Positions 1 to 57,882 of a stretch of 57,882 nt of DNA are shown here, piece by piece. Every line of letters begins with the position of its first letter. Position 1 is the first letter of the stretch. The notes below the pieces were generated by a model, which worked only from the letters and a program-made list of their open reading frames with translations, was not told the origin of the DNA and ran no database searches. Origin of the DNA: a virus (Duplodnaviria > Caudoviricetes); IMG/VR virus record IMGVR_UViG_3300035670_000247, positions 1 through 57,882 of that record. One strand, given 5' to 3'. The translations under genes were made by a program, and so were the position numbers.

Positions 1-127
1 GTACCGTCTGTTGTACCGTCTGTTGTACCGTCTGTTGTACCGTCTGTTGTACCGTCTGTTGTACCGTCTGTTGTACCGTCTGTTGTACCGTCTGTTGTAC
101 CGTCTGTTGTACCGTCTGTTGTACCGT
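1..127. repeat. 12-bp tandem repeat (GTACCGTCTGTT)n, 10 units plus 7 nt; probable origin iterons
   Basis: Directly visible. Encodes (GTTD)n on the minus strand inside the replication protein. Confidence 0.95.
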
Positions 128-461
128 TGCCTTGGTATTTGTTCCAGTTAAGTATTGTTATTACGCTGGTTACGTGGTTTTTCTGTTGTATTATTTGCGG
201 CGTTTCTTGTCTTTCCAATTCTGCAAGAAATCTTCTCACCTTTCCGCGTGACCACTTCCATCGATCCGCGAAAAGGTCTTCCGACAACGCCAGTTGACCA
301 ACCCCCAAATCAACGCGGCAGCCACGTATTCTAACGTGTGCCTTTCTGTGAGCCGCCATCATCAGCATATCCACCCACGCCTGGCCGCGGGTGAAAGGTT
401 CCGCCAGCCATGCGTCATTGTCGGCTAGAGACCGCCATATTTTTATATAGCCATGTTTCAT
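1..461 (-). CDS. Phage replication initiator / replisome organizer, N-terminal part (continues at 57882->57302)
   Basis: Hand translation: MKHGYIKIWRSLADNDAW...RGQAWVDMLMMA...DRWKWSRGKVRRFLAEL...VITILNWNKYQGN(GTTD)n, typical of phage replication proteins. Missing from the ORF track because it spans the contig ends. Confidence 0.85.
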   Translation of the reverse strand, partial: MKHGYIKIWRSLADNDAWLAEPFTRGQAWVDMLMMAAHRKAHVRIRGCRVDLGVGQLALSEDLFADRWKWSRGKVRRFLAELERQETPQIIQQKNHVTSVITILNWNKYQGNGTTDGTTDGTTDGTTDGTTDGTTDGTTDGTTDGTTDGTTDG

Positions 462-463
462 AT

Positions 464-829
464 TTACCCTCTGCAAGCGAGATACCGGGCAAGAACAACT
501 GTCTCCGGCACATTGTAGTCAATACCCTCTTGAAGTTCCGGCACGTCCGGGGGCGCCGGATCGTCGATCATATCAAGCCGCCATTCCACAATCCTAACGA
601 TGTCAGCGTGGGACAGTCCGGCGGTCAGTCCGCGGAACACCGAACACTTCACCACCTGGCTGCTGTCCCGTGTCGTAGGTTCGCTTTGCCGCTCTGTTAC
701 GTCACGGGGACAGCCCTGATTGTGCCAGTGGCGCAGGCAGCGGCTGACGATCTCCCCGTGGGTGAAGCCCAGCGCATCATGGATGCGCCGCATCCGCTGT
801 ACAACTCTGTTTTTAAGCCGCAGATCCAC
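464..829 (-). CDS. Hypothetical protein, possibly RHH-like DNA-binding
   Basis: Packs tightly between neighbouring minus-strand genes. Confidence 0.55.
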   Translation of the reverse strand: MDLRLKNRVVQRMRRIHDALGFTHGEIVSRCLRHWHNQGCPRDVTERQSEPTTRDSSQVVKCSVFRGLTAGLSHADIVRIVEWRLDMIDDPAPPDVPELQEGIDYNVPETVVLARYLACRG

Positions 830-832
830 GCC

Positions 833-1012
833 TTATCCCTCTCGAAAATTGCTTTTGATGAATGCTTCAAGGTCCTCCTGGCGGTATCTGGCATGACATC
901 CAATTTGCACATAGGGGATCTTCACGGCCTTGGTATACCGCCAATGGGATAGCGTTTGCGTGCTAATCCCGAGAATTCTCGCTGCTTCTTTGGTGGTCAG
1001 CAACTGTTCCAC
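833..1012 (-). CDS. Excisionase-family (HTH_17-like) DNA-binding protein, 59 aa
   Basis: Hand translation MEQLLTTKEAARILGISTQTLSHWRYTKAVKIPYVQIGCHARYRQEDLEAFI. GTG start with upstream AGGAG. Below the ORF-track cutoff. Confidence 0.85.
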   Translation of the reverse strand: MEQLLTTKEAARILGISTQTLSHWRYTKAVKIPYVQIGCHARYRQEDLEAFIKSNFREG

Positions 1013-1035
1013 GGTGATGCTCTCCTGAGAAAAGG

Positions 1036-1090
1036 GCCGGGCGGCTGGCTGGGAGGTTTGAGGGAGGGTTGGTAAGACCAGCCGCCCGGC
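1036..1090 (-). terminator. 13-bp GC-rich inverted repeat; terminator/attenuator candidate in the early operon
   Basis: GCCGGGCGGCTGG (1036-1048) pairs with CCAGCCGCCCGGC (1078-1090). Followed by CCTTTTC on the minus strand. The loop is unusually long. Confidence 0.5.
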
Positions 1091-1094
1091 AGAA

Positions 1095-1238
1095 CTATTG
1101 ATTCATCGCCTTGCTTATGTAGGGCAGGCGCGATATATGCCGCACCGCACGTCGGCGCGGCCTGCTGCTGATGCTATGCAGGGCTTCCCACCAGCCCGCG
1201 GCCAGCATTGCCGCCAGGATTATCATCAGAATGGTCAT
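1095..1238 (-). CDS. Small membrane peptide (47 aa)
   Basis: MTILMIILAAMLAAGWWEALH..., with GGAGG SD upstream. Confidence 0.55.
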   Translation of the reverse strand: MTILMIILAAMLAAGWWEALHSISSRPRRRAVRHISRLPYISKAMNQ

Positions 1239-1425
1239 GTTTCAGTCCTCCCTGTTGTTTGCTTACTATCCACTCTTCCAGGTCGTCTACATTGACCAGC
1301 GTTGTTGCCCGCTGGTCGTCGCCGGTCTTATACCAGCGTACGCTGCCGCTGGTGTACAGCCGCCGCGTGATGTGCGGCGGCAGCCCGAACATCTGTTTAA
1401 TCTGCTTGACCGTCGCGGTCCTCAT
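1174..1425 (-). CDS. Excisionase/Cox-like winged-helix protein
   Basis: ATVKQIKQMFGLPPHITRRLY...TLVNVDDLEEWI pattern. Second gene of the operon divergent from the repressor. Confidence 0.6.
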   Translation of the reverse strand: MRTATVKQIKQMFGLPPHITRRLYTSGSVRWYKTGDDQRATTLVNVDDLEEWIVSKQQGGLKHDHSDDNPGGNAGRGLVGSPA

Positions 1426-1588
1426 TTGCGTCCTCCATCGGGTTTCCGTTATTTTGCCGCAAAAATTTTTGCAGCTCCAGCCTGACCAGGCTGGAGGTGG
1501 TCAATTCCCGCTTGCGGGCCTCTATCTCCAGAGCCCGCTTGAGCTTGTGACTCATGCGGATTGCCAAGATTTGTTGCTCCATTGCCAT
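1397..1588 (-). CDS. Ribbon-helix-helix regulator (Cro position)
   Basis: LAIRMSHKLKRALEIEARKRELTTSSLVRLEL is Arc/CopG-like. GGAGG SD. Divergent from the repressor. Confidence 0.75.
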   Translation of the reverse strand: MAMEQQILAIRMSHKLKRALEIEARKRELTTSSLVRLELQKFLRQNNGNPMEDANEDRDGQAD

Positions 1589-1611
1589 AGTGTCCTCCGT
1601 GAATATTGGAT

Positions 1612-1679
1612 AACCTATAACGGAATTCCTGTACAGTCAAGTGCTTTGTATTGCTTTTTTCATATTTTTATTGTACGTT
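1612..1679. promoter_or_regulatory. Back-to-back sigma70 promoters of the genetic switch
   Basis: Minus strand: TTGACT(1640-1635)-17-TAGGTT(1617-1612). Plus strand: TTGCTT(1651-1656)-17-TACGTT(1674-1679). AT-rich intergenic region. Confidence 0.55.
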
Positions 1680-1706
1680 AAGTTATTAAAGAGCAAGGGG
1701 CATGTG

Positions 1707-2066
1707 ATGAGCATTGGAGACAGAATAAAAAACGAGCGCTTGCGTCAAGGCATGACGCAGGTCGAGCTGTCCCGCAAAAGCGGCATATCACAGGCGCAGA
1801 TCAGCAGTTATGAGCGAGGCATAGATCATCCCCGGCTATACAGTCTGCAGTCCATAGCCAAGGCCCTCGGAGTGACCAGCGTGGACCTGGAGCCGGGGAT
1901 GGCTGGCGAGACGTTGCATGACGATCTTGGCATTTACGAGATTGATTCGGAACCGCTGCTGAGAGTCCTGGAAATCTGGCATGAGCTGACCAGCGTCCAG
2001 CGAACCCTGATAGAATCCATGTGCCAGAGCATATTGGACAACCACAATCAACCAGGAAACAAGTAA
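1707..2066 (+). CDS. XRE-family HTH prophage repressor
   Basis: MSIGDRIKNERLRQGMTQVELSRKSGISQAQISSYERG...IAKALGV. No S24 peptidase domain is visible. Confidence 0.9.
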   Translation: MSIGDRIKNERLRQGMTQVELSRKSGISQAQISSYERGIDHPRLYSLQSIAKALGVTSVDLEPGMAGETLHDDLGIYEIDSEPLLRVLEIWHELTSVQRTLIESMCQSILDNHNQPGNK

Positions 2067-2188
2067 TGAGCAAAGAACTGAACAGCGGATGTCTGACGGC
2101 GCTTATGGTGTACGGTTTTGGGATATTGCAATTTGCCGGGGCCGTAGCCATTTGCGTTTTTATCCTCAAAGGCTGCGGTGTAATCTGA
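2066..2188 (+). CDS. 40-aa hydrophobic peptide co-transcribed with the repressor
   Basis: TAATG overlap with the repressor stop. MSKELNSGCLTALMVYGFGILQFAGAVAICVFILKGCGVI. Confidence 0.6.
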   Translation: MSKELNSGCLTALMVYGFGILQFAGAVAICVFILKGCGVI

Positions 2189-2389
2189 CTGTAGACGAAC
2201 TGTAGACGAAAATACTGTAAACATGTGTTAAAATAGGAACGCCACGAAGCTGTTGTGCGTGGTTTTCCCGGTTTTGGTCCTGTTAGTCTTGGTTCAAATC
2301 CAGGTGGGGTAGCCATCTAAAACAGCCTCAAATCTGACAAAATTAGGGATCATTGCAGCAAGATTATATGTAGCCGAATTGTAGACGAG
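2188..2389. mobile_element. attP with arm-type integrase-binding repeats
   Basis: TGTAGACGAA at 2190 and 2201, TGTAAACAT at 2216, TGTAGCCGAA at 2369 and TGTAGACGAG at 2380 flank a tRNA 3' half just upstream of the integrase. Confidence 0.85.
2270..2315 (+). tRNA. 3' half of tRNA-Gln(TTG) (att core; not a complete tRNA)
   Basis: Anticodon loop TTTTGGT, T arm CTTGG-TTCAAAT-CCAGG, acceptor 3' strand ending in CCA. No D arm or 5' acceptor strand. Confidence 0.8.
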
Positions 2390-2420
2390 TCGGCAACCTT
2401 TTGAAATAGGAATATTCAAA

Positions 2421-3476
2421 ATGGCTCTTTACCGGAGAGGTAAAGTATGGTGGGTCTATATTTACCGGGGAAGGGGACTGTCCCGGATTCAGCAATCGAC
2501 GGGCGAGACGGACAGGAACCGAGCCGCCGCCGTGGAGGCGGTGTTGCAGCAGGCGGTCACCACCGACATTCCAACGGAACGGCTGATCGATCAGATCCGG
2601 GCCATTCGCGGGGAATCCGCGCCGGGGGTACCGTGGGGTCGCGTGTGGGACATGTTTCTTCAGGAGCAGCGCCGCCGGGTGGCGGAGCGGACCCAGAGCA
2701 ACCGCAGGATTGCGCTGGAGCGGCTTGTCAAGTGGGTGGAAAACAACACGGCCTCCTCAACGATCAACGCCTTCACGCGCATACATGCGGCGATGTATTA
2801 TGAACACCTGCTGAAGTCCGGCCTGGCGCACAAGACCGCCAACAACATCAAGGGCGACCTGTCCTCGATATGGTCAACGATACTGGTCAGGGCAGATTTG
2901 GCGGAGAACGTCTGGACTGTTGTGCGGTCGGTCGAAAACCAAAGCCGTCATGGCCGGGCCTTCACCAGCGGCGAGGTCGAGGATATACTCAAGCAGGCGC
3001 GGGACGAGGGCGCACAGTGGGAAGAGGCGTGTCTGATCGCGCTGTACACCGGTTTGCGCCAGGGCGACATTTACGGGTTGCGCCCAGAGCACGTCCAGGG
3101 CGACATGTTTGTGCTACCGCCGTCGAAGACCAGACGGAGCAGCGGTGTCGTGGTCGCCGTGCCGATTCATCGGGAGATTACGGGCAGGATCCGAGAACTT
3201 GCGGACGCGGGCGGTGACTGGTTGCTGCCGGAGTTCAGGGAAAGTTTGGATCGCGACCGCAAGCGGTTTTCAAAAATTCTCCGTCGGGCGAAAATACGCG
3301 CAGACGGAGCGCACTTGACGTTCCACTGTTTCCGGCACTCGTTCAGGACTCGTCTTACCGCAGCCGGGGTGGACGAGGCGGTGATTCGGCGGCTGGCGGG
3401 GTGGACGACGGATGTGGCCGAGATATACAACCACGACGTGACCAGCCTACGCCGGGCGATTGACGTGCTGCTGTGA
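2421..3476 (+). CDS. int: Tyrosine integrase
   Basis: N-terminal arm-binding LYRRGKVWWV; catalytic motifs YTGLR, HCFRH and LAGW...IYNH. Adjacent to attP. Confidence 0.95.
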   Translation: MALYRRGKVWWVYIYRGRGLSRIQQSTGETDRNRAAAVEAVLQQAVTTDIPTERLIDQIRAIRGESAPGVPWGRVWDMFLQEQRRRVAERTQSNRRIALERLVKWVENNTASSTINAFTRIHAAMYYEHLLKSGLAHKTANNIKGDLSSIWSTILVRADLAENVWTVVRSVENQSRHGRAFTSGEVEDILKQARDEGAQWEEACLIALYTGLRQGDIYGLRPEHVQGDMFVLPPSKTRRSSGVVVAVPIHREITGRIRELADAGGDWLLPEFRESLDRDRKRFSKILRRAKIRADGAHLTFHCFRHSFRTRLTAAGVDEAVIRRLAGWTTDVAEIYNHDVTSLRRAIDVLL

Positions 3477-3477
3477 A

Positions 3478-3753
3478 TTATTGCAGCAGCTGCGCAGTGA
3501 CGGCAGAGATCACTGCCAGTGTGGCGCCGCCGGCCAGAAATACGGCGATCCGCGCAATCAGGCGGATGTCCTGCACATCGGCAACGATTCCTGGGCGACC
3601 GTTGCCATACAGCTCTTTAGCGTGATCCGACGTCTGTTCGTGATGCGCCTTGCAGCGCTCGCTCTGCGCAGCGATATACGTCTCCATGCGCATCTCCAAT
3701 CGCGCTGCTACCGCCTGGGCTATAGAGTTTATCTCATCGTTTGTCAACGTCAT
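3478..3753 (-). CDS. Holin-like protein (coiled coil plus C-terminal TM helix)
   Basis: LYGNGRPG motif then a hydrophobic helix. Last gene of the late operon. Confidence 0.5.
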   Translation of the reverse strand: MTLTNDEINSIAQAVAARLEMRMETYIAAQSERCKAHHEQTSDHAKELYGNGRPGIVADVQDIRLIARIAVFLAGGATLAVISAVTAQLLQ

Positions 3754-3757
3754 TGTG

Positions 3758-4456
3758 TTAACCCTTTGTCAAGTTAAAAATTCCGATTACGTAGAACCGA
3801 CGATCCACGAGAAACCTGGCCGGGTACCACGCCTCCGGGAATTCGTCATTGGTGCCGCTCGCATCCGCGAACAGTCCAGCCTGCCTATCCCATTGCCATA
3901 CAGCTCCGCTGCATACGTTATAGCGGTGATCTTTGAACATCTCAAAAAATGATCGGTCGCGCCAAAACGGAATGATCCGCCGCCACCGTTTGGTCACGTA
4001 CTTCAGGTAGTAAAGCAGTTCCTTGACCGGGTACCGGTCGCCGCGCATCACCGCCTCCCCGGCGCGGTTGGCCACCAGCTCCATCACGTCTTCCGGTGAC
4101 TTTCCCGTCGGGATGAACGCCTCTTCGCGGGGCAGTACCAGGGCAACCCTGTACCCCACCAGTTTGCGTAGCTCCCGGAACCGTGCCTTCGGCCTGTACA
4201 GCTCGGCGATGTGGTCCTCGTCGTAGAGGACTGCCGCATGGGTGTAGTGCCGGGCCGCCTCGACCTGAGCGTCGGTTGCGCCTCCCAGGTCTTTCAACGC
4301 GCAGCCCTGTGCCCAGGCGATGCCGTTGTTCAGCCCTTTGGCTTCACCGTTCATCGTCAGCATGTGCGTTCCGGCCCAGAACTCACCGGCGAGCACCAGC
4401 GACTTGAATTGGGAAATCGGCATCGTGATGATGGGGAGCTGATCGATGGTTTTCAT
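3758..4456 (-). CDS. Permuted papain-like (YiiX/NlpC-P60) amidase; endolysin candidate
   Basis: YTHAAV histidine precedes VCSGAV cysteine; Y..K.L and YP..F elements present. Sits in the lysis position. Confidence 0.7.
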   Translation of the reverse strand: MKTIDQLPIITMPISQFKSLVLAGEFWAGTHMLTMNGEAKGLNNGIAWAQGCALKDLGGATDAQVEAARHYTHAAVLYDEDHIAELYRPKARFRELRKLVGYRVALVLPREEAFIPTGKSPEDVMELVANRAGEAVMRGDRYPVKELLYYLKYVTKRWRRIIPFWRDRSFFEMFKDHRYNVCSGAVWQWDRQAGLFADASGTNDEFPEAWYPARFLVDRRFYVIGIFNLTKG

Positions 4457-4962
4457 TTCGCTGGTTCGTTTTCGATGGTTCGATAGCCATAATCCAGCAG
4501 AGCGTCGTCAATGCCCTCGCGAAAGTTAGAGAGTATTGTCGTGTCGGCAAGCACGTCGATGTCTCCGAGTTCCGCTTTGATCCGGTTGCGCATAAGCGTC
4601 AGCGCTTGTGCGGCCAGCGATTGCAGCACTTCGGAACTTTCGGACTCAAGGTCTCGGCCGATTTCCGCCACCTCTTCGGCGATTGCCGTATCGATGTCGT
4701 CCTCCACGTCTTCGGGTACTTCGCCGTCGGTGATCGCGCAGATGACGCGGTACGCGATGACAATAGCTGTTCGAGTGGAAGGCGATTGAACATCCTCGGT
4801 AAGCATGAACGTCACCGCCGCGATTCGTCCGGCCTGGTATCCCGGCTTTTCCGCATTGCGGGAAAATGCGCATCCGCTGCTTATCAGCATCAGCAGTTGC
4901 AGGGTCATTGAGATTGTCAACAGAATTATCAGCGCAAATAATCTAGTCTTCATCAGCGTCAC
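4453..4962 (-). CDS. Putative lipoprotein (lysis region)
   Basis: Hydrophobic leader ending in ISSGC. Confidence 0.6.
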   Translation of the reverse strand: MTLMKTRLFALIILLTISMTLQLLMLISSGCAFSRNAEKPGYQAGRIAAVTFMLTEDVQSPSTRTAIVIAYRVICAITDGEVPEDVEDDIDTAIAEEVAEIGRDLESESSEVLQSLAAQALTLMRNRIKAELGDIDVLADTTILSNFREGIDDALLDYGYRTIENEPAK

Positions 4963-5221
4963 TCCTTATTCTATAGTCAGTTCTGTCTGGCCTGACACAG
5001 GACACGATTTGTCCCAGCAGGCTGTCGGATTTTGTGTCTATGGACGCTTTGGTTCCGTCGGGGAACTCCCACGTCGAAGCCACTTTGCCGTTTGCCGAAC
5101 ACGAGAACACGCGCCCGTCCGGCGTCACGCACCACGTTTTGGTCACGCAGCTGGTCAGCATCGTGACTGCCGTCATCAGCAGCAGAATGTATCCACACTT
5201 ATTTTTCCATTTGTTGAACAT
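4943..5221 (-). CDS. Small lipoprotein (spanin-like candidate)
   Basis: Lipobox LTSC after a hydrophobic stretch. Confidence 0.6.
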   Translation of the reverse strand: MFNKWKNKCGYILLLMTAVTMLTSCVTKTWCVTPDGRVFSCSANGKVASTWEFPDGTKASIDTKSDSLLGQIVSCVRPDRTDYRIRSDADED

Positions 5222-5408
5222 TGTGCTGTCCTCGTTGCAATGCTTTGATCATATTCAGCATCTCTTCAAATTTCAGCGCGGTCTCCAACAGCTCCATGCC
5301 GATAAATTCGAGATCATGCCCATGCGTATCAGCTAAAGCTATTGCTCTGGTGCCGGCAGACGCAACATTCTTCCGCAGTTCTGTCAGTTTAGTCATAAAT
5401 TCGTTCAT
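5199..5408 (-). CDS. Hypothetical protein
   Basis: Overlap-coupled to neighbours. Confidence 0.55.
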   Translation of the reverse strand: MNEFMTKLTELRKNVASAGTRAIALADTHGHDLEFIGMELLETALKFEEMLNMIKALQRGQHNVQQMEK

Positions 5409-6154
5409 GGCAGGTTAGCCCCGATCCACGTCAGCAGCGTGTTAAGAGTGATTCTACGGTGGGTTCCGTCGCTTGCGTCATACAACAGGAGGTAGTCGGT
5501 GCTGGCCAACGTCGTTCCCGCCGCGTAGGTGTTGATCAGATACAGCAGTTCTGCTGCGGACACATTGCCGAGCTGCAGCTGTCCGTCGTCGGCGCATTCC
5601 ACCGTCCATCCATCGATGGGATCGCCTATTGGGTCCATGCCCTCATTAATAGCTGCCACCAGAGCATCGACCTCATCTGCCGTGTAGTAAGCCAGTCCGG
5701 CTGACGATGGCAGGGTGTCGGCGGGGCGTTCGACGTTGTTCCACAGCGTCACCGAATAGTCCACGCTGTAGGCTGCGGTGGCGTCTGATATGTGGATCAT
5801 TACCGGTGCCCGTGGTTCATCCCCCAGATAGTTGAATGCTTCCGTCGTGTTAAGGTCAATGACCACCGAGAGCAGTGCTCCGTCAACATGAAATGCGGCT
5901 CCTGTGGCTATTGCAATGACCGTCTCGTAGTCGTCCTGGGGTTTGATGGTGCATTTGTAAACACCGCCATCGAACCATGCTCCTGATGCAAGGGCAAATA
6001 CCAGCGTTGGCTGCGTCCCGGCAACCAGCCTTCCGGCCTGCGTCATGTTGCCGGACGTCGCATTGACTGTAAATGTCACTGTAGGCGTCGCCGCGGCCGC
6101 TGCGGCCAGCAGTGCGATAGATAGACAAACCAGGCGTCGTATTATTATCATCAT
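5405..6154 (-). CDS. Tail-fibre/BppU-like protein with signal peptide
   Basis: RRLVCLSIALLAAAAAA leader, a beta-rich domain and a YYTADEVDAL fibre motif. Confidence 0.6.
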   Translation of the reverse strand: MMIIIRRLVCLSIALLAAAAAATPTVTFTVNATSGNMTQAGRLVAGTQPTLVFALASGAWFDGGVYKCTIKPQDDYETVIAIATGAAFHVDGALLSVVIDLNTTEAFNYLGDEPRAPVMIHISDATAAYSVDYSVTLWNNVERPADTLPSSAGLAYYTADEVDALVAAINEGMDPIGDPIDGWTVECADDGQLQLGNVSAAELLYLINTYAAGTTLASTDYLLLYDASDGTHRRITLNTLLTWIGANLP

Positions 6155-6169
6155 TGCAGTTCTCCGTAT

Positions 6170-8971
6170 TTATGGGGTCACAGTAAATTCAGGACTGATC
6201 GCGATTAACTGCCCATCTGAGAGCGAGCGCACGCGAATTCGCGCTCTGGTGGTTGCCATTGCCGAGATTGTCACCTCCAGACTGTTGTTGCCGTCCACGT
6301 TCGCCGCGGCAGCATCGATGACAACCCACGTAGTCGGGTCTGTCCCCAGCGACACGCTCGTGGCGTATTCAACAGCTACGGCATTGCCAGCACCGTAACT
6401 GGTCCACGCAATGGTCATGGGATCTCCGTCTGCGACAGACACGCCGCCTGCCGGAGCGGATATGCGGATGCCCGCCAGAATTAATTCTGCGGCATCTTCA
6501 ATTTGATTATTCCATGGGTTCTGCAGCTTCAATGACACTGCTGCCGGAGTGTTTGGCATTAATACATCACACTCATTCTCGCCTGTGGCCGACGCTGTGC
6601 GTTTGGCGTAGGTCCAGTTAGCGCCGTCGTCCGTGCTGTAGAGAATATCCACCTGACCGGCCAGGCCGGCTGATGCCAGCCAGCTTACGGACATATACGT
6701 TCCCGCGTAGGTGCGAATCGGCACAGATATGTCATATCCCATGGCAATGTCAAACAGATTGGTGTCAGTGTAGTCTTCGTTGTCCAGGTCGCGGAATCGT
6801 ATTTCGACGTCTGTATAGCTGACGACGGGCACCGAGAACGGGCTCGACAGCTGCAGGTCCATGCCGTTGATGCCGTCGGCAATCACGACCCAGTTGCCGC
6901 CTGGCAGTCTGTAGTCAATCACGCAGTTGTCGGATAGGCTCAATCCGCCGCGCACAATCCACGTGATGTCATAGGCGACTCCGCTGAGAATTCGTTCCTG
7001 GTCATAGGGCGTCGCAAAACGCACTTCCGGGGGAATGATGGTCATAGAATCAGACACGTCTGCGATATTTGCATCTTCACTGTCGGCGATTTTAATCCTG
7101 GCGGCGGCAGATTCTGCCGCGGCTGGAATAGTCCATTCGTAGGAGCTGCCGGACACGCCTGTGGCTATGCCTGACCACGATACGCCGTCGTCAACAGAGA
7201 AGAACAAATCCCATGCGCCTGACACATTGCCGCCGGAACTCCATGTAATCGTCTTCGTGTCGTCAAATTCCCATATTGCGCCAAGCGCGGGCGAGGTAAC
7301 GACCAGCGTTGCATCGACATGCGCAATGCCGAGCTGGTCGATTTCGACATATTCGTAACCGGTGGACAATAGGAAACACTGCACATACAGATTATCCTCA
7401 TCACCAAACTCTTCGATCCAGGACGTAATGGCGTTCTGCATTTCCAGGGCAGTGTTCGTTGTTGTTGCGCCGTAGGTGCTGTTTGGTGACAGGCGCCATT
7501 GTCCCAGTGATTCGTCATAGTAATACCACAGCACTCGGTTCGGGCTGAGTCTAAATGCAGCTTCCCCCTCGTTGTCTGCCCCCATTTCCGCCGTGAGCGA
7601 TACCGGCATTCCGCCGCTGATCGCCGCCGCCGTGGACGGTATGACAAACGAGGCATCATCAGGATAGCGGCCATAAACAATATCGATGCCGCGGACATTT
7701 GGCGCATAACGGTAATCCGCCGTCGCCAGCCGCGTTTCAACCAGCAGCGTCTCACTGGCTGCGCCCAGGTCCAGGTTTGCAGGGTCGTAGATGTACCCCC
7801 CATCTATTCCGTTCTCGTCCGTCCACGTCGTGCCCCCGTCCCGCGATACCTGCATCACAACGGACGTTACCCCGCGCAGATACATGTCGCGCCGCTGCAC
7901 TTCTGTCGCTGCCACCGGCAGAATCACCAGTTCTTCGATGTCAAATGGCAGATCGCTGCAGTTGACCATCAGGCCGCTAACTGGTTCTGTCGGCAATGCG
8001 GCATAGTTGCTGAGCACCTCATGCCACACGGCTGTGCCGTTGCAGGCCGCCAGCAGCACGCCTGTGGCTGCATCATAGCTGAACCCGACGAGATTCCATT
8101 CGTCATTAATCAAACTGTCGATGCGGATCTGGTCTGTCGCTCCCTGCCACTGTGAATCGACGTAGCAGCGCATACCCATGTAGCCGGTTGAGTACAGGCA
8201 TATCTCCCAGGGGACGATGCTGCCGGGGCGCGATATGATCGGAGTTGTTCCGCTTGGTGTATCGGCGTTGTACAGGTCCGGCTTGATCCATGCCGCGACG
8301 GTGATGGATTCGGTCTCCAGGTCGGCCCACCAGGGCCAGATGATCGTGTCGCCGGAATCCAGTCCAGCAGCGTAGCTCCAGATGCCGGCCTCCTGATAGC
8401 TGATACCGGTCGGGACACCCATGGTCCCGCTGACTTTCTCCTCGATACTGCCGCTGGTCTCGTCGAAATGGATTACTGCTACCGCATGAAGTTCTGGCCG
8501 GGTTGCCGTGAAAAAGTTTTCGGGCTGGATATACACAGTGTTTGCGGCGGCGTTCGGGTCGGAATTGTCGTCAAGTCGAACATAGAGGCGACTGTTCACC
8601 GCGTCCCAGCCCCACTCGCCGACGGCCAGGCTGCCGACCGTTCCTTCCGTGGCCACTCCGGCGGCGGCGGCCATATCGAAGAACACCTCGTCCGGCGATG
8701 CTGTCAGCTCGGTCGTGTAGTATTCGTCGCCGTCGGCCGTCCAGTGCGTGCCCCAGCATTGCAGCTCTGTCTGGGTCCAGGCAGGGTCGGGGATTGTCCA
8801 TGATTCATCAAACTGCTGCCAGTTGCCCGATTCGTCCCAGTCAATGCTCATCCATCGGACAGTTTCGCCTGTGCCGGGATTCATGGTCACATGATAACTG
8901 CCTGAGTCCTCATCTCCAGCGGCTACTGCCGCTGCCAGTAAAAATGCTGCGGTTATCCATATACTGCGCAT
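6170..8971 (-). CDS. Large secreted-type LamG plus Ig-like repeat protein (adhesin/receptor-binding candidate)
   Basis: Signal peptide MRSIWITAAFLLAAAVAA; LamG motifs ITVAAWIKP and EWNLVGFSYD; repeated ITW...S.D.G..W beta-sandwiches. Confidence 0.75.
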   Translation of the reverse strand: MRSIWITAAFLLAAAVAAGDEDSGSYHVTMNPGTGETVRWMSIDWDESGNWQQFDESWTIPDPAWTQTELQCWGTHWTADGDEYYTTELTASPDEVFFDMAAAAGVATEGTVGSLAVGEWGWDAVNSRLYVRLDDNSDPNAAANTVYIQPENFFTATRPELHAVAVIHFDETSGSIEEKVSGTMGVPTGISYQEAGIWSYAAGLDSGDTIIWPWWADLETESITVAAWIKPDLYNADTPSGTTPIISRPGSIVPWEICLYSTGYMGMRCYVDSQWQGATDQIRIDSLINDEWNLVGFSYDAATGVLLAACNGTAVWHEVLSNYAALPTEPVSGLMVNCSDLPFDIEELVILPVAATEVQRRDMYLRGVTSVVMQVSRDGGTTWTDENGIDGGYIYDPANLDLGAASETLLVETRLATADYRYAPNVRGIDIVYGRYPDDASFVIPSTAAAISGGMPVSLTAEMGADNEGEAAFRLSPNRVLWYYYDESLGQWRLSPNSTYGATTTNTALEMQNAITSWIEEFGDEDNLYVQCFLLSTGYEYVEIDQLGIAHVDATLVVTSPALGAIWEFDDTKTITWSSGGNVSGAWDLFFSVDDGVSWSGIATGVSGSSYEWTIPAAAESAAARIKIADSEDANIADVSDSMTIIPPEVRFATPYDQERILSGVAYDITWIVRGGLSLSDNCVIDYRLPGGNWVVIADGINGMDLQLSSPFSVPVVSYTDVEIRFRDLDNEDYTDTNLFDIAMGYDISVPIRTYAGTYMSVSWLASAGLAGQVDILYSTDDGANWTYAKRTASATGENECDVLMPNTPAAVSLKLQNPWNNQIEDAAELILAGIRISAPAGGVSVADGDPMTIAWTSYGAGNAVAVEYATSVSLGTDPTTWVVIDAAAANVDGNNSLEVTISAMATTRARIRVRSLSDGQLIAISPEFTVTP

Positions 8972-9525
8972 TTGATGGCCTCCCGGGCTCTTGATAGTCG
9001 CGATCTGTATGTTCCCGCAGCCAGTCCGTCTGTCGGGCCGCTGTTATTGCCCCACGCAGCCCACCACGCATCGGCATACAGCGGCGGCAGCGCAGCTATG
9101 GCAGCTACGGCCTGGCGCAGATCATCGCGCAGCTCCGGGGTGGATGCAGCGGCGTCTGGCAGCATATCCCAGAGACAGCAGTTGTCATCTTCTGTTGTCG
9201 GCAGATGCCCTGAGATCAGCGAGTATTGGCTGCCTCGCTTCTGTGAGGTGCGCATACAATTCAGCGCGGCGCGATAGGTGATTGAGTGCAGCCATGTCTG
9301 AATTTTGGCAGAGCCGGCGAACTGGTTGGCATGTTGCCAGATTTTGGCAAACACGTCATTCACCAGTTCGTCAGCCACGTCTGCGTCTTGGACGATATTC
9401 ATTGCGACCGTGCGGACATATCGGCGATATTGTTGCCATAGCGCGTGAAACGCATCCTCATTCCGGGCGGCTACAGCTGCCATCAGGCGGCGCTCGTCGC
9501 AATCGTGTGCGGCAGTTGCAGTCAC
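8953..9525 (-). CDS. ECF-type sigma factor
   Basis: AFHALWQQY...ADELVNDVFAKIW...TWLHSITYRAALN (sigma2) and GTYRSRLSRAR (sigma4). GTG start overlaps the upstream stop. Confidence 0.85.
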   Translation of the reverse strand: MTATAAHDCDERRLMAAVAARNEDAFHALWQQYRRYVRTVAMNIVQDADVADELVNDVFAKIWQHANQFAGSAKIQTWLHSITYRAALNCMRTSQKRGSQYSLISGHLPTTEDDNCCLWDMLPDAAASTPELRDDLRQAVAAIAALPPLYADAWWAAWGNNSGPTDGLAAGTYRSRLSRAREAIKCAVYG

Positions 9526-9989
9526 CGGTAGAGCCTCCTGCGGATTATCCGTTGCGCATCTCTGAGATCGTCGCGCATCTTCAGCCCGGTCACGTCGGCA
9601 AACAGGTTGGCCCAGACTTCGGCGACGTTTTCGTGGTAATTGATTTCGCTGGCGCGGATGTCGCGTGATACCGCCTGCCGGTCGGCCATGCTCAACTGTT
9701 CCCATATTGCATGACCGAATTCATGCCGGTACACGTAGGCGATGACATCGGGCTGGCACGTTTCCAGTTCCGGCGCCAGCGAAATACAGCCGCGGTAATA
9801 CTTGCCAGCGGCACCACCGTTGCGCATAGATTCGTCCACCTGATATTGTACGTGGACATTAGACAGGCCGGGGAAAAGTAAGCGGAGGGAAGCGTCTGCG
9901 GCTGCGACTGCGTCGTCGATATTGCCGGCACAGGCCGTGCCGCACAACATGCCGCAAACTGCTAAAAAGATGAGTTTGTGATGTAACAT
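9522..9989 (-). CDS. Exported zincin metallopeptidase
   Basis: HEFGH plus downstream E..AE; hydrophobic N-terminal leader. Confidence 0.7.
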   Translation of the reverse strand: MLHHKLIFLAVCGMLCGTACAGNIDDAVAAADASLRLLFPGLSNVHVQYQVDESMRNGGAAGKYYRGCISLAPELETCQPDVIAYVYRHEFGHAIWEQLSMADRQAVSRDIRASEINYHENVAEVWANLFADVTGLKMRDDLRDAQRIIRRRLYR

Positions 9990-10012
9990 ATCAAGCCTCT
10001 GTTGTTGCATTA

Positions 10013-10055
10013 ACAATAAAGGCTCTGTCAGGTCGCGGCAGGGACATTTTTTTCA
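10013..10055 (-). promoter_or_regulatory. Late promoter: 17-bp box plus -10
   Basis: TGAAAAAAATGTCCCTG-N20-TATTGT. Confidence 0.8.
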
Positions 10056-11234
10056 GGCTGGCGGAGATATGTCGCGATACATGCAGAACGGCCACGTCGG
10101 ATCGTCGATCTTGTACACAAAGCCGACTGCGCTTTTCTCGTACCATCCCGCTTGATCACCGTCAGGCCAGGTGGCGCTTTGCTCGAACATCGGCGGGCTG
10201 GTATATGCTCCGCCGCATGGCAGCGTCAGCCAGTCATTGATGTATGAATCTGGATGCGGCAAGGGCTGCCCTGTCCACGGTGGGTATTTAAGGGGCACAA
10301 GCGCAGTATAATCTGTTGCCATGCTCATGTTGTTGATAGGCGGGGCTGTCAGAGCAAGTGTGGGTATCGCCCGAAAACGCCAGTGGGGATCGTCATTGTT
10401 TTTCCAACATCCCCACGTCGTGCAGAAGTTGTTTATGTCGCGCTCGTCTTCTGGCAGTTGGGTGAATGAATATAGTGCTGGCAGCACACCGCCGCCCGGC
10501 AGCCAATGCACATAGGGCAACGCAAGGTCGCCTAGGGGTTGTTCCCAGTCGCCGTAGTACACTTTACAGGCGTCGATGGCGAGCGATTGGTGTCCGACAA
10601 ACTCATATACGGTTTCATTGCCAGTCGCCGGATCGGTCAGCGGAATTGCCGCCGGAGACTTGCTTAACGTTATATTGGCCACGCGGAGACTTTCTATTGC
10701 AATTCGAGCGCGGAAAAGCCTGTTTGGCAAGTGCCAGAAGTGTCCAAGCCCCTGGTTGACAATAAGCGCCTGCCATTCCGCGAGAGTCTGAGTATTCCAG
10801 TTGATTTCGTCGTTGCTCAGTGTGGCGAGGATGTTATGTTTCCATGACGGAAGACTGGTGCTGATTTTTCCCGGATAGTCGGAAAATGAATGCAGGTATC
10901 GTTTATATCCGCATTGCCTTATGTGATAAAAACCTGGGAACAGGGGGCGCCACCATACTTCGGGCAGCAGACTGCGGACTTTCGCCGCCAGCGCGTCTGA
11001 ATTCTGCCCCCAAGGAAACCAGTTGATCGTCACATGGACGCCAATCATCGCTTGCCTGATGGCCTCCAGGTAGGGCAGCGGCTGACGACACGATATAGCC
11101 GCTGGCGTTGACCAGTCGAGTGCTGGCCAATCATCAAATGGAGGATCGGCGGTGAATTCCTGCCAGTTCTGAAACTGAAAATTAAAGTTTTTCGTCATTA
11201 GTCCTAGTACAGCGAGCCGGTGAATGCAACCCAC
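10053..11234 (-). CDS. Hypothetical tail-region protein
   Basis: 393-aa Trp/Pro-rich ORF in the structural operon. Confidence 0.65.
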   Translation of the reverse strand: MGCIHRLAVLGLMTKNFNFQFQNWQEFTADPPFDDWPALDWSTPAAISCRQPLPYLEAIRQAMIGVHVTINWFPWGQNSDALAAKVRSLLPEVWWRPLFPGFYHIRQCGYKRYLHSFSDYPGKISTSLPSWKHNILATLSNDEINWNTQTLAEWQALIVNQGLGHFWHLPNRLFRARIAIESLRVANITLSKSPAAIPLTDPATGNETVYEFVGHQSLAIDACKVYYGDWEQPLGDLALPYVHWLPGGGVLPALYSFTQLPEDERDINNFCTTWGCWKNNDDPHWRFRAIPTLALTAPPINNMSMATDYTALVPLKYPPWTGQPLPHPDSYINDWLTLPCGGAYTSPPMFEQSATWPDGDQAGWYEKSAVGFVYKIDDPTWPFCMYRDISPPA

Positions 11235-12142
11235 AGAAAGGTTTCCGTCTCGGCCACCAGCAGTTGGCTGCGCATTACCAGCAACTCAAACGCATACACG
11301 CGCTCACCGACGGCTGGGTTGTTGGGGAACTTGACATATTGCTGTGGATAATCAGTTGCGTTTTCGTTTACCGTGATGGGCCCGATGCCGCGGAACGACA
11401 CGCCCCCAATGCTGTAACTGGCAATCAGGGTTTCTACAGATGCGTCTGTCACATAGCCAAGCTGCGATATAACATTCGGGTTCACGATGATGCAGGCATA
11501 GAAATGGCCTTCATATCTTTGGCGCACGATCTGCATGAACTGAGTTCCCGCATTGCGCAGCATCGCCCAGGAATTAGCCTGAGTGCCATATACTTCGCCA
11601 CTATGAGTACTCGGTTCACTTTCTGTAGTCAGCGCGTTTATGCCGGGTGCTGTTCCGGGCAGGTATCCGATCCCGTATTTTGCCGCGTCAATCGGAATCG
11701 GGCCGTTGAACACGACTTCACGCACCGCCATGCCCTGTTTGTACGGCTTGCCGACCCACAAGCTGTTGTCGTTGATTTGGGAGTAGCGTAGCCACATTGC
11801 CGCGAACGGCGGGATTGTCTCGGAGGTCGTGTTGTAAACTAGCTTTGCGTTGACCATTTGTAAAGTTTTTACGATTTGCCGCAGGCTGTCGGCAGAGGCA
11901 GTCAGTTGTCCGTCGTGCTGCGACAGTTGCCTGGAGATGTCGGCAAAGCGGCGGCGCATTGCCGTAATGCTCATGTCAACTTCGCCCTGCCTGAGTTCCG
12001 CAATTTCCTGGCGCATAGACTCGATTTGGCTGGCCTGTTTTTCTGCATTTTGCTGCAGGTGTTCCACGATTCGGGCCAGCGCCATAGGATTGTCCGGCGC
12101 GGGTCGGTGTCTGGAGTTTGCTTTCGGCAGGCTCATAATCAA
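11204..12142 (-). CDS. Tail-associated protein (coiled coil plus beta domain)
   Basis: N-terminal coiled coil, then NTTSETIPPFAAM...FNGPIPI...YG. Confidence 0.65.
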   Translation of the reverse strand: MIMSLPKANSRHRPAPDNPMALARIVEHLQQNAEKQASQIESMRQEIAELRQGEVDMSITAMRRRFADISRQLSQHDGQLTASADSLRQIVKTLQMVNAKLVYNTTSETIPPFAAMWLRYSQINDNSLWVGKPYKQGMAVREVVFNGPIPIDAAKYGIGYLPGTAPGINALTTESEPSTHSGEVYGTQANSWAMLRNAGTQFMQIVRQRYEGHFYACIIVNPNVISQLGYVTDASVETLIASYSIGGVSFRGIGPITVNENATDYPQQYVKFPNNPAVGERVYAFELLVMRSQLLVAETETFLWVAFTGSLY

Positions 12143-13905
12143 TGCAGCTCGACGGGGTGGGTTGCGATCATCACTTCATCCACCGTATAGGCGGAAACAA
12201 TTTCATAGCTCCAGCGCGTCTCGGCCCGCAGTACCGGCACCGCATAAATCTCATCTGCCGGCAAAGTCTTCTCGGCAACCTGCACGCTGTTGGCCAGCAG
12301 CCGCAGCGTCACCGGATACCCGGCGGCGCGGACACGGACATACACCCAGGCGACGGGCGAGGGCGCGATGAACTCACGGGAGCGCCATGTCAGGCTTACG
12401 CCGGTCAATGCTGTAAATGTCGAGACTCGCGCAAGGTCCTCGGTGAGATCCAGGCGGATGTTCGCTGTACCGCCCTCGATAAAAATTGTCTCGTCCTGAG
12501 ATTTGACCGTCATACTGGCCGGGGTAAGCGCCTGCCATTGTTTGCGGGTAAAATGGCTCTCTGTGACAAGTCCTGCTCCTGATCCAGCTCCGAAGGCCGC
12601 CACACCATCAGCGCACACCCAGTACACCTGCTGGTCAACCTGGGCCACGCCGAACTGATTGAGCAGCGGGCGACTGTCTGTCACCAGTGATTTGCTCATG
12701 TATTCCGGGTGCGACCCGGAAAACGCATACACATGATTCTGCGTGAATACAATTATTGTCGAGCCGGTTATCGCAAGAGCCTGGACACTGCTGTCAACTG
12801 GAATGACGTATTCCTCGGGCCATACCCAGAACCGGTAAAAATCCGAGAACCACACTTCGTCACCATTGAAGTTCACGGCGAAATGCGCCGGATGGATCAC
12901 GCTGCCGGACTTCGTCATGCCGGTCGGGTAATTGCCGTAGGGCGGAAGTGCGGTGGCCTGGGTGTACAGCAGTTTGTCATAGTAATAAGTCGCCGTAAGC
13001 TCATCCAGCAGATGAAACTCGCTCGATCCGCCAGTGCTGCGGTAGAGCCTGCCTTTCGATACGGTAGCCAAACTCGCATAGGTCCCCGGCATGACAGTAA
13101 TCATGTCGGATATTTCCGACGGCGGCCCTTCGTCCCCGGCGGAGTCAACGCGAGTCTGCACATAGTAGTAATTCCGCACCTGGCGATCTGTGTAGTTCAG
13201 CTCGACGTTGAATGTAATATCGCCGGAGTCGTACCAGAACGTCAACTTGATCCCTTCTGACTTAGAAGACACGATGGTTTCGTTGTAGCTTGGCCCTCTG
13301 ACATCCGTTACCTGGAAATAGCCGTAGGTCTGTCCGTCGTCGTCAGTCAGCTGGATCAATCCGGCGGGGATTTCGGGATCGTCAGGAGTGCAGGTTTCCG
13401 GCATGAATATGCCGCCGCCCCCGGCTATGCGGAACTGATAACGCGGGCCGATGATCTCGTATGGATCGATACTGTAAGGCAGCGTCCCTGTCTGCGGTTC
13501 AAAGCCGCGGATGGTTATAGTCAGCCCCGTGTCCGTCCAGTTGTAATTGGCAGTGCCCACACTGGCAATATTATACGTCACCAGCTCGGTCAGAATCTCG
13601 CCATCGACCAAATGGCGTATCCAGATATAAGCGCGGATCGACACATCCAGCGGGTCGAATAAATATTTAAGCTCGTTGAGAGAAACTTTGGCCGGGGATG
13701 AAATTTGTTTCCAGTCGGCCGTCGGGATGCCGGAATTTAGATTGGTGCCGTCGTTGTTTGCGACAAACGGCGCCGCCGCCGTTCCCGGCACCAGCTTTGA
13801 TGATGTCAGATCAACGTTCTGCGCAACCTGCGCCGCGCTCTCGGGCAGCGATTCAGGATCAAGCCGCGGGAATATGCCGCTGAATTGACTATTGCCGATT
13901 TTCAT
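12139..13905 (-). CDS. Podovirus tail tubular/nozzle (stabilization) protein
   Basis: FSGIFPRLDPESLPESAAQVAQNVDL N-terminus, GDEGPPS, VWFSD...WP..Y; follows the adaptor genes. Confidence 0.75.
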   Translation of the reverse strand: MKIGNSQFSGIFPRLDPESLPESAAQVAQNVDLTSSKLVPGTAAAPFVANNDGTNLNSGIPTADWKQISSPAKVSLNELKYLFDPLDVSIRAYIWIRHLVDGEILTELVTYNIASVGTANYNWTDTGLTITIRGFEPQTGTLPYSIDPYEIIGPRYQFRIAGGGGIFMPETCTPDDPEIPAGLIQLTDDDGQTYGYFQVTDVRGPSYNETIVSSKSEGIKLTFWYDSGDITFNVELNYTDRQVRNYYYVQTRVDSAGDEGPPSEISDMITVMPGTYASLATVSKGRLYRSTGGSSEFHLLDELTATYYYDKLLYTQATALPPYGNYPTGMTKSGSVIHPAHFAVNFNGDEVWFSDFYRFWVWPEEYVIPVDSSVQALAITGSTIIVFTQNHVYAFSGSHPEYMSKSLVTDSRPLLNQFGVAQVDQQVYWVCADGVAAFGAGSGAGLVTESHFTRKQWQALTPASMTVKSQDETIFIEGGTANIRLDLTEDLARVSTFTALTGVSLTWRSREFIAPSPVAWVYVRVRAAGYPVTLRLLANSVQVAEKTLPADEIYAVPVLRAETRWSYEIVSAYTVDEVMIATHPVELH

Positions 13906-13918
13906 AAGCGCCTCTTGT

Positions 13919-14638
13919 CTAGCCTGAGATACAGAATCGTCTTGCCGTTCCTCGGCGGTACGCCTGCCGCGCCGCGTCCTCTTTGCAGTTATCCCATTTG
14001 GGGATCCATACGGCTGCGGCGGTGTTCTGGTCGGTCCATGGTTTGCCGGGCTGCATCATCAGTTCGGCCAGCGCCCCGGCGGCAATGCCCTCGCCAAACC
14101 GGTCGAGCAGCCAGCCGGGAATTTTAGAATCAAACAGCGGCGGCCGCAGCACTATGTTGCAGACAATGCCCTGGTCGTGTGTCTCTTGCCACTCCGTCCC
14201 ATCCCACGCCCCGGCGGCCACTGCATCCCGGGCCTGGTAGTATTTTGAATCGTAGCGGACATAATCCCCGGCGCTATAGGCTGCGCCTGCGTCAAAATCG
14301 GCGACATCTGTGTCTTCATCCGGGACATTGTGCGGATCAAACATCAGCGCAGTCTCATCTTCCATCCAGTAGTCAGCCTCGTGCTGCTCCACGCCGCCGC
14401 ATTTAAGCCACGCTATTTCATGCGGCACGCCGTCGTCGAGGTCGTCACCGCTGGGCAGCGTGTACTCTGTCTGGTACGCGACAATCGGCAGATGAATGTC
14501 CTTAGTCCAGATATGCGTCTGCATACAGAGTGTCCGCGCCGTTGAAATCAGCGTATGCAGCTGCAACGGCTGGGGACACCCAGAAAGCAGCGGATGCAGG
14601 ATCGGCAGCAGGTCGCGGAATGAATTGGCTCGGCTCAT
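13919..14638 (-). CDS. Head-tail adaptor with inserted carbohydrate-binding-like module
   Basis: GCP...C.QT.IW start and IAAGALAELMMQPGKPW end; insert FDAGAAYSAGDYVRYDSKYYQA. Confidence 0.7.
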   Translation of the reverse strand: MSRANSFRDLLPILHPLLSGCPQPLQLHTLISTARTLCMQTHIWTKDIHLPIVAYQTEYTLPSGDDLDDGVPHEIAWLKCGGVEQHEADYWMEDETALMFDPHNVPDEDTDVADFDAGAAYSAGDYVRYDSKYYQARDAVAAGAWDGTEWQETHDQGIVCNIVLRPPLFDSKIPGWLLDRFGEGIAAGALAELMMQPGKPWTDQNTAAAVWIPKWDNCKEDAARQAYRRGTARRFCISG

Positions 14639-14979
14639 TATCCAACAGCCTCCTGAAATATCTGTTTGTGCAGAGCGGCTGTCTGGTTGTCGCCTGCCAG
14701 TTTAGTCTCGGCAAGTGCGCGGAATATGACATAGGATGCCAGCGCGTCATGAAAAGACTCGACCAGACCGAGCTCATCGCCTGCCGCATAATCGTCCGAC
14801 ACATCTTCCGTATAGCGCACGGAGTCTGTATAAAGCGAGTGCGGCGCCTTGGCGGCGATAATGCGCCGTCCCTGGCTGGCATACGCCATCAGCGCGGCAT
14901 CGGACCACCGGTAGGTGGCAACCGTGTCGCCGATCACCGGGCGGATGTCGTTGGCGATGAGCTGGTCAATGGTCTTCAT
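14638..14979 (-). CDS. Head-tail connector/adaptor
   Basis: D....YRWSDAAL..Y...ALASYVIFRAL pattern. Confidence 0.65.
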   Translation of the reverse strand: MKTIDQLIANDIRPVIGDTVATYRWSDAALMAYASQGRRIIAAKAPHSLYTDSVRYTEDVSDDYAAGDELGLVESFHDALASYVIFRALAETKLAGDNQTAALHKQIFQEAVG

Positions 14980-14982
14980 GGT

Positions 14983-15564
14983 TTAGAGTGCTGCCGACTC
15001 GACAGACTGCCGGGTCAGGCGCGTGCCTTCTTCTTTGAGTCTGAGAAATTCTTGTTCCGTTGCCTCACCGAGCAGATCGTAGGGAAATGTGCGCACTTCG
15101 CCTATCTGCTTGCGGGTCTGGCCCGGCAACTGCTTGAACTGAGGTGTCACCCCGTTGTCCGCGGCTTCTTTGAATCGATACGGAATGATAACTTCGACGT
15201 TGCGTGTTATCTGGAGCACCTCGCCATTGACAGACAGGATGACTTCATCAGGCTGGTTGGCATCGCTTTTCTGCTGAAATTTGACGCGGTAATATTTGTT
15301 GATGTCGATGGCTGCTGCCGGAGGCGGCGGCACGGCAGATACCACGGCTGCCGGCGCGGGCAGTGCGGTTGTGTCAAACGATTTCAGGACAGCGACAAAT
15401 CCGTCCTGATGCGGTTTGATGGTGTAGAGTGCCTCGTCCAGACCTCTCTGACGTATGGCCCTGCTGACGCTGGCTTCGTTGGCGAAAGGTTTGTTGTCCT
15501 TCGAGGCTAGAAATGCGGGAATGTCGGCGGCTGACTGCTCTTGGCTTGTATGCTCCTGGCTCAT
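14983..15564 (-). CDS. Conserved phage morphogenesis protein
   Basis: GGAG SD before MSQEH; VILSVNGEVLQITRNVEVIIP...RTFPY. Confidence 0.6.
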   Translation of the reverse strand: MSQEHTSQEQSAADIPAFLASKDNKPFANEASVSRAIRQRGLDEALYTIKPHQDGFVAVLKSFDTTALPAPAAVVSAVPPPPAAAIDINKYYRVKFQQKSDANQPDEVILSVNGEVLQITRNVEVIIPYRFKEAADNGVTPQFKQLPGQTRKQIGEVRTFPYDLLGEATEQEFLRLKEEGTRLTRQSVESAAL

Positions 15565-15604
15565 GTCAGTTCTCCATGTGTCTGATTTGTTTGATGAAAT
15601 AAAT

Positions 15605-15677
15605 CCGGCGGGAACGGGAGTTTTCCGCTCCCGCCGGGGTTTTTTCCGTTCCCCGGGGGAATTTTCGGGGACGGAAA
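15605..15677 (-). terminator. Tandem hairpins after the capsid-decoration gene
   Basis: CCGGCGGGA..TCCCGCCGG and TTTCCG..CCCCG/CGGGG.CGGAAA. A T-rich tail follows on the minus strand. Confidence 0.65.
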
Positions 15678-15685
15678 GGGGTGGG

Positions 15686-16387
15686 TTAGTTGTCGTAGGT
15701 TCCGGCGATGAACATCTGCATTTCATCGTCCACGTTAACTACGCTTGTGATGTTGCATTTGATCCCGGCGGGCGTTATATCGCCGACCGCGAGCGGTGCA
15801 AGATCATACATCGGAGTGATGGCTTCGATCACCCCGCTCGGTGCGGCGCGGTCGAGGGTCACTTCATTGGCCGCCTCACCCTGACCAGCGGTCAGCGCGG
15901 TGATGGTGTACCACACGCCGTCGATGCAGATTTTCGAGCCTTCGCCGATCCTGCCGCCTGACGCCACATCCTCATTGAAGTGGCCGGTGCGGTTGCCCGC
16001 TGTGTCCAGGGTCCAGGTGCTGATGACTTCCGTCACCGCCGAACCGCCGTTGGCAGTCGAATTGCGCTCGTCGCGTGTCATCCGCTTGTCGAAGGCCAGA
16101 TACACGCCCTCGCCATAGTCCGCGCTGGTCTGCATTGCCGCAGTCAGTACCTCTCCGCCTTCATACGGCTCAAACCCGTTGCCGGCGGTCAGCAGACTCA
16201 GGGCTGTAGCCCCGTTGGTATCGAGAATACCGTTGATGCAGTCAGCGGCCCGCATATCGCGATTCCATGCCGCGTTGGCTCCGGCATCGTCCTCCAGGGC
16301 GAGCAGCTTGATGAAGTCGGGAATGAACCCGAGACACAGAAACACGGCTGCGCCTGTTCCGTTGAATGTACCAGTGACAACTTTCAT
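15686..16387 (-). CDS. Capsid decoration/minor head protein
   Basis: VTGTFNGTGAA..LCLGFIPDFIKL; directly after the major capsid gene. Confidence 0.6.
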   Translation of the reverse strand: MKVVTGTFNGTGAAVFLCLGFIPDFIKLLALEDDAGANAAWNRDMRAADCINGILDTNGATALSLLTAGNGFEPYEGGEVLTAAMQTSADYGEGVYLAFDKRMTRDERNSTANGGSAVTEVISTWTLDTAGNRTGHFNEDVASGGRIGEGSKICIDGVWYTITALTAGQGEAANEVTLDRAAPSGVIEAITPMYDLAPLAVGDITPAGIKCNITSVVNVDDEMQMFIAGTYDN

Positions 16388-16427
16388 TTTATTACCTCTT
16401 TATTTTTGAGTTGTGTTAGGGGGGATA

Positions 16428-16456
16428 GTCCGGGGCAGATTGATTCCGCCCCGGAC
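16428..16456 (-). terminator. Hairpin downstream of the capsid gene
   Basis: GTCCGGGGC...GCCCCGGAC. Confidence 0.5.
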
Positions 16457-16477
16457 GACAGCGTATGCACTGCCAGC

Positions 16478-17506
16478 TTATGGATTGGCTGTGCAGGCAA
16501 CCTCCAGCCGGTATACCCAGAGCTGGTTCAGGATGCCGCCGCCCTGCCATGTCTTCCAGGAGACGAAGCCGCGCTGCGCCAGCTCGTCGCCGTGGGTTGG
16601 TTTGGGGTTGACCACTGCCGGGGTCACGGGCATGTAGCCCGTCTTTTTGTTCGCCTGCATCGGGCAAATTCCGTAGGCGTTTTTTGCCAGAATCACCAGC
16701 GGATACACGTCCGCGGCGGCGGCACCGCTCACAGCAACGCCGTTGCTCAGGTATGTGGTGCCTGACGCTCCGGCGGCCAGCCACGGCTCGAACTGGTTGG
16801 TCAGCACGAACCGGATGTCCTCGACTTTGCCGATTTCGGTCGGCAGCGCCTTCATGTGGTTCGAGTAATTCTCGACCGGGACAAACCCGGCAATATCGCG
16901 CAGATCGCTGGCCAGATCGGTATGCCCGATGGCGAAGTATGCCGCGCCGACAGGTTCAGTGCCGACATTTGCCGTGGCGGAGATGATCTTGCTGATCATT
17001 TCAGCCTTGTTGCGGCGCAGTGATCGGACGGCGACGCGCAGATCGCCAGCCGTCGCCGGGCTGTTGACCAGAGTACGCGACGCCACGCCTGCGGCATAGC
17101 CGACATTGGTCCCGCCCTTCAGGAAAAACAGCCGCAGAAGTTCAACCGTCTGCGCCATCTGTTCGCCGCACAGATCGATGCTCTCCTGGAGCACCGGGTC
17201 TTCGTGTGTGTCGAGAATCACATCGGACAGCTCGACCTTATCGCCGTACTGCTCCAGATTGATTGTCACATCTTCGTGCCGCAGCTTCTGTCCGGCTGGG
17301 GTCACACCCTCGGCCAGCGGAGCGATGGCCGGAGCCAGGCTCTTGTACCTGCGGTATTTGCGCACAGTGCTGTTGTTTGCCGGGTGTGGGTCACTCTGGC
17401 CGAAGCGCTCCGTAACCATATCTGGCTGGCCGCGCTGCAGCAGACGTTTTACCGCGTAACCTGCGGTTCTGTCGGAGATGTCTCCGTACTTGGTGGTGTT
17501 AGGCAT
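16478..17506 (-). CDS. Major capsid protein, N4-gp56 family
   Basis: YGDIS...LAEGVTPAGQ...LEQYG...EIGKVEDIRF...DVYP..I....AYG...DELAQRGFVSWK. Confidence 0.92.
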   Translation of the reverse strand: MPNTTKYGDISDRTAGYAVKRLLQRGQPDMVTERFGQSDPHPANNSTVRKYRRYKSLAPAIAPLAEGVTPAGQKLRHEDVTINLEQYGDKVELSDVILDTHEDPVLQESIDLCGEQMAQTVELLRLFFLKGGTNVGYAAGVASRTLVNSPATAGDLRVAVRSLRRNKAEMISKIISATANVGTEPVGAAYFAIGHTDLASDLRDIAGFVPVENYSNHMKALPTEIGKVEDIRFVLTNQFEPWLAAGASGTTYLSNGVAVSGAAAADVYPLVILAKNAYGICPMQANKKTGYMPVTPAVVNPKPTHGDELAQRGFVSWKTWQGGGILNQLWVYRLEVACTANP

Positions 17507-17507
17507 T

Positions 17508-17555
17508 GTGAGCCTCCTTGCAATGTTGGGGTTTCATCATTGCTCTGAGACTCAC
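17508..17555 (-). promoter_or_regulatory. mRNA hairpin sequestering the capsid Shine-Dalgarno
   Basis: GUGAGUCUC/GAGGCUCAC (9 bp) and GCAAUG/CAUUGC (6 bp) stems cover AAGGAGG. Confidence 0.7.
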
Positions 17556-17587
17556 TGGTCTTCCGGCAACATGCAAATAATGATTAA

Positions 17588-17878
17588 TTACAGCCGTGTC
17601 CATGGAACGGGGAGTCCGCACCGCGTACACTTCATTTCGATGGAGCTTCCCGCTCCGAGATCGCCCTTGGCAAGCATACGGTGGCAGTTGGGACACCGCA
17701 TTTCCCGGCGGGATACCGCTGCATCGCCGAGATTGAACACCTCCTTGCACTTCGGGCACTTGACCGACAGGGACGTGCCTTTTTTGATGTCGCCAAAGGC
17801 AAATTTCCACCGGCAATGAGGGCATCGGTGAATCCTGTCCCTGTCCACCAGAAACGCTCTGGACTGGTATTCAGGCAT
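17588..17878 (-). CDS. Tandem Com-like C4 zinc-ribbon protein
   Basis: RCPHC...VKCPKC and MRCPNCHRMLAK...IEMKCTRC resemble Mu Com. Confidence 0.75.
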   Translation of the reverse strand: MPEYQSRAFLVDRDRIHRCPHCRWKFAFGDIKKGTSLSVKCPKCKEVFNLGDAAVSRREMRCPNCHRMLAKGDLGAGSSIEMKCTRCGLPVPWTRL

Positions 17879-17903
17879 CCATTGCGTTTTGATTATTCTA
17901 GTT

Positions 17904-18842
17904 TTAATCGTCGTCTTCAATATCGAACCCTTCAAACAGGCTCTCGACTTCCGTTTTGCCGTTGTCATTATGACTGCGGCGCGGCGGCAGCCCGGTTTTG
18001 CGGCTGCTGTTGCCGTGCAGTTTTTGTTCGCGCCGGGCGCGGGTGCTGCTGTCTGAGCTTTGTCCGGTTTTGCGGCCGGCCTTGGCAATGAATGCGTTGA
18101 TCACCGCAATGCTGTCTGCCGGATTGCTGGACTCATCCAGCGCCTGAATGGCTTTAGGCTGTTGCTTCAGCCACTGCGAATATTCCGGCGACATCGCTAT
18201 GCGCCTGGCATTAGGCACACCTTCCACATAGCCGTTCTTGCCCACGTAGCCGTTGGTCACGTTATCCCAGAACGCTGTGTACTGCACCTGCTTCAGCAGC
18301 GTCTGCAGCGGCTGCTGAACGCTGGCTATGGCCTTCTGCATTGCAGCCCCTGCTATAGCGCGTGCATACGCGGTCTCTTCCGGCATTTCCTCTTCCAGCG
18401 CTTTCAGATCGATTGTCATGCCGTCTATATCGATGTTGCCTTCCGGCAGCAGGCGGGCAACGTCGGCGATCAGCGAGGCAATGTCCGTGTCGGCATCTTT
18501 CTCGTTCTCTTCGCCGCCGTCGTCGTCGCCGGTATCATCACCGTCGTCGCCTTCGGCATCTTCCTCATTATCTTTGCCGCCGTCGGTTTTGTCGCCAGCC
18601 AGATTCTGACCGCGTTTGAGCGCCTGGGAATAAGCGTCTCCGTCCGCATCTTCGTTTCCCGTGCCATCATCTTTATCTTCCTCGTAATTGTCAGCAGCGC
18701 CGTCATCGTCGCCGCTGTCATCTACGCTGTCGGGATCATCGGCATCGGGCTCGTCGAATCCGGCCTGGAATTCGCTCAGTTCCTCACTGTCCATGTTCTG
18801 CATTTCGGAAGAATGCTCTGGATTGTACATATCTCCGGCCAT
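17904..18842 (-). CDS. Scaffolding protein
   Basis: Very acidic N-terminus, SPEYSQWLKQQP motif; upstream of the capsid gene. Confidence 0.7.
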   Translation of the reverse strand: MAGDMYNPEHSSEMQNMDSEELSEFQAGFDEPDADDPDSVDDSGDDDGAADNYEEDKDDGTGNEDADGDAYSQALKRGQNLAGDKTDGGKDNEEDAEGDDGDDTGDDDGGEENEKDADTDIASLIADVARLLPEGNIDIDGMTIDLKALEEEMPEETAYARAIAGAAMQKAIASVQQPLQTLLKQVQYTAFWDNVTNGYVGKNGYVEGVPNARRIAMSPEYSQWLKQQPKAIQALDESSNPADSIAVINAFIAKAGRKTGQSSDSSTRARREQKLHGNSSRKTGLPPRRSHNDNGKTEVESLFEGFDIEDDD

Positions 18843-18871
18843 GTCTTCTCTCCTTGTTAATGATTAAATGC

Positions 18872-19762
18872 TTATGCCACGTCATCGAGACTGTTCAGTA
18901 CGGCATATACCAGGCGCACGCGCACCTCGCCGCCCGCCGTAAACTTCTCGGTCACGGCCGCACCTGCGTTATCCGCGGCTTTGACGGTGACGGTTTCTGC
19001 GCCCGCCAGGACAGCCCAGTCCGGGATGGTGTTGATCTTGGTGTTCTTAGCCAGGTCTGCGCTCAGCCCGTACTTGTCGGGGTCGGCGGTCACGCCGATA
19101 CCTACCTTGGTCAAGCCGTCATCGCCGCTGGCATCGCCGGTGACTGCGGTGGCAAGGTTTGCCTGGACTGACAGAATGACAGCCCCGGCAGGAACGGTTT
19201 CGGTCAGGTCCGTCTCGACCGCGTTGGTCAACGTGACGGTCTCGTCGATGACCTTGATTTCCAAACCTTCGGTCGCGGTCGCGCCTAGACGCAGCGCCAC
19301 GGCGGCCGCTGCCGCACCGGCGGTAATCGTGTTTGCCGCGGCGATGCTTTGACCGCCCTTGCTGTGCAGCAGATCCGCATCGGCGGCACCGGGATCGGGA
19401 ATTCCGATAACCGTCGCCTGGCCCATTGCCTCGGCTTTGAGGGCGACCGTCGTGTCGCCGGTCTGGTTTTCGCAGGTAATCGCCAGCTTGCCTTTGCTGG
19501 CCGTGCTCGGGAACACGTCAACTGAACCCGCTGTGCCGGACGCTCCGGCATCGATATTCTGTGCGCCTAAATTGCGAAATGCGCTGATGTCTTTATTGGC
19601 ATCAGCAATCACCACCTTGTTTGCCGCAACTGTACCGGCGGTGGCGCCGTCAAGTTTGGCGGCCTCTTCCCGCAGCGCGTCAAGGCTTACGCCTTTGATT
19701 GTCAGGCCATTTTTGAATTCATGATTTCCGTGATGCGTGACATGAGTGCGATAATCATTCAT
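18872..19762 (-). CDS. Head fibre/decoration-like protein
   Basis: Ala/Gly/Thr-rich; LDGATAGTVAANKVVIADANKD; C-terminal beta-sandwich ending GEVRVRLVY. Confidence 0.6.
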   Translation of the reverse strand: MNDYRTHVTHHGNHEFKNGLTIKGVSLDALREEAAKLDGATAGTVAANKVVIADANKDISAFRNLGAQNIDAGASGTAGSVDVFPSTASKGKLAITCENQTGDTTVALKAEAMGQATVIGIPDPGAADADLLHSKGGQSIAAANTITAGAAAAAVALRLGATATEGLEIKVIDETVTLTNAVETDLTETVPAGAVILSVQANLATAVTGDASGDDGLTKVGIGVTADPDKYGLSADLAKNTKINTIPDWAVLAGAETVTVKAADNAGAAVTEKFTAGGEVRVRLVYAVLNSLDDVA

Positions 19763-20019
19763 TTCTCTTTTCCTTTTTGTTTTGCAGCTTCGATCAGCCT
19801 GTCAAGAAATTTGAGGCTTTCGATTTGAATACTCAAAGAGAAAACCGCATCTCTCGATTGCGGCGTAACATCATCCAGCAGTTCAGAGCGTTCCCGGCAT
19901 AGCAATTCGCCTTGCCGATGAAACGCCCGCTGGATTATTTGGACCGCCGCAAGTGATTCTGCGCTTGCTGCCAGGTGCATATCATCCGCGGCTATCAGTT
20001 TGTCGATATTCATGTGCAT
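19759..20019 (-). CDS. Small post-portal protein
   Basis: Position and helical 86-aa size. Confidence 0.6.
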   Translation of the reverse strand: MHMNIDKLIAADDMHLAASAESLAAVQIIQRAFHRQGELLCRERSELLDDVTPQSRDAVFSLSIQIESLKFLDRLIEAAKQKGKEK

Positions 20020-20025
20020 GATTAC

Positions 20026-20068
20026 ACCCTATCGTATCAGATCATTTTCGTCAGGGACATTTTTTTCA
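20026..20068 (-). promoter_or_regulatory. Late promoter: 17-bp box plus -10 (inside the portal 3' end)
   Basis: TGAAAAAAATGTCCCTG-N20-TAGGGT. Confidence 0.75.
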
Positions 20069-21993
20069 GCCGATTGTCTGCCCTTCTGCATTGACCTGAT
20101 TTTGGAGGCGATCTCGGCTCGGTCCAGCTTCAGTTTCTCGAATTCCAGTTCGAGCTTGCGCTGTTCCATTTCGATTTTAGCGCGGGTCGCTTCGGCTTCG
20201 GCTTTGGCTTTCTCTGCCTCGGCCTGAGCTGTCTGCAGTTCCAGCTGCCGTACAGGATCGCTGGCTCGCGCTTCGTCCCGCGCCTGCTTCTCATCGGCTG
20301 TCAAGAGCACGCTGTTCTCGCTGAATCCGTGCGCCTTCGCTATCTGTTCTGCCAGCGGCCGCCAGTCAATTTCATCCGCGAGCTGCGGACTGCTCGACAT
20401 CGCCTGTATAAACTGATTGATCTTGGTAATCAGCAACACGCGGTCCTGATACAGCGAATATCCTATCGGTGTGACGTTCCAGTCGCCTTTGGCCGGGCTG
20501 TTCGGATCGAGCATGTTGTACCGGTAGAAGTCGGCGACTATTGGTTCGGTGAGCATCTCGTCAATATTCCGCACCACCTTGGCCAGGTATTTGGCTCCTT
20601 TATCCGCCATCTGCGCGGCCTGGTACGCGGTCTGCACGTCCTGCCCGCTGGGGTTGACACCGTGGACGATATTAGGAATCAGGCTGGTCTCCTCCAGATA
20701 CCTGTCAGAATAATTCAGCAGAGAGATCAGACTGTCGCCGACATCCGTCACAACAAACTGCTGCATGGCCTGGCGGATGTCTTTACAGCTGTCCTCCAGC
20801 TCCATGGCCACACCGGGTTTGAATTTGCCGTCCCAGCCAGCCGGCATGTATCGTTTGACGGCGGCAAACATGACATTGCCGGACAGCTTCTTATTATCCT
20901 CGAACGCCCGCCAGCCGCCGTTGATCACCCGCTGCATATCCTGCACCGCGTCGGCCACCCCGTGCGCATCAATGCTGTCGATTGACTCTTCCCACTCCAG
21001 TCTGTAGTAAGGCCGGTCTTCCGGCTCGGTCAGAAACAGGCGAATGATACAGTTGTCAACCATGACGGCGTGGACCTCAATGTCATCGCCGTCGTCCTGT
21101 TCGTTTCGTTCGAGGTCAATCCCTGCGGATTTCCGTTCGTCCATAAACCGCCGGACGTACTCCCGTGGCACACGTCCCCAGAACTCTATGCGTTCAATGG
21201 AGCTTTCGCGTTCGGCCAGGTCGCGGTCTGTCGGTTTCCCGGTGGTGTTGCGTAATTTGGTTTTATCTGTGCGGTCATAGTCTTTCAGCAGACGGTCGAT
21301 GTCTTCTTTGAAATAGCCGTCCTCGTTGCGGAGCTGGCGCAGGCTGAATTTGCTGATCAGGCTAATTTCACATATCCCGGCGGAGTCGGTCAGATTATCT
21401 GTCTCCAGATCGCGGTATATGTCCCAGGTGCTGACCCACGCCAGGCCAGGGGCCCATTCCGATATTGAGTATTCCTCCCACTGGTCACTGTCTGGCACAG
21501 ATTTCCGCCAGCCGCCGCGGCGGATCTCGTGCATGTACCTCTTGCCGTAGCCCTCACCGTAGATTGCCGCGCTCAGAATGATTCTGGCATATTGCCGGTC
21601 GGCATGACAGGCCAGCATCTGCCTTTGAATGTTAGCCTTCATTTTTGCGCGGGCGTCGCGATTCACAGCCTGCATTGGTTCCGGGAGCTGTTCCTGTTCG
21701 ATGTCGGCCATAGGATTGTTGACCAGATCAAATGGAATACCGCCGCCGCTAAGCTCCATGTCCACTACGAGCGAAACCGCAGCCATGACTTTCATGCGAG
21801 TTACTTGGATAAATGTGTCGCTCCGCCATGCCTCGCCTTCTTCGGTTTTCCACTTTCTGTGTTCAGTATCATTGGCGCGGAAATAGTCAATGTTGAGGTT
21901 CCACTTGCTCTCCAGCGGCTGGCGGTTGTTGCGCCATGTCTGGCATTTCTCGCGGATAAATTCGGCAAGGCTTGTGGTCGGATTGTCCGGCAT
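20029..21993 (-). CDS. Portal protein
   Basis: 654 aa after the terminase; AIYGEGYGK, IEFWG, GVAD...DMQ..IN...R...DN; C-terminal coiled coil. Confidence 0.88.
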   Translation of the reverse strand: MPDNPTTSLAEFIREKCQTWRNNRQPLESKWNLNIDYFRANDTEHRKWKTEEGEAWRSDTFIQVTRMKVMAAVSLVVDMELSGGGIPFDLVNNPMADIEQEQLPEPMQAVNRDARAKMKANIQRQMLACHADRQYARIILSAAIYGEGYGKRYMHEIRRGGWRKSVPDSDQWEEYSISEWAPGLAWVSTWDIYRDLETDNLTDSAGICEISLISKFSLRQLRNEDGYFKEDIDRLLKDYDRTDKTKLRNTTGKPTDRDLAERESSIERIEFWGRVPREYVRRFMDERKSAGIDLERNEQDDGDDIEVHAVMVDNCIIRLFLTEPEDRPYYRLEWEESIDSIDAHGVADAVQDMQRVINGGWRAFEDNKKLSGNVMFAAVKRYMPAGWDGKFKPGVAMELEDSCKDIRQAMQQFVVTDVGDSLISLLNYSDRYLEETSLIPNIVHGVNPSGQDVQTAYQAAQMADKGAKYLAKVVRNIDEMLTEPIVADFYRYNMLDPNSPAKGDWNVTPIGYSLYQDRVLLITKINQFIQAMSSSPQLADEIDWRPLAEQIAKAHGFSENSVLLTADEKQARDEARASDPVRQLELQTAQAEAEKAKAEAEATRAKIEMEQRKLELEFEKLKLDRAEIASKIRSMQKGRQSAEKNVPDENDLIR

Positions 21994-22023
21994 GTTTTCG
22001 CTCTCCGGTGTTTTTTTTTACGT

Positions 22024-22066
22024 ACAATCGCACCGGTTCATGCAGTTGGCAGGGACATTTTTTTCA
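22024..22066 (-). promoter_or_regulatory. Late promoter: 17-bp box plus -10
   Basis: TGAAAAAAATGTCCCTG-N20-GATTGT. Confidence 0.8.
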
Positions 22067-22672
22067 GCCGAGCGTAGCAACTGCGGCAATCAGGCACAGC
22101 AGAGCGTGTACTGCAGGCAGCAGAGCGGCATCGCCTGACACGTCGAAATCGCGCAGCTGGTCATGCACCATGCTGTCGCGGCGGTATTTCAGGCGGCCTG
22201 TACTGAGCATCAGGCGCAGCGCATTGACCGCATCGGCGGCGTGTATGTCAGGGATTAGGAATATTGGTTTCGGATTGATGAGAGCGCAGCGGTATGTCTC
22301 CAGTTCAAACGGTTCATGGATCGGATCACTCTGGTCGTAATAATACCGCCTGCACAGCCAGTTTGCATATACCCGGTTGAAGAACTCGCAGCATCCGGCG
22401 TATTCAATGTGATTGGTGCCAGGCTTGGTGATATGCGCCACACTGAGAAAGGTTTCCTGCCCGGTGATATACAGTATGCGTGTCGTAGTCTCGCAAATTG
22501 CCGACAGCACGACACCCGCCCGGGATGTGTAGCCGATTCCCGCCGACGGCCAGCACACGCCTCCGGCTGGGTAATAGTCGCCGGTGGGAATGGGATGGTC
22601 TTTCGGGAATACATAATGACCCGTGCGCTGGTCTGGGTTGACGTTTACGTTGCTCGGCGGCTGCATCTGCAT
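22064..22672 (-). CDS. Hypothetical protein, possibly a degenerate terminase-nuclease-like fold
   Basis: Lies between TerL and portal; GGVCWP...YYYDQSDP. Confidence 0.5.
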   Translation of the reverse strand: MQMQPPSNVNVNPDQRTGHYVFPKDHPIPTGDYYPAGGVCWPSAGIGYTSRAGVVLSAICETTTRILYITGQETFLSVAHITKPGTNHIEYAGCCEFFNRVYANWLCRRYYYDQSDPIHEPFELETYRCALINPKPIFLIPDIHAADAVNALRLMLSTGRLKYRRDSMVHDQLRDFDVSGDAALLPAVHALLCLIAAVATLG

Positions 22673-22673
22673 G

Positions 22674-24116
22674 TCAAATGGCTCCTTTGTCCGCGTAGGC
22701 GGCTACAATCCCTGTATTTTGCATTCCGGCTGAATCCGGCGGCAGCGAGCCGTCTGTCATCCCTTGTACCCACTTGAGCGGCCTCGTCATAAACATCAGT
22801 GCCGCCTCGTCGTAGATATGATCTTCGAGCTTCTTGTCAACATCTTCCGGCTTGTTCGGGTCGCTCTGCAGCAGGGGGATGGTGCGGATAAAATCGGCGC
22901 AGCAGTCGTACACCTGCAGCATTGGCGTTCCAATCCGGTTTTTGCGGTCATCTCTTGGGACGCGCAGGCGGGCGTGGAATTGTCTGATCTTCATTACGCG
23001 GTCGGGATTGCCCTGCTGCAGCGTGATTCCGTGCCTGGCAAATGTCGCAGCGGTGCTGGGACTCTGCCCGCCATGCACATAATCCGGCTTTTTCGCCCAT
23101 GCGTCCGGGGGGGCTATGCGGATTACCGGGCGGTCAATTCCGAGCGATTGTTCCTTGGCCGCGATCTCTTCTGCAATCTCGTCGTCGCCCTGGCGCAGCC
23201 CGGTATCGGGCTGGTTGGGCATACATCCATAAAGCTCGGCGAAACGATAGGCGCGGCCGTCCTCGTCGAACCACCACCAGCCGACGCTGTACGGGCGGGC
23301 AAACCCGAGATCGAGCGTCATATACAGCGGCGCAGTGTCCGGGATCGGGATTGGTTTGATAACATGATCCTTGCTGTTGAACTCAAACATCTGGCCAAGG
23401 AAAATATTCCAGTCGCCGTCCATATACGCGGTGCGGTACGGTTCCGGCAGCGCGTTCAGACGATTGATGTAATTGGGGTCGCGCTCCAGCAGGATCGGGT
23501 TATCCTGAAGCCGGCCGGGGATATACTGCCGCAGCATTCCGCCTTCATCGTCGGGGGCGCGTTTGCATTGATACGGCTTGGCGGTATCGATCCAGCGCCG
23601 CTTCACCCATGCGTGGCCGACGCCGCCTGGGTTGGAGCTTGTGTAGATGCCGGGGATTTTATGCTGAAATTGCGGCGGAATATCGAGCGTTGTCCGTGTT
23701 CTGCCGCGCAGATAATCATAGATGAATTCGGAAAAGGTCGTCAGCTCATCGATGGCCAGAATATGGATTTCAGCGCCCTGATATGAGAATACATCCTTTT
23801 CGTATTGACAATAGCCAAAGAAAATGATTGAGCCGTTATGCAGGTGCCACCGGTTCTTGTCCGATCGGTAGCGGCCTATGTCGCGGGGAAACTGCTGCAG
23901 TGACGGCAGGATATGGTTCTTCTCCAGCTCCGGCAGCGTCCGCCGAAAGATGTACGCCTGCAACCCCGGAATCAGCAGCGCCCATTTCAACACCTCGAAC
24001 CGCAGCGCATGACTCTTGCCCGGACCCGCCGCGCCGCCGAACAGTACCTCATTCGCCGGGCTGGCATGAAGCTCCTGCTGCTTTGGCTGCGGCGTATAGT
24101 CCAGTTCGATGTTCAT
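22674..24116 (-). CDS. terL: Terminase large subunit
   Basis: Walker A GGAAGPGKS, Walker B ILAIDE, SSNPGG, nuclease motifs DLGF and EDHIYDE. Confidence 0.95.
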   Translation of the reverse strand: MNIELDYTPQPKQQELHASPANEVLFGGAAGPGKSHALRFEVLKWALLIPGLQAYIFRRTLPELEKNHILPSLQQFPRDIGRYRSDKNRWHLHNGSIIFFGYCQYEKDVFSYQGAEIHILAIDELTTFSEFIYDYLRGRTRTTLDIPPQFQHKIPGIYTSSNPGGVGHAWVKRRWIDTAKPYQCKRAPDDEGGMLRQYIPGRLQDNPILLERDPNYINRLNALPEPYRTAYMDGDWNIFLGQMFEFNSKDHVIKPIPIPDTAPLYMTLDLGFARPYSVGWWWFDEDGRAYRFAELYGCMPNQPDTGLRQGDDEIAEEIAAKEQSLGIDRPVIRIAPPDAWAKKPDYVHGGQSPSTAATFARHGITLQQGNPDRVMKIRQFHARLRVPRDDRKNRIGTPMLQVYDCCADFIRTIPLLQSDPNKPEDVDKKLEDHIYDEAALMFMTRPLKWVQGMTDGSLPPDSAGMQNTGIVAAYADKGAI

Positions 24117-24562
24117 TCGGCATCAGCTCGCTTGTCTGGATTGATAACGCGAAACCTCCCCTTCTTGTCTTCCAGCTGTTCAACAATATCGCCCGGCTCA
24201 CAGTGCAGCGTTTCATATTTTTCATTTTCGAACATGATCATGCCGGGTTTCCCCGTTATTTCTATGTCATCCGTAGCACTTGGGGCACCATGTGTCTTCA
24301 GCCATTTTATCATTGCATCAGCCTGGCGTGGTTCGTATGCCATGAAATATGTAACGTTGAGTGTTTTCGCGGTCGGGTTGATCTTGGTTTTAGGTTCATC
24401 GGCTTTGTTCTTGATCGCGGTCAAAATTTCATCGGCTCTGCACCATGCTTCAGTGAGAGCATCGTGAAAGTCTGTAGCGTGAGGCATCTTGCAACCCTGG
24501 GCAAAAAGCCGTTCAATGTGGCGATTGGCTTCTTTGTAGGCTTCGATAAGTAGTTCGTTCAT
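24113..24562 (-). CDS. Hypothetical protein
   Basis: ATGA-coupled to terL. Confidence 0.6.
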   Translation of the reverse strand: MNELLIEAYKEANRHIERLFAQGCKMPHATDFHDALTEAWCRADEILTAIKNKADEPKTKINPTAKTLNVTYFMAYEPRQADAMIKWLKTHGAPSATDDIEITGKPGMIMFENEKYETLHCEPGDIVEQLEDKKGRFRVINPDKRADAE

Positions 24563-24627
24563 GCTGGGATTACCTCGTCATTGAACAATGGAACCACGCG
24601 ACCGTGGATCACTGTTCGGTTGTTGGG

Positions 24628-24777
24628 TTACTTAGATTGAACAACCCCAGTTCCATTGCATTTCTTGCAAATCCCGACAAATTCCTCGAACGGTGGCGTG
24701 TATTCGCATTGCTTGCATTTGCCAGTCCCGTTACAATTGTCGCACATTTCCACCTTGATTTTTACATTGATTTCCAT
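24628..24777 (-). CDS. Small DnaJ-type zinc-finger protein
   Basis: CDNCNGTG...CKKCNGTG. Confidence 0.6.
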   Translation of the reverse strand: MEINVKIKVEMCDNCNGTGKCKQCEYTPPFEEFVGICKKCNGTGVVQSK

Positions 24778-25007
24778 ATCTTTTTCTTTTGTTAAAACCC
24801 AACAAGCCAAATCGAGCCTACTTGCTATTGCTGCGAGGCTCATTTGCAGCGTTGTAGTGGTCGTTCTTCTGGCACGCGAACACAACCAGGCTTATGTCTG
24901 GTCCGACATGCTTCAGCACCTTTCCCCTCGCACCGCTGAACGGCTTGAACCCGTCGCGGCAGTCGCAGCGGACGTAGCTGTCCAGCGGTGGAGGGGAGGG
25001 CATTTGC

Positions 25008-25805
25008 TCAACCTGCTGCGGCATTGTCCCTGCCGTCCTCTGGAGAAAGGCCGTTGGTGGCCCATTGCAGGACGAATCCCATGGCAAACCACAGAGAACT
25101 CTTGATTCGTTCGTAGCCAACCTTCTTCCCGATCTCCTCGTCGTAGTTGTCGGGATCGACGCAACTGCTGGCTTCATGCTGCACGAATCCGGTTTGGGTC
25201 GTCACCGACACGAGGGCGGTTTTGGGGTCGATGCGCTGCAATGTCGGGCGCCCGGCAAAGCGTTCGACATCGGCTTCCGTGATTCTGTTCGGGTTTTCAA
25301 GCCGGAAGTACGCCGCTTCGAACACATTATTGGGCGACCACGATTCATAGCCGTCCGGGTATTTGACCAGGTATCCCATGCGCTCGTGCTGAGGCGACGG
25401 GATGTTGTGAGTGCTCCAGTATGCTCTTACGGTATTGACGAAAATGCTGTCCTTCTTTTTCTGTTCGCCCGGCAGTTGGTCATACGGAACCATGCACGGG
25501 TGTTCCTTTTTCTCCGGATCCTTGACCGGCCCGTACTTCCATCCGGTTTCCTGCTTGTGACGCAGCCAGTTTTCGTGACTCTGCACGGGGGAGTTGTTTC
25601 CATGCACAACCATGGAAACCCCGTCGATTACGCTGGCTTTCTGCCATTCGGGAGCCTCGTCCCATGGCGGCTGGCTGTCGTCGCCGATGCTCTGGCAATA
25701 CTCGCGGTTGGCTTCGTGGGCCGCCTTTGCCGCCTGGGCAATGTGAAAACCCAACTCCCCGCACGGAGTTGCTTCGATCAACTTTACACCGATGTACTTG
25801 TCCAT
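25008..25805 (-). CDS. Fusion protein: KYIG..K/SWSP domain with inserted RyR domain, plus Gp49-family C-terminus
   Basis: RyR: HENW...GWKYG..KD..KKEHPCMVPYDQL..EQKKKD. Gp49-like: SSCVDPDNYDEEIG...LW..MGF.LQ. Confidence 0.8.
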   Translation of the reverse strand: MDKYIGVKLIEATPCGELGFHIAQAAKAAHEANREYCQSIGDDSQPPWDEAPEWQKASVIDGVSMVVHGNNSPVQSHENWLRHKQETGWKYGPVKDPEKKEHPCMVPYDQLPGEQKKKDSIFVNTVRAYWSTHNIPSPQHERMGYLVKYPDGYESWSPNNVFEAAYFRLENPNRITEADVERFAGRPTLQRIDPKTALVSVTTQTGFVQHEASSCVDPDNYDEEIGKKVGYERIKSSLWFAMGFVLQWATNGLSPEDGRDNAAAG

Positions 25806-25900
25806 TTTTACTTGTCCTTTATTTGTTTTGTTGAAGCAGTGCCGTTCTGTGCATTGCGTGGTGGCAGGTCGTTTATTGAAAACCGTGGGTTGCTCATCTC

Positions 25901-26461
25901 TCACACTCCATCCGGCGGCGGGTCAGGCATTGCCATTTTGGTGACCACGGTGATTTTTCCGGTGGTGGTGTGTTCGACCTCCTGGCGGTCGCGCCAGCTT
26001 TTCCCCCTGCGGTTGAACAGCCATATCCGGGCGGCCTGTACGTCGCCGGGGATATGCCTGGCTGTGCTTTTCACGGTTTTTTCTATGCCGGTCATTTTCG
26101 TGGACACAGTGGTTTCCACAACGGGGATGTCGTAGCCGATGGCTCGCTTGTACAGAGAGTTCTCGACGCGGTAATCGGCCAGATCGCGGCCTGTGGCCAG
26201 GGCCGATTCAAGTTCCGGGTGAGCTTTGCGGTAACGATAAAAAGTTACGCGGTTGATTCTCAGTCTGTCGCATATCTCATCTACCGTGAACCCGTCGCGG
26301 GTCCAGCCGCTGATCAGTTCGAGGATCGGGGCGACGCGCTCCTGATAGCGGTCGCGGCGCGGCCGGCCGGACTTGCTCTGGCGTTTTCTCGCCTTCGGCA
26401 TACTGCCAGCCGCCGCTTTAATTGGTTTTTTGTGTTCTGGCATAAAAATATGCTCCGACAT
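25901..26461 (-). CDS. terS: Terminase small subunit
   Basis: HTH followed by VENSLYKRAIGY...GDVQAARIWLFNRR...WRD. Confidence 0.85.
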   Translation of the reverse strand: MSEHIFMPEHKKPIKAAAGSMPKARKRQSKSGRPRRDRYQERVAPILELISGWTRDGFTVDEICDRLRINRVTFYRYRKAHPELESALATGRDLADYRVENSLYKRAIGYDIPVVETTVSTKMTGIEKTVKSTARHIPGDVQAARIWLFNRRGKSWRDRQEVEHTTTGKITVVTKMAMPDPPPDGV

Positions 26462-26473
26462 TATTAAAATTAC

Positions 26474-26516
26474 ACTATGCTGCATACTGATGTCAGCTGC
26501 AGGGACATTTTTTTCA
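26474..26516 (-). promoter_or_regulatory. Late promoter: 17-bp box plus -10
   Basis: TGAAAAAAATGTCCCTG-N20-CATAGT. Confidence 0.8.
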
Positions 26517-29500
26517 TTCTATTTCGCGCAGTCGCTCGTGCTTGGGCGCTCTGGCCATCTTGCTGAGCGTGGCCTTGAGCGTCGAACGGTTAATCAACGG
26601 GATCTCCCCGTTCGGATGTCGGGCATGGACTCTGATGTTGTATTCGTCGATCTGGTTGTACAGGTCAATCAGCCCGGCATGGTCGCGGCTGGATGCAGGC
26701 TGGAGCCAATACGCCCGGAACCGCGCCAGAATGTCGGAGCGCTTGTTGCTGTAGTTCGCCGCCACCTGGCGTTCATTCCACTGCCGTTCCCGGATGGCAG
26801 ACAGCCGCGCCGGGTTGAAGCCCAAACCGCGAATGATCGCGTCCAGTGCCGTCGGCCGCAGAGGCTCGTCGCCGTAGAACACCGGGGAATTGCTCCAGGT
26901 GGTTATGCCCTTGGTGTATTCCCGGTACGCCTTGACCGGCGCGGCGGCGAAGCGCGGCAGCAGTTGTTCCGCGCCCTTCAGCGTGTCGCCGCGCAGTATT
27001 GATTTGCCGCCGTAGTAGATGTCCTGCATCACGCCGCCGGGAGCTCCGAGAAATTCCATCCGGGTGCTCGGGATCACGTCCCGCAGCGAGATTCGCAGCG
27101 AGCCGGATATGTTGACGTTGGCGAACGAGAACACGCCCTGGCGGGCGAAGCGGCTTGCCGGTTCACCGAATTGCGCTTCCAGCCATTTGTAGAAATCCTC
27201 TTCCGGGTCGTCGCCGCCGGACACCATTTTGAGCAGCGCCAGAACCGCGCCCGACACCACCGACGCGCCAAGTCCGCCGAGAACCGCCGGACTGAACGCC
27301 ATGTACAGTGCCGCGCCGTACTGTTTTTCCTTCAATCCGAGTTCGGCCATGGTCTGAAGGTAGTTGTGCGTGAATGTCTTGAACATCCAGAACGAGCGCG
27401 GCAATGGGTGCCGCGCCCAGCTCGGCAGGTTGGCCTTGCCGTACACGCCGTGCGCACGGTCGCTTACCTTCTTCGCTTTTTCCATCGCCGCTTCGTGCGC
27501 GGCGTCTGTCCATTCGCCCTGATGTTTGGATTTGATTGCTTCATACGTCGCGGCAATGGTGGCCACACGGTTGATCTGCTCGGTCACGCTGAACGCCAGC
27601 ATCGACAAATCGACCGCCTTGGCCGTCGCCCGTCCCAGTTTGCCTTTCAACGCCGTGACCGCCTCCCGGTTGTACTGGGCTTCGTGCCAGCCCCGCGCCA
27701 CGATGTCGTGGATGGTCGAGGCATACGCCCCGGTGTATTCCTTCCCCTGCTTCATCGCCGCCATGTACTTGCCGTAGGCCGCGCCGGTTCTGCCGAGCAG
27801 CTTGAACGCTTGAAGCTCCGAGATTCCGGCATATCCCCGCATCGCGCCCGGAACGCTCGTCAGCAGCGCGGTCAGGTTGACCAGAGGCGAAGAGAAACTC
27901 GCCAGGTACTTCACCGAAGCCACGCCGCGCAGTATTCCGAACAGACGCTCCATCGCGTCCTCGTTCCGCAGCATGTATTGCAGCAGGTCCGTGCCCTGCT
28001 TCCAGGCAATCGGCTGTTGAGCCGAATCGATCCGGCGTTCGTTAACGAACTTGTGGTAGTCTTCCTTGGTCGGGTTCTCCGCCTGCTTCGCCCATTCGGA
28101 GTAGGGCACGTCCGTTCCCGTGATCGCCCGAGTCATGTTCCGCGCCAGCGTGTTCTTCGCCAGACCGCCCGCCGTTGACTTCCCGAGCAAGGTCACCGCC
28201 GTCTGCGGGTCCTCTTCGTACCCGGTCCACACGTTCTCGCCGGTTTCGTCGCCGCGCATGATCATGCTCGACCGGCTTCCGTGCTCCCGTACCACGTTGG
28301 CGATCTGCCGCGCCAGCGCCTGCGCGAACATCAGTTCGGTGTCCGGGTTCACCGCCTGGTCCTCCAGCAGCGCCCGCACCAGGTCGCTCTCGATGTTGGG
28401 CCGCCCCACGAAGTGCCAGGCTTTTCCGTGGCCGTCGTCCGCGTCGTAGAACCTGCCGCCTTGCTCCATGAAAATCGCCTGCATCCCCTTGCCGTAGGTT
28501 CCGGCGACAACAAAGTCGTACTGCCCGTCCGCGCTGGTCTCCCGGAAAGTGTCCTTGATCTTGAAGTCGGCCAGCGTGTATTGGTTGGGGTTGCGGTGAA
28601 TGCGCTCCAGGGTGTTGTTGATCAAGTCCTGCATGGCGATGTTCGGACCCGCGATGCTGTACACGTCCTCGCTCGGGGTCTGGCTCTTGGACGTGTTCAC
28701 CGTGTACCCCTGTTCCTCCAGCGTCGCCTGCCGTGCCGCCATGAACGGAGGGGTATCGAACATTTCAAGTATCGGGTTCGCGCCGTCCTTCGTGGCGCTC
28801 AGAACGAACCGGCCCGGCTTGCGGATACGCGGCATGTAGTAACCGCGCCTCTGTCCCATCGACGCGATGGCGGCCAGCAGGTCAACCTGGGCCACGCCGT
28901 CCTTCGTCTTCATCGCCACCGGCGGGAACTTCTCGCCGGTCTGGTCTTCGTACTCACTTGCTATCTGCCGCATCGACATCGACAGTTTGCCGTACACCGC
29001 ATCATTGATTGAGCGAATTGCATAAAGCGCGGCCACGGCCTGCTCGGAGAACCCTGCCGCTTGTGCGTCCCGGCCTTCGCGCAGATAAACCGCGTTCCAT
29101 GCTTCGGTGTCACTGGAGAAATCGCCGAGCTTTTCCTTGCTTACGCTGTATGCCGTGAACGTGCCGTCCCGGTTCTCCAGCACGCTGCCGCCGGTCTGGT
29201 TGCGGTCGTGCTTGACCAGGTATTCTTGCAGCCGTTTGTACTGCAGTGGACGCTGCTTGCGGAAATCATCGATCACCGCCAAGCGGCTCGTTGCGTCCGG
29301 CGCGTTGAAGATGTCGTTCTCGAACTGAAACCGCGTGTCGTGGTAGGCAATCGCATGGTCGTGCGCCCGTTTCAGCGCCGGGACCTTGTCCGCCGAGTGC
29401 GAAAGCGTCCGCAGCACCACGTCCACGCCGGACAAGTCCTGCCTGCCTGGCCGGGTCAGTCCGGCTTTCCACTTGCTTCCCGTCGCCCGCAGCAGATTCG

Positions 29501-32500
29501 CCGCCTGCTGTACATGCCTGGAGAACGCCTCGCCAGCCTCTTCAGCCGTGCGCGGCACCCTGTGCTGATACATCGGCAGCCCACGCAACGCCTCCCCGCG
29601 AATCGCCGGAGTGATCGGCACCGACCAGACTTCCGGGCCGGCGCTCTCATCCACCTGGCGGATTTCCCAGTTGGGCGACGCGGTCGGGTTGCCGGCCTGG
29701 CGGTTTACGATCTGCACGTCTCTTTCGGAATCGTACACGGCATCGCCGAAGTATTCCCCTGTGGTGGTATTGACTATGGCCCAGCCTGCCGGGAGGTCGC
29801 CTTCGAGTCGCGCCTTCTCGACTCCGGCGGTTTTGTCCAGCTTCTTGACAAACTTCCCGACCTCGTTCGGCAGAATCCGGTCGTAGAACCCCTTCATGCC
29901 CTCGCCGCCGACCTTCAGTCCGTCCTCGGAAAACGTCTGTCTGGATACGTGATTTTCACCGGGAGGCGGGATGTAACTGGCATCCATGTTCTCGCCGGCC
30001 GTGATTTTGGCGGCTAGTTCCTTGCCGACCGTTTCATCAAGCTTGCTGGCAGGAATTACCTTCTGCATGAATGCAGCTTGATTATGCCCGATGGCGGTGA
30101 CATAATACCCACCATCCTTCTGCATGAACGCATGAATCTCTTTCACCTGCTTGCTCAAGTCATACCGCTCCGCCTGCACCTCGCCCGGGGTCCACGCCAC
30201 CGCGTCGTATCCCTGTTCCGCCGCCATCCGCAGCACCCGCTTGAACGCCAGCATCGCCCAGGACTTCTTGAATGGGGCGCTGGGAACAATGCCATCTGGG
30301 CCGATGTGAAGTTTTCCGTTAAGTTCATCCAGCGCGGATTGAATTGCCTGTTCACGAATCGGCGAACGAAGACCATAGATTTCACCGTCTTTCATAACGG
30401 CGTAATTTTTCCCATCCGGCGAACTTTGCTCAATTACCTTATATTCGATTGGCAGTGCATTGAAAGGCTTGCGTGGAACATACCCCTGCTTCCGCCCCGC
30501 CTGGTGCCAGTCGCTCTGAATCTCCTCGACGAACAACACCCGGTTCCCGTCCGCATCCATCCGGTCGTTCAGGCGCATGTGGACGAGGACGTTCGGATCT
30601 TCGGACCAGTGGGAGGACTTGAACTGAGTCTGGTCGGCTGGAGGAAATTCTCTCTGATACTCGGCGACATGCTGCTGCCGATCCTGTATCCGATAGCCTT
30701 TGTCCCGCATCCAATCCGTAAACCGTGGGGCTGTGTCGGCGGACACCGGTAGCTTGATCAGCACCTCGCGGTAGTTCTCTTTTTCCCCTTCCATCTGCCA
30801 TTTAGCGTGTTTAACTGGCGAAGCAGTCGTAGGCGCTGAGATTGTTCCGCCAATTTCATCCGCTATGGCTCGTGCTTCATGTTCGCTTGTTGCATGTCGG
30901 ATGAGGTTGCCATCGGAATCCCAAACGCCCCACCTCTCACCCTTCACCACTTCCTCGATCCTCGGCCCGCCGTTCGCGATGAAGTCAAGCACCTGGTCCT
31001 TCGTCACTTTCCCGTCCACACCGTCCAGCCAGTCGAAGAACCCGAGGTCGTCGATCTCTTCCTGCTTCACGCTGGGGGCCTTGAGCAGCCGCGCCTTCAA
31101 CTGATCCGCCGGGATCGAGTTGAACTCCATACCCTCCACCGCATCCGCCAGCGGACTGAAAAAGCCCAGCATATCACGTCCGGTCCTGCTGTACCGGATG
31201 TCGTCGGACGCGGCATTAAACCGCTCACTTAGCGGGATGACGTTGCCCTGGTCATCACGGGTCACCGGATCGGCGGACTTGACCTGGGAGGGGTCATTTG
31301 CCATATACTCGGTAAAGTTTTCATTAAAATCATTGCCCTGTTTCTGCTGTACATCATTGCGAAGAAAGACCTCGTAAACTACAGGAGTCCCATTGGACAT
31401 TTTTGCCCATAGTTCAGCAAACCGCTTTGCTACTTTGCGGCTATCGGAAAAGTGAGCAAATCCAGTATGAGTAGAAGCGGTTTCAAAGGTTGTAATGCCG
31501 CTTTTGTCTGTTCCGTGATATGCCTTTATTACATACCCCGCCTTCTTCGCCGCTTCATCCACCATCTTCTGCGCAGTCTCCATGTCGCCGCTTTCCACCG
31601 CTTGCAGATATTCCGCATCCGCCTGCCCGCTATCAGAAGCAGCGCTCATGTCTAGCAGTGTGTTCAGCGCGTCGTTGAAGATGCGGGGATTGCGGATCGT
31701 GTCGCGCAGGGTCTTCGTCCGTTTGCCGTCCGCGAAGGTGTCGAACCCCGCATACAGTTCGGCGGCAATTTCTTCCGCGAGCAGGTGGTCGGAGTTTTGG
31801 AAATAGCCGGGGTCGGAAGATTCGATGAAGCGCCGGTAGGCTTGCGCCACCGGGTGGGTGATGTCGATCTGGTCGAGCATCGACACCGCCGGGGCTTCGG
31901 AGTCGAGCACGAACATGTGGAACAGTTCGTGGGCGAATGTCTCTTCCCAGGTCGCGTCGTTGGCGTTTCTTGGCGCGGCAGTGTTGACCAGGATGAACCC
32001 GTCCCAATGCGAACCGTGCCAGTTGTTGGACGGCGCGTGAACCGGGATCACCGCCGCTCCGACCGCTTCTCCTCGGCGGCGAATCTCGCTCCATTTCGGC
32101 GATGCCGCCGCCGCTTCGTCAACCGTCAGGCCAGCTATTTCCTGTCGAGTTCTTTCTTGCAGTCCGCTTGAAAGTCCTGAAAGCCTTTGCAGGGTTTCCA
32201 GGTGCCGTCGGCCTGCTTTTCCATTCTCGGAGTGAACCGCATTCCGCCCACCTTCACCGAAACCATCGGTGCGCGGTCGCGCCCGATCACTTTCTTGCTG
32301 CCGTTCGAGTTTTTCGTAGTTGACATTGGGGTCGCCTCCTGATTCGATTATCTTACTGATGAGTTCTTGCGCTGTCAAGTCCGGGTCCGCATATCCGTAT
32401 TCCAGAGCTTCCTGCCGAAGCTGGTCCATGGTGGTAATCTTGTGCTGCCGATCAATCTCCGCCTCCCGGATCGCGTCCAGCTTCTCGCCGTTGCGTTCAA

Positions 32501-35500
32501 GAAGGGCGATGCGGTCGAGGACGGATTGATCCCATATCACATATTTTGCGCCCGTGGCCCCCTGGCTTACGCCGCCGTGGGTGTTGCCGGGGATGCCTGC
32601 GCGAGCGAGAAATTCTGAGGCTTCTTTATCGGATGGCCAAAACACATCACCGCCAGCCTTCTCATTGAAATGTTCAGCTATAACTGCACTTAAATTGTTA
32701 TAGAAAGTGCCTCCCTTGCCAAGAGCGTAGCCAAGTCCTTCGTTATCGTTTAGGTCGTAAAGGGACGTGGAGCCAATGGTTAAATCTTTAATGTCTATGT
32801 TTTCACGCTCTGCTTGTCTCCTAATTTTGGCAGCATTTTCAGGAGACACATTCCGGTCCCAATCCAGCAGCTTTGGCATCACGTCGTCGGGGATGTCGAG
32901 TTTGTAGAGGGATTGCCCGCTTATTGCATGGGCTTTATCGTATTCAACTTTGTCGATCAAATTGCCGTTTTTGTAGAACGCCCCCTTTCCGCTGCGATTC
33001 GTCATTGAGGAATACGTTGCCCCATCGTGTTCAAATTGATGGTAGCCTTTGCGAGCGTTTGCATTGATGTACGTTTTCGCTACATCATCCCTCTCCGCAA
33101 AGTATATTCCATGCCCGTATGACTGATTCCCTTCCCCCGTCCCGATCATGTCCAGGCGTGGCCTGCCATGCGGGAAACCCGGCTCCGGCTGCCAGATATG
33201 CGGAGTGCCGTGGTTAACGTGCTGCCGACGGATGTCGTCGCTCAGTTCATTGAACCGTTCGGACAGCGGGATCACGTTGCCCGCGTCGTCGTAGGTCACG
33301 GGATCGGTGGAAATTATCGAAGATGCTGGAAGCGGCCTTTCATGGCGTTGTGAATCCGTTGTTTGTCTTTCCGCAATGAGTCGATCTCTTGCGGCTTCAA
33401 CAGACCGGTTTCGGAGTAGCCACCAGGCTTCGTTTTCGGAGAGAGCGGAGGGAGAGTTTCCGATTTTGAATTCTTTGATGAGTTGGTAGAGTTTAACATG
33501 GTCGAACTTCTCCAGAAGTTTTGACATTGTGTTTTTTGTCAATTCCAATGTAGTGCTGCCGTGCGATGCTGTCAAACAACAAGCATCAACCACTATGCCG
33601 CCGGATTGCTCGATGTATTGACGAAGAGCAGCAAGAGTACCGCCTGCTGTAACATGATCGTCAACAATAATGTATTCCCGATTTTGTTGAACTGTTCCGG
33701 CAAAAGTCGGGCGGTTGGCCAACCGATAGGCCGCGCCTTTGCCTCTGTGAAAAACTTTGGAAGCCTGCACGATTTCGCGATCAACCTCCAAATTGCCGAT
33801 CTGAGCGATGGCTTCTGCGAACGTCTGAGGAATTGCGTTTTTACCTGACGCTTCTTCGGCATGAACAGCGCACACGATTGCGTTCGGGTGGCGAGATGCA
33901 AGTTTTTTTATCTTGTCCGGTTTAATAGTGTTTTCAATGAGCCTGGCTGCCGCGTCTGCGTTTCCGGCTTTCGCTTTGTCAAAGTCTTCTTGATAATTGC
34001 TTGTCACGTAACGACGGGTCGTGTGGATTTGTATTTTTTCAACTCGTCCACGCGGTGCGAGGTCCGCAAATCTGGGATTGTCGGTGGCGTTCATCATCCG
34101 GTTCACGATCTTGGCCTGCAACCGTTCCGCCGTTGCGGAGTCCGCAAACGCCTTGCCCAGGTCGTTCCGCCCGGACAGATAGGCCATGGCGATTTCCTCC
34201 GCCACCGCACGGTTTGCCGCGTCGATCACCCGCTGCTGATTTGCGGTGTCCGCAATGTCCGCGTCGGTCAACCCCAGCCGGTTCATCGCGTCCCGATAAT
34301 ACCGCCGCTGGATGTCCCGGCTCTCGAACAAGCCACGGGCCACCTCGCGAAACGCCGGGCTGTTCTGATCAACCGCATCGATCAGCCGCGTCACGTCCCG
34401 GTCGCCGCGTTCGGCCAACACATGCCCCACCTCATGCACCAGGTAGTTCTCCGCCGCCGGAGTGTCGGCAATGAACACCGAGTCACCTTGGGCGAACCCG
34501 CCCTGGGCGGCAACCGGCAGAGTGACGGGCACGGCAGTCGCGCCGTTCCGCCGGGCGATGGAATCTAGTCCTCGGAAAGCCGCCGAAGATGCCCATCGCC
34601 CATCGAGTCGAACACGTGCAAGGTTGCCTTCGGTATCTCCTTGTTTTGCCTGCGCAAGAGCCTTCTGCCATGTCTGTCGGGCTTGCCGACGCTGTTGAGC
34701 GGAAGGTGCATCCGTGTTCCGTCCGGCGTATTCACGTGCAACTGTTTCAGAGATGTCTTGTTCATCGAGTCCTCCTTGTCTTGGTGTCAAATCCGCGTAC
34801 ATCATGACTCCGCGTTCCGTCTCGCGGGTCTTGATCGTGTCGAACAGCTTGTCGAATGCCTTGTTGATCGCCTGGCGTTCTTCGCCCTCCGGGTACGGTT
34901 TCAGCAAACCTTCCGGGTAGATGGGGACGAAGACCGTTCCATGGGCCTTGTAGACAAGGAAGTCGTTCTTCGCGCTGGCCGTCGTCAGCTTGTCTTCAAC
35001 ATACGCCGCGAACGCCCGTGCCGCCATTTCCGGGTTGCTCGACCAGTATTTATCCGTCCGCGCCTGATCCGCCGCCATGGCCTGCCGCCGGAACTCGGTC
35101 GGAACGTTCTTTTCCTTGACGACTTCCTTGCGACCTTCCTCCATGGTCTCGATGCGGTCCTGATAGCGGCTCATCACGCCACGCAGTCGGATGAACGTGC
35201 TGTCGCTGCTTTCGCTGAAGCCGGTCCTGCCGCGAACGGCCTTGTAGATCGCGCTCATCTCTTCGAGCACTTTGTTCGTGTGCCGTCCGGCGAAGTACTT
35301 GTTTTTTCGCCGCTTCGTCGCCGCGTCGTCCTCCATCCACTCCGTGTCCAGCGATTCACCGTTCAGCAGCGTCTGCGCCAGCTCGTCGAATCGCGCCAAC
35401 TGCTCCGGGGTCGCCGGGGCCGTGAACCGCTTGCCGTAGCGTTGTTCGGTCGCCAGGTTGTTGCGGATTCCCTGCAATTCCTCATCCAGTCGGTCTCTCG

Positions 35501-38500
35501 CCTTCCCCAGCCACTTTTCGGCCTTCTCCGTGTCCTCTACATAGGTTTCCGCCTTTGAAAGCATCGTCGCCACGACGTTATCGAACGCATCCCGAACTTC
35601 TGGCCGCACTTGGCTCGCCCCGCCCCGCCTCAGCTCTTCGGTCGCCATGCTCGATTTCTTGGGGTCGTATGTCATATCCCCGCGTTGGTTCGCGGTCTTT
35701 TCGCTGGTGGCGATTCCGTCCTGCCGGGCGAAGTAGTGATCCACCGCGTGCCACCATTCGTGCGCCAGATGCCCGGCCCCGGACATCTTGGTCAGGTTGA
35801 TCACGGCGTAGTCGCGCTCGTAGTGCGCCGCCGCCCCCTGCAAGCCATGCCCCCGCGCCCCGAACGCAATCGCCAGCTCGCCGTCCAGCGACATCGCCCG
35901 AGGCGGCACGTTCAGCAGCTCCGCCAAGTCCAGGAACGAGTCGAAGGCATGGTTCATCACTTCCTGCCGTTCCTCGGTCTTGCTCACCCAGTTCCCGAAC
36001 TCCACTCCACGGAACCCGAACGTCTCGTCGAACGCCTCGACCGTCGCATCGCCGGACCGCCGCACCTTGCCTTGACGGTCGACCGTCGTCGGCTTGAGCA
36101 GCACTTCCTCGCCGAAGCTCAGTCGAGCGTCCAGTATCTCGCCCGCGTGGAGCGCCATGTGTTTCATGGCATCTTCGCGGCTGTCGAACATCTCCGGGAC
36201 CGCCTGCACCATTCGCTTGTTGCTCAGTCTGCGGTAGATCGTGAACTTTCCGTCGCTTGCGCCGTAGACGCTGTGGTTCTGCGCCACCGCCGCCACCGGC
36301 AGAATCTCCTCCGCCTCTTCCCGAGTATCGAACTCCTTGCGCGAAATCTGCAACGGTTCGTTCGACAGGTACGAGTGGCTTTTCTTGCGCAGGTCGAGCA
36401 GCACCCACTTGCCGTTCCTCGGGCTGTCTTCCATTTCCCCAGTCGCCCGGTTCCGGCGCGTTTCGTTCTGGATTTGCTGAACCACGTATCGCGCCCGCCA
36501 GCCCGTGGGCTTGTCTTCGTCGGTCTGGCCTTTGCGCCGGACCTGCCGCCCGCCAGCCGTGTCTTTCCGCGCTCCGCCGATCTTCTCCCCGAAGTCCTCG
36601 ATCACGCCGGGCACCTGCCGCGCCGCCGCGCTGGCATTGGCATTCGCTTTCGATTGATTGTTCGCCGCCACATCGAACAGGTTCTGGTCTTCACCCAGAA
36701 GATTACCCTGGATGCCCTTTGTATTGTCCACGATCCGGGCGCGTTGCATTTCCCGAATCTTCTTTTGCTGCGCTTCCTTTCGCGCCTTCTCCGCCGCCTC
36801 CGCCCGTTCCCGCTTCACATCGTCCTCGGTATACGACTCCAGCTCCAGCGTTTCGCTGTCCGTCTTCGTCTCCGCCTCTGCCGCCTGGCTTTCCGGTGCA
36901 ATGGCCGCCACGATGTCGTCGGCCATCTCGTCGAGCTGCTGTTCGGAGTTCATGTCGCTGCGGTATTCTTCGTTTCCCGGCCAGTTCCTCGCGCCCAGGT
37001 ACCACGACTTCAGGTAGGGTCGCACCTTCTCGCCCAGGTCGTTGATCATCGCCTTCGCATACGCCGCGAACTTGCGGGTTCCCGCCTTCACATACAGCGA
37101 AGTCAACTCGATCCCGGCGGTCAGAATCTCCGGGTCGATCCCCGCCGTCGCTTGCCCGCCCAGCTTCCGCCGTAGCTTCTTCTGTAGTTCCGCCCCCCGA
37201 GCCTGATCTTCTTCCGATAGATTACTGAGAAACCCGGACTTCTCGGCGGGGGTGTCCTGGCTTTCTTCCGTCTGGGTTGTTGACTGCTGATATTGTTCTT
37301 CGAAAAGGCGATACGTGTAACCTTTTTTATCTGTGGCAACGTAGCGAATGTTGCTATGCAAAAATCCACCGTCTGCAAGCTCAATCTTGCCCGTGATCGT
37401 CAATGGCGTATTTGCAGGTATGGTTTGGTCTGACTTGACAGGGTTCCCGCGCTGGTTTTGGGTGTTTCGGGCTTGGACAAAAATGTCTTGTGTTGTTATG
37501 GTTTCTTTTGGAAATGTTTCGTTTGCCAGACCTTGATCGGGGGTCCGATGTTGGCTTAAATATTCGTCCGCCCAGGGTTCTCCTAAATAATCCGATACCA
37601 CTTCAGCTTCAACGCTTTCTCCGGCGGCGATTGCCTGTTGGACGCTTTGCTTGTGCAATATTCCGGCATCGTCTTCCGCCTTTCTAAGGGCATCTTGATT
37701 GTCCCTCCATTGATCTCCTATGTCTTGTCCGTTTTGGGTGGCGCTATACAGCTCATCGCCGCGACGGGTAAGCGTTTGCACGTCAGCATTGGTGCGTAAA
37801 AACGAGTCAAGCGTCATCTCCCACGGCTCTTTGGCCTGCGCCCGCCCGTCCGGCTTTTGTAGTTCCGGGTAGTCGGCGGCTGGGTTGGATGATTGCGATG
37901 GGTTCGGCACAGCAACGATTGATTCTTGATATGCCTTTTTCAACTTGTCGTAATCAATTAGTTGCCTACCATTTTCGTCTGCTTCTGAAAGCGCTCCAAT
38001 TTTGCTTAACGGGTCCTGCCATTTCCATGAAACCGCACCGTTGTATTTTTCTGAAACGCCTTCCAAAAAGTCAGACAGCTTGTCTCTGTTGTATGTGTTT
38101 TCGTCAGGAAGCAACTTTTTAACCCATGCTCCAGACGGCCTTGAGTCTGCTTTTGTTTCAAGATTTTGCTTGTCATTTTCTATTTGATTTTTTGTTTTAC
38201 CCTTGTTTTCAATCGTAGTTACATCTTGCGGGTTTTCTGTTGATGCGACTTTAAGGGACTTACGAAGTTGTCCTTCTTTATCAAGAGACCTTCTAAGCAT
38301 CTCTTCGTGCTTTCTCATCGCTGAAATGCTATTTCCTCTTGCGCCTGTTTCCTGAAGTTGCTTTGTCGTTTTTTTTGCGTTTTCTAACTTGCTAGAGATG
38401 ATTTCTTTTTCAGAAACTTTCCTTGCAACTTTAACAATATACCTGTTTTCGCTGCCGTCTTTGTCAATGGCAATGTATTCGGCAGACCGAAACGTCGTTC

Positions 38501-41500
38501 CGACATTACTTGCAATTCCATCATATTCCTTAAAGTTTTCAATCGTATCCCATGATATGTTGGCTAAGTCAGATATTTTCAGCGCGGCGGCGGCTGGGTG
38601 CGCCTTCTTTTGCAAGTCCGGGTAGTCGGCAAGCACCTCGGCGGGGACGGGCTTGCCTTCGGAGAGTGCTCTTTCGATTATTCTCTTGTGCATGGCTTCG
38701 CCCTTAAAGCCATAGAGGTCTACGGTATCTCCCTTTTTATACGTAGGCCGCTCTATGTTTAAGCGCTTTGCCAGTTCTGCCCCGGCTCCAGAATTGAGGC
38801 GGTCAGCTTCTACTTGGTCAAGGACAACCCTCCATAAATTCGTAGGCGCATATTCGGTGGGAGCATTGGTTTTCTTTTTCGTCATCTCCCACGGCTCTTT
38901 GGCCTGCGCCCGCCCGTCCGGATTCTCTTCCGCCTCCGGTCCTGTTGCGGCATCGGTATCCACCGCCAGCTCTTTCCCGTCGATGATCGCCGTGATCTGC
39001 TCCAGCTCCCACTGCATCCGGCCGTCGATCTCCCGATCAAGCGCCAGGTCAAGCTGCTGCCAGTAGTTCACCCGCTCCTGAAGCGCCGCCCGCTTCGCCT
39101 TCTGCTCGTCGTTCCAGGGCGTGGGGTTTCCGGCCTTGAACTGGTCGCGCTCAGTCTCCGCTCTTTCCAGGCTCTGGTCCACAATGCTCCGGGCATAGCC
39201 TTCGCCGGTCGTGATCTGGGCCGCTGAATACCGCGCCCGGTAGTCGCGCTGTGCGGTCTTCGCAAACTCGTCAACCGTCGGCTTCACGTCCGCATCGGGA
39301 TTCACCGCTTGGAAGAATTGCTGCATATCCCCGATCGTATCGAACTGGAACCCTGGCACAGCTCCGCCGGATGATGCCTTGGAATATCGTCCGCCGTTCG
39401 CTTTGGCCTGGGCAAGCAGTTTATCGAACACATCACGCGGAACCACTCTGTTCAACCGCACTACCAGCGCTTCACGCTTCCGCTCCGGGTTCCAGGCGCG
39501 GTACGCCGTCAGTTCCGGCGCGGCTGGAGTAGTTTCGGGCTGGGGTTCCGGTTCCGTTGCAGGTTTCGGCGGCTGGGTCGTCGTTTTGGGTTCACGCTCG
39601 GCAAGCGCGGCAATGGCCAGTTTTACGCCATATTCCGCGTCGCTTCTTACGCGCTCTATGGGCATGGTAAGATAGGGATTCGCTTGATCTGCCGGCCTTG
39701 TTGCCGGTTTTGCTGCTTCCGGTTCAACCGTTTGATTTGTTTTGATACTCGGCGTTCCATCGCCGGATTGACCTGTCTCATCGAGAACTGGAGTAGTCCG
39801 TCCACTGTTATCGGTACCATCCTGTCGCCTGAATTGTTTTTCTCGTTCTGCATTGCTTATTGCTCCTGTCAGTATATCAATCAGTGTTTCTTCGGGCACT
39901 TCGTTTTGGCTGAACAACATTGGTGTGCGCTCGTCGATGCTCTCGACAGACCGCGTATATGTGCCCAGCAAATTTTTAACGTCCTCGATCGCTTTGGACT
40001 CCAGCAACGCCAGCGTCAGGCGCTGCGCCGCGGTATCGTCTGCGCCGAACAGGCCATACTGCCGGAAATACGCATGTTCATTGGCGGCAGTGCCATTGTT
40101 CACGGACTGGCGGGCATGTACCAATTCCTTAATGGCTCGACCCAGCAGCGGGATTATGTCAAATTTAGCATGAGTTTTGGAAATTCGCAAGAGCCCGGGG
40201 GCGGCGGCTACTGCCCCTTTCGCCACGCGCTTGATCTGCGGGTCTTCATTGTTTTCCAGGATGAACGTCACCAGCTCGCGCTGGGCACCGCTGTGTTTCA
40301 ACAAAGCCGCCAGGGCTGCCCTGTTCATGCGTCGTTGAAATGATTCCACCGGAGTGCCATCCGTCGTGGTCATAGCCGCGCCGGCATCAGTCAACCGCAG
40401 AAACGCTCTCCAGAAGGCAGCGTTCTGCATAGCACCCATGTCGCCGTTGACGGGGACATCCAGCAATTTGGCCAGATTGTTCTCCAGGATTACGTCGGCG
40501 TCGAACCATGCCTGCTCAGTTTCAGACATTCCCTGCACAACAGGCCGATTTGACTCGTCCGCAAATTTTTTATCGTCACCGACATTGTCACCGTCATAAT
40601 CTTCGACAACCCTGACCAGCACAGGCTGCTCGACACTGCGCAACAATGCGCTGGGGATTCGTTTCTGTGCTGCAAATGCCTCCAACCATTCCATATACGC
40701 GAGGAACTGCGCACTTTCTGAATTGCTCAAAACCTTGGAGAGCAACCAGCGGCGGCCATATCCGGCGATGATCTCACCGCGTTTGTTGATGATGATTCCG
40801 CCCTGGTCACTCATTGCGCTATCCCCGAGCGCTTCCGGGAAAAAGGTGCGATACATCTCTTCGATTCGTTCTGCACTGGCCTGTCTGTTGCGGTCGCGCT
40901 GCTGCAATCCATCGCCGCCGGTTAAACTGCCCAGATCAACAACTGCCCAATAGCCTTTGGCTACCGTGTGCTTGCGTATATCAGCCGTCTTTGCCCGCCA
41001 CTGCCTTTCCGGTCGTTTCGACTGCTGCCGATTGATGAACGGGTTGACCTTGACTTCATTTTCACGCCCGGACACTCCTTCAGGTGCTTGTGTCTCCTGC
41101 CTGCCTGGCACGTTCTGCACCGGCATCGATACATCTGCCGCACTACGTTTCCGCTGTGCGGTTGAATCGTCGTCCTGTGGTCGTTGCTCGTCCTGTAGGT
41201 ACTGCTCATCGGCTCTCTCCTGCGCTTGTTGCGCTCTCTTCTGTCCGCGCAACGCCTGGATCACTCGCCGCCGCAGCTGCGATCTGTTGCCCGTCGGGTC
41301 CAGCCCCATTTGCTCCGCTTCCTGGCGAAGCTCTTCCACCGACATGTTGTTGATCCGCCGCTTCACGTCACCTATGGTCACGCCAGCCGTCTTCCGCGCT
41401 GTCTTCAGCAGCTCCATCGTCAATTCGCCAGCCGTCTCGAAATCGTCCTGCTGCAATGCCTCGTCGATCTTCTGCCGCGTCTCCGCCGTATCTTTGCGCC

Positions 41501-43595
41501 ACTGCTGGTCCTGCAATGCCCCGGACTGCTCCAGCAATCCGAACACCTCGTCCGCCAGGGCATCGAACGCCGCTGCCGTCGCCATTCTGGCCTCTGCGCT
41601 TTCACGTCGGGAAACCGCAGTGCTCAACAGCACGTTCTGCCGATGCTCGATTTTTTCTCGTACCATGCGGGCAAACGCCCGGCGCTCAGACCGGTTCCAG
41701 CGGTGCCCCGTGCCCAATAGTTCAGTAAGCTGCTTCCGGCTCGGAGTCTCCAGACGCGCCAGGCGCTCGGCGGCGCCGGGGTTGCTATCCAGAAACGCTA
41801 CTGCATCTGTAGCCGTCGGCGCATTGGATCGTGGTTGATTCTGGCCGCGCATGAAATTGTCTATGTCATCTGCATTGTCCTCGTCCGTCCCCAGCGCATC
41901 CTCGCCGGATTCCGGCGGAATAAGCCGTTCAGCATAATTCGCGAGTTCAACATCTGTCATCAGTCCTTCGTTGTACAAGTCGCGGATTTGATCCAGCTCG
42001 CTTCGTGTCCCCGGCACCTGGTCCACCGGTATTCCCAGGCGTTCGGCAATTTCCAGCTTCTGGTCGTCGCCCAGTTCTTCTGCCGGCCGACCGCGCCGAC
42101 CGATAATAACAAACGCTAAATCCACTGTTTCAGCCGGAAGTTTTTCCCCGGATTCACTTTCCGGCGTCTCTCCCATCATCAACGCCATATCGCGCTTTTC
42201 CATTGCATCGTTCAGCGCCTTCAGCTCATTACGCTGTTCGTCCGTCATAGCCGGGCGACCTGTCACCTTGTCTGCAGCATACCCAAGAACCGCCGCGCCG
42301 CCGGGGATCAGCATAAAGCCGCCCAGTTCCGTGATGATCTGCTCCGGCGTCAGGTCGCGCCGCGCCGCTGCCCACAGCCTGGACAGCACGTTCTTCGGGT
42401 TTTCCGATCCGAAATCCTCATTGCCCGTCAGCGCATTAAGGAAACTCGCCGCCCGCTCCTCCGTCCATTCCTCGAACAGATTACCACGGGCTGCCCGTCT
42501 CAGCAGCTGTTTCCCAAACGTTTCGATTGACCCTGTTCGGTCCACCGTCTTCCATGCGTTGTAAACCGCCTTGCGAAAAAGCGCCGCGCCACTCTTTGCC
42601 GCATTCACTGCGCTCGCGCCGCCAGGCAGCTTGGATACGGCTGCGCCCGCGCCGCGCATCAGATAGCCACCCATCAACTCGCTGGACCGCTCAAACGCTT
42701 GTCCCATAAATGCCCGCAACGCGCTTTCAGCTTCGCTTTCGGCGGCATTGCCCAGCGTCAGCTTCCCGTCATTGTCAGATTCGAGGCGACTCTGCCATTG
42801 CCGTCGAACATAATCCTCATACGTCCGGTGTGGCGTCACCGCCGCCAGCACCGTGCCTTTCAGCGCTAGATTTGTTCCCAGCGTCACGCCTTTCTTGATC
42901 TTGGGGGCGTTGGTCAGAATCTTTGCCAGTCCCGGGGCCAGCTTTTTCGTCGCGGCATCCGCCAGCCGTCTGCCGGCAACCATTTCGCCGATGTACGGCA
43001 TCGAGTCCAGCCCGATGTCAACCATGTTAGCCAGCATCGACTTGCTTCGGCTTGCCTGTTCTTTGTCGGCCTGTAATTGTTTGTGAATAAATTCAAACTG
43101 ATCAGGCGTGGCCGTGCCGGCCGCATACGCATCCATCGCCCGCTTCTTGTATCCTGCTTTTATCCCCTTTTGGCCGGCGTTGGCCGCCAGCGCGGCATAG
43201 CCGATTGTTTTGCGCAGGGGGTTATTTGCGGCCGTCAGTGTGCTGGCCGCGCCCAGTACGGTTTCGGTTTTATCCCGGCGGAGCAGCGCTTCGCCCAGGC
43301 CGATATTGCCCTGGCGACGAGGATCATGCGTGTCTGCAAACGCATCCTCGCGTCTGTCGGCCCATAATACCGCAGCGTCGAGCAGATCAGCAAGCACAGG
43401 CTCTGGCCTTGTGTCAGCCTTGAACACGGCATGGTCTTTGCCCAGTGCCGCGCCACGTTTGATCGCCGAATCCAGAATGTATTGATCGTGCCGCTGCCTG
43501 AGAATTTTGGCCTGGAGCGTTTTGACGTCGAGAGTTCCGTCTATGGATGGGACACCGGTGGCATCGTTACTGCGGGAGTCGCGTAGAGAGGGCAT
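26514..43595 (-). CDS. Giant polyvalent internal-virion (ejection) protein, 5693 aa
   Basis: ddrB-ParB-like (LQQRDR..IIAGYGR), DFGEKIGGARKD, LPD1-like (FRGVEFGNW..HEWWH), HEVGH and HELFH zincins, PRTase (IIVDDHVTAGGT), ART-like (YHGT), VEEIQSDWHQ domain. Confidence 0.9.
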   Translation of the reverse strand: MPSLRDSRSNDATGVPSIDGTLDVKTLQAKILRQRHDQYILDSAIKRGAALGKDHAVFKADTRPEPVLADLLDAAVLWADRREDAFADTHDPRRQGNIGLGEALLRRDKTETVLGAASTLTAANNPLRKTIGYAALAANAGQKGIKAGYKKRAMDAYAAGTATPDQFEFIHKQLQADKEQASRSKSMLANMVDIGLDSMPYIGEMVAGRRLADAATKKLAPGLAKILTNAPKIKKGVTLGTNLALKGTVLAAVTPHRTYEDYVRRQWQSRLESDNDGKLTLGNAAESEAESALRAFMGQAFERSSELMGGYLMRGAGAAVSKLPGGASAVNAAKSGAALFRKAVYNAWKTVDRTGSIETFGKQLLRRAARGNLFEEWTEERAASFLNALTGNEDFGSENPKNVLSRLWAAARRDLTPEQIITELGGFMLIPGGAAVLGYAADKVTGRPAMTDEQRNELKALNDAMEKRDMALMMGETPESESGEKLPAETVDLAFVIIGRRGRPAEELGDDQKLEIAERLGIPVDQVPGTRSELDQIRDLYNEGLMTDVELANYAERLIPPESGEDALGTDEDNADDIDNFMRGQNQPRSNAPTATDAVAFLDSNPGAAERLARLETPSRKQLTELLGTGHRWNRSERRAFARMVREKIEHRQNVLLSTAVSRRESAEARMATAAAFDALADEVFGLLEQSGALQDQQWRKDTAETRQKIDEALQQDDFETAGELTMELLKTARKTAGVTIGDVKRRINNMSVEELRQEAEQMGLDPTGNRSQLRRRVIQALRGQKRAQQAQERADEQYLQDEQRPQDDDSTAQRKRSAADVSMPVQNVPGRQETQAPEGVSGRENEVKVNPFINRQQSKRPERQWRAKTADIRKHTVAKGYWAVVDLGSLTGGDGLQQRDRNRQASAERIEEMYRTFFPEALGDSAMSDQGGIIINKRGEIIAGYGRRWLLSKVLSNSESAQFLAYMEWLEAFAAQKRIPSALLRSVEQPVLVRVVEDYDGDNVGDDKKFADESNRPVVQGMSETEQAWFDADVILENNLAKLLDVPVNGDMGAMQNAAFWRAFLRLTDAGAAMTTTDGTPVESFQRRMNRAALAALLKHSGAQRELVTFILENNEDPQIKRVAKGAVAAAPGLLRISKTHAKFDIIPLLGRAIKELVHARQSVNNGTAANEHAYFRQYGLFGADDTAAQRLTLALLESKAIEDVKNLLGTYTRSVESIDERTPMLFSQNEVPEETLIDILTGAISNAEREKQFRRQDGTDNSGRTTPVLDETGQSGDGTPSIKTNQTVEPEAAKPATRPADQANPYLTMPIERVRSDAEYGVKLAIAALAEREPKTTTQPPKPATEPEPQPETTPAAPELTAYRAWNPERKREALVVRLNRVVPRDVFDKLLAQAKANGGRYSKASSGGAVPGFQFDTIGDMQQFFQAVNPDADVKPTVDEFAKTAQRDYRARYSAAQITTGEGYARSIVDQSLERAETERDQFKAGNPTPWNDEQKAKRAALQERVNYWQQLDLALDREIDGRMQWELEQITAIIDGKELAVDTDAATGPEAEENPDGRAQAKEPWEMTKKKTNAPTEYAPTNLWRVVLDQVEADRLNSGAGAELAKRLNIERPTYKKGDTVDLYGFKGEAMHKRIIERALSEGKPVPAEVLADYPDLQKKAHPAAAALKISDLANISWDTIENFKEYDGIASNVGTTFRSAEYIAIDKDGSENRYIVKVARKVSEKEIISSKLENAKKTTKQLQETGARGNSISAMRKHEEMLRRSLDKEGQLRKSLKVASTENPQDVTTIENKGKTKNQIENDKQNLETKADSRPSGAWVKKLLPDENTYNRDKLSDFLEGVSEKYNGAVSWKWQDPLSKIGALSEADENGRQLIDYDKLKKAYQESIVAVPNPSQSSNPAADYPELQKPDGRAQAKEPWEMTLDSFLRTNADVQTLTRRGDELYSATQNGQDIGDQWRDNQDALRKAEDDAGILHKQSVQQAIAAGESVEAEVVSDYLGEPWADEYLSQHRTPDQGLANETFPKETITTQDIFVQARNTQNQRGNPVKSDQTIPANTPLTITGKIELADGGFLHSNIRYVATDKKGYTYRLFEEQYQQSTTQTEESQDTPAEKSGFLSNLSEEDQARGAELQKKLRRKLGGQATAGIDPEILTAGIELTSLYVKAGTRKFAAYAKAMINDLGEKVRPYLKSWYLGARNWPGNEEYRSDMNSEQQLDEMADDIVAAIAPESQAAEAETKTDSETLELESYTEDDVKRERAEAAEKARKEAQQKKIREMQRARIVDNTKGIQGNLLGEDQNLFDVAANNQSKANANASAAARQVPGVIEDFGEKIGGARKDTAGGRQVRRKGQTDEDKPTGWRARYVVQQIQNETRRNRATGEMEDSPRNGKWVLLDLRKKSHSYLSNEPLQISRKEFDTREEAEEILPVAAVAQNHSVYGASDGKFTIYRRLSNKRMVQAVPEMFDSREDAMKHMALHAGEILDARLSFGEEVLLKPTTVDRQGKVRRSGDATVEAFDETFGFRGVEFGNWVSKTEERQEVMNHAFDSFLDLAELLNVPPRAMSLDGELAIAFGARGHGLQGAAAHYERDYAVINLTKMSGAGHLAHEWWHAVDHYFARQDGIATSEKTANQRGDMTYDPKKSSMATEELRRGGASQVRPEVRDAFDNVVATMLSKAETYVEDTEKAEKWLGKARDRLDEELQGIRNNLATEQRYGKRFTAPATPEQLARFDELAQTLLNGESLDTEWMEDDAATKRRKNKYFAGRHTNKVLEEMSAIYKAVRGRTGFSESSDSTFIRLRGVMSRYQDRIETMEEGRKEVVKEKNVPTEFRRQAMAADQARTDKYWSSNPEMAARAFAAYVEDKLTTASAKNDFLVYKAHGTVFVPIYPEGLLKPYPEGEERQAINKAFDKLFDTIKTRETERGVMMYADLTPRQGGLDEQDISETVAREYAGRNTDAPSAQQRRQARQTWQKALAQAKQGDTEGNLARVRLDGRWASSAAFRGLDSIARRNGATAVPVTLPVAAQGGFAQGDSVFIADTPAAENYLVHEVGHVLAERGDRDVTRLIDAVDQNSPAFREVARGLFESRDIQRRYYRDAMNRLGLTDADIADTANQQRVIDAANRAVAEEIAMAYLSGRNDLGKAFADSATAERLQAKIVNRMMNATDNPRFADLAPRGRVEKIQIHTTRRYVTSNYQEDFDKAKAGNADAAARLIENTIKPDKIKKLASRHPNAIVCAVHAEEASGKNAIPQTFAEAIAQIGNLEVDREIVQASKVFHRGKGAAYRLANRPTFAGTVQQNREYIIVDDHVTAGGTLAALRQYIEQSGGIVVDACCLTASHGSTTLELTKNTMSKLLEKFDHVKLYQLIKEFKIGNSPSALSENEAWWLLRNRSVEAARDRLIAERQTTDSQRHERPLPASSIISTDPVTYDDAGNVIPLSERFNELSDDIRRQHVNHGTPHIWQPEPGFPHGRPRLDMIGTGEGNQSYGHGIYFAERDDVAKTYINANARKGYHQFEHDGATYSSMTNRSGKGAFYKNGNLIDKVEYDKAHAISGQSLYKLDIPDDVMPKLLDWDRNVSPENAAKIRRQAERENIDIKDLTIGSTSLYDLNDNEGLGYALGKGGTFYNNLSAVIAEHFNEKAGGDVFWPSDKEASEFLARAGIPGNTHGGVSQGATGAKYVIWDQSVLDRIALLERNGEKLDAIREAEIDRQHKITTMDQLRQEALEYGYADPDLTAQELISKIIESGGDPNVNYEKLERQQESDRARPRTDGFGEGGRNAVHSENGKAGRRHLETLQRLSGLSSGLQERTRQEIAGLTVDEAAAASPKWSEIRRRGEAVGAAVIPVHAPSNNWHGSHWDGFILVNTAAPRNANDATWEETFAHELFHMFVLDSEAPAVSMLDQIDITHPVAQAYRRFIESSDPGYFQNSDHLLAEEIAAELYAGFDTFADGKRTKTLRDTIRNPRIFNDALNTLLDMSAASDSGQADAEYLQAVESGDMETAQKMVDEAAKKAGYVIKAYHGTDKSGITTFETASTHTGFAHFSDSRKVAKRFAELWAKMSNGTPVVYEVFLRNDVQQKQGNDFNENFTEYMANDPSQVKSADPVTRDDQGNVIPLSERFNAASDDIRYSRTGRDMLGFFSPLADAVEGMEFNSIPADQLKARLLKAPSVKQEEIDDLGFFDWLDGVDGKVTKDQVLDFIANGGPRIEEVVKGERWGVWDSDGNLIRHATSEHEARAIADEIGGTISAPTTASPVKHAKWQMEGEKENYREVLIKLPVSADTAPRFTDWMRDKGYRIQDRQQHVAEYQREFPPADQTQFKSSHWSEDPNVLVHMRLNDRMDADGNRVLFVEEIQSDWHQAGRKQGYVPRKPFNALPIEYKVIEQSSPDGKNYAVMKDGEIYGLRSPIREQAIQSALDELNGKLHIGPDGIVPSAPFKKSWAMLAFKRVLRMAAEQGYDAVAWTPGEVQAERYDLSKQVKEIHAFMQKDGGYYVTAIGHNQAAFMQKVIPASKLDETVGKELAAKITAGENMDASYIPPPGENHVSRQTFSEDGLKVGGEGMKGFYDRILPNEVGKFVKKLDKTAGVEKARLEGDLPAGWAIVNTTTGEYFGDAVYDSERDVQIVNRQAGNPTASPNWEIRQVDESAGPEVWSVPITPAIRGEALRGLPMYQHRVPRTAEEAGEAFSRHVQQAANLLRATGSKWKAGLTRPGRQDLSGVDVVLRTLSHSADKVPALKRAHDHAIAYHDTRFQFENDIFNAPDATSRLAVIDDFRKQRPLQYKRLQEYLVKHDRNQTGGSVLENRDGTFTAYSVSKEKLGDFSSDTEAWNAVYLREGRDAQAAGFSEQAVAALYAIRSINDAVYGKLSMSMRQIASEYEDQTGEKFPPVAMKTKDGVAQVDLLAAIASMGQRRGYYMPRIRKPGRFVLSATKDGANPILEMFDTPPFMAARQATLEEQGYTVNTSKSQTPSEDVYSIAGPNIAMQDLINNTLERIHRNPNQYTLADFKIKDTFRETSADGQYDFVVAGTYGKGMQAIFMEQGGRFYDADDGHGKAWHFVGRPNIESDLVRALLEDQAVNPDTELMFAQALARQIANVVREHGSRSSMIMRGDETGENVWTGYEEDPQTAVTLLGKSTAGGLAKNTLARNMTRAITGTDVPYSEWAKQAENPTKEDYHKFVNERRIDSAQQPIAWKQGTDLLQYMLRNEDAMERLFGILRGVASVKYLASFSSPLVNLTALLTSVPGAMRGYAGISELQAFKLLGRTGAAYGKYMAAMKQGKEYTGAYASTIHDIVARGWHEAQYNREAVTALKGKLGRATAKAVDLSMLAFSVTEQINRVATIAATYEAIKSKHQGEWTDAAHEAAMEKAKKVSDRAHGVYGKANLPSWARHPLPRSFWMFKTFTHNYLQTMAELGLKEKQYGAALYMAFSPAVLGGLGASVVSGAVLALLKMVSGGDDPEEDFYKWLEAQFGEPASRFARQGVFSFANVNISGSLRISLRDVIPSTRMEFLGAPGGVMQDIYYGGKSILRGDTLKGAEQLLPRFAAAPVKAYREYTKGITTWSNSPVFYGDEPLRPTALDAIIRGLGFNPARLSAIRERQWNERQVAANYSNKRSDILARFRAYWLQPASSRDHAGLIDLYNQIDEYNIRVHARHPNGEIPLINRSTLKATLSKMARAPKHERLREIE

Positions 43596-43622
43596 GGTAC
43601 ATCCTCGTGGTTCGTGTTGGGT

Positions 43623-44756
43623 TTAGAGTTTTTGCCGCACGGCTATGCGGATCTCTTCGGGGGTCGCTCCTGTCGCCAGCAGCGTTGCCACTGCCTCTAT
43701 GTTGGCTGCGGTTTCTGATTGGCCTATGCGTTGCAGCAGGCTTGTCGCCTGGGATTGATAGCGTTGGTATCGTTCGGTATTTAGATCGTCTTTGGCCCGC
43801 TTGACGCCTTTCTTGTCGCCGATGGCTTCCAGAGCACGCACTTTTTGCTCAAGCTGCGCCAATTTGTCGCCACCCGCTTCGGCAAGCACGAACTGTTCCC
43901 ACTCACCGGGAAATTGCTCCATCAACTCGTTTTCCGTCAACGTTGTCGCGCCCTCGCCAAGCGATGGCCGCAAGCGATCTCGGAAACGGTCCATTAGATC
44001 GAGTTTTTCCTGCGGCGAGAACTGCCCATAAATTTCGTTGTACTCTTTCTGTGCCGCTTTGGCTTGTTCCGCGTCGGCAACCGCATCACCTATTGCGTTG
44101 CTTTGAATTTCCCTTTGATACAGGTCGTGCTCGAACAGCTTTCCGCTCTGGTACTGCTGCTGCCGCGCCCCGGCGATGCTCACCGTTCCCAGTTCGTTAT
44201 TGATCTTCGCTTCCTTCACTCGTTCCGGGTGCATCTCCGCGCTCTGCTCTTGCGCTTGCCGCGCCCCGGCGATGCTCACCGTTCCCAGTTCGTTATTGAT
44301 CTTCGCTTCCTTCACTCGTTCCGGGTGCATCTCCGCGCTCTGCTCTTGCGCTTGCCGCGCCCCGGCGATGCTCACTCTTCCAGCCTCGTTTGTGATCTTC
44401 GCTTCCTTCACTCGTTCCGGGTGCATCTCCGCGCTCTGCTCCCGGTTTTGCCTTGACCCTGCGATGTTTTCTTTCTCGATTGCGTCTGTTCGCCGCTCGC
44501 TGCGCGTTGTGATGTCGTTCTGGAACTGTTGCTGTTTCACCGCGGACGCGTCCAGCTTGTTCTGGCGTCGCATCTGATGCGCCATGAGAGAGTAGTTGCG
44601 CAGATTGGCAGCGCCTTCCTCCCGGCGGCGCATGTCCATCAGGCCGCTGTGCGTAGTCTGTACGGTATTACCGCCGAGCGTCGCCGCCCGCGCCGAGGCC
44701 AGCCCATACTGGCGTTGGTTATCGAGTCCTCGCGTCCGTTTGCTGAACGTCGCCAT
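43623..44756 (-). CDS. Internal virion/ejection protein with 32-aa repeats
   Basis: Helical, Gln/Ala-rich; immediately upstream of the giant gene. Confidence 0.65.
   Translation of the reverse strand: MATFSKRTRGLDNQRQYGLASARAATLGGNTVQTTHSGLMDMRRREEGAANLRNYSLMAHQMRRQNKLDASAVKQQQFQNDITTRSERRTDAIEKENIAGSRQNREQSAEMHPERVKEAKITNEAGRVSIAGARQAQEQSAEMHPERVKEAKINNELGTVSIAGARQAQEQSAEMHPERVKEAKINNELGTVSIAGARQQQYQSGKLFEHDLYQREIQSNAIGDAVADAEQAKAAQKEYNEIYGQFSPQEKLDLMDRFRDRLRPSLGEGATTLTENELMEQFPGEWEQFVLAEAGGDKLAQLEQKVRALEAIGDKKGVKRAKDDLNTERYQRYQSQATSLLQRIGQSETAANIEAVATLLATGATPEEIRIAVRQKL
44161..44468. repeat. 96-bp tandem repeat, about 3.2 copies
   Basis: Units start at 44161, 44257 and 44353. Confidence 0.9.
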
Positions 44757-44782
44757 TGTCGTTCTCCCTGTGCGTTTAGATA

Positions 44783-45919
44783 TTACCGCAGCCGGTAGTT
44801 GATCTGCATCTTAAACGTCGCGCCCGACAAATCATCCGGGCCCGAGCTGCCGTCGTCGAGCTGGTCGATTCTAAGAACCACCTCGTCGCCCGTGTCCAGG
44901 TCCGCGTTCTGATCGGCGGTGACCAGGGTCGAGGCGTATTGTGCCACCCCGGCCTGTAGCGACACGTTCGCCGCCAGCAGTTCAGCCGCGCCGGTCTTGT
45001 CGTACAGATTGAGCAGGTAGCGATTGGTCGCATCCCCCGCGCTGATGGCCGCGTCGCACGACACATACGCTGAAACCACCGTGACATTCGCCGGGGCAAT
45101 CCAGCCCCATACCGCGTCCTGGTCGGCGATGTCAGAACCCGTCGGACTGGCTGTTGGACTGTCCAGAACAATAACCGCCGTCTGCAACCGCGCCGCAGTT
45201 GCAATCTTCGCGACCGTGATTCCGGCATCCTTTAGCTGCAGCGTCCCGGTAGCAATCTCGACTGACGAATTATCCACTGCTGCCGTTGCGGCCGCCGTCA
45301 GGCCCAGCGTTGTCCGCTGCGCTGATGCGTCCGCATCGTCCAGCAACGCCTCGCCCGCCGCTGTCACTGTCACCGCTGAACTGGCGCCGCCAGTGATTTT
45401 GATTAGCCCGTTGTACGCCGAAACATCCGCCTCCAGACCGCCGCGCTCGTGGTCGATGACTGACCCCTGCCATGTCCCGGTGCCGATGGTTCCCGTGGTG
45501 ATGACGTTCGTCGTCCCAGCCCACGTCGATAGCGCCGTGTTCTCCACGTTGTTGAGCGAGAGGTCGGTCTTGACCTCCGCATAGTCGGCAGCTCCCAGCA
45601 GGCTCAGCACATTCGTGCTCGGGGTGATTTCCGCATAGGCGGTCAGGTCCGCGTCGTATGCCTGCACCGTAACGCCGATGTCCGTGTCGAGCACCGCATC
45701 TGTATCTGTCGTGGCCGCATTGATCTCAGCCATTGTGTCCCATTCGGTGTCGAGCGTCACCCCGGATGTCAGCGTCAGCGTCGCCCCGGACAGGTCTAGC
45801 GTTCCCGTGAACTCGATGTCCTGACTGCATACACCGTCGCCCATTTCCAGAAATTCATAACTGGCCGCGTGTGCGTACACCGCCGCCATGATTGCGAGCA
45901 TCGCAAAAAACCGTCTCAT
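44783..45919 (-). CDS. Tail-fibre-like protein with signal peptide
   Basis: MRRFFAMLAIMAAVYAHA leader; fibre motifs DIGVTVQAYDADL, LNNVENTALSTW and LLDDADASAQRTTLGL. Confidence 0.7.
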   Translation of the reverse strand: MRRFFAMLAIMAAVYAHAASYEFLEMGDGVCSQDIEFTGTLDLSGATLTLTSGVTLDTEWDTMAEINAATTDTDAVLDTDIGVTVQAYDADLTAYAEITPSTNVLSLLGAADYAEVKTDLSLNNVENTALSTWAGTTNVITTGTIGTGTWQGSVIDHERGGLEADVSAYNGLIKITGGASSAVTVTAAGEALLDDADASAQRTTLGLTAAATAAVDNSSVEIATGTLQLKDAGITVAKIATAARLQTAVIVLDSPTASPTGSDIADQDAVWGWIAPANVTVVSAYVSCDAAISAGDATNRYLLNLYDKTGAAELLAANVSLQAGVAQYASTLVTADQNADLDTGDEVVLRIDQLDDGSSGPDDLSGATFKMQINYRLR

Positions 45920-45923
45920 TGCG

Positions 45924-46244
45924 TCACCTCACTGATTGCCTGTTGACTGTCATTATGTATTCGGTCTCGCCTGGAACGATTCGTATGGCATCGCCCCAGT
46001 TCTCCAGCGTGATCGAGTCCGTCACTCCGTTCCATGTGTCCGTGCCGTCAGGCGATACCGTGACCGAGTTCGCCGCCGCGCCCTTGACAATGGTCATCCC
46101 CCCGTTATCCGAGGAAAACGGAGGAACCGTCAAGGCCAGGCTTTTATCTGCGGAGTCCGCAATGATAAACTGCCGGCCTGGCGCCGCTGGCAGTCGGATC
46201 GAATCGGTGATCACCTCGATGGTCTGCGGCATGTATCGGCTCAT
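45924..46244 (-). CDS. Fibre-tip-like beta domain, paralog of the upstream gene's C-terminus
   Basis: IVKGAAANS.TV.P...T.NGV is shared with 46241..47032. Confidence 0.65.
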   Translation of the reverse strand: MSRYMPQTIEVITDSIRLPAAPGRQFIIADSADKSLALTVPPFSSDNGGMTIVKGAAANSVTVSPDGTDTWNGVTDSITLENWGDAIRIVPGETEYIMTVNRQSVR

Positions 46245-47032
46245 CGGACATAGTTCCTATAGACGAGCATCAAAAAATTACCGGCACCGAACGGAATGAA
46301 CTCGACCGCGCTGCCGACTTCCGTCAGCGTCACTGTTTCCGCGACTCCGTTGAACGTCGTGTCCGTCGCCGGGGTCACCGTCAGGGAGTTCGCCGCCGCG
46401 CCCTTCACAATGATCAGGTGCTGCGTCGCGTACTCGTCTGGATCCGGCGCCGTCAGCGCAACATTGCCGCTGCTGGTGTCGCCGATGACCGTCCGGTCGC
46501 CGCGATAGGCCGTCAGTTCCGTGTTCGCGTCGATTGTGTCGATGCTGCTGGTGATGTCCCGGCTCTCCGGCATTCGGTCGATGTTGCCGATGGGACCGCG
46601 CACGAACAGGTACTGCCCCGCGCTCCGCTGCGTCGTTGTCCCGGTGACCTCGAAATACAACACGCATTCCTGATTGGCCTGGAACGAGTCCGGGATGGCA
46701 TCGGCGGCCACGCCGAAGGTCAGCCGGTCGTAGCCCTCGCCCGTCGCGCTCTCGGTGACAGTGCCGGTGGACAGCAGCGTTGGTTCGTCGCCCATGTTGC
46801 GGAACGTCAGGTAGAGTTTGGCCGTTGCGCCTTCCATGTTCGACTTCACCCGGTCGGCGGCCACGTCGCTCCAGAAGTCGAAGCTGTCAACCTGCAGGAT
46901 GAATGAATCGCCCGCCCAGAGGTCGGGGAGGGTGGCGACATAGCCCGTCGCCAGGTCCGTGCCCGTGATCGTACCGAAAAAATGCCCCAGATTGAATGCG
47001 TGTTGCAGATAGAATGTCAGTTCTGTGTTCAT
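46241..47032 (-). CDS. Tail/baseplate-like structural protein; first late gene
   Basis: Beta-rich; directly downstream of a late promoter. Confidence 0.65.
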   Translation of the reverse strand: MNTELTFYLQHAFNLGHFFGTITGTDLATGYVATLPDLWAGDSFILQVDSFDFWSDVAADRVKSNMEGATAKLYLTFRNMGDEPTLLSTGTVTESATGEGYDRLTFGVAADAIPDSFQANQECVLYFEVTGTTTQRSAGQYLFVRGPIGNIDRMPESRDITSSIDTIDANTELTAYRGDRTVIGDTSSGNVALTAPDPDEYATQHLIIVKGAAANSLTVTPATDTTFNGVAETVTLTEVGSAVEFIPFGAGNFLMLVYRNYVR

Positions 47033-47037
47033 GCTGC

Positions 47038-47080
47038 ACAATATCGCAGCTCTGGCAGGGGTGCAGGGACATTTTTTTCA
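47038..47080 (-). promoter_or_regulatory. Late promoter: 17-bp box plus -10
   Basis: TGAAAAAAATGTCCCTG-N20-TATTGT. Confidence 0.8.
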
Positions 47081-47321
47081 GAGCGCATATCCGAGATCAA
47101 ATCGCCGTCGGGAAGATGGGCTATAGGCGTTGCCCCGGCGGCAGCGCAAAATAAATGCAACATAATGCAACATCGAAAGCCGGCGTTAACACACGTTGAC
47201 ACTCGTACACTCTCGTATCACTCCCCCCCCACTATGCTCAATGTCGGTGAACTGTTTCACCGATTTTGGCATTTTTTTTGATTTTTTATGATTTAGCCTC
47301 AAACTTTTTTTGAAAAACCGC

Positions 47322-47350
47322 TTGCAATACCTACGCTGTAGGGATATTGT
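47322..47350 (+). promoter_or_regulatory. sigma70 promoter with palindromic operator in the spacer
   Basis: TTGCAA-17-TATTGT; CCTAC-GCT-GTAGG palindrome; AT-rich upstream region. Confidence 0.7.
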
Positions 47351-47400
47351 ATAGACATGGACAGGAAAAACCGGGCAAACAAAAACAAAAACAAGGAGAA

Positions 47401-47913
47401 ATGAACATGACAACAAGAATTGAAGCTAACGCGGCCAGCCCAGACGAGTTGATCGCAGACCTGTTTGAGCAGCCGGCGGTATGCCCGGTCTGCGAACGGC
47501 AGGCAACGGCCTCCAGCGCCAACCATGTCCCGTTTTGGGTGGCGTGCAGCTGCGGCTGGGAAGGAGACCGCGAGCAGGCGATGACGGCGGCAGACCAGCG
47601 GATGCTCGCCCAACTGCGCGGCCGCCGCGAGGCCGAACGCCGCGAACTCGCCGCCAGGATCGAGGCCGACAGGCAGGCTGAGGCCGAGAATCAGCGGCGA
47701 CGCATGGAATTTCTGCGCAGGATCGAGGCCGACAGGCAGGCTGAGGCCGAGAATCAGCGGCGACGCATGGAATTTCTGCGCAGCCCCCAGGCCGACGCCC
47801 ACCTGGCCGCAGTCAACGCCGAAGCGGCGCGCATCAGCAGCCAGACGACCGCCCGTCGCCTGCGCCAGGCGGCCGATCGTCTGGCCGCGGAAATCGCCGC
47901 CGCCCGCGCTTGA
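47401..47913 (+). CDS. Zn-ribbon/coiled-coil hypothetical protein
   Basis: AAGGAG SD; CPVC..CSC. Confidence 0.65.
   Translation: MNMTTRIEANAASPDELIADLFEQPAVCPVCERQATASSANHVPFWVACSCGWEGDREQAMTAADQRMLAQLRGRREAERRELAARIEADRQAEAENQRRRMEFLRRIEADRQAEAENQRRRMEFLRSPQADAHLAAVNAEAARISSQTTARRLRQAADRLAAEIAAARA
47655..47783. repeat. Perfect 63-bp tandem duplication
   Basis: Units at 47655 and 47718 (RIEADRQAEAENQRRRMEFLR x2). Confidence 0.9.
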
Positions 47914-47967
47914 ACAGAACGGCGGGCGCGGTGTAAAAGTTGGCAAGACAAAAAAGGAGAAGGAAAA

Positions 47968-48300
47968 ATGGAAAACAAAACATGGTTTGTTGCCAATAAT
48001 GCCGGCGATCTTGCCGGTCACGACATGGAGCAGAAATCTGCCGAGAGCTGTGCCGCGAGAATGGCGGAGCAGGAGCCGGACGCCGGATGGGAGGCGTTGA
48101 GCGAAGATGATGACGAGGAGGATCATCGCCGCCAGGAACTGCGCGACCTGATTGCCGCGGCTGGGATGACCCAGGCCGCCGCCGCCGAATACATCGGCGT
48201 GTCTGAAAAAGCCCTCCAGCATTGGCTGGGAGGGCGCCGGGCAGTGCCGCAGTACGCCATCAATGCGCTAGGACATGTTACGCGCATGTCCAACACCTGA
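47968..48300 (+). CDS. Protein with C-terminal XRE HTH
   Basis: LIAAAGMTQAAAAEYIGVSEKALQHWLGGRR. Confidence 0.8.
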   Translation: MENKTWFVANNAGDLAGHDMEQKSAESCAARMAEQEPDAGWEALSEDDDEEDHRRQELRDLIAAAGMTQAAAAEYIGVSEKALQHWLGGRRAVPQYAINALGHVTRMSNT

Positions 48301-48364
48301 GAGAGAAAAGGCGTCACCTGCCTGTGAGTGGTGAGCGGCCCGGCAAGGCGTAGGAGATCGGAAC

Positions 48365-48811
48365 ATGACTAAGATCGAAGACGCGAAGAAAGTGACCGAG
48401 GCGGAACGGGCGGCAGCCGAGGCCGCGATTGCCGAGCGGCTGGGGCCGGATGCCCCAAAGCCCGCGAGCGGGGCGGCGGGCAACAGCCCGTACTCGCCGG
48501 AGACGGTGGTGTTTCTCGCCGTCGGGGCGAGCGAGCACGGGGCGCGGGTGGCGCTGGCAGCCGTGTGTCAGAGCCATGACGGTGCTGGCCACTACAAGGG
48601 CCGGGGCCGGTGGCGCACGGTGTGCGTGTGCGCTTTGAAAGCGGACGGCGACCTTGCCGTCTGCGCGGCGTCCGACAGGGACGCGGCGGAAGTCGGATCG
48701 TCCGGATTCTACGTGCGCCCGTGGGCGACCCACGAGGCGGAGCAGGCAAGCCGTGGGCTTGGACTGGCGCAGGACGCGATGGCGTCCGCGTTTGCGGCGT
48801 TGGGATTGTGA
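48365..48811 (+). CDS. Hypothetical protein
   Basis: AGGAG SD; part of the plus-strand operon. Confidence 0.65.
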   Translation: MTKIEDAKKVTEAERAAAEAAIAERLGPDAPKPASGAAGNSPYSPETVVFLAVGASEHGARVALAAVCQSHDGAGHYKGRGRWRTVCVCALKADGDLAVCAASDRDAAEVGSSGFYVRPWATHEAEQASRGLGLAQDAMASAFAALGL

Positions 48812-48830
48812 ACCAAAAGGAGATAGAGAC

Positions 48831-49238
48831 ATGAAAAAAGCAATCTGGTTTTCGCGCCACGCGCCGAGCGCGGCGCAGGTGGCGGAAGTGGCGGCGATGG
48901 GATTCGAGATCGCCGCGCAGGATGATGGCTTCCGGCTGGGGGCCATGAACCTGGCCGATGACGGCGACCTGAACGCCGTCCTGTCGGCGTTGCTGGGCCT
49001 GGCAGCCGAGCACGGGGCCGAGGCGTGCTTCGGCGTGTTCGCCGCGCCGGTGCAGGAGTGCCTGCACCGCACGGCCAATGACGCCGTGCAAGCCGGAGAG
49101 TGGGGCAAGCCGCTGACCTGTTACGCGGCGTGGAACGTCCATCGGTCCACGGACGGCGGAAAGCCGACGTTCGCGCACCGCCGGTTCTGCTGCGTTGGAG
49201 CGTTGACCGACGCGGCGTTGCGGTGGGTGCGGCGATGA
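48831..49238 (+). CDS. SRH-motif protein resembling Csx20/Csx16-type ring nucleases
   Basis: MKKAIWFSRH...Q and C-terminal R...G...FAHRRF; AAGGAG SD. Confidence 0.5.
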   Translation: MKKAIWFSRHAPSAAQVAEVAAMGFEIAAQDDGFRLGAMNLADDGDLNAVLSALLGLAAEHGAEACFGVFAAPVQECLHRTANDAVQAGEWGKPLTCYAAWNVHRSTDGGKPTFAHRRFCCVGALTDAALRWVRR

Positions 49239-49294
49239 GCCGCGCCGTCTGCCCGCAGTGCGGGCGCATCCACACGGTAGAACGCCAAACGAGA

Positions 49295-49512
49295 TGATGG
49301 AACATGATCGAGCCGAATGGCCTGGCGGGTGCATGTGCGGTTTCATCGTCTGGATGTCGGAACAGAAGCAGGCATTCTGGAAAGCGTGCCCCGCCGCGTT
49401 CCTGGATCGCCACACGATTCAGGACCAGGGCGCATGGACAGCGTTTCTCCAGTCTGTCGCTAGTCTGCAATCACTTGTTGGGTGTTCCGAAAACAAAGGA
49501 GAAAGACGATGA
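49295..49512 (+). CDS. Hypothetical protein
   Basis: WPGGCMCGFIVWMSE..IQDQGAWTAFL. Confidence 0.5.
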
Positions 49513-49676
49513 AATGCGAAGCTTGTAAGGGAACGGGCGAAGGCGGCAAGGGGAAGCCGTGCTTCGAGTGCGACGGCACCGGGAGCAAGTGCGACGTGTG
49601 CGGCGAGGCGTGCGACGCCGGGGCGGATCTGTGCGCCGAGTGCGAGCGCGAGGCGGAAGAGGATGGCAATGAGTAG
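49509..49676 (+). CDS. Small Cys-rich zinc-finger protein
   Basis: CEACKGTG..CFECDGTG..CDVC. Confidence 0.6.
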   Translation: MKCEACKGTGEGGKGKPCFECDGTGSKCDVCGEACDAGADLCAECEREAEEDGNE

Positions 49677-49718
49677 CGGCAGCCGTACCGCAATGTCGGA
49701 CAATATATTGCTTATTGT

Positions 49719-50523
49719 CTAGCCGATTAGATCTGCGGCAGGTGCCTTCGGACAGAACGCGGATACCATCTGCACCGCCAGATCATGTCCTGTCACTAAT
49801 TCCGAAGGGATTCTCGCAACCTCGTGGAACACCGTCTCTTCTGCAATCTTCAATTTTTCAATCTCCGCCTTAAACAGCTCCTGTCTTCGCATGGCCTCTC
49901 GCCTTACGAAAGCGTTGAGGGTGTTGCACAACGAGGCAGCCTCTTCCATTGTCAATTGGATATGCCCCTCTTCCTGCATCTGCTGAGGTACTGTGTCACA
50001 TATTTTCACAGAGTCGGTTGCCGTTATCCGCAAACATACTCCTCGATTATCCCCTCCCCAGAACTCCGTGGCTGTATGCGTTGTCATTTTTGTTTCGATC
50101 TCGGTGCTCATTGTTCTTGCTCCTTTGCTTTCTGTTGGCGGGTCATTGATAATAATGGTTTTCCCGCGTTTGTAAAGCTGCGGGACATATTCAGCAGGAA
50201 TATCCATATAGACAGAGATTTCTCTTGCATAATATTCCAGTGTCGCTTTGCTTAGCCTGTATGGTCTTTCGTCATCTGCATAGTGGCTGTGTGTCACGTA
50301 TTTAGTGTTTGACGGATTAGTTTTTTCTGTGTCTATAACAACCAAGAGGCCATGTTTATAAGCATAGCCTGTCAATCTGTCCTGCCATGCCGAATGTCCG
50401 GGTATCCATACCAGTTTCAAAGAACCGTGTACGGCAAGCACGTTTCGTTTGATGCCGTAGTCGATGCCTTTTTCTATTCGTGGCAATGTTTGCTGCTCAG
50501 TTATATGCAGTATCATGACCATT
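49719..50523 (-). CDS. Hypothetical (probably two in-frame modules; internal start near 50111)
   Basis: AAAGGAG SD before the internal MSTEIE. Confidence 0.5.
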
Positions 50524-51187
50524 TCTCCCTTTGTTGATTGTTGTGCATAAGTGTTGCTAAATGTTCCTTCGCCAGTTCCTTGCGGATGAGTGCCGTCCAC
50601 GTTGCGCGGATTTCGGCCTGTATCTCAGCGTCGATCTGCTCCCACTCCTGCCGGAGTCCGCGGCGGTCGGTGAAATCGTCCTCGATTACCTTCACGATCC
50701 ATTCTGCTGTGTCCATCGTCGTCTCCTTTTGTTGCGGAGCGCTAACAAGGCGACCGGACGTACAAAGAAAACCGCGCCTGTCAACTTGGCCGTTCGGCCA
50801 ATGATCTGTAACAGCTGTAAAGGTGCCGTCGTCCTCTTGTTCAACGCGAACCACATTGAGACTCGTTGATCCGTGAACGATTCCATCTGAACATTCGCAG
50901 CGAATATTGACACGAGGTAAACCCGAACAATCAGATTCAGTAGACTTCGTACCGCCGTCCTTTATTTCTGGGCTCGGCAAAGGAGGTAGCGGCATCTTCC
51001 TTGCGCCGGTGTACAGGCTGATTTGTATAGTCCAGCGCAGCCAGCCGATCGATATCCAAACACAACCGGGATAGCCCCAGCATCCTGGTTCACGGTCGCA
51101 TGCTAAATGTGGAAACACGTATATGCAACCTTTGAACCACCTTACGGAAAGACGGCGAATTAAATTATCCCATCTGTATGTTTTCAT
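50513..51187 (-). CDS. Hypothetical; in-frame chain of small modules separated by attC-like remnants (internal start 50716)
   Basis: AAGGAG SD before MDTAEW; attC-like elements at 50740 and 50922. Confidence 0.45.
   Translation of the reverse strand: MKTYRWDNLIRRLSVRWFKGCIYVFPHLACDREPGCWGYPGCVWISIGWLRWTIQISLYTGARKMPLPPLPSPEIKDGGTKSTESDCSGLPRVNIRCECSDGIVHGSTSLNVVRVEQEDDGTFTAVTDHWPNGQVDRRGFLCTSGRLVSAPQQKETTMDTAEWIVKVIEDDFTDRRGLRQEWEQIDAEIQAEIRATWTALIRKELAKEHLATLMHNNQQREKWS
50740..50798 (+). repeat. Degenerate attC-like site
   Basis: CGCTAAC...GTTCGGC, with the left L box apparently 4 nt short. Confidence 0.55.
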
Positions 51188-51209
51188 GATAATAATTCCA
51201 GTTAATTGC

Positions 51210-51911
51210 CTATTCACCAAGTATTCGTGCAAGATTGCTTTTCTTGCGGATTTCTATCCCTGCCGATTGCAGTGCGTCTATTAAGCTAATTACATCAGTA
51301 CGTGACGGTTCAGGCAGGTTGGTCTTCTTGCTGTCTGCGCCAATGTTTATCCATGTCGGATTTGCTGTCAAGATTAGTTTCATTAATCCATCAAGACTGA
51401 ATTGCATGATTGGCTCAATGGTAATGTATGTTTCGCATATCGACCGCCACCGTTGCAAGCCGTTTATTCGCTCTTGTGGTGTAGGCGCATAACTTAACAC
51501 TTTAGATAACAACGAATAATCCGTTTCAAGTGTTGTCCCAACCGTGAACAGTGGCGGCATTGTGCAACCTTCCAGGAAAAATAATCGTCCTGGGTCACGT
51601 GTCTGAAAAACATAATGATTATCTGGATATGCGTTGCAATGTGCCATAATCTGCCTAATCCAATCATCAGCTACGCCATCGCTGCACAAATCATTACAGT
51701 GTTCAATGAAAATTTTGCGACCCTTGCCGTAATTAATATGAAGTTCCTTCTCAATCAAGTGCGTTTCGCCCGAATACTTACCAGTGCGAAACCGCTTCTC
51801 CATTGCTTGGACATAGCAATAGCTACATTGATTGGCACATTGTCCTGCCAAATGCGCATGGGTATGTGTTACCCAGTCGTACATATTCCCTTTTGCTTTA
51901 GTCATTGCCAT
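51210..51911 (-). CDS. DUF5131/Gp37Gp68-like radical SAM protein
   Basis: CANQCSYC; TIEPI; WINIGADS. Confidence 0.8.
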   Translation of the reverse strand: MAMTKAKGNMYDWVTHTHAHLAGQCANQCSYCYVQAMEKRFRTGKYSGETHLIEKELHINYGKGRKIFIEHCNDLCSDGVADDWIRQIMAHCNAYPDNHYVFQTRDPGRLFFLEGCTMPPLFTVGTTLETDYSLLSKVLSYAPTPQERINGLQRWRSICETYITIEPIMQFSLDGLMKLILTANPTWINIGADSKKTNLPEPSRTDVISLIDALQSAGIEIRKKSNLARILGE

Positions 51912-52206
51912 TGTCTCTTACTCCTTTTTTGTTCAGTTCGGAAGCAGCAGAGTAGTCTTCCAATATCTCGCGCTCGTTAAGCCCTTGTAGCACGCCACGA
52001 TTGTCCAGCTGTCCGAAATACACAGACCATTTCTGCGTGTACGCACCAAAATGCAGCCCTACCCACACATTACGCGGCAGTAGCAGACTGCAAACGCCCT
52101 TTACAACAGCCAACCGCAAACGCATAACAAATCGGCCACGCCGCTTTGCCATCGTCATTGCTTTTTTCTCAATCCCGCCGCCGTAGTATTTGCCGATCAT
52201 GTTCAT
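51898..52206 (-). CDS. Hypothetical protein
   Basis: Co-oriented, overlapping small gene. Confidence 0.5.
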   Translation of the reverse strand: MNMIGKYYGGGIEKKAMTMAKRRGRFVMRLRLAVVKGVCSLLLPRNVWVGLHFGAYTQKWSVYFGQLDNRGVLQGLNEREILEDYSAASELNKKGVRDNGND

Positions 52207-52426
52207 TCTCCATGTTTGTTCCGCCTGTATGGCGGATTAATGTTACTGTTGCTGAATGTCTATGTTCGACGTATCCACAAACACACGACGCCCCATTTGC
52301 GCTCCTACGCCACGCCCGGCGGGGTTTCCTGCATCGCCCATCTTCGCGTTGATGCTCGCAACCGTCGCAGGCACGGCGAACAAGCCCATCGACGGGACGG
52401 CTCATAGCGCGGTTTCTCGTAGTCAT
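52169..52426 (-). CDS. Small Cys-rich hypothetical protein
   Basis: AAGGAG SD; N-terminus runs through an attC half-site. Confidence 0.5.
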   Translation of the reverse strand: MTTRNRAMSRPVDGLVRRACDGCEHQREDGRCRKPRRAWRRSANGASCVCGYVEHRHSATVTLIRHTGGTNMENEHDRQILRRRD

Positions 52427-52429
52427 GGC

Positions 52430-52488
52430 GTCTCCTTTTGTTGCGGAGCGCCAACAAGGCGACAGGGCGTACAGAGAAAACCGCGCCT
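52430..52488. repeat. 59-bp dispersed repeat (other copy at 50721-50779)
   Basis: GTCTCCTTTTGTTGCGGAGCGCYAACAAGGCGAC...AGAAAACCGCGCCT, 4 mismatches. Confidence 0.9.
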
Positions 52489-52593
52489 TTGTTTCGCCTT
52501 GCGTGGTTGTGGTATCTCTGGTCTTGCGTCTATGCTCATGGTTAGTTCTCCTTGTTTTGTTCTGCCTTTAAGGGCGGGTTAAAACAACTGTTG

Positions 52594-52851
52594 CTAAATG
52601 TCTATGTTGGCCTCTTGAGCCCTCAACGTCGCTTCGTCGATAAGCGCTTCCAGGAACTGCCAGTGAAACGGATGTCCGTTGGCTGGGCCAGCCCCGGCGT
52701 CAACATATCGACGTAGTCGCGTCAAGTCGCCAAGCACGTCGGTCGTGGCGTGCGGGATCATCAGTTCGACTGCCGCTTCGTATAATGCGTCCAGTCGGCG
52801 CACGACAAGCGGCACATCAATTTCGATTGTAGCTTTAGGCATAGTCGCCAT
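52594..52851 (-). CDS. Hypothetical protein
   Basis: GAGG SD; co-oriented. Confidence 0.55.
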   Translation of the reverse strand: MATMPKATIEIDVPLVVRRLDALYEAAVELMIPHATTDVLGDLTRLRRYVDAGAGPANGHPFHWQFLEALIDEATLRAQEANIDI

Positions 52852-52863
52852 GATTTTTGATCC

Positions 52864-53037
52864 TCACATTACGATTAGCCAAAACGCCAGAGCCGCCCCG
52901 GCTGCAAATAATGCTACGAGCGGTCCAAGCACAAACCAAACGGCACCTACGGACGTTGCCAGCATCACCGCGTACCCGGCCCGCCGTCGCCGTCTTTGCT
53001 GTTCTTCTTTGTCTCTTAGCCATTGCGGTTTTTGCAT
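52864..53037 (-). CDS. Small two-TM membrane protein
   Basis: Basic N-terminus followed by a hydrophobic hairpin. Confidence 0.55.
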   Translation of the reverse strand: MQKPQWLRDKEEQQRRRRRAGYAVMLATSVGAVWFVLGPLVALFAAGAALAFWLIVM

Positions 53038-53067
53038 CTCGTTTTCCTTCCGCCAGGCCAGCCCATC

Positions 53068-53126
53068 GGCCAACCAGGCGATGGAGACGGACGGGCTATC
53101 GCCCGCCGCTCATCTCGTTGTTCGCA
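53068..53126 (+). repeat. attC-like site
   Basis: GGCCAAC-CAGGC-GAT[G]GAG..CGGGC-TATC-GCCCG..CTCATC-TCGTT-GTTCGCA. Confidence 0.8.
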
Positions 53127-53407
53127 GAATCAATATGTGCAGTCTCTCCTGCTGTCACCGATATGCTACCGGTGGGTACGCGCCCATTGTTCCGGCCAGC
53201 GGCTACGGTCGCCGATCTCCACCAGTCCTCGAACATGCCTTCGACGCTTTCCACGTCAAAGCCGTCCGTCGGCCCGACGGTCTGTTGTGGATTCAACGCG
53301 ACCCATGCGGCAAGTGCACGAAACGGCACTTCCCCGAAGTTCAGCACGGTAGCGCCGGGCCACTTCTCCGCCATGTCGGCGGCGTCCTTGATCTCTTCCA
53401 ACGTCAC
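53096..53407 (-). CDS. Hypothetical cassette-like gene
   Basis: GGAGG plus GTG start; lies between two attC-like sites. Confidence 0.55.
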   Translation of the reverse strand: MTLEEIKDAADMAEKWPGATVLNFGEVPFRALAAWVALNPQQTVGPTDGFDVESVEGMFEDWWRSATVAAGRNNGRVPTGSISVTAGETAHIDSANNEMSGGR

Positions 53408-53685
53408 AGCGTACCTCCCTGCGAACAATCGGATGGAGAGGGACGCGGAATACCGCGCCCCTCATCCGTCGCGTTGGCGGCAGCAAACTCCCGCAGTCCT
53501 TCGCGCACAATCAACCACGGATCGCCGATGAACGCGGTCAGCGTCTCGACAGAAAACGCCGCAGTCTGTGCGATGTCCTGTCCGCCATGGCGGGCCATCA
53601 CGGTCACGCGGGCTTCTTTGCCTGCCACGCAGACTGCTATGGCGTCCGCGCCCAGGTCTTCCTTCAGTTTAAACAGGCATCTCAT
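53404..53685 (-). CDS. Hypothetical cassette-like gene
   Basis: Lies between attC-like sites; its C-terminus reads through the site. Confidence 0.55.
   Translation of the reverse strand: MRCLFKLKEDLGADAIAVCVAGKEARVTVMARHGGQDIAQTAAFSVETLTAFIGDPWLIVREGLREFAAANATDEGRGIPRPSPSDCSQGGTL
53420..53479 (+). repeat. attC-like site
   Basis: TGCGAAC-AATCG-GAT[G]GAG..CGCGG-AATA-CCGCG..CTCATC-CGTCGC-GTTGGCG. Confidence 0.85.
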
Positions 53686-54047
53686 CGTTGATCCTTTCCG
53701 CCAACCACGCCTCCGACCGTACCGGCGGAAGCCGCCGGCCGGTCAAGGCTGGCGTTCGGCTTCTTGCCGCGCCCGACAAACACGTAGTCTTCCGGCCCCA
53801 ACGTGCAGACGCAATGCGTCCCGCCGTCGCCGCAGGTGAACAGCTTTTGCGGCGCCCGCGCCTTTGGCTCCGGCCCCGGCCAGAACAGCGTGAACCACTC
53901 CATCCCCGGCGCAGTCCACGGGATTGTCGCCTCTGCCCGCTTCACCCGTTCTTCAAGTTCCGCGATCCGGCGTTGCGCCCACTTCGGAAGCCGAACCAGC
54001 GGGTCGAGCGTACCCGAAACCCGCGCTTGCGTTGTCTTCGATTTCAC
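53682..54047 (-). CDS. Hypothetical cassette-like gene
   Basis: LPKWAQRRIAELE motif; start codon lies inside an attC loop. Confidence 0.6.
   Translation of the reverse strand: MKSKTTQARVSGTLDPLVRLPKWAQRRIAELEERVKRAEATIPWTAPGMEWFTLFWPGPEPKARAPQKLFTCGDGGTHCVCTLGPEDYVFVGRGKKPNASLDRPAASAGTVGGVVGGKDQR
53699..53760 (+). repeat. attC-like site
   Basis: CGCCAAC-CACGC-CTC[C]GACC..CCGGCGG-AAG-CCGCCGG..GGTCAAG-GCTGGC-GTTCGGC. Confidence 0.85.
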
Positions 54048-54092
54048 GTGTCCTCCGAGCGGGTTTCGGGCCGCTCACCCGTAGCGTTGTGC
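53990..54092 (+). repeat. attC-like site (long, RBS in loop)
   Basis: GCCGAAC-CAGCG-GGT[C]GAGC..CCCGAAACCCGC/GCGGGTTTCGGG..GCTCACC-CGTAGC-GTTGTGC. Confidence 0.85.
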
Positions 54093-54673
54093 TTACTGCA
54101 TCTCCGCGCCAGTTCCACCAGCCAGGCGGCGAACGCCGGCGGCGTGGCCTCGCGCTCCTTGTGCGACACCCACGGCAACAGGCCCGCGCTGTTCGGCCTC
54201 TCGGCCTTCCGTGCGCGGCCGGGCCGGTCAACAACGTGCGTCGGCTTGCCGGCGCGGCGCGGCATGGCTGGAACGTCTCGCGTGCCGACCACGTACAGCA
54301 GCGTCCGCTTGCGCGCCTTGTGTTCCCAATGGAACTGGTCAACCTCCAGCGTCATGCCGCCCCATTCGTCTGGCAGTCCACCTGGGAGTGCGCAGCCGCA
54401 CTCCCGGAAGAGCGTGCTGCCCTTCGGGTGCTCCAGCACGCCGCCCCACTGGCGCACCTGGTCAATCGCCCACGGCCCCAAGGCGTGCTCGTGGGCAGGC
54501 GCGGCGGTCGCAAAGTGCTTGAGGCATCCCCATGTCCGACACGGCGGATGCGCCACCACCGGGCAACCGCCAGGCCACGTCCGGGCGTCGCGCTCGGCGT
54601 CGTAGCAGTCCACGCCGGGCAGCGTCTTGTAGATGCTGTCGGCACGGACAAAGAGCACAACAACAGGGTCCAC
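54044..54673 (-). CDS. C5-cytosine DNA methyltransferase-like protein
   Basis: VVAHPPC (motif IV), VLEHP (motif VI-like), Q..W.H.ARK.T (motif VIII-like). No canonical FxGxG. Confidence 0.65.
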   Translation of the reverse strand: MDPVVVLFVRADSIYKTLPGVDCYDAERDARTWPGGCPVVAHPPCRTWGCLKHFATAAPAHEHALGPWAIDQVRQWGGVLEHPKGSTLFRECGCALPGGLPDEWGGMTLEVDQFHWEHKARKRTLLYVVGTRDVPAMPRRAGKPTHVVDRPGRARKAERPNSAGLLPWVSHKEREATPPAFAAWLVELARRCSKHNATGERPETRSEDT

Positions 54674-54726
54674 GTTATTGCCCCTCCGCTTCGCTTCGGG
54701 TCAAAACGTGACCCTGAGCGTTAGCC
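54655..54726 (+). repeat. attC-like site
   Basis: GCACAAC-AACAG-GGT[C]CACG-TT...AA-CGTGACC-CTGAGC-GTTAGCC. Confidence 0.85.
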
Positions 54727-54917
54727 TTTAAGGCATCGTCCACTGCCTTGCGATCTTCCTTGGTCGCAGATGGGAATACCATGTCATCCACCCATGACTT
54801 GCGGAAATCCAAGCTGACTTGGTGGTGCAAGATTCCGATATTCCAGATGCGCCCTCCCCACGGCCACGTGTCGAGGTAGAACCGGCGTTTGAAGCAAGTC
54901 TCCCCCAGCCTGGTCAA
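54675..54917 (-). CDS. Hypothetical cassette-like gene
   Basis: Stop codon falls inside the attC loop. Confidence 0.5.
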   Translation of the reverse strand: MTRLGETCFKRRFYLDTWPWGGRIWNIGILHHQVSLDFRKSWVDDMVFPSATKEDRKAVDDALKANAQGHVLTRSEAEGQ

Positions 54918-55261
54918 GCTGCATCATCCGTATCTCCTGTGTTCTCGACGACGATCTTAGCTGGCCCCTGACACAGCTGACAGCGCGGCGACGGCGGCGG
55001 CTCAGCGCCGTAGGATTCGCGCCAGACATGCAGGCACGACTCGCACGCCAGCAGCCGCTCGCCCACGAACAACCCGCGCTCCAGCACCAGCATGTGCCTG
55101 TTGGTTCTGGAGCATTTGCGGTAGGAGAGAGCCACTTTGGCGCCGCATTTGATAACATGACACGCCATGCGGAACAGAAACTCTGCGTCATCGATCGTCA
55201 ACGGATCTAATACTGGCCACTGCGTCCGCCTGACACTCTCTTCATACCGTGCTGTTTTCAT
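54914..55261 (-). CDS. Zinc-finger hypothetical protein
   Basis: CESC..CQLC. Confidence 0.55.
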   Translation of the reverse strand: MKTARYEESVRRTQWPVLDPLTIDDAEFLFRMACHVIKCGAKVALSYRKCSRTNRHMLVLERGLFVGERLLACESCLHVWRESYGAEPPPSPRCQLCQGPAKIVVENTGDTDDAA

Positions 55262-55451
55262 TGTGCGCCTCCATTGCCGCCTTGAGTTTGCGTTTCAGCT
55301 CAATCACTACATCCTTGATAGCCTGTTGCCGCGCAAACATGGCTATCCTGAATTCTGCCTTTGTCAACATCGGCATACCGACGCTGCGGGTGCGCACCGG
55401 CCGGTTTTCCTGCCGGGCCGCCACTTCATCGATCAGATTATCCCAATTCAC
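55242..55451 (-). CDS. Hypothetical protein
   Basis: AGGAGG before the GTG start. Confidence 0.5.
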   Translation of the reverse strand: MNWDNLIDEVAARQENRPVRTRSVGMPMLTKAEFRIAMFARQQAIKDVVIELKRKLKAAMEAHNENSTV

Positions 55452-55644
55452 TTGCGTCCTCCTGGCGTTTGGTGATGCAGCACCTGCGATCCCAGTCAGC
55501 CGCATCCTGCGGAGTAATCCGCAATGCGCGTCCATACCGGTGCGCTCTCAGAGTGCCGGCAGCAATGTGCCGGTACACGGTCATGCGGCTGATCTGCCGC
55601 TCTTCCGCCACATCGGCAACGGATAAAAATGTTCTCATTCGCAT
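55438..55644 (-). CDS. Excisionase-family HTH protein
   Basis: FLSVADVAEERQISRMTVYRHIAAGTLRAHRYGRALRI. Confidence 0.85.
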   Translation of the reverse strand: MRMRTFLSVADVAEERQISRMTVYRHIAAGTLRAHRYGRALRITPQDAADWDRRCCITKRQEDASELG

Positions 55645-56426
55645 AACAGGCTCCTCACGACATCTTCAATGGCATCCAATGCGCCATTCTGAATCTCTTC
55701 ATCTGTCTGCACATAGCTGGTGGTCGATGTTATTTTCGCGTGCCCGAGAAGCTTCTGCATCTCAAGCAGAATATTGACCGGGGTGCCTGATGCCTTGAGA
55801 CTTTTCAGGTGATCGTGTGCTATGCGGGCATACGTCTTGCGCAGGCCGTGAGTGGCGAGCCCGCTGTCATCCAGCCCGGCGCGGCGATACGCAGACCTAT
55901 ACGCCTTGTATGCGCCGACACGACTCAGCCTCTTGCCTGTTGTCGTGCAAAAAAACGGCCATGTTTTGAGTATTTGCCCCTGCGCCCGGATCTGTATCCA
56001 CCAGGCATCCAATGCCTCCCAGGCCATCGGCATTAGCCGGAACGTGCGGGAATCAATGCTGACGGTCTTTTTGCCCCGGATTTGCCGGGCGGCCGAACGG
56101 CAAATCCGATCCAGTTCTGTGCCGGGGATAACATCCGCCAGCAGCATATCAAGATTCTCCTCGACGCGCCTGATAATGTGCTCGATATTGCCAGGGCGGG
56201 GGGCAGATTTTTTGCCGTTCTTGAGGTTGTGCCGCTCTATCGTGATAACGTCTCGGACGCGGTCGGCCGCAACCACGTCACCTACGTTCAGCGACAGCAC
56301 CTCGCTGATGCGCAGCCCCGTTGTGGCCTGCATGATCATCAGCGCACGGTTGCGGGCGCGGGCAGAGCCGCTGAACGCCGCCAGCACGTCTCTCAATTCG
56401 TCGTTGGTCATTGCACGGGTTCTCAT
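55635..56426 (-). CDS. Second tyrosine recombinase (catalytic domain only, with ~50-aa insertion)
   Basis: TGLRISEVLSL, K, THGLRKT, LLGH..ITSTTSY. Confidence 0.92.
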   Translation of the reverse strand: MRTRAMTNDELRDVLAAFSGSARARNRALMIMQATTGLRISEVLSLNVGDVVAADRVRDVITIERHNLKNGKKSAPRPGNIEHIIRRVEENLDMLLADVIPGTELDRICRSAARQIRGKKTVSIDSRTFRLMPMAWEALDAWWIQIRAQGQILKTWPFFCTTTGKRLSRVGAYKAYRSAYRRAGLDDSGLATHGLRKTYARIAHDHLKSLKASGTPVNILLEMQKLLGHAKITSTTSYVQTDEEIQNGALDAIEDVVRSLLCE

Positions 56427-56752
56427 TCGACAATTCTCCCGCACTCGGTGCAGAACATGTTTTCGCAATCGGCGGCGATAATGCCGCCGCACTCGCAATA
56501 CAGCGCGGCGGCAGAAGGGTGGTTGCTGATCGCAACGTGTTTTTCCAGGCGAAAAAGTGTTTTTAGAATTTTTTTCAGGAGATTCATCTTTTTTTTCCGC
56601 TGTTGCTGGTGGCATTCACTGCATAACATACGGCCTGTAACTGTCCGTCTGCAGACTCTGACTAATCTGCATTTGCCACAGTCTATTATCATCAGCCTCC
56701 AGCTTGGCCACGACAGACACAGCCCCGCTGCAAACTCCCACAGGCGCCTCAT
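56423..56752 (-). CDS. Zn-ribbon hypothetical protein
   Basis: Multiple CxxC motifs; overlap-coupled. Confidence 0.5.
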   Translation of the reverse strand: MRRLWEFAAGLCLSWPSWRLMIIDCGKCRLVRVCRRTVTGRMLCSECHQQQRKKKMNLLKKILKTLFRLEKHVAISNHPSAAALYCECGGIIAADCENMFCTECGRIVE

Positions 56753-57327
56753 GCCGCATATCCGTTGTTCATGAATTTATAGAACTGCACCGGCGAAACC
56801 CTGGCATCGAATGCCAGGTCAAGGATTTTCTGCGAGACATCACGAAACGCCTTGTGCTGCGCTGCCCTGCCCAGGCCGCAGTTCTTGCATGGATACACGA
56901 ATACATCGATGTTCCACCCCCGGCTCTGGTGATAGTGAGCCTGCTCCTGCTTGACAATGAAGGCGTGCTGTTTGGTGCCTTCCCACTTGAACGCCACCGG
57001 CGCGTACAACAGGCCGGTATGATCGCAGCAGGAGCAGCCTTCCGCCGCCTTGCCCGCCGAATAACCGGCGCCGCCGTTGGCCTTGGCGTAGGCGTCCTTC
57101 ACTGCAAAGAGGCTTGGATAATTCTTATCCGATCCTGCCTGGCGGCGCAGATCGTCCAGCACTTCATTCATCTTGTCCTGCTTCACCCAGTCATGGTTCA
57201 GCCACTTGCCGAAATGCACCAGCGGACTTTCCCCGCTGGCAATCTTCTCTTCCGTCCAGTTTCGCGGCAGCACAAAATACTGACACCAGAGACTCTGAAA
57301 ATCATTGACCGACATATTTGCCTGCAT
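56749..57327 (-). CDS. Replication-associated protein (loader position), Cys motifs
   Basis: Follows the initiator; CSCC...CKNC. Confidence 0.55.
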   Translation of the reverse strand: MQANMSVNDFQSLWCQYFVLPRNWTEEKIASGESPLVHFGKWLNHDWVKQDKMNEVLDDLRRQAGSDKNYPSLFAVKDAYAKANGGAGYSAGKAAEGCSCCDHTGLLYAPVAFKWEGTKQHAFIVKQEQAHYHQSRGWNIDVFVYPCKNCGLGRAAQHKAFRDVSQKILDLAFDARVSPVQFYKFMNNGYAA

Positions 57328-57882
57328 CTTCCATCTCCTTGATTTTGAGCATGACTAATTCTCCAGTGGACAGCTTTTTGCCATTCCGTCCCGTCGGCAG
57401 CTGCGCCGCTGGTGCGCTGCGGTCCGCATACTGGATGTACCGTCGCAGCATCTTGCCGGGGTTTGGGATTGAGTCCACACTTCCAATCACGTCCATGGCA
57501 AACTCATTCCAACCTCTGGATCTCATAGCCGGATCGGATTGTCCTTGCAGCGCGTTGATGATCACCTGTTCTGACAAAACCTGAAACGCAGGTTCAAGAT
57601 TTTTCGTGGCTTCGATGTACTGCTCGTATGTCCAGTCCGGCCTGGCGGTCGGCACGTCGCCGCCGAATCTCGCGCCCGCCCGCGATGGGGGGGGGTTATT
57701 TTTATCTTCTTTCCCTTCTTTATCTTCTTTACATTCTTGTATGTGTCCGTCTGTTGTACCGTCTGTTGTACCGTCTGTTGTACCGTCTGTTGTACCGTCT
57801 GTTGTACCGTCTGTTGTACCGTCTGTTGTACCGTCTGTTGTACCGTCTGTTGTACCGTCTGTTGTACCGTCTGTTGTACCGT
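57302..57882 (-). CDS. Replication initiator, C-terminal part
   Basis: (GTTD)n-GHIQECKEDKEGKEDKNNPPP...VPTARPDW is in frame with the listed ORF 57302..57655. Confidence 0.85.
   Translation of the reverse strand, partial: GTTDGTTDGTTDGTTDGTTDGTTDGTTDGTTDGTTDGTTDGTTDGHIQECKEDKEGKEDKNNPPPSRAGARFGGDVPTARPDWTYEQYIEATKNLEPAFQVLSEQVIINALQGQSDPAMRSRGWNEFAMDVIGSVDSIPNPGKMLRRYIQYADRSAPAAQLPTGRNGKKLSTGELVMLKIKEMEDAGKYVGQ
57747..57882. repeat. 12-bp tandem repeat, same array as 1-127
   Basis: Directly visible. Confidence 0.95.

Follow-up and report, generated by a model that had tools for sequence, protein, structure and literature searches.

The minus-strand gene joints at 53,072-54,722 of a complete tailed-phage genome carry five co-oriented imperfect hairpins, in the order B, A, E, C and D (Table 1). 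The genome was analysed as one stretch of 57,882 nucleotides (57.9 kb; hereafter the window), and the array lies in an early, leftward-transcribed region of it. Judging from their sequence, the hairpins are probably integron-type attC sites that make up a CALIN, in which the genes are encoded on the attC bottom strand, the joints are translated and the gene units are moved by IntI. We infer both the dependence on IntI and a translational coupling across the joints, the latter from the anatomy of the sites. The sequence-only reading had called the hairpins attC-like, with starts, stops and ribosome-binding sites (RBS) built into them, and this is supported by their attC anatomy and by cross-recognition.

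Table 1. Putative attC sites and open reading frames (ORFs) of the array, listed along the minus strand, and the isolated sixth site. R1 is a covariance model built from the hairpin family.
Feature	Position	Strand	Remarks
80-aa ORF upstream of site B	54675..54917	-	frame 0; start (TTG) uncertain
Putative attC site B	54659..54722	-	AAC 54722-54720, GTT 54661-54659; R1 53.4 bits, in training set
Site B, GGAGGGG	54687-54681	-	
Site B, TAA	54677-54675	-	stop of 80-aa ORF
Site B, GTG	54673-54671	-	start of 209-aa ORF
209-aa ORF, site B cassette gene	54044..54673	-	phrog_12600, unknown function
Putative attC site A, long-loop type	53994..54088	-	AAC 54088-54086, GTT 53996-53994
Site A loop, GGAGG	54056-54052	-	
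Site A loop, GTG	54047-54045	-	start of 121-aa ORF
Site A loop, TGA	54046-54044	-	stop of 209-aa ORF, overlaps the GTG
121-aa ORF, site A cassette gene	53682..54047	-	weak DUF7239 match, 19.7 bits, below cut-off
Putative attC site E, short-loop type	53703..53756	-	R1 53.3 bits; DNA fold z -3.83
93-aa ORF, site E cassette gene	53404..53685	-	tail passes through site C
Putative attC site C, short-loop type	53424..53475	-	R1 45.8 bits; DNA fold z -4.55
103-aa ORF, site C cassette gene	53096..53407	-	GTG start 53407 overlaps upstream TGA; tail ..NNEMSGGR inside site D
Putative attC site D	53072..53122	-	R1 32 bits, E 4.3e-5; DNA fold z -2.17, 4/200 shuffles as good
Small membrane-type ORF downstream of site D	52864..53073	-	start uncertain: TTG 53073 or ATG near 53036
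Isolated sixth attC-like site, outside array	24801..24853	-	R1 30 bits, E 1.2e-4; hairpin score 9

Anatomy of the hairpin sites

Hairpins were scored arm to arm with anchored ends, since long branched folds dominated a constrained MFE scan of all AAC..GTT pairs and made it too noisy to use. Two anchored AAC..GTT hairpins reached a score of at least 12, whereas 40 dinucleotide shuffles gave 0.05 on average; with a spacer allowed there were three, against 0.1 in 20 shuffles. Site A scored 15.5-16.75, and no shuffle scored as high. Folded as DNA, the five sites had z-scores between -2.2 and -4.6 and were equalled by 0-4 of 200 shuffles (site B: -17.3 kcal/mol, z -4.14), and folded as RNA they gave z-scores of -2.5 to -4.8 and energies of -28 to -48 kcal/mol.

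The covariance model R1 had site B in its training set but not site A, which it nevertheless recovered with 41.5 bits (E 2.8e-7). Over 107 kb searched on both strands (the window and the genome of Tetrasphaera phage TJE1), R1 found six sites at E <= 1.2e-4, all of them in the window; five of them are clustered on the minus strand within 1.7 kb. Site D is the weakest of these five. A half site is also seen at 52380-52426, and both it and site D look degraded. The isolated sixth site sits at the 3' end of an ORF at 24818-25177. A census of the family with R1 gave 95 matches in 268 kb from 60 sources and, as judged by eye from the listing, the matches within one locus are all on one strand. The site A element is also found in about 50 metagenome loci.

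The AAC and GTT boxes are invariant in all 21 aligned sites and present in all five sites of the window. Most members of the family have no sequence in common and share only these boxes and the structure; the sites of the family are 46 to 130 nt long and vary in their terminal structure. The stem is interrupted by an unpaired central spacer in which 3-4 nt, mostly GCC or GCT, on the 5' side stand opposite 2-3 nt, mostly TT; its column pair 11-69 lacks pairing in 12 of the 21 aligned sites. Among the 21 short sites, 93.2% of stem cells are paired, compared with 66.4% when shuffled and 34-41% when slid. Compensatory changes occur at 9 of the 10 stem pairs in these sites (covariation 0.566 vs 0.133, reached in 0 of 500 shuffles), and G-U pairs account for only 2 of 265 paired cells. 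Extra-helical bases are strongly biased to one arm: in the 49 sites not of the A type they occur on the 3' arm only in 37, on the 5' arm only in one, on both in nine and on neither in two, and in A-type sites they are confined to the 3' arm in 26 of 28. The two bulges lie about 6 bp apart, the second being a T in 26 of 42 sites. The first bulged base departs from what is expected of attC sites (G 18, C 19 and A 9 in 46 non-A sites).

Reading frames through the sites

The 80-aa ORF has no stop of its own ahead of the AAC box, and its tail, ..NAQGHVLTRSEAEGQ, is encoded by site B. The same site provides the head MDPVV of the 209-aa ORF, whose tail past ..SKHN comes from site A. Likewise, the 121-aa ORF takes its head, MKSKTTQARVSGTLDPLVR, from site A and its tail past ..KKPN from site E, which it traverses before reaching GGAAAGGA and an ATGA stop/start overlap (53685-53682). 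The 93-aa ORF traverses site C, after which come AGGGAGG and a GTGA overlap (53407-53404), and the loop of site D holds the TAG stop of the 103-aa ORF (53098-53096).

A stop, GGAGG and GTG had been read in the loop of site A from the sequence alone, and all their coordinates check out on the minus strand. The TAA, GGAGGGG and GTG read in site B are confirmed as well; unlike in site A, the stop and the start there lie within the 3' arm and not in the loop. ORFs had also been said to read into or through the other sites, which holds for E, C and D. The ..NA.. tails correspond to AAC-GCx, and the heads ..LVR and ..PVVV are encoded by the 3' arm plus GTT.

At related sites, the upstream ORF was in frame 0, with AAC as a codon, in 55 of 62 cases (p 1.8e-19), and in 34 of 40 when sites not of the A type were counted. 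The upstream stop lay inside the site at 47 of 62, the next start lay inside long-loop sites at 35 of 39, and stop and start overlapped in 30 of 76 cases. By manual count from the listing, the start in site A opens in-frame ORFs into 16 different downstream genes. The phase-0 rule, together with the internal starts and the overlaps, argues for selection on translation through the sites.

Apart from the matches to phrog_12600 and, below threshold, to DUF7239, searches of Pfam, NCBIfam and PHROGs left the cassette genes without a functional assignment; profile searches gave no family match for the 80-aa and the 93-aa ORFs. A nucleotide search of a phage collection returned only four Pseudomonas phages, with 68-73% identity over part of the 209-aa gene and no hairpins seen. 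Homologues of the 209-aa ORF occur in two related loci (L001 and L002). With the 209-aa protein as query, no match was found in the metagenome-assembled genome (MAG) from Kiritimatiellae described below, and one was found in an FCB-group MAG. A single promoter-like match lies in 52500-57700, on the plus strand at 56542-56569.

Cassette borders, integrase and candidate host

The related loci form a mosaic whose unit is one attC-like site plus the downstream ORF, bounded on both sides by the sense-strand AAC, that is, by G↓TT on the plus strand. Compared with locus L003, the window is unrelated before the AAC of site A, about 90% identical from there to the AAC of the next site, and unrelated beyond. 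For a second cassette, identity borders likewise fall at AAC in eight loci. Had the homologues conserved their termini across the AAC/GTT boundaries, the sequence-only reading would have been contradicted; they proved to have unrelated termini. Indeed, the family profile of the 209-aa protein covers residues 2-197 only, 29 of its best 120 homologues end the conserved body at ..HN (N = AAC) and then continue into 29 different tails, and the heads ahead of ..VVLFVR vary widely. The ..HN boundary is missing from 90 of these 120, most of which stop shortly beyond the conserved body, 16-26 residues past the anchor motif, while a few are much longer, and 1 of the 120 lacks the anchor motif.

A number of the mosaic breakpoints are internal to the element or coincide with its GTT end. 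Moreover, one upstream gene with its left arm runs into three different continuations after the RBS (L016/L052/L073, and L017/L021), and right-arm variants go with the downstream gene. Given the internal breakpoints, the three continuations and the position of site A before 16 genes, a crossover at AA↓C alone is insufficient. It had been proposed that recombination at GTT would give an incoming gene a ready-made start. The border is indeed the G↓TT of the plus strand, but the start travels with the gene's own hairpin: since the unit is attC plus downstream ORF, the incoming gene carries its own hairpin-borne RBS and start, and would depend on its new neighbour for a C-terminal tail, a stop and the overlap for coupling.

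In contigs assembled from four sequencing runs, ends and loose ends occur at the borders of site E (53700, 53757 and 53760). No clean cassette-skipping joint was found in these contigs, the uncovered parts being uninformative. Three short contig joints at 54445-54540 were discarded as low-likeness pieces with sides of 21-23 letters.

No intI was found in the 57.9-kb genome, where the best TIGR02249 score was 21.6 bits against a cut-off of 265; the neighbouring tyrosine recombinase scored 17.4 bits. None of four related viral records contained an integron integrase. When all loci were queried by tblastn with the tyrosine recombinases and array proteins of the window, no homologue of a recombinase turned up beside other arrays. 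With no intI beside it, the array is not a complete integron; five sites within 1.7 kb of a genome without intI correspond to a CALIN. The R boxes, unpaired spacer, one-arm bulges, conserved structure, cross-recognition and G↓TT borders are those of attC sites. The layout differs from that of canonical cassettes (ORF on the top strand, attC downstream, signals outside attC), as the genes lie on the strand matched by R1, the bottom strand.

Run over the whole TJE1 genome, R1 placed the three CALIN attC sites of that phage first to third among 34 matches, all three on the strand opposite the TJE1 ORFs. The E-values were modest (0.024-0.15), and R1 recovered these sites with its filters off but not at the default setting. 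The geometry of the window hairpins is that of the bottom strand of the TJE1 attC sites. According to excerpts of Qi et al. (PMC9892861), two of the three TJE1 sites were assayed with IntI1, and five of six assayed phage sites integrated.

R1 also matched two sites (52.8 and 50.3 bits) beside an intI (390.9 bits against the cut-off of 265) in the Kiritimatiellae MAG. The cassette ORFs of this integron lie on the strand opposite the attC matches, and their stops, RBS and starts lie outside the attC sites, which belong to the same attC family. Classical cassettes thus work otherwise than the phage array, as the sequence-only reading had held. A CRISPR spacer of this MAG matches positions 54050-54083 of the window, within site A, at 34 of 34 bases; only one spacer of the CRISPR array concerned (locus L079, 19 repeats) matches the window. 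The host assignment is tentative because it depends on a single spacer, in an element common to many phages.

Proposed mechanism, alternatives and known systems

In the mechanism that we propose, each cassette would be organised as 'attC first, then ORF', with the genes on the attC bottom strand, and the folded coding strand would present the geometry recognised by IntI. A host IntI acting in trans would cut at AA↓C of the 5' box (G↓TT on the plus strand), and whole attC-plus-ORF units would move. ORF bodies without a stop of their own would enter the next attC in phase 0, AAC being read as Asn, and the stop of the upstream ORF would lie inside or just after the attC, in many cases sharing an ATGA or GTGA with the next start. 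RBS and start would lie in the loop or 3' arm of the attC (the long-loop A, and B) or directly past the site (the short E and C). A ribosome completing translation of the upstream ORF would open the hairpin and pass on to the next start. Because all joints share one phase, this obligatory translational coupling would survive any reshuffling. By a more tentative extension, which we regard as possible, a phage lineage with probably Kiritimatiellae-like hosts may maintain its early accessory genes as a backwards integron array that is shuffled by the host IntI, with attC as a phase-locked translational joint. Such a joint would give tail and stop to the upstream gene and RBS, start and N-terminal head to its own gene, and any order of genes would stay coupled.

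The mosaic could also arise if the joints, of about 100 nt, were simply shared homology on which co-infecting phages swap modules, with no site-specific recombinase. The breakpoints inside the element fit this view, as do the upstream gene and left arm with three continuations, the association of right-arm variants with the downstream gene and the presence in locus L004 of another repeated joint, without hairpins. We nevertheless find it unlikely: most members are alike only in structure and in the AAC/GTT boxes, leaving general recombination no homology to use, unit borders coincide exactly with AAC boxes, and neither the bulge geometry, nor the Watson-Crick-only stem, nor the identity with attC sites adjoining an intI would be expected. 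Alternatively, the hairpins may act as mRNA structures only, serving translational coupling, stabilisation or processing by RNase, and have no part to play as DNA sites. The sites are transcribed within genes, their RNA folds are strong, stop/start overlaps and loop RBS suit coupling, and excerpts of PMC8876359 report that attC hairpins hinder ribosomes in class 1 integrons. The scarcity of G-U pairs makes this a quite improbable reading, as do the conserved bulges and spacer, which match IntI substrates, the occurrence of the same family beside an intI, there outside coding sequence, and the correspondence of mosaic units to cassettes. Moreover, Rfam 15 gave no family match (best sub-threshold hit Moco-II, 24.4 bits vs 35, E 0.34), and no terminator-like tail follows the sites: none of six terminator-like matches coincides with a site, 5.1 being expected by chance.

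That the sites are passive relics of host cassettes acquired by accident, functionless in the phage and read through by a chance lack of stops, would agree with the absence of IntI from the phage and with the degraded look of the half site and of site D; CALINs in general are often taken to be arrays in decay. Against it stand the phase-0 rule, the starts within long-loop sites and the overlaps, together with compensatory change that maintains the structure across phage contigs and an orientation opposite to that of host cassettes, so that they are not simple copies. We consider this very unlikely. Hardly credible is an origin as miniature inverted-repeat transposable elements (MITEs) inserted between genes. 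Imperfect terminal inverted repeats are present and the site A sequence type occurs in many contexts, as it would predict, but no target-site duplication was seen in the sequences examined, a complete ORF belongs to the mobile unit, the members mostly have different sequences, and the scanned window proteins near the array gave no transposase family match. The MITE, terminator and Rfam-family readings were rejected from the sequence, a terminator scan and an Rfam search, respectively.

In T4-type promoter-stem-loop cassettes and lambdoid linkers, too, the borders between small early genes carry short conserved elements at which the mosaic is joined; those joints act by homology, are not attC-shaped and are not translated into both neighbours. 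With canonical attC sites, the window sites share the AAC/GTT hairpin, the unpaired spacer, extra-helical bases on one arm and a variable loop, the structure being kept and the sequence not; the defining elements of attC are named in excerpts of PMC6393395. They also share with canonical cassettes the single ORF per site pair, the co-oriented sites, the G↓TT borders and the occurrence of the same family beside a true intI. In contrast to canonical integrons, the ORFs of the window are on the bottom strand, attC precedes the gene, ORF bodies lack their own stops and starts, and there is no intI. Both arms of the sites are translated, the loop can hold stop, RBS and start, and all joints share one phase, unlike in canonical attC.

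Phage CALINs are known from Tetrasphaera phage TJE1 (Qi et al. 2023, excerpts of PMC9892861), which likewise has integrase-less attC clusters; its ORFs, however, are on the top strand, with attC after the gene. The main text of that paper contains neither 'start codons' nor 'ribosomes', and its supplementary tables may list ORF orientations. In class 1 integrons (ORF-11 in attI1, short ORFs in attC, fused cassettes; excerpts of PMC8876359), a frame can also span the recombination point, with the incoming cassette giving the stop. Translation into or through the site relieves the hairpin block there and couples the next gene, and aacA4 obtains its start from upstream sequence (same excerpts). 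Those are single cases or attC losses, on the top strand, whereas the window arrangement is systematic, phase-locked and on the bottom strand, with attC intact. Insertion of cassettes outside att sites (attG, isolated cassettes; Loot et al., 10.1101/2022.09.11.507474, abstract) offers a possible IntI route into a phage genome and would fit the isolated site at 24801-24853; the abstract says nothing on reading frames or phage arrays. Our literature search, in which papers were represented by parts of their text, found none that describes phage-array attC sites with coding on the bottom strand or with translation signals inside them.

All together, attC sites and phage-borne CALINs are known already; what appears to be new is attC lying within coding sequence on the recombinogenic strand, in a common phase, with built-in stop, RBS and start. 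Earlier descriptions, as far as examined, place the cassette ORF on the top strand, give it translation signals of its own and regard the attC hairpin as something that hinders ribosomes. If a host IntI acts on these sites, small early genes could be swapped site-specifically with no loss of expression, and integrons and phages would exchange one cassette pool in both directions. Functions in host takeover and anti-defence are usually found among small early phage genes. Such activity would also show that attC tolerates, or is shaped by, translation, and would mean that annotation pipelines expecting a top-strand ORF miss or misread such arrays. If the proposal is true, these arrays show attC fused into coding sequence, and the origin of the attachment between attC and gene could become directly testable.

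Five hairpins and their genomic setting

Five co-oriented AAC..GTT hairpins, B, A, E, C and D, follow one another on the minus strand at successive gene joints (see table). The sequence-only reading had proposed that gene starts, stops and RBSs are built into attC-like hairpins, and its details all proved correct when checked on the minus strand. In the loop of site A, a GGAGG is followed by the GTG that starts a 121-aa ORF and, overlapping this GTG, the TGA that ends a 209-aa ORF. Site B contains a GGAGGGG, the stop of an 80-aa ORF (TAA) and the start of the 209-aa ORF (GTG), signals that lie partly in its 3' arm. Sites E, C and D occupy the next three joints after A. At E and C the upstream ORF stays open across the entire hairpin, and the RBS and a stop/start overlap (ATGA or GTGA) come after it, while in D the stop sits in the loop. 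Shuffles, fold z-scores and a covariance model all placed the hairpins above chance. This model (R1), trained exclusively on the coding strand of phage sites from the present analysis, found the five sites within 1.7 kb of the window, and site A scored 41.5 bits though it was not in the training set.

Coordinates of the hairpins and of selected genes in the window
Feature	Position	Strand	Remarks
Site B	AAC 54722-54720 to GTT 54661-54659	-	
Site A	AAC 54088-54086 to GTT 53996-53994	-	imperfect arms ~30 nt, loop ~32 nt
Site E	53756-53703	-	hairpin built as A and B, at gene joint
Site C	53475-53424	-	hairpin built as A and B, at gene joint
Site D	53122-53072	-	hairpin built as A and B, at gene joint
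Xer-like tyrosine recombinase	55635-56615	-	beside array, within minus-strand gene stretch
Excisionase-type protein	55438-55644		within minus-strand gene stretch
Second tyrosine recombinase	2421-3476	+	
Portal/adaptor	20029-21993		
Large terminase	22674-24116		
Internal virion protein			
5,693-aa ORF			

The record represents a complete virus, a tailed phage; it is 57,882 bp long, has direct terminal repeats and carries its genes on the minus strand from ~57.6 kb down to 49.7 kb. The array patch is G+C-rich (63-65% vs ~56% overall). In the neighbouring Xer-like recombinase the catalytic domain begins only at ~residue 65, and there is an insertion of 60 residues. Neither tyrosine recombinase of the window is an integron integrase, and no homologue of them was seen next to other arrays in the related loci searched.

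Several other features were observed in the window. Where ORF 24818-25177 has its 3' end, in a lower-G+C patch directly upstream of the terminase module, there is an isolated attC-like site (24801-24853, minus strand; R1 30 bits, E 1.2e-4), which may be a single inserted cassette. Two copies of a 60-nt repeat, 93% identical (50720-50779 and 52429-52488) and each ending with an RBS and ATG, bracket a low-G+C segment (44-48%) that carries a radical-SAM-like gene (51210-51911). Adjoining the second copy, at 52380-52426, is an attC right arm only, giving the head MTTRNRAMSRPVDGLVR; full versions of this half site are present in two related loci, L044 and L053. The record ends, inside an open frame, in a 12-nt unit repeated in tandem at least 11 times (57747-57882); at 47655-47780 a 63-nt unit is perfectly duplicated in tandem.

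Structural family and reading frames

Searches with a 26-mer and a 20-mer from its left arm retrieved the ~95-nt site A element from IMG/VR and pointed to 67 metagenome loci. True site A copies make up ~50 of these; the others are unrelated matches or CRISPR arrays in which a spacer matches. When the loci were scanned for AAC..GTT hairpins, some 50 more sites appeared, with unrelated stem sequences and the same plan: between AAC and GTT come, in this order, a spacer of 3-4 nt (GCC or GCT), two stem arms with a loop between them, and a spacer of TT type. In an alignment of 21 short sites, 93.2% of cells were paired vs 66.4% after shuffling and 34-41% after sliding, compensatory changes affected 9 of the 10 stem pairs, and covariation reached 0.566 vs 0.133 in the control, a value matched by none of 500 shuffles. 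G-U accounted for 2 of the 265 paired cells. Since the pairs are kept as Watson-Crick alone, the structure is more indicative of DNA, or of both strands, than of RNA. Aligning arm against arm showed that bulged bases are almost confined to the coding-strand 3' arm, the first ~5-6 bp in from the spacer and the second ~6 bp further, usually a T within GTA.

The site A left arm alone forms a 6-bp hairpin, which also stands solo, followed by an RBS, before several different genes (loci L027, L031 and L037; also L016, L017, L032 and L052). Such solo arms may represent decayed sites, half sites or a small element in its own right. A joint GGAGGTGAGTGATGG with RBS, stop and start recurs at three successive gene borders on the related phage contig L004 (3860-4450), which lacks attC hairpins.

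Applied to 60 sources totalling 268 kb, R1 gave 95 sites (82 after duplicate removal), the listed matches of each locus all lying on one strand. Among the 62 sites with at least 40 open codons upstream, AAC was a codon of the entering ORF in 55 (frame 2, four; frame 1, three; p 1.8e-19), and in 34 of 40 when the A-type sites, those of the site A sequence type, were set aside. The stop of this ORF fell within the site in 47 of the 62 and after it in 15, 11-22 nt later in 10 of these. The next ORF started within the site in 35 of 39 cases where loops exceeded 70 nt; at short sites it started after the site 14 times, inside it 8 times and before it once. Stop and start overlapped as NTGA in 30 of 76. 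In-frame ORFs of 58-355 aa run from the site A start into 16 different genes, as counted from the listing, one of them a DNA methyltransferase. In one gene, most copies have ATG or TTG at the codon that could serve as an own start, but L044 has CTT there, an argument that the hairpin-borne start is the one used.

Cassette borders and protein termini

Compared with the related locus L003, the window shows no relation until the AAC of site A is reached; identity is then ~90% as far as the AAC of the following attC, past which the relation is lost again. Borders at the same two points delimit a second cassette in 8 loci; it consists of an A-type attC and a ~70-aa gene and has at least five upstream and at least five downstream contexts. 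Because identity ends at AAC on both sides in two cassettes, these comparisons indicate that the mobile unit is an attC with the ORF downstream of it. The predicted cut lies between AA and C on the coding strand, that is, at the canonical position between G and TT on the plus strand. The proposal that recombination hands an incoming gene a ready-made start thus has to be amended: the start moves with its own gene, and the neighbour gives the tail, stop and overlap. Not every joint conforms: some breakpoints fall within the element or at the GTT that closes it, and many genes are preceded by site A; these exceptions may reflect homologous exchange, rarer other-strand recombination or a process attaching attC sites to genes. 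Contigs of the likely source sample and of a sister sample end or diverge at 53700, 53757 and 53760, the site E borders, which is weak evidence drawn from contigs alone.

Homologues with termini conserved across the boundaries would have refuted the sequence-only reading, and termini are not conserved. Of the 209-aa protein, residues 2-197 fall within the PHROG profile. In 29 of the protein's best 120 homologues (of 3,723) the conserved body ends at ..HN and is followed by 29 different tails; 90 of the 120 have no such boundary, most ending 16-26 residues past an anchor motif, and the one remaining homologue lacks this motif. The homologue in locus L001 has natural ends (MVAALFVR.. and ..LARAC) and no hairpin, and that in locus L002 a different hairpin-borne head. 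The homologue of the 121-aa gene in L004 has another N-terminus and no hairpin, and the conserved body of this gene ends at AAC in the window, L003 and L004 alike.

Relation to integrons of a candidate host and possible mechanism

A genome collection search gave two matches. The first is a Kiritimatiellae MAG CRISPR array, one spacer of which is identical to window 54050-54083 over 34 of 34 bases. Three integron integrases are encoded in the Kiritimatiellae MAG (390.9, 387.3 and 360.6 bits vs an NCBIfam cut-off of 265), and the attC sites of cassettes adjoining one intI score 52.8 and 50.3 bits with R1 and have loop motifs in common with the phage sites. The layout of this integron is canonical, with intI on one strand and cassette ORFs on the other, a stop before attC and an RBS and ATG after it. 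Here R1 matches fall on the intI strand, the bottom strand, whereas the phage genes lie on the R1-matched strand; the phage sites are therefore the same kind of site, reversed relative to their genes.

In type I-C-like CRISPR arrays (L012, L013, L042, L033, L062 and the Kiritimatiellae locus L079), some spacers target site A at its conserved left arm and RBS, and others match other parts of related phage contigs. In the Kiritimatiellae integron locus L089, a ~130-nt sequence is repeated after two cassettes (14610-14740 and 15620-15748), and an opposite-strand ORF with an integrase-type N-terminal region lies between the repeats. Four co-oriented R1 matches and a copy of the site A left arm occur on L080 (3294-5611), a contig assigned to an FCB-group MAG, which probably represents a prophage or else a phage contig binned in error.

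An attC site is defined by its extra-helical bases, the unpaired spacer at its centre, a terminal structure that varies and a preference for the bottom strand (PMC6393395). Qi et al. assayed six attC sites of phages with IntI1, two of them from the Tetrasphaera phage TJE1, and five of the six integrated (PMC9892861). On the whole TJE1 genome R1 ranked the three attC sites of the known CALIN, a cluster of attC sites without integron integrase, 1, 2 and 3 among 34 matches, all three on the strand opposite the TJE1 genes; their E-values are modest (0.024-0.15), and with default filters the sites were missed. No integron integrase was found in the window phage or in four related viral records, and the phage array is thus a CALIN.

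The hairpins might instead be linkers for homologous recombination alone, structures acting solely as RNA, inert relics or MITEs. Each of these explanations fails on several counts, the RNA-only hairpins among others on the scarcity of G-U pairs. Anatomy, family, covariation, polarity, phase rule, cassette borders and the occurrence of IntI with like attC sites in the candidate host were seen directly. We consider it likely that the array is an integron-type attC CALIN whose genes, on the bottom strand, run through the sites.

While attC sites and phage CALINs were already known, the literature searched, supplements aside, held no description of backward, translated, phase-locked attC use, of stop, RBS and start within attC, or of an attC family common to phage arrays and the integrons of a candidate host. 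The host IntI would recombine the phage sites, and translation of the upstream ORF would melt the hairpin and feed the next start. Such melting would be in line with reports that attC hairpins block ribosomes and that short ORFs, as well as the attI1 ORF-11, relieve the block (PMC8876359; PMC11511950).
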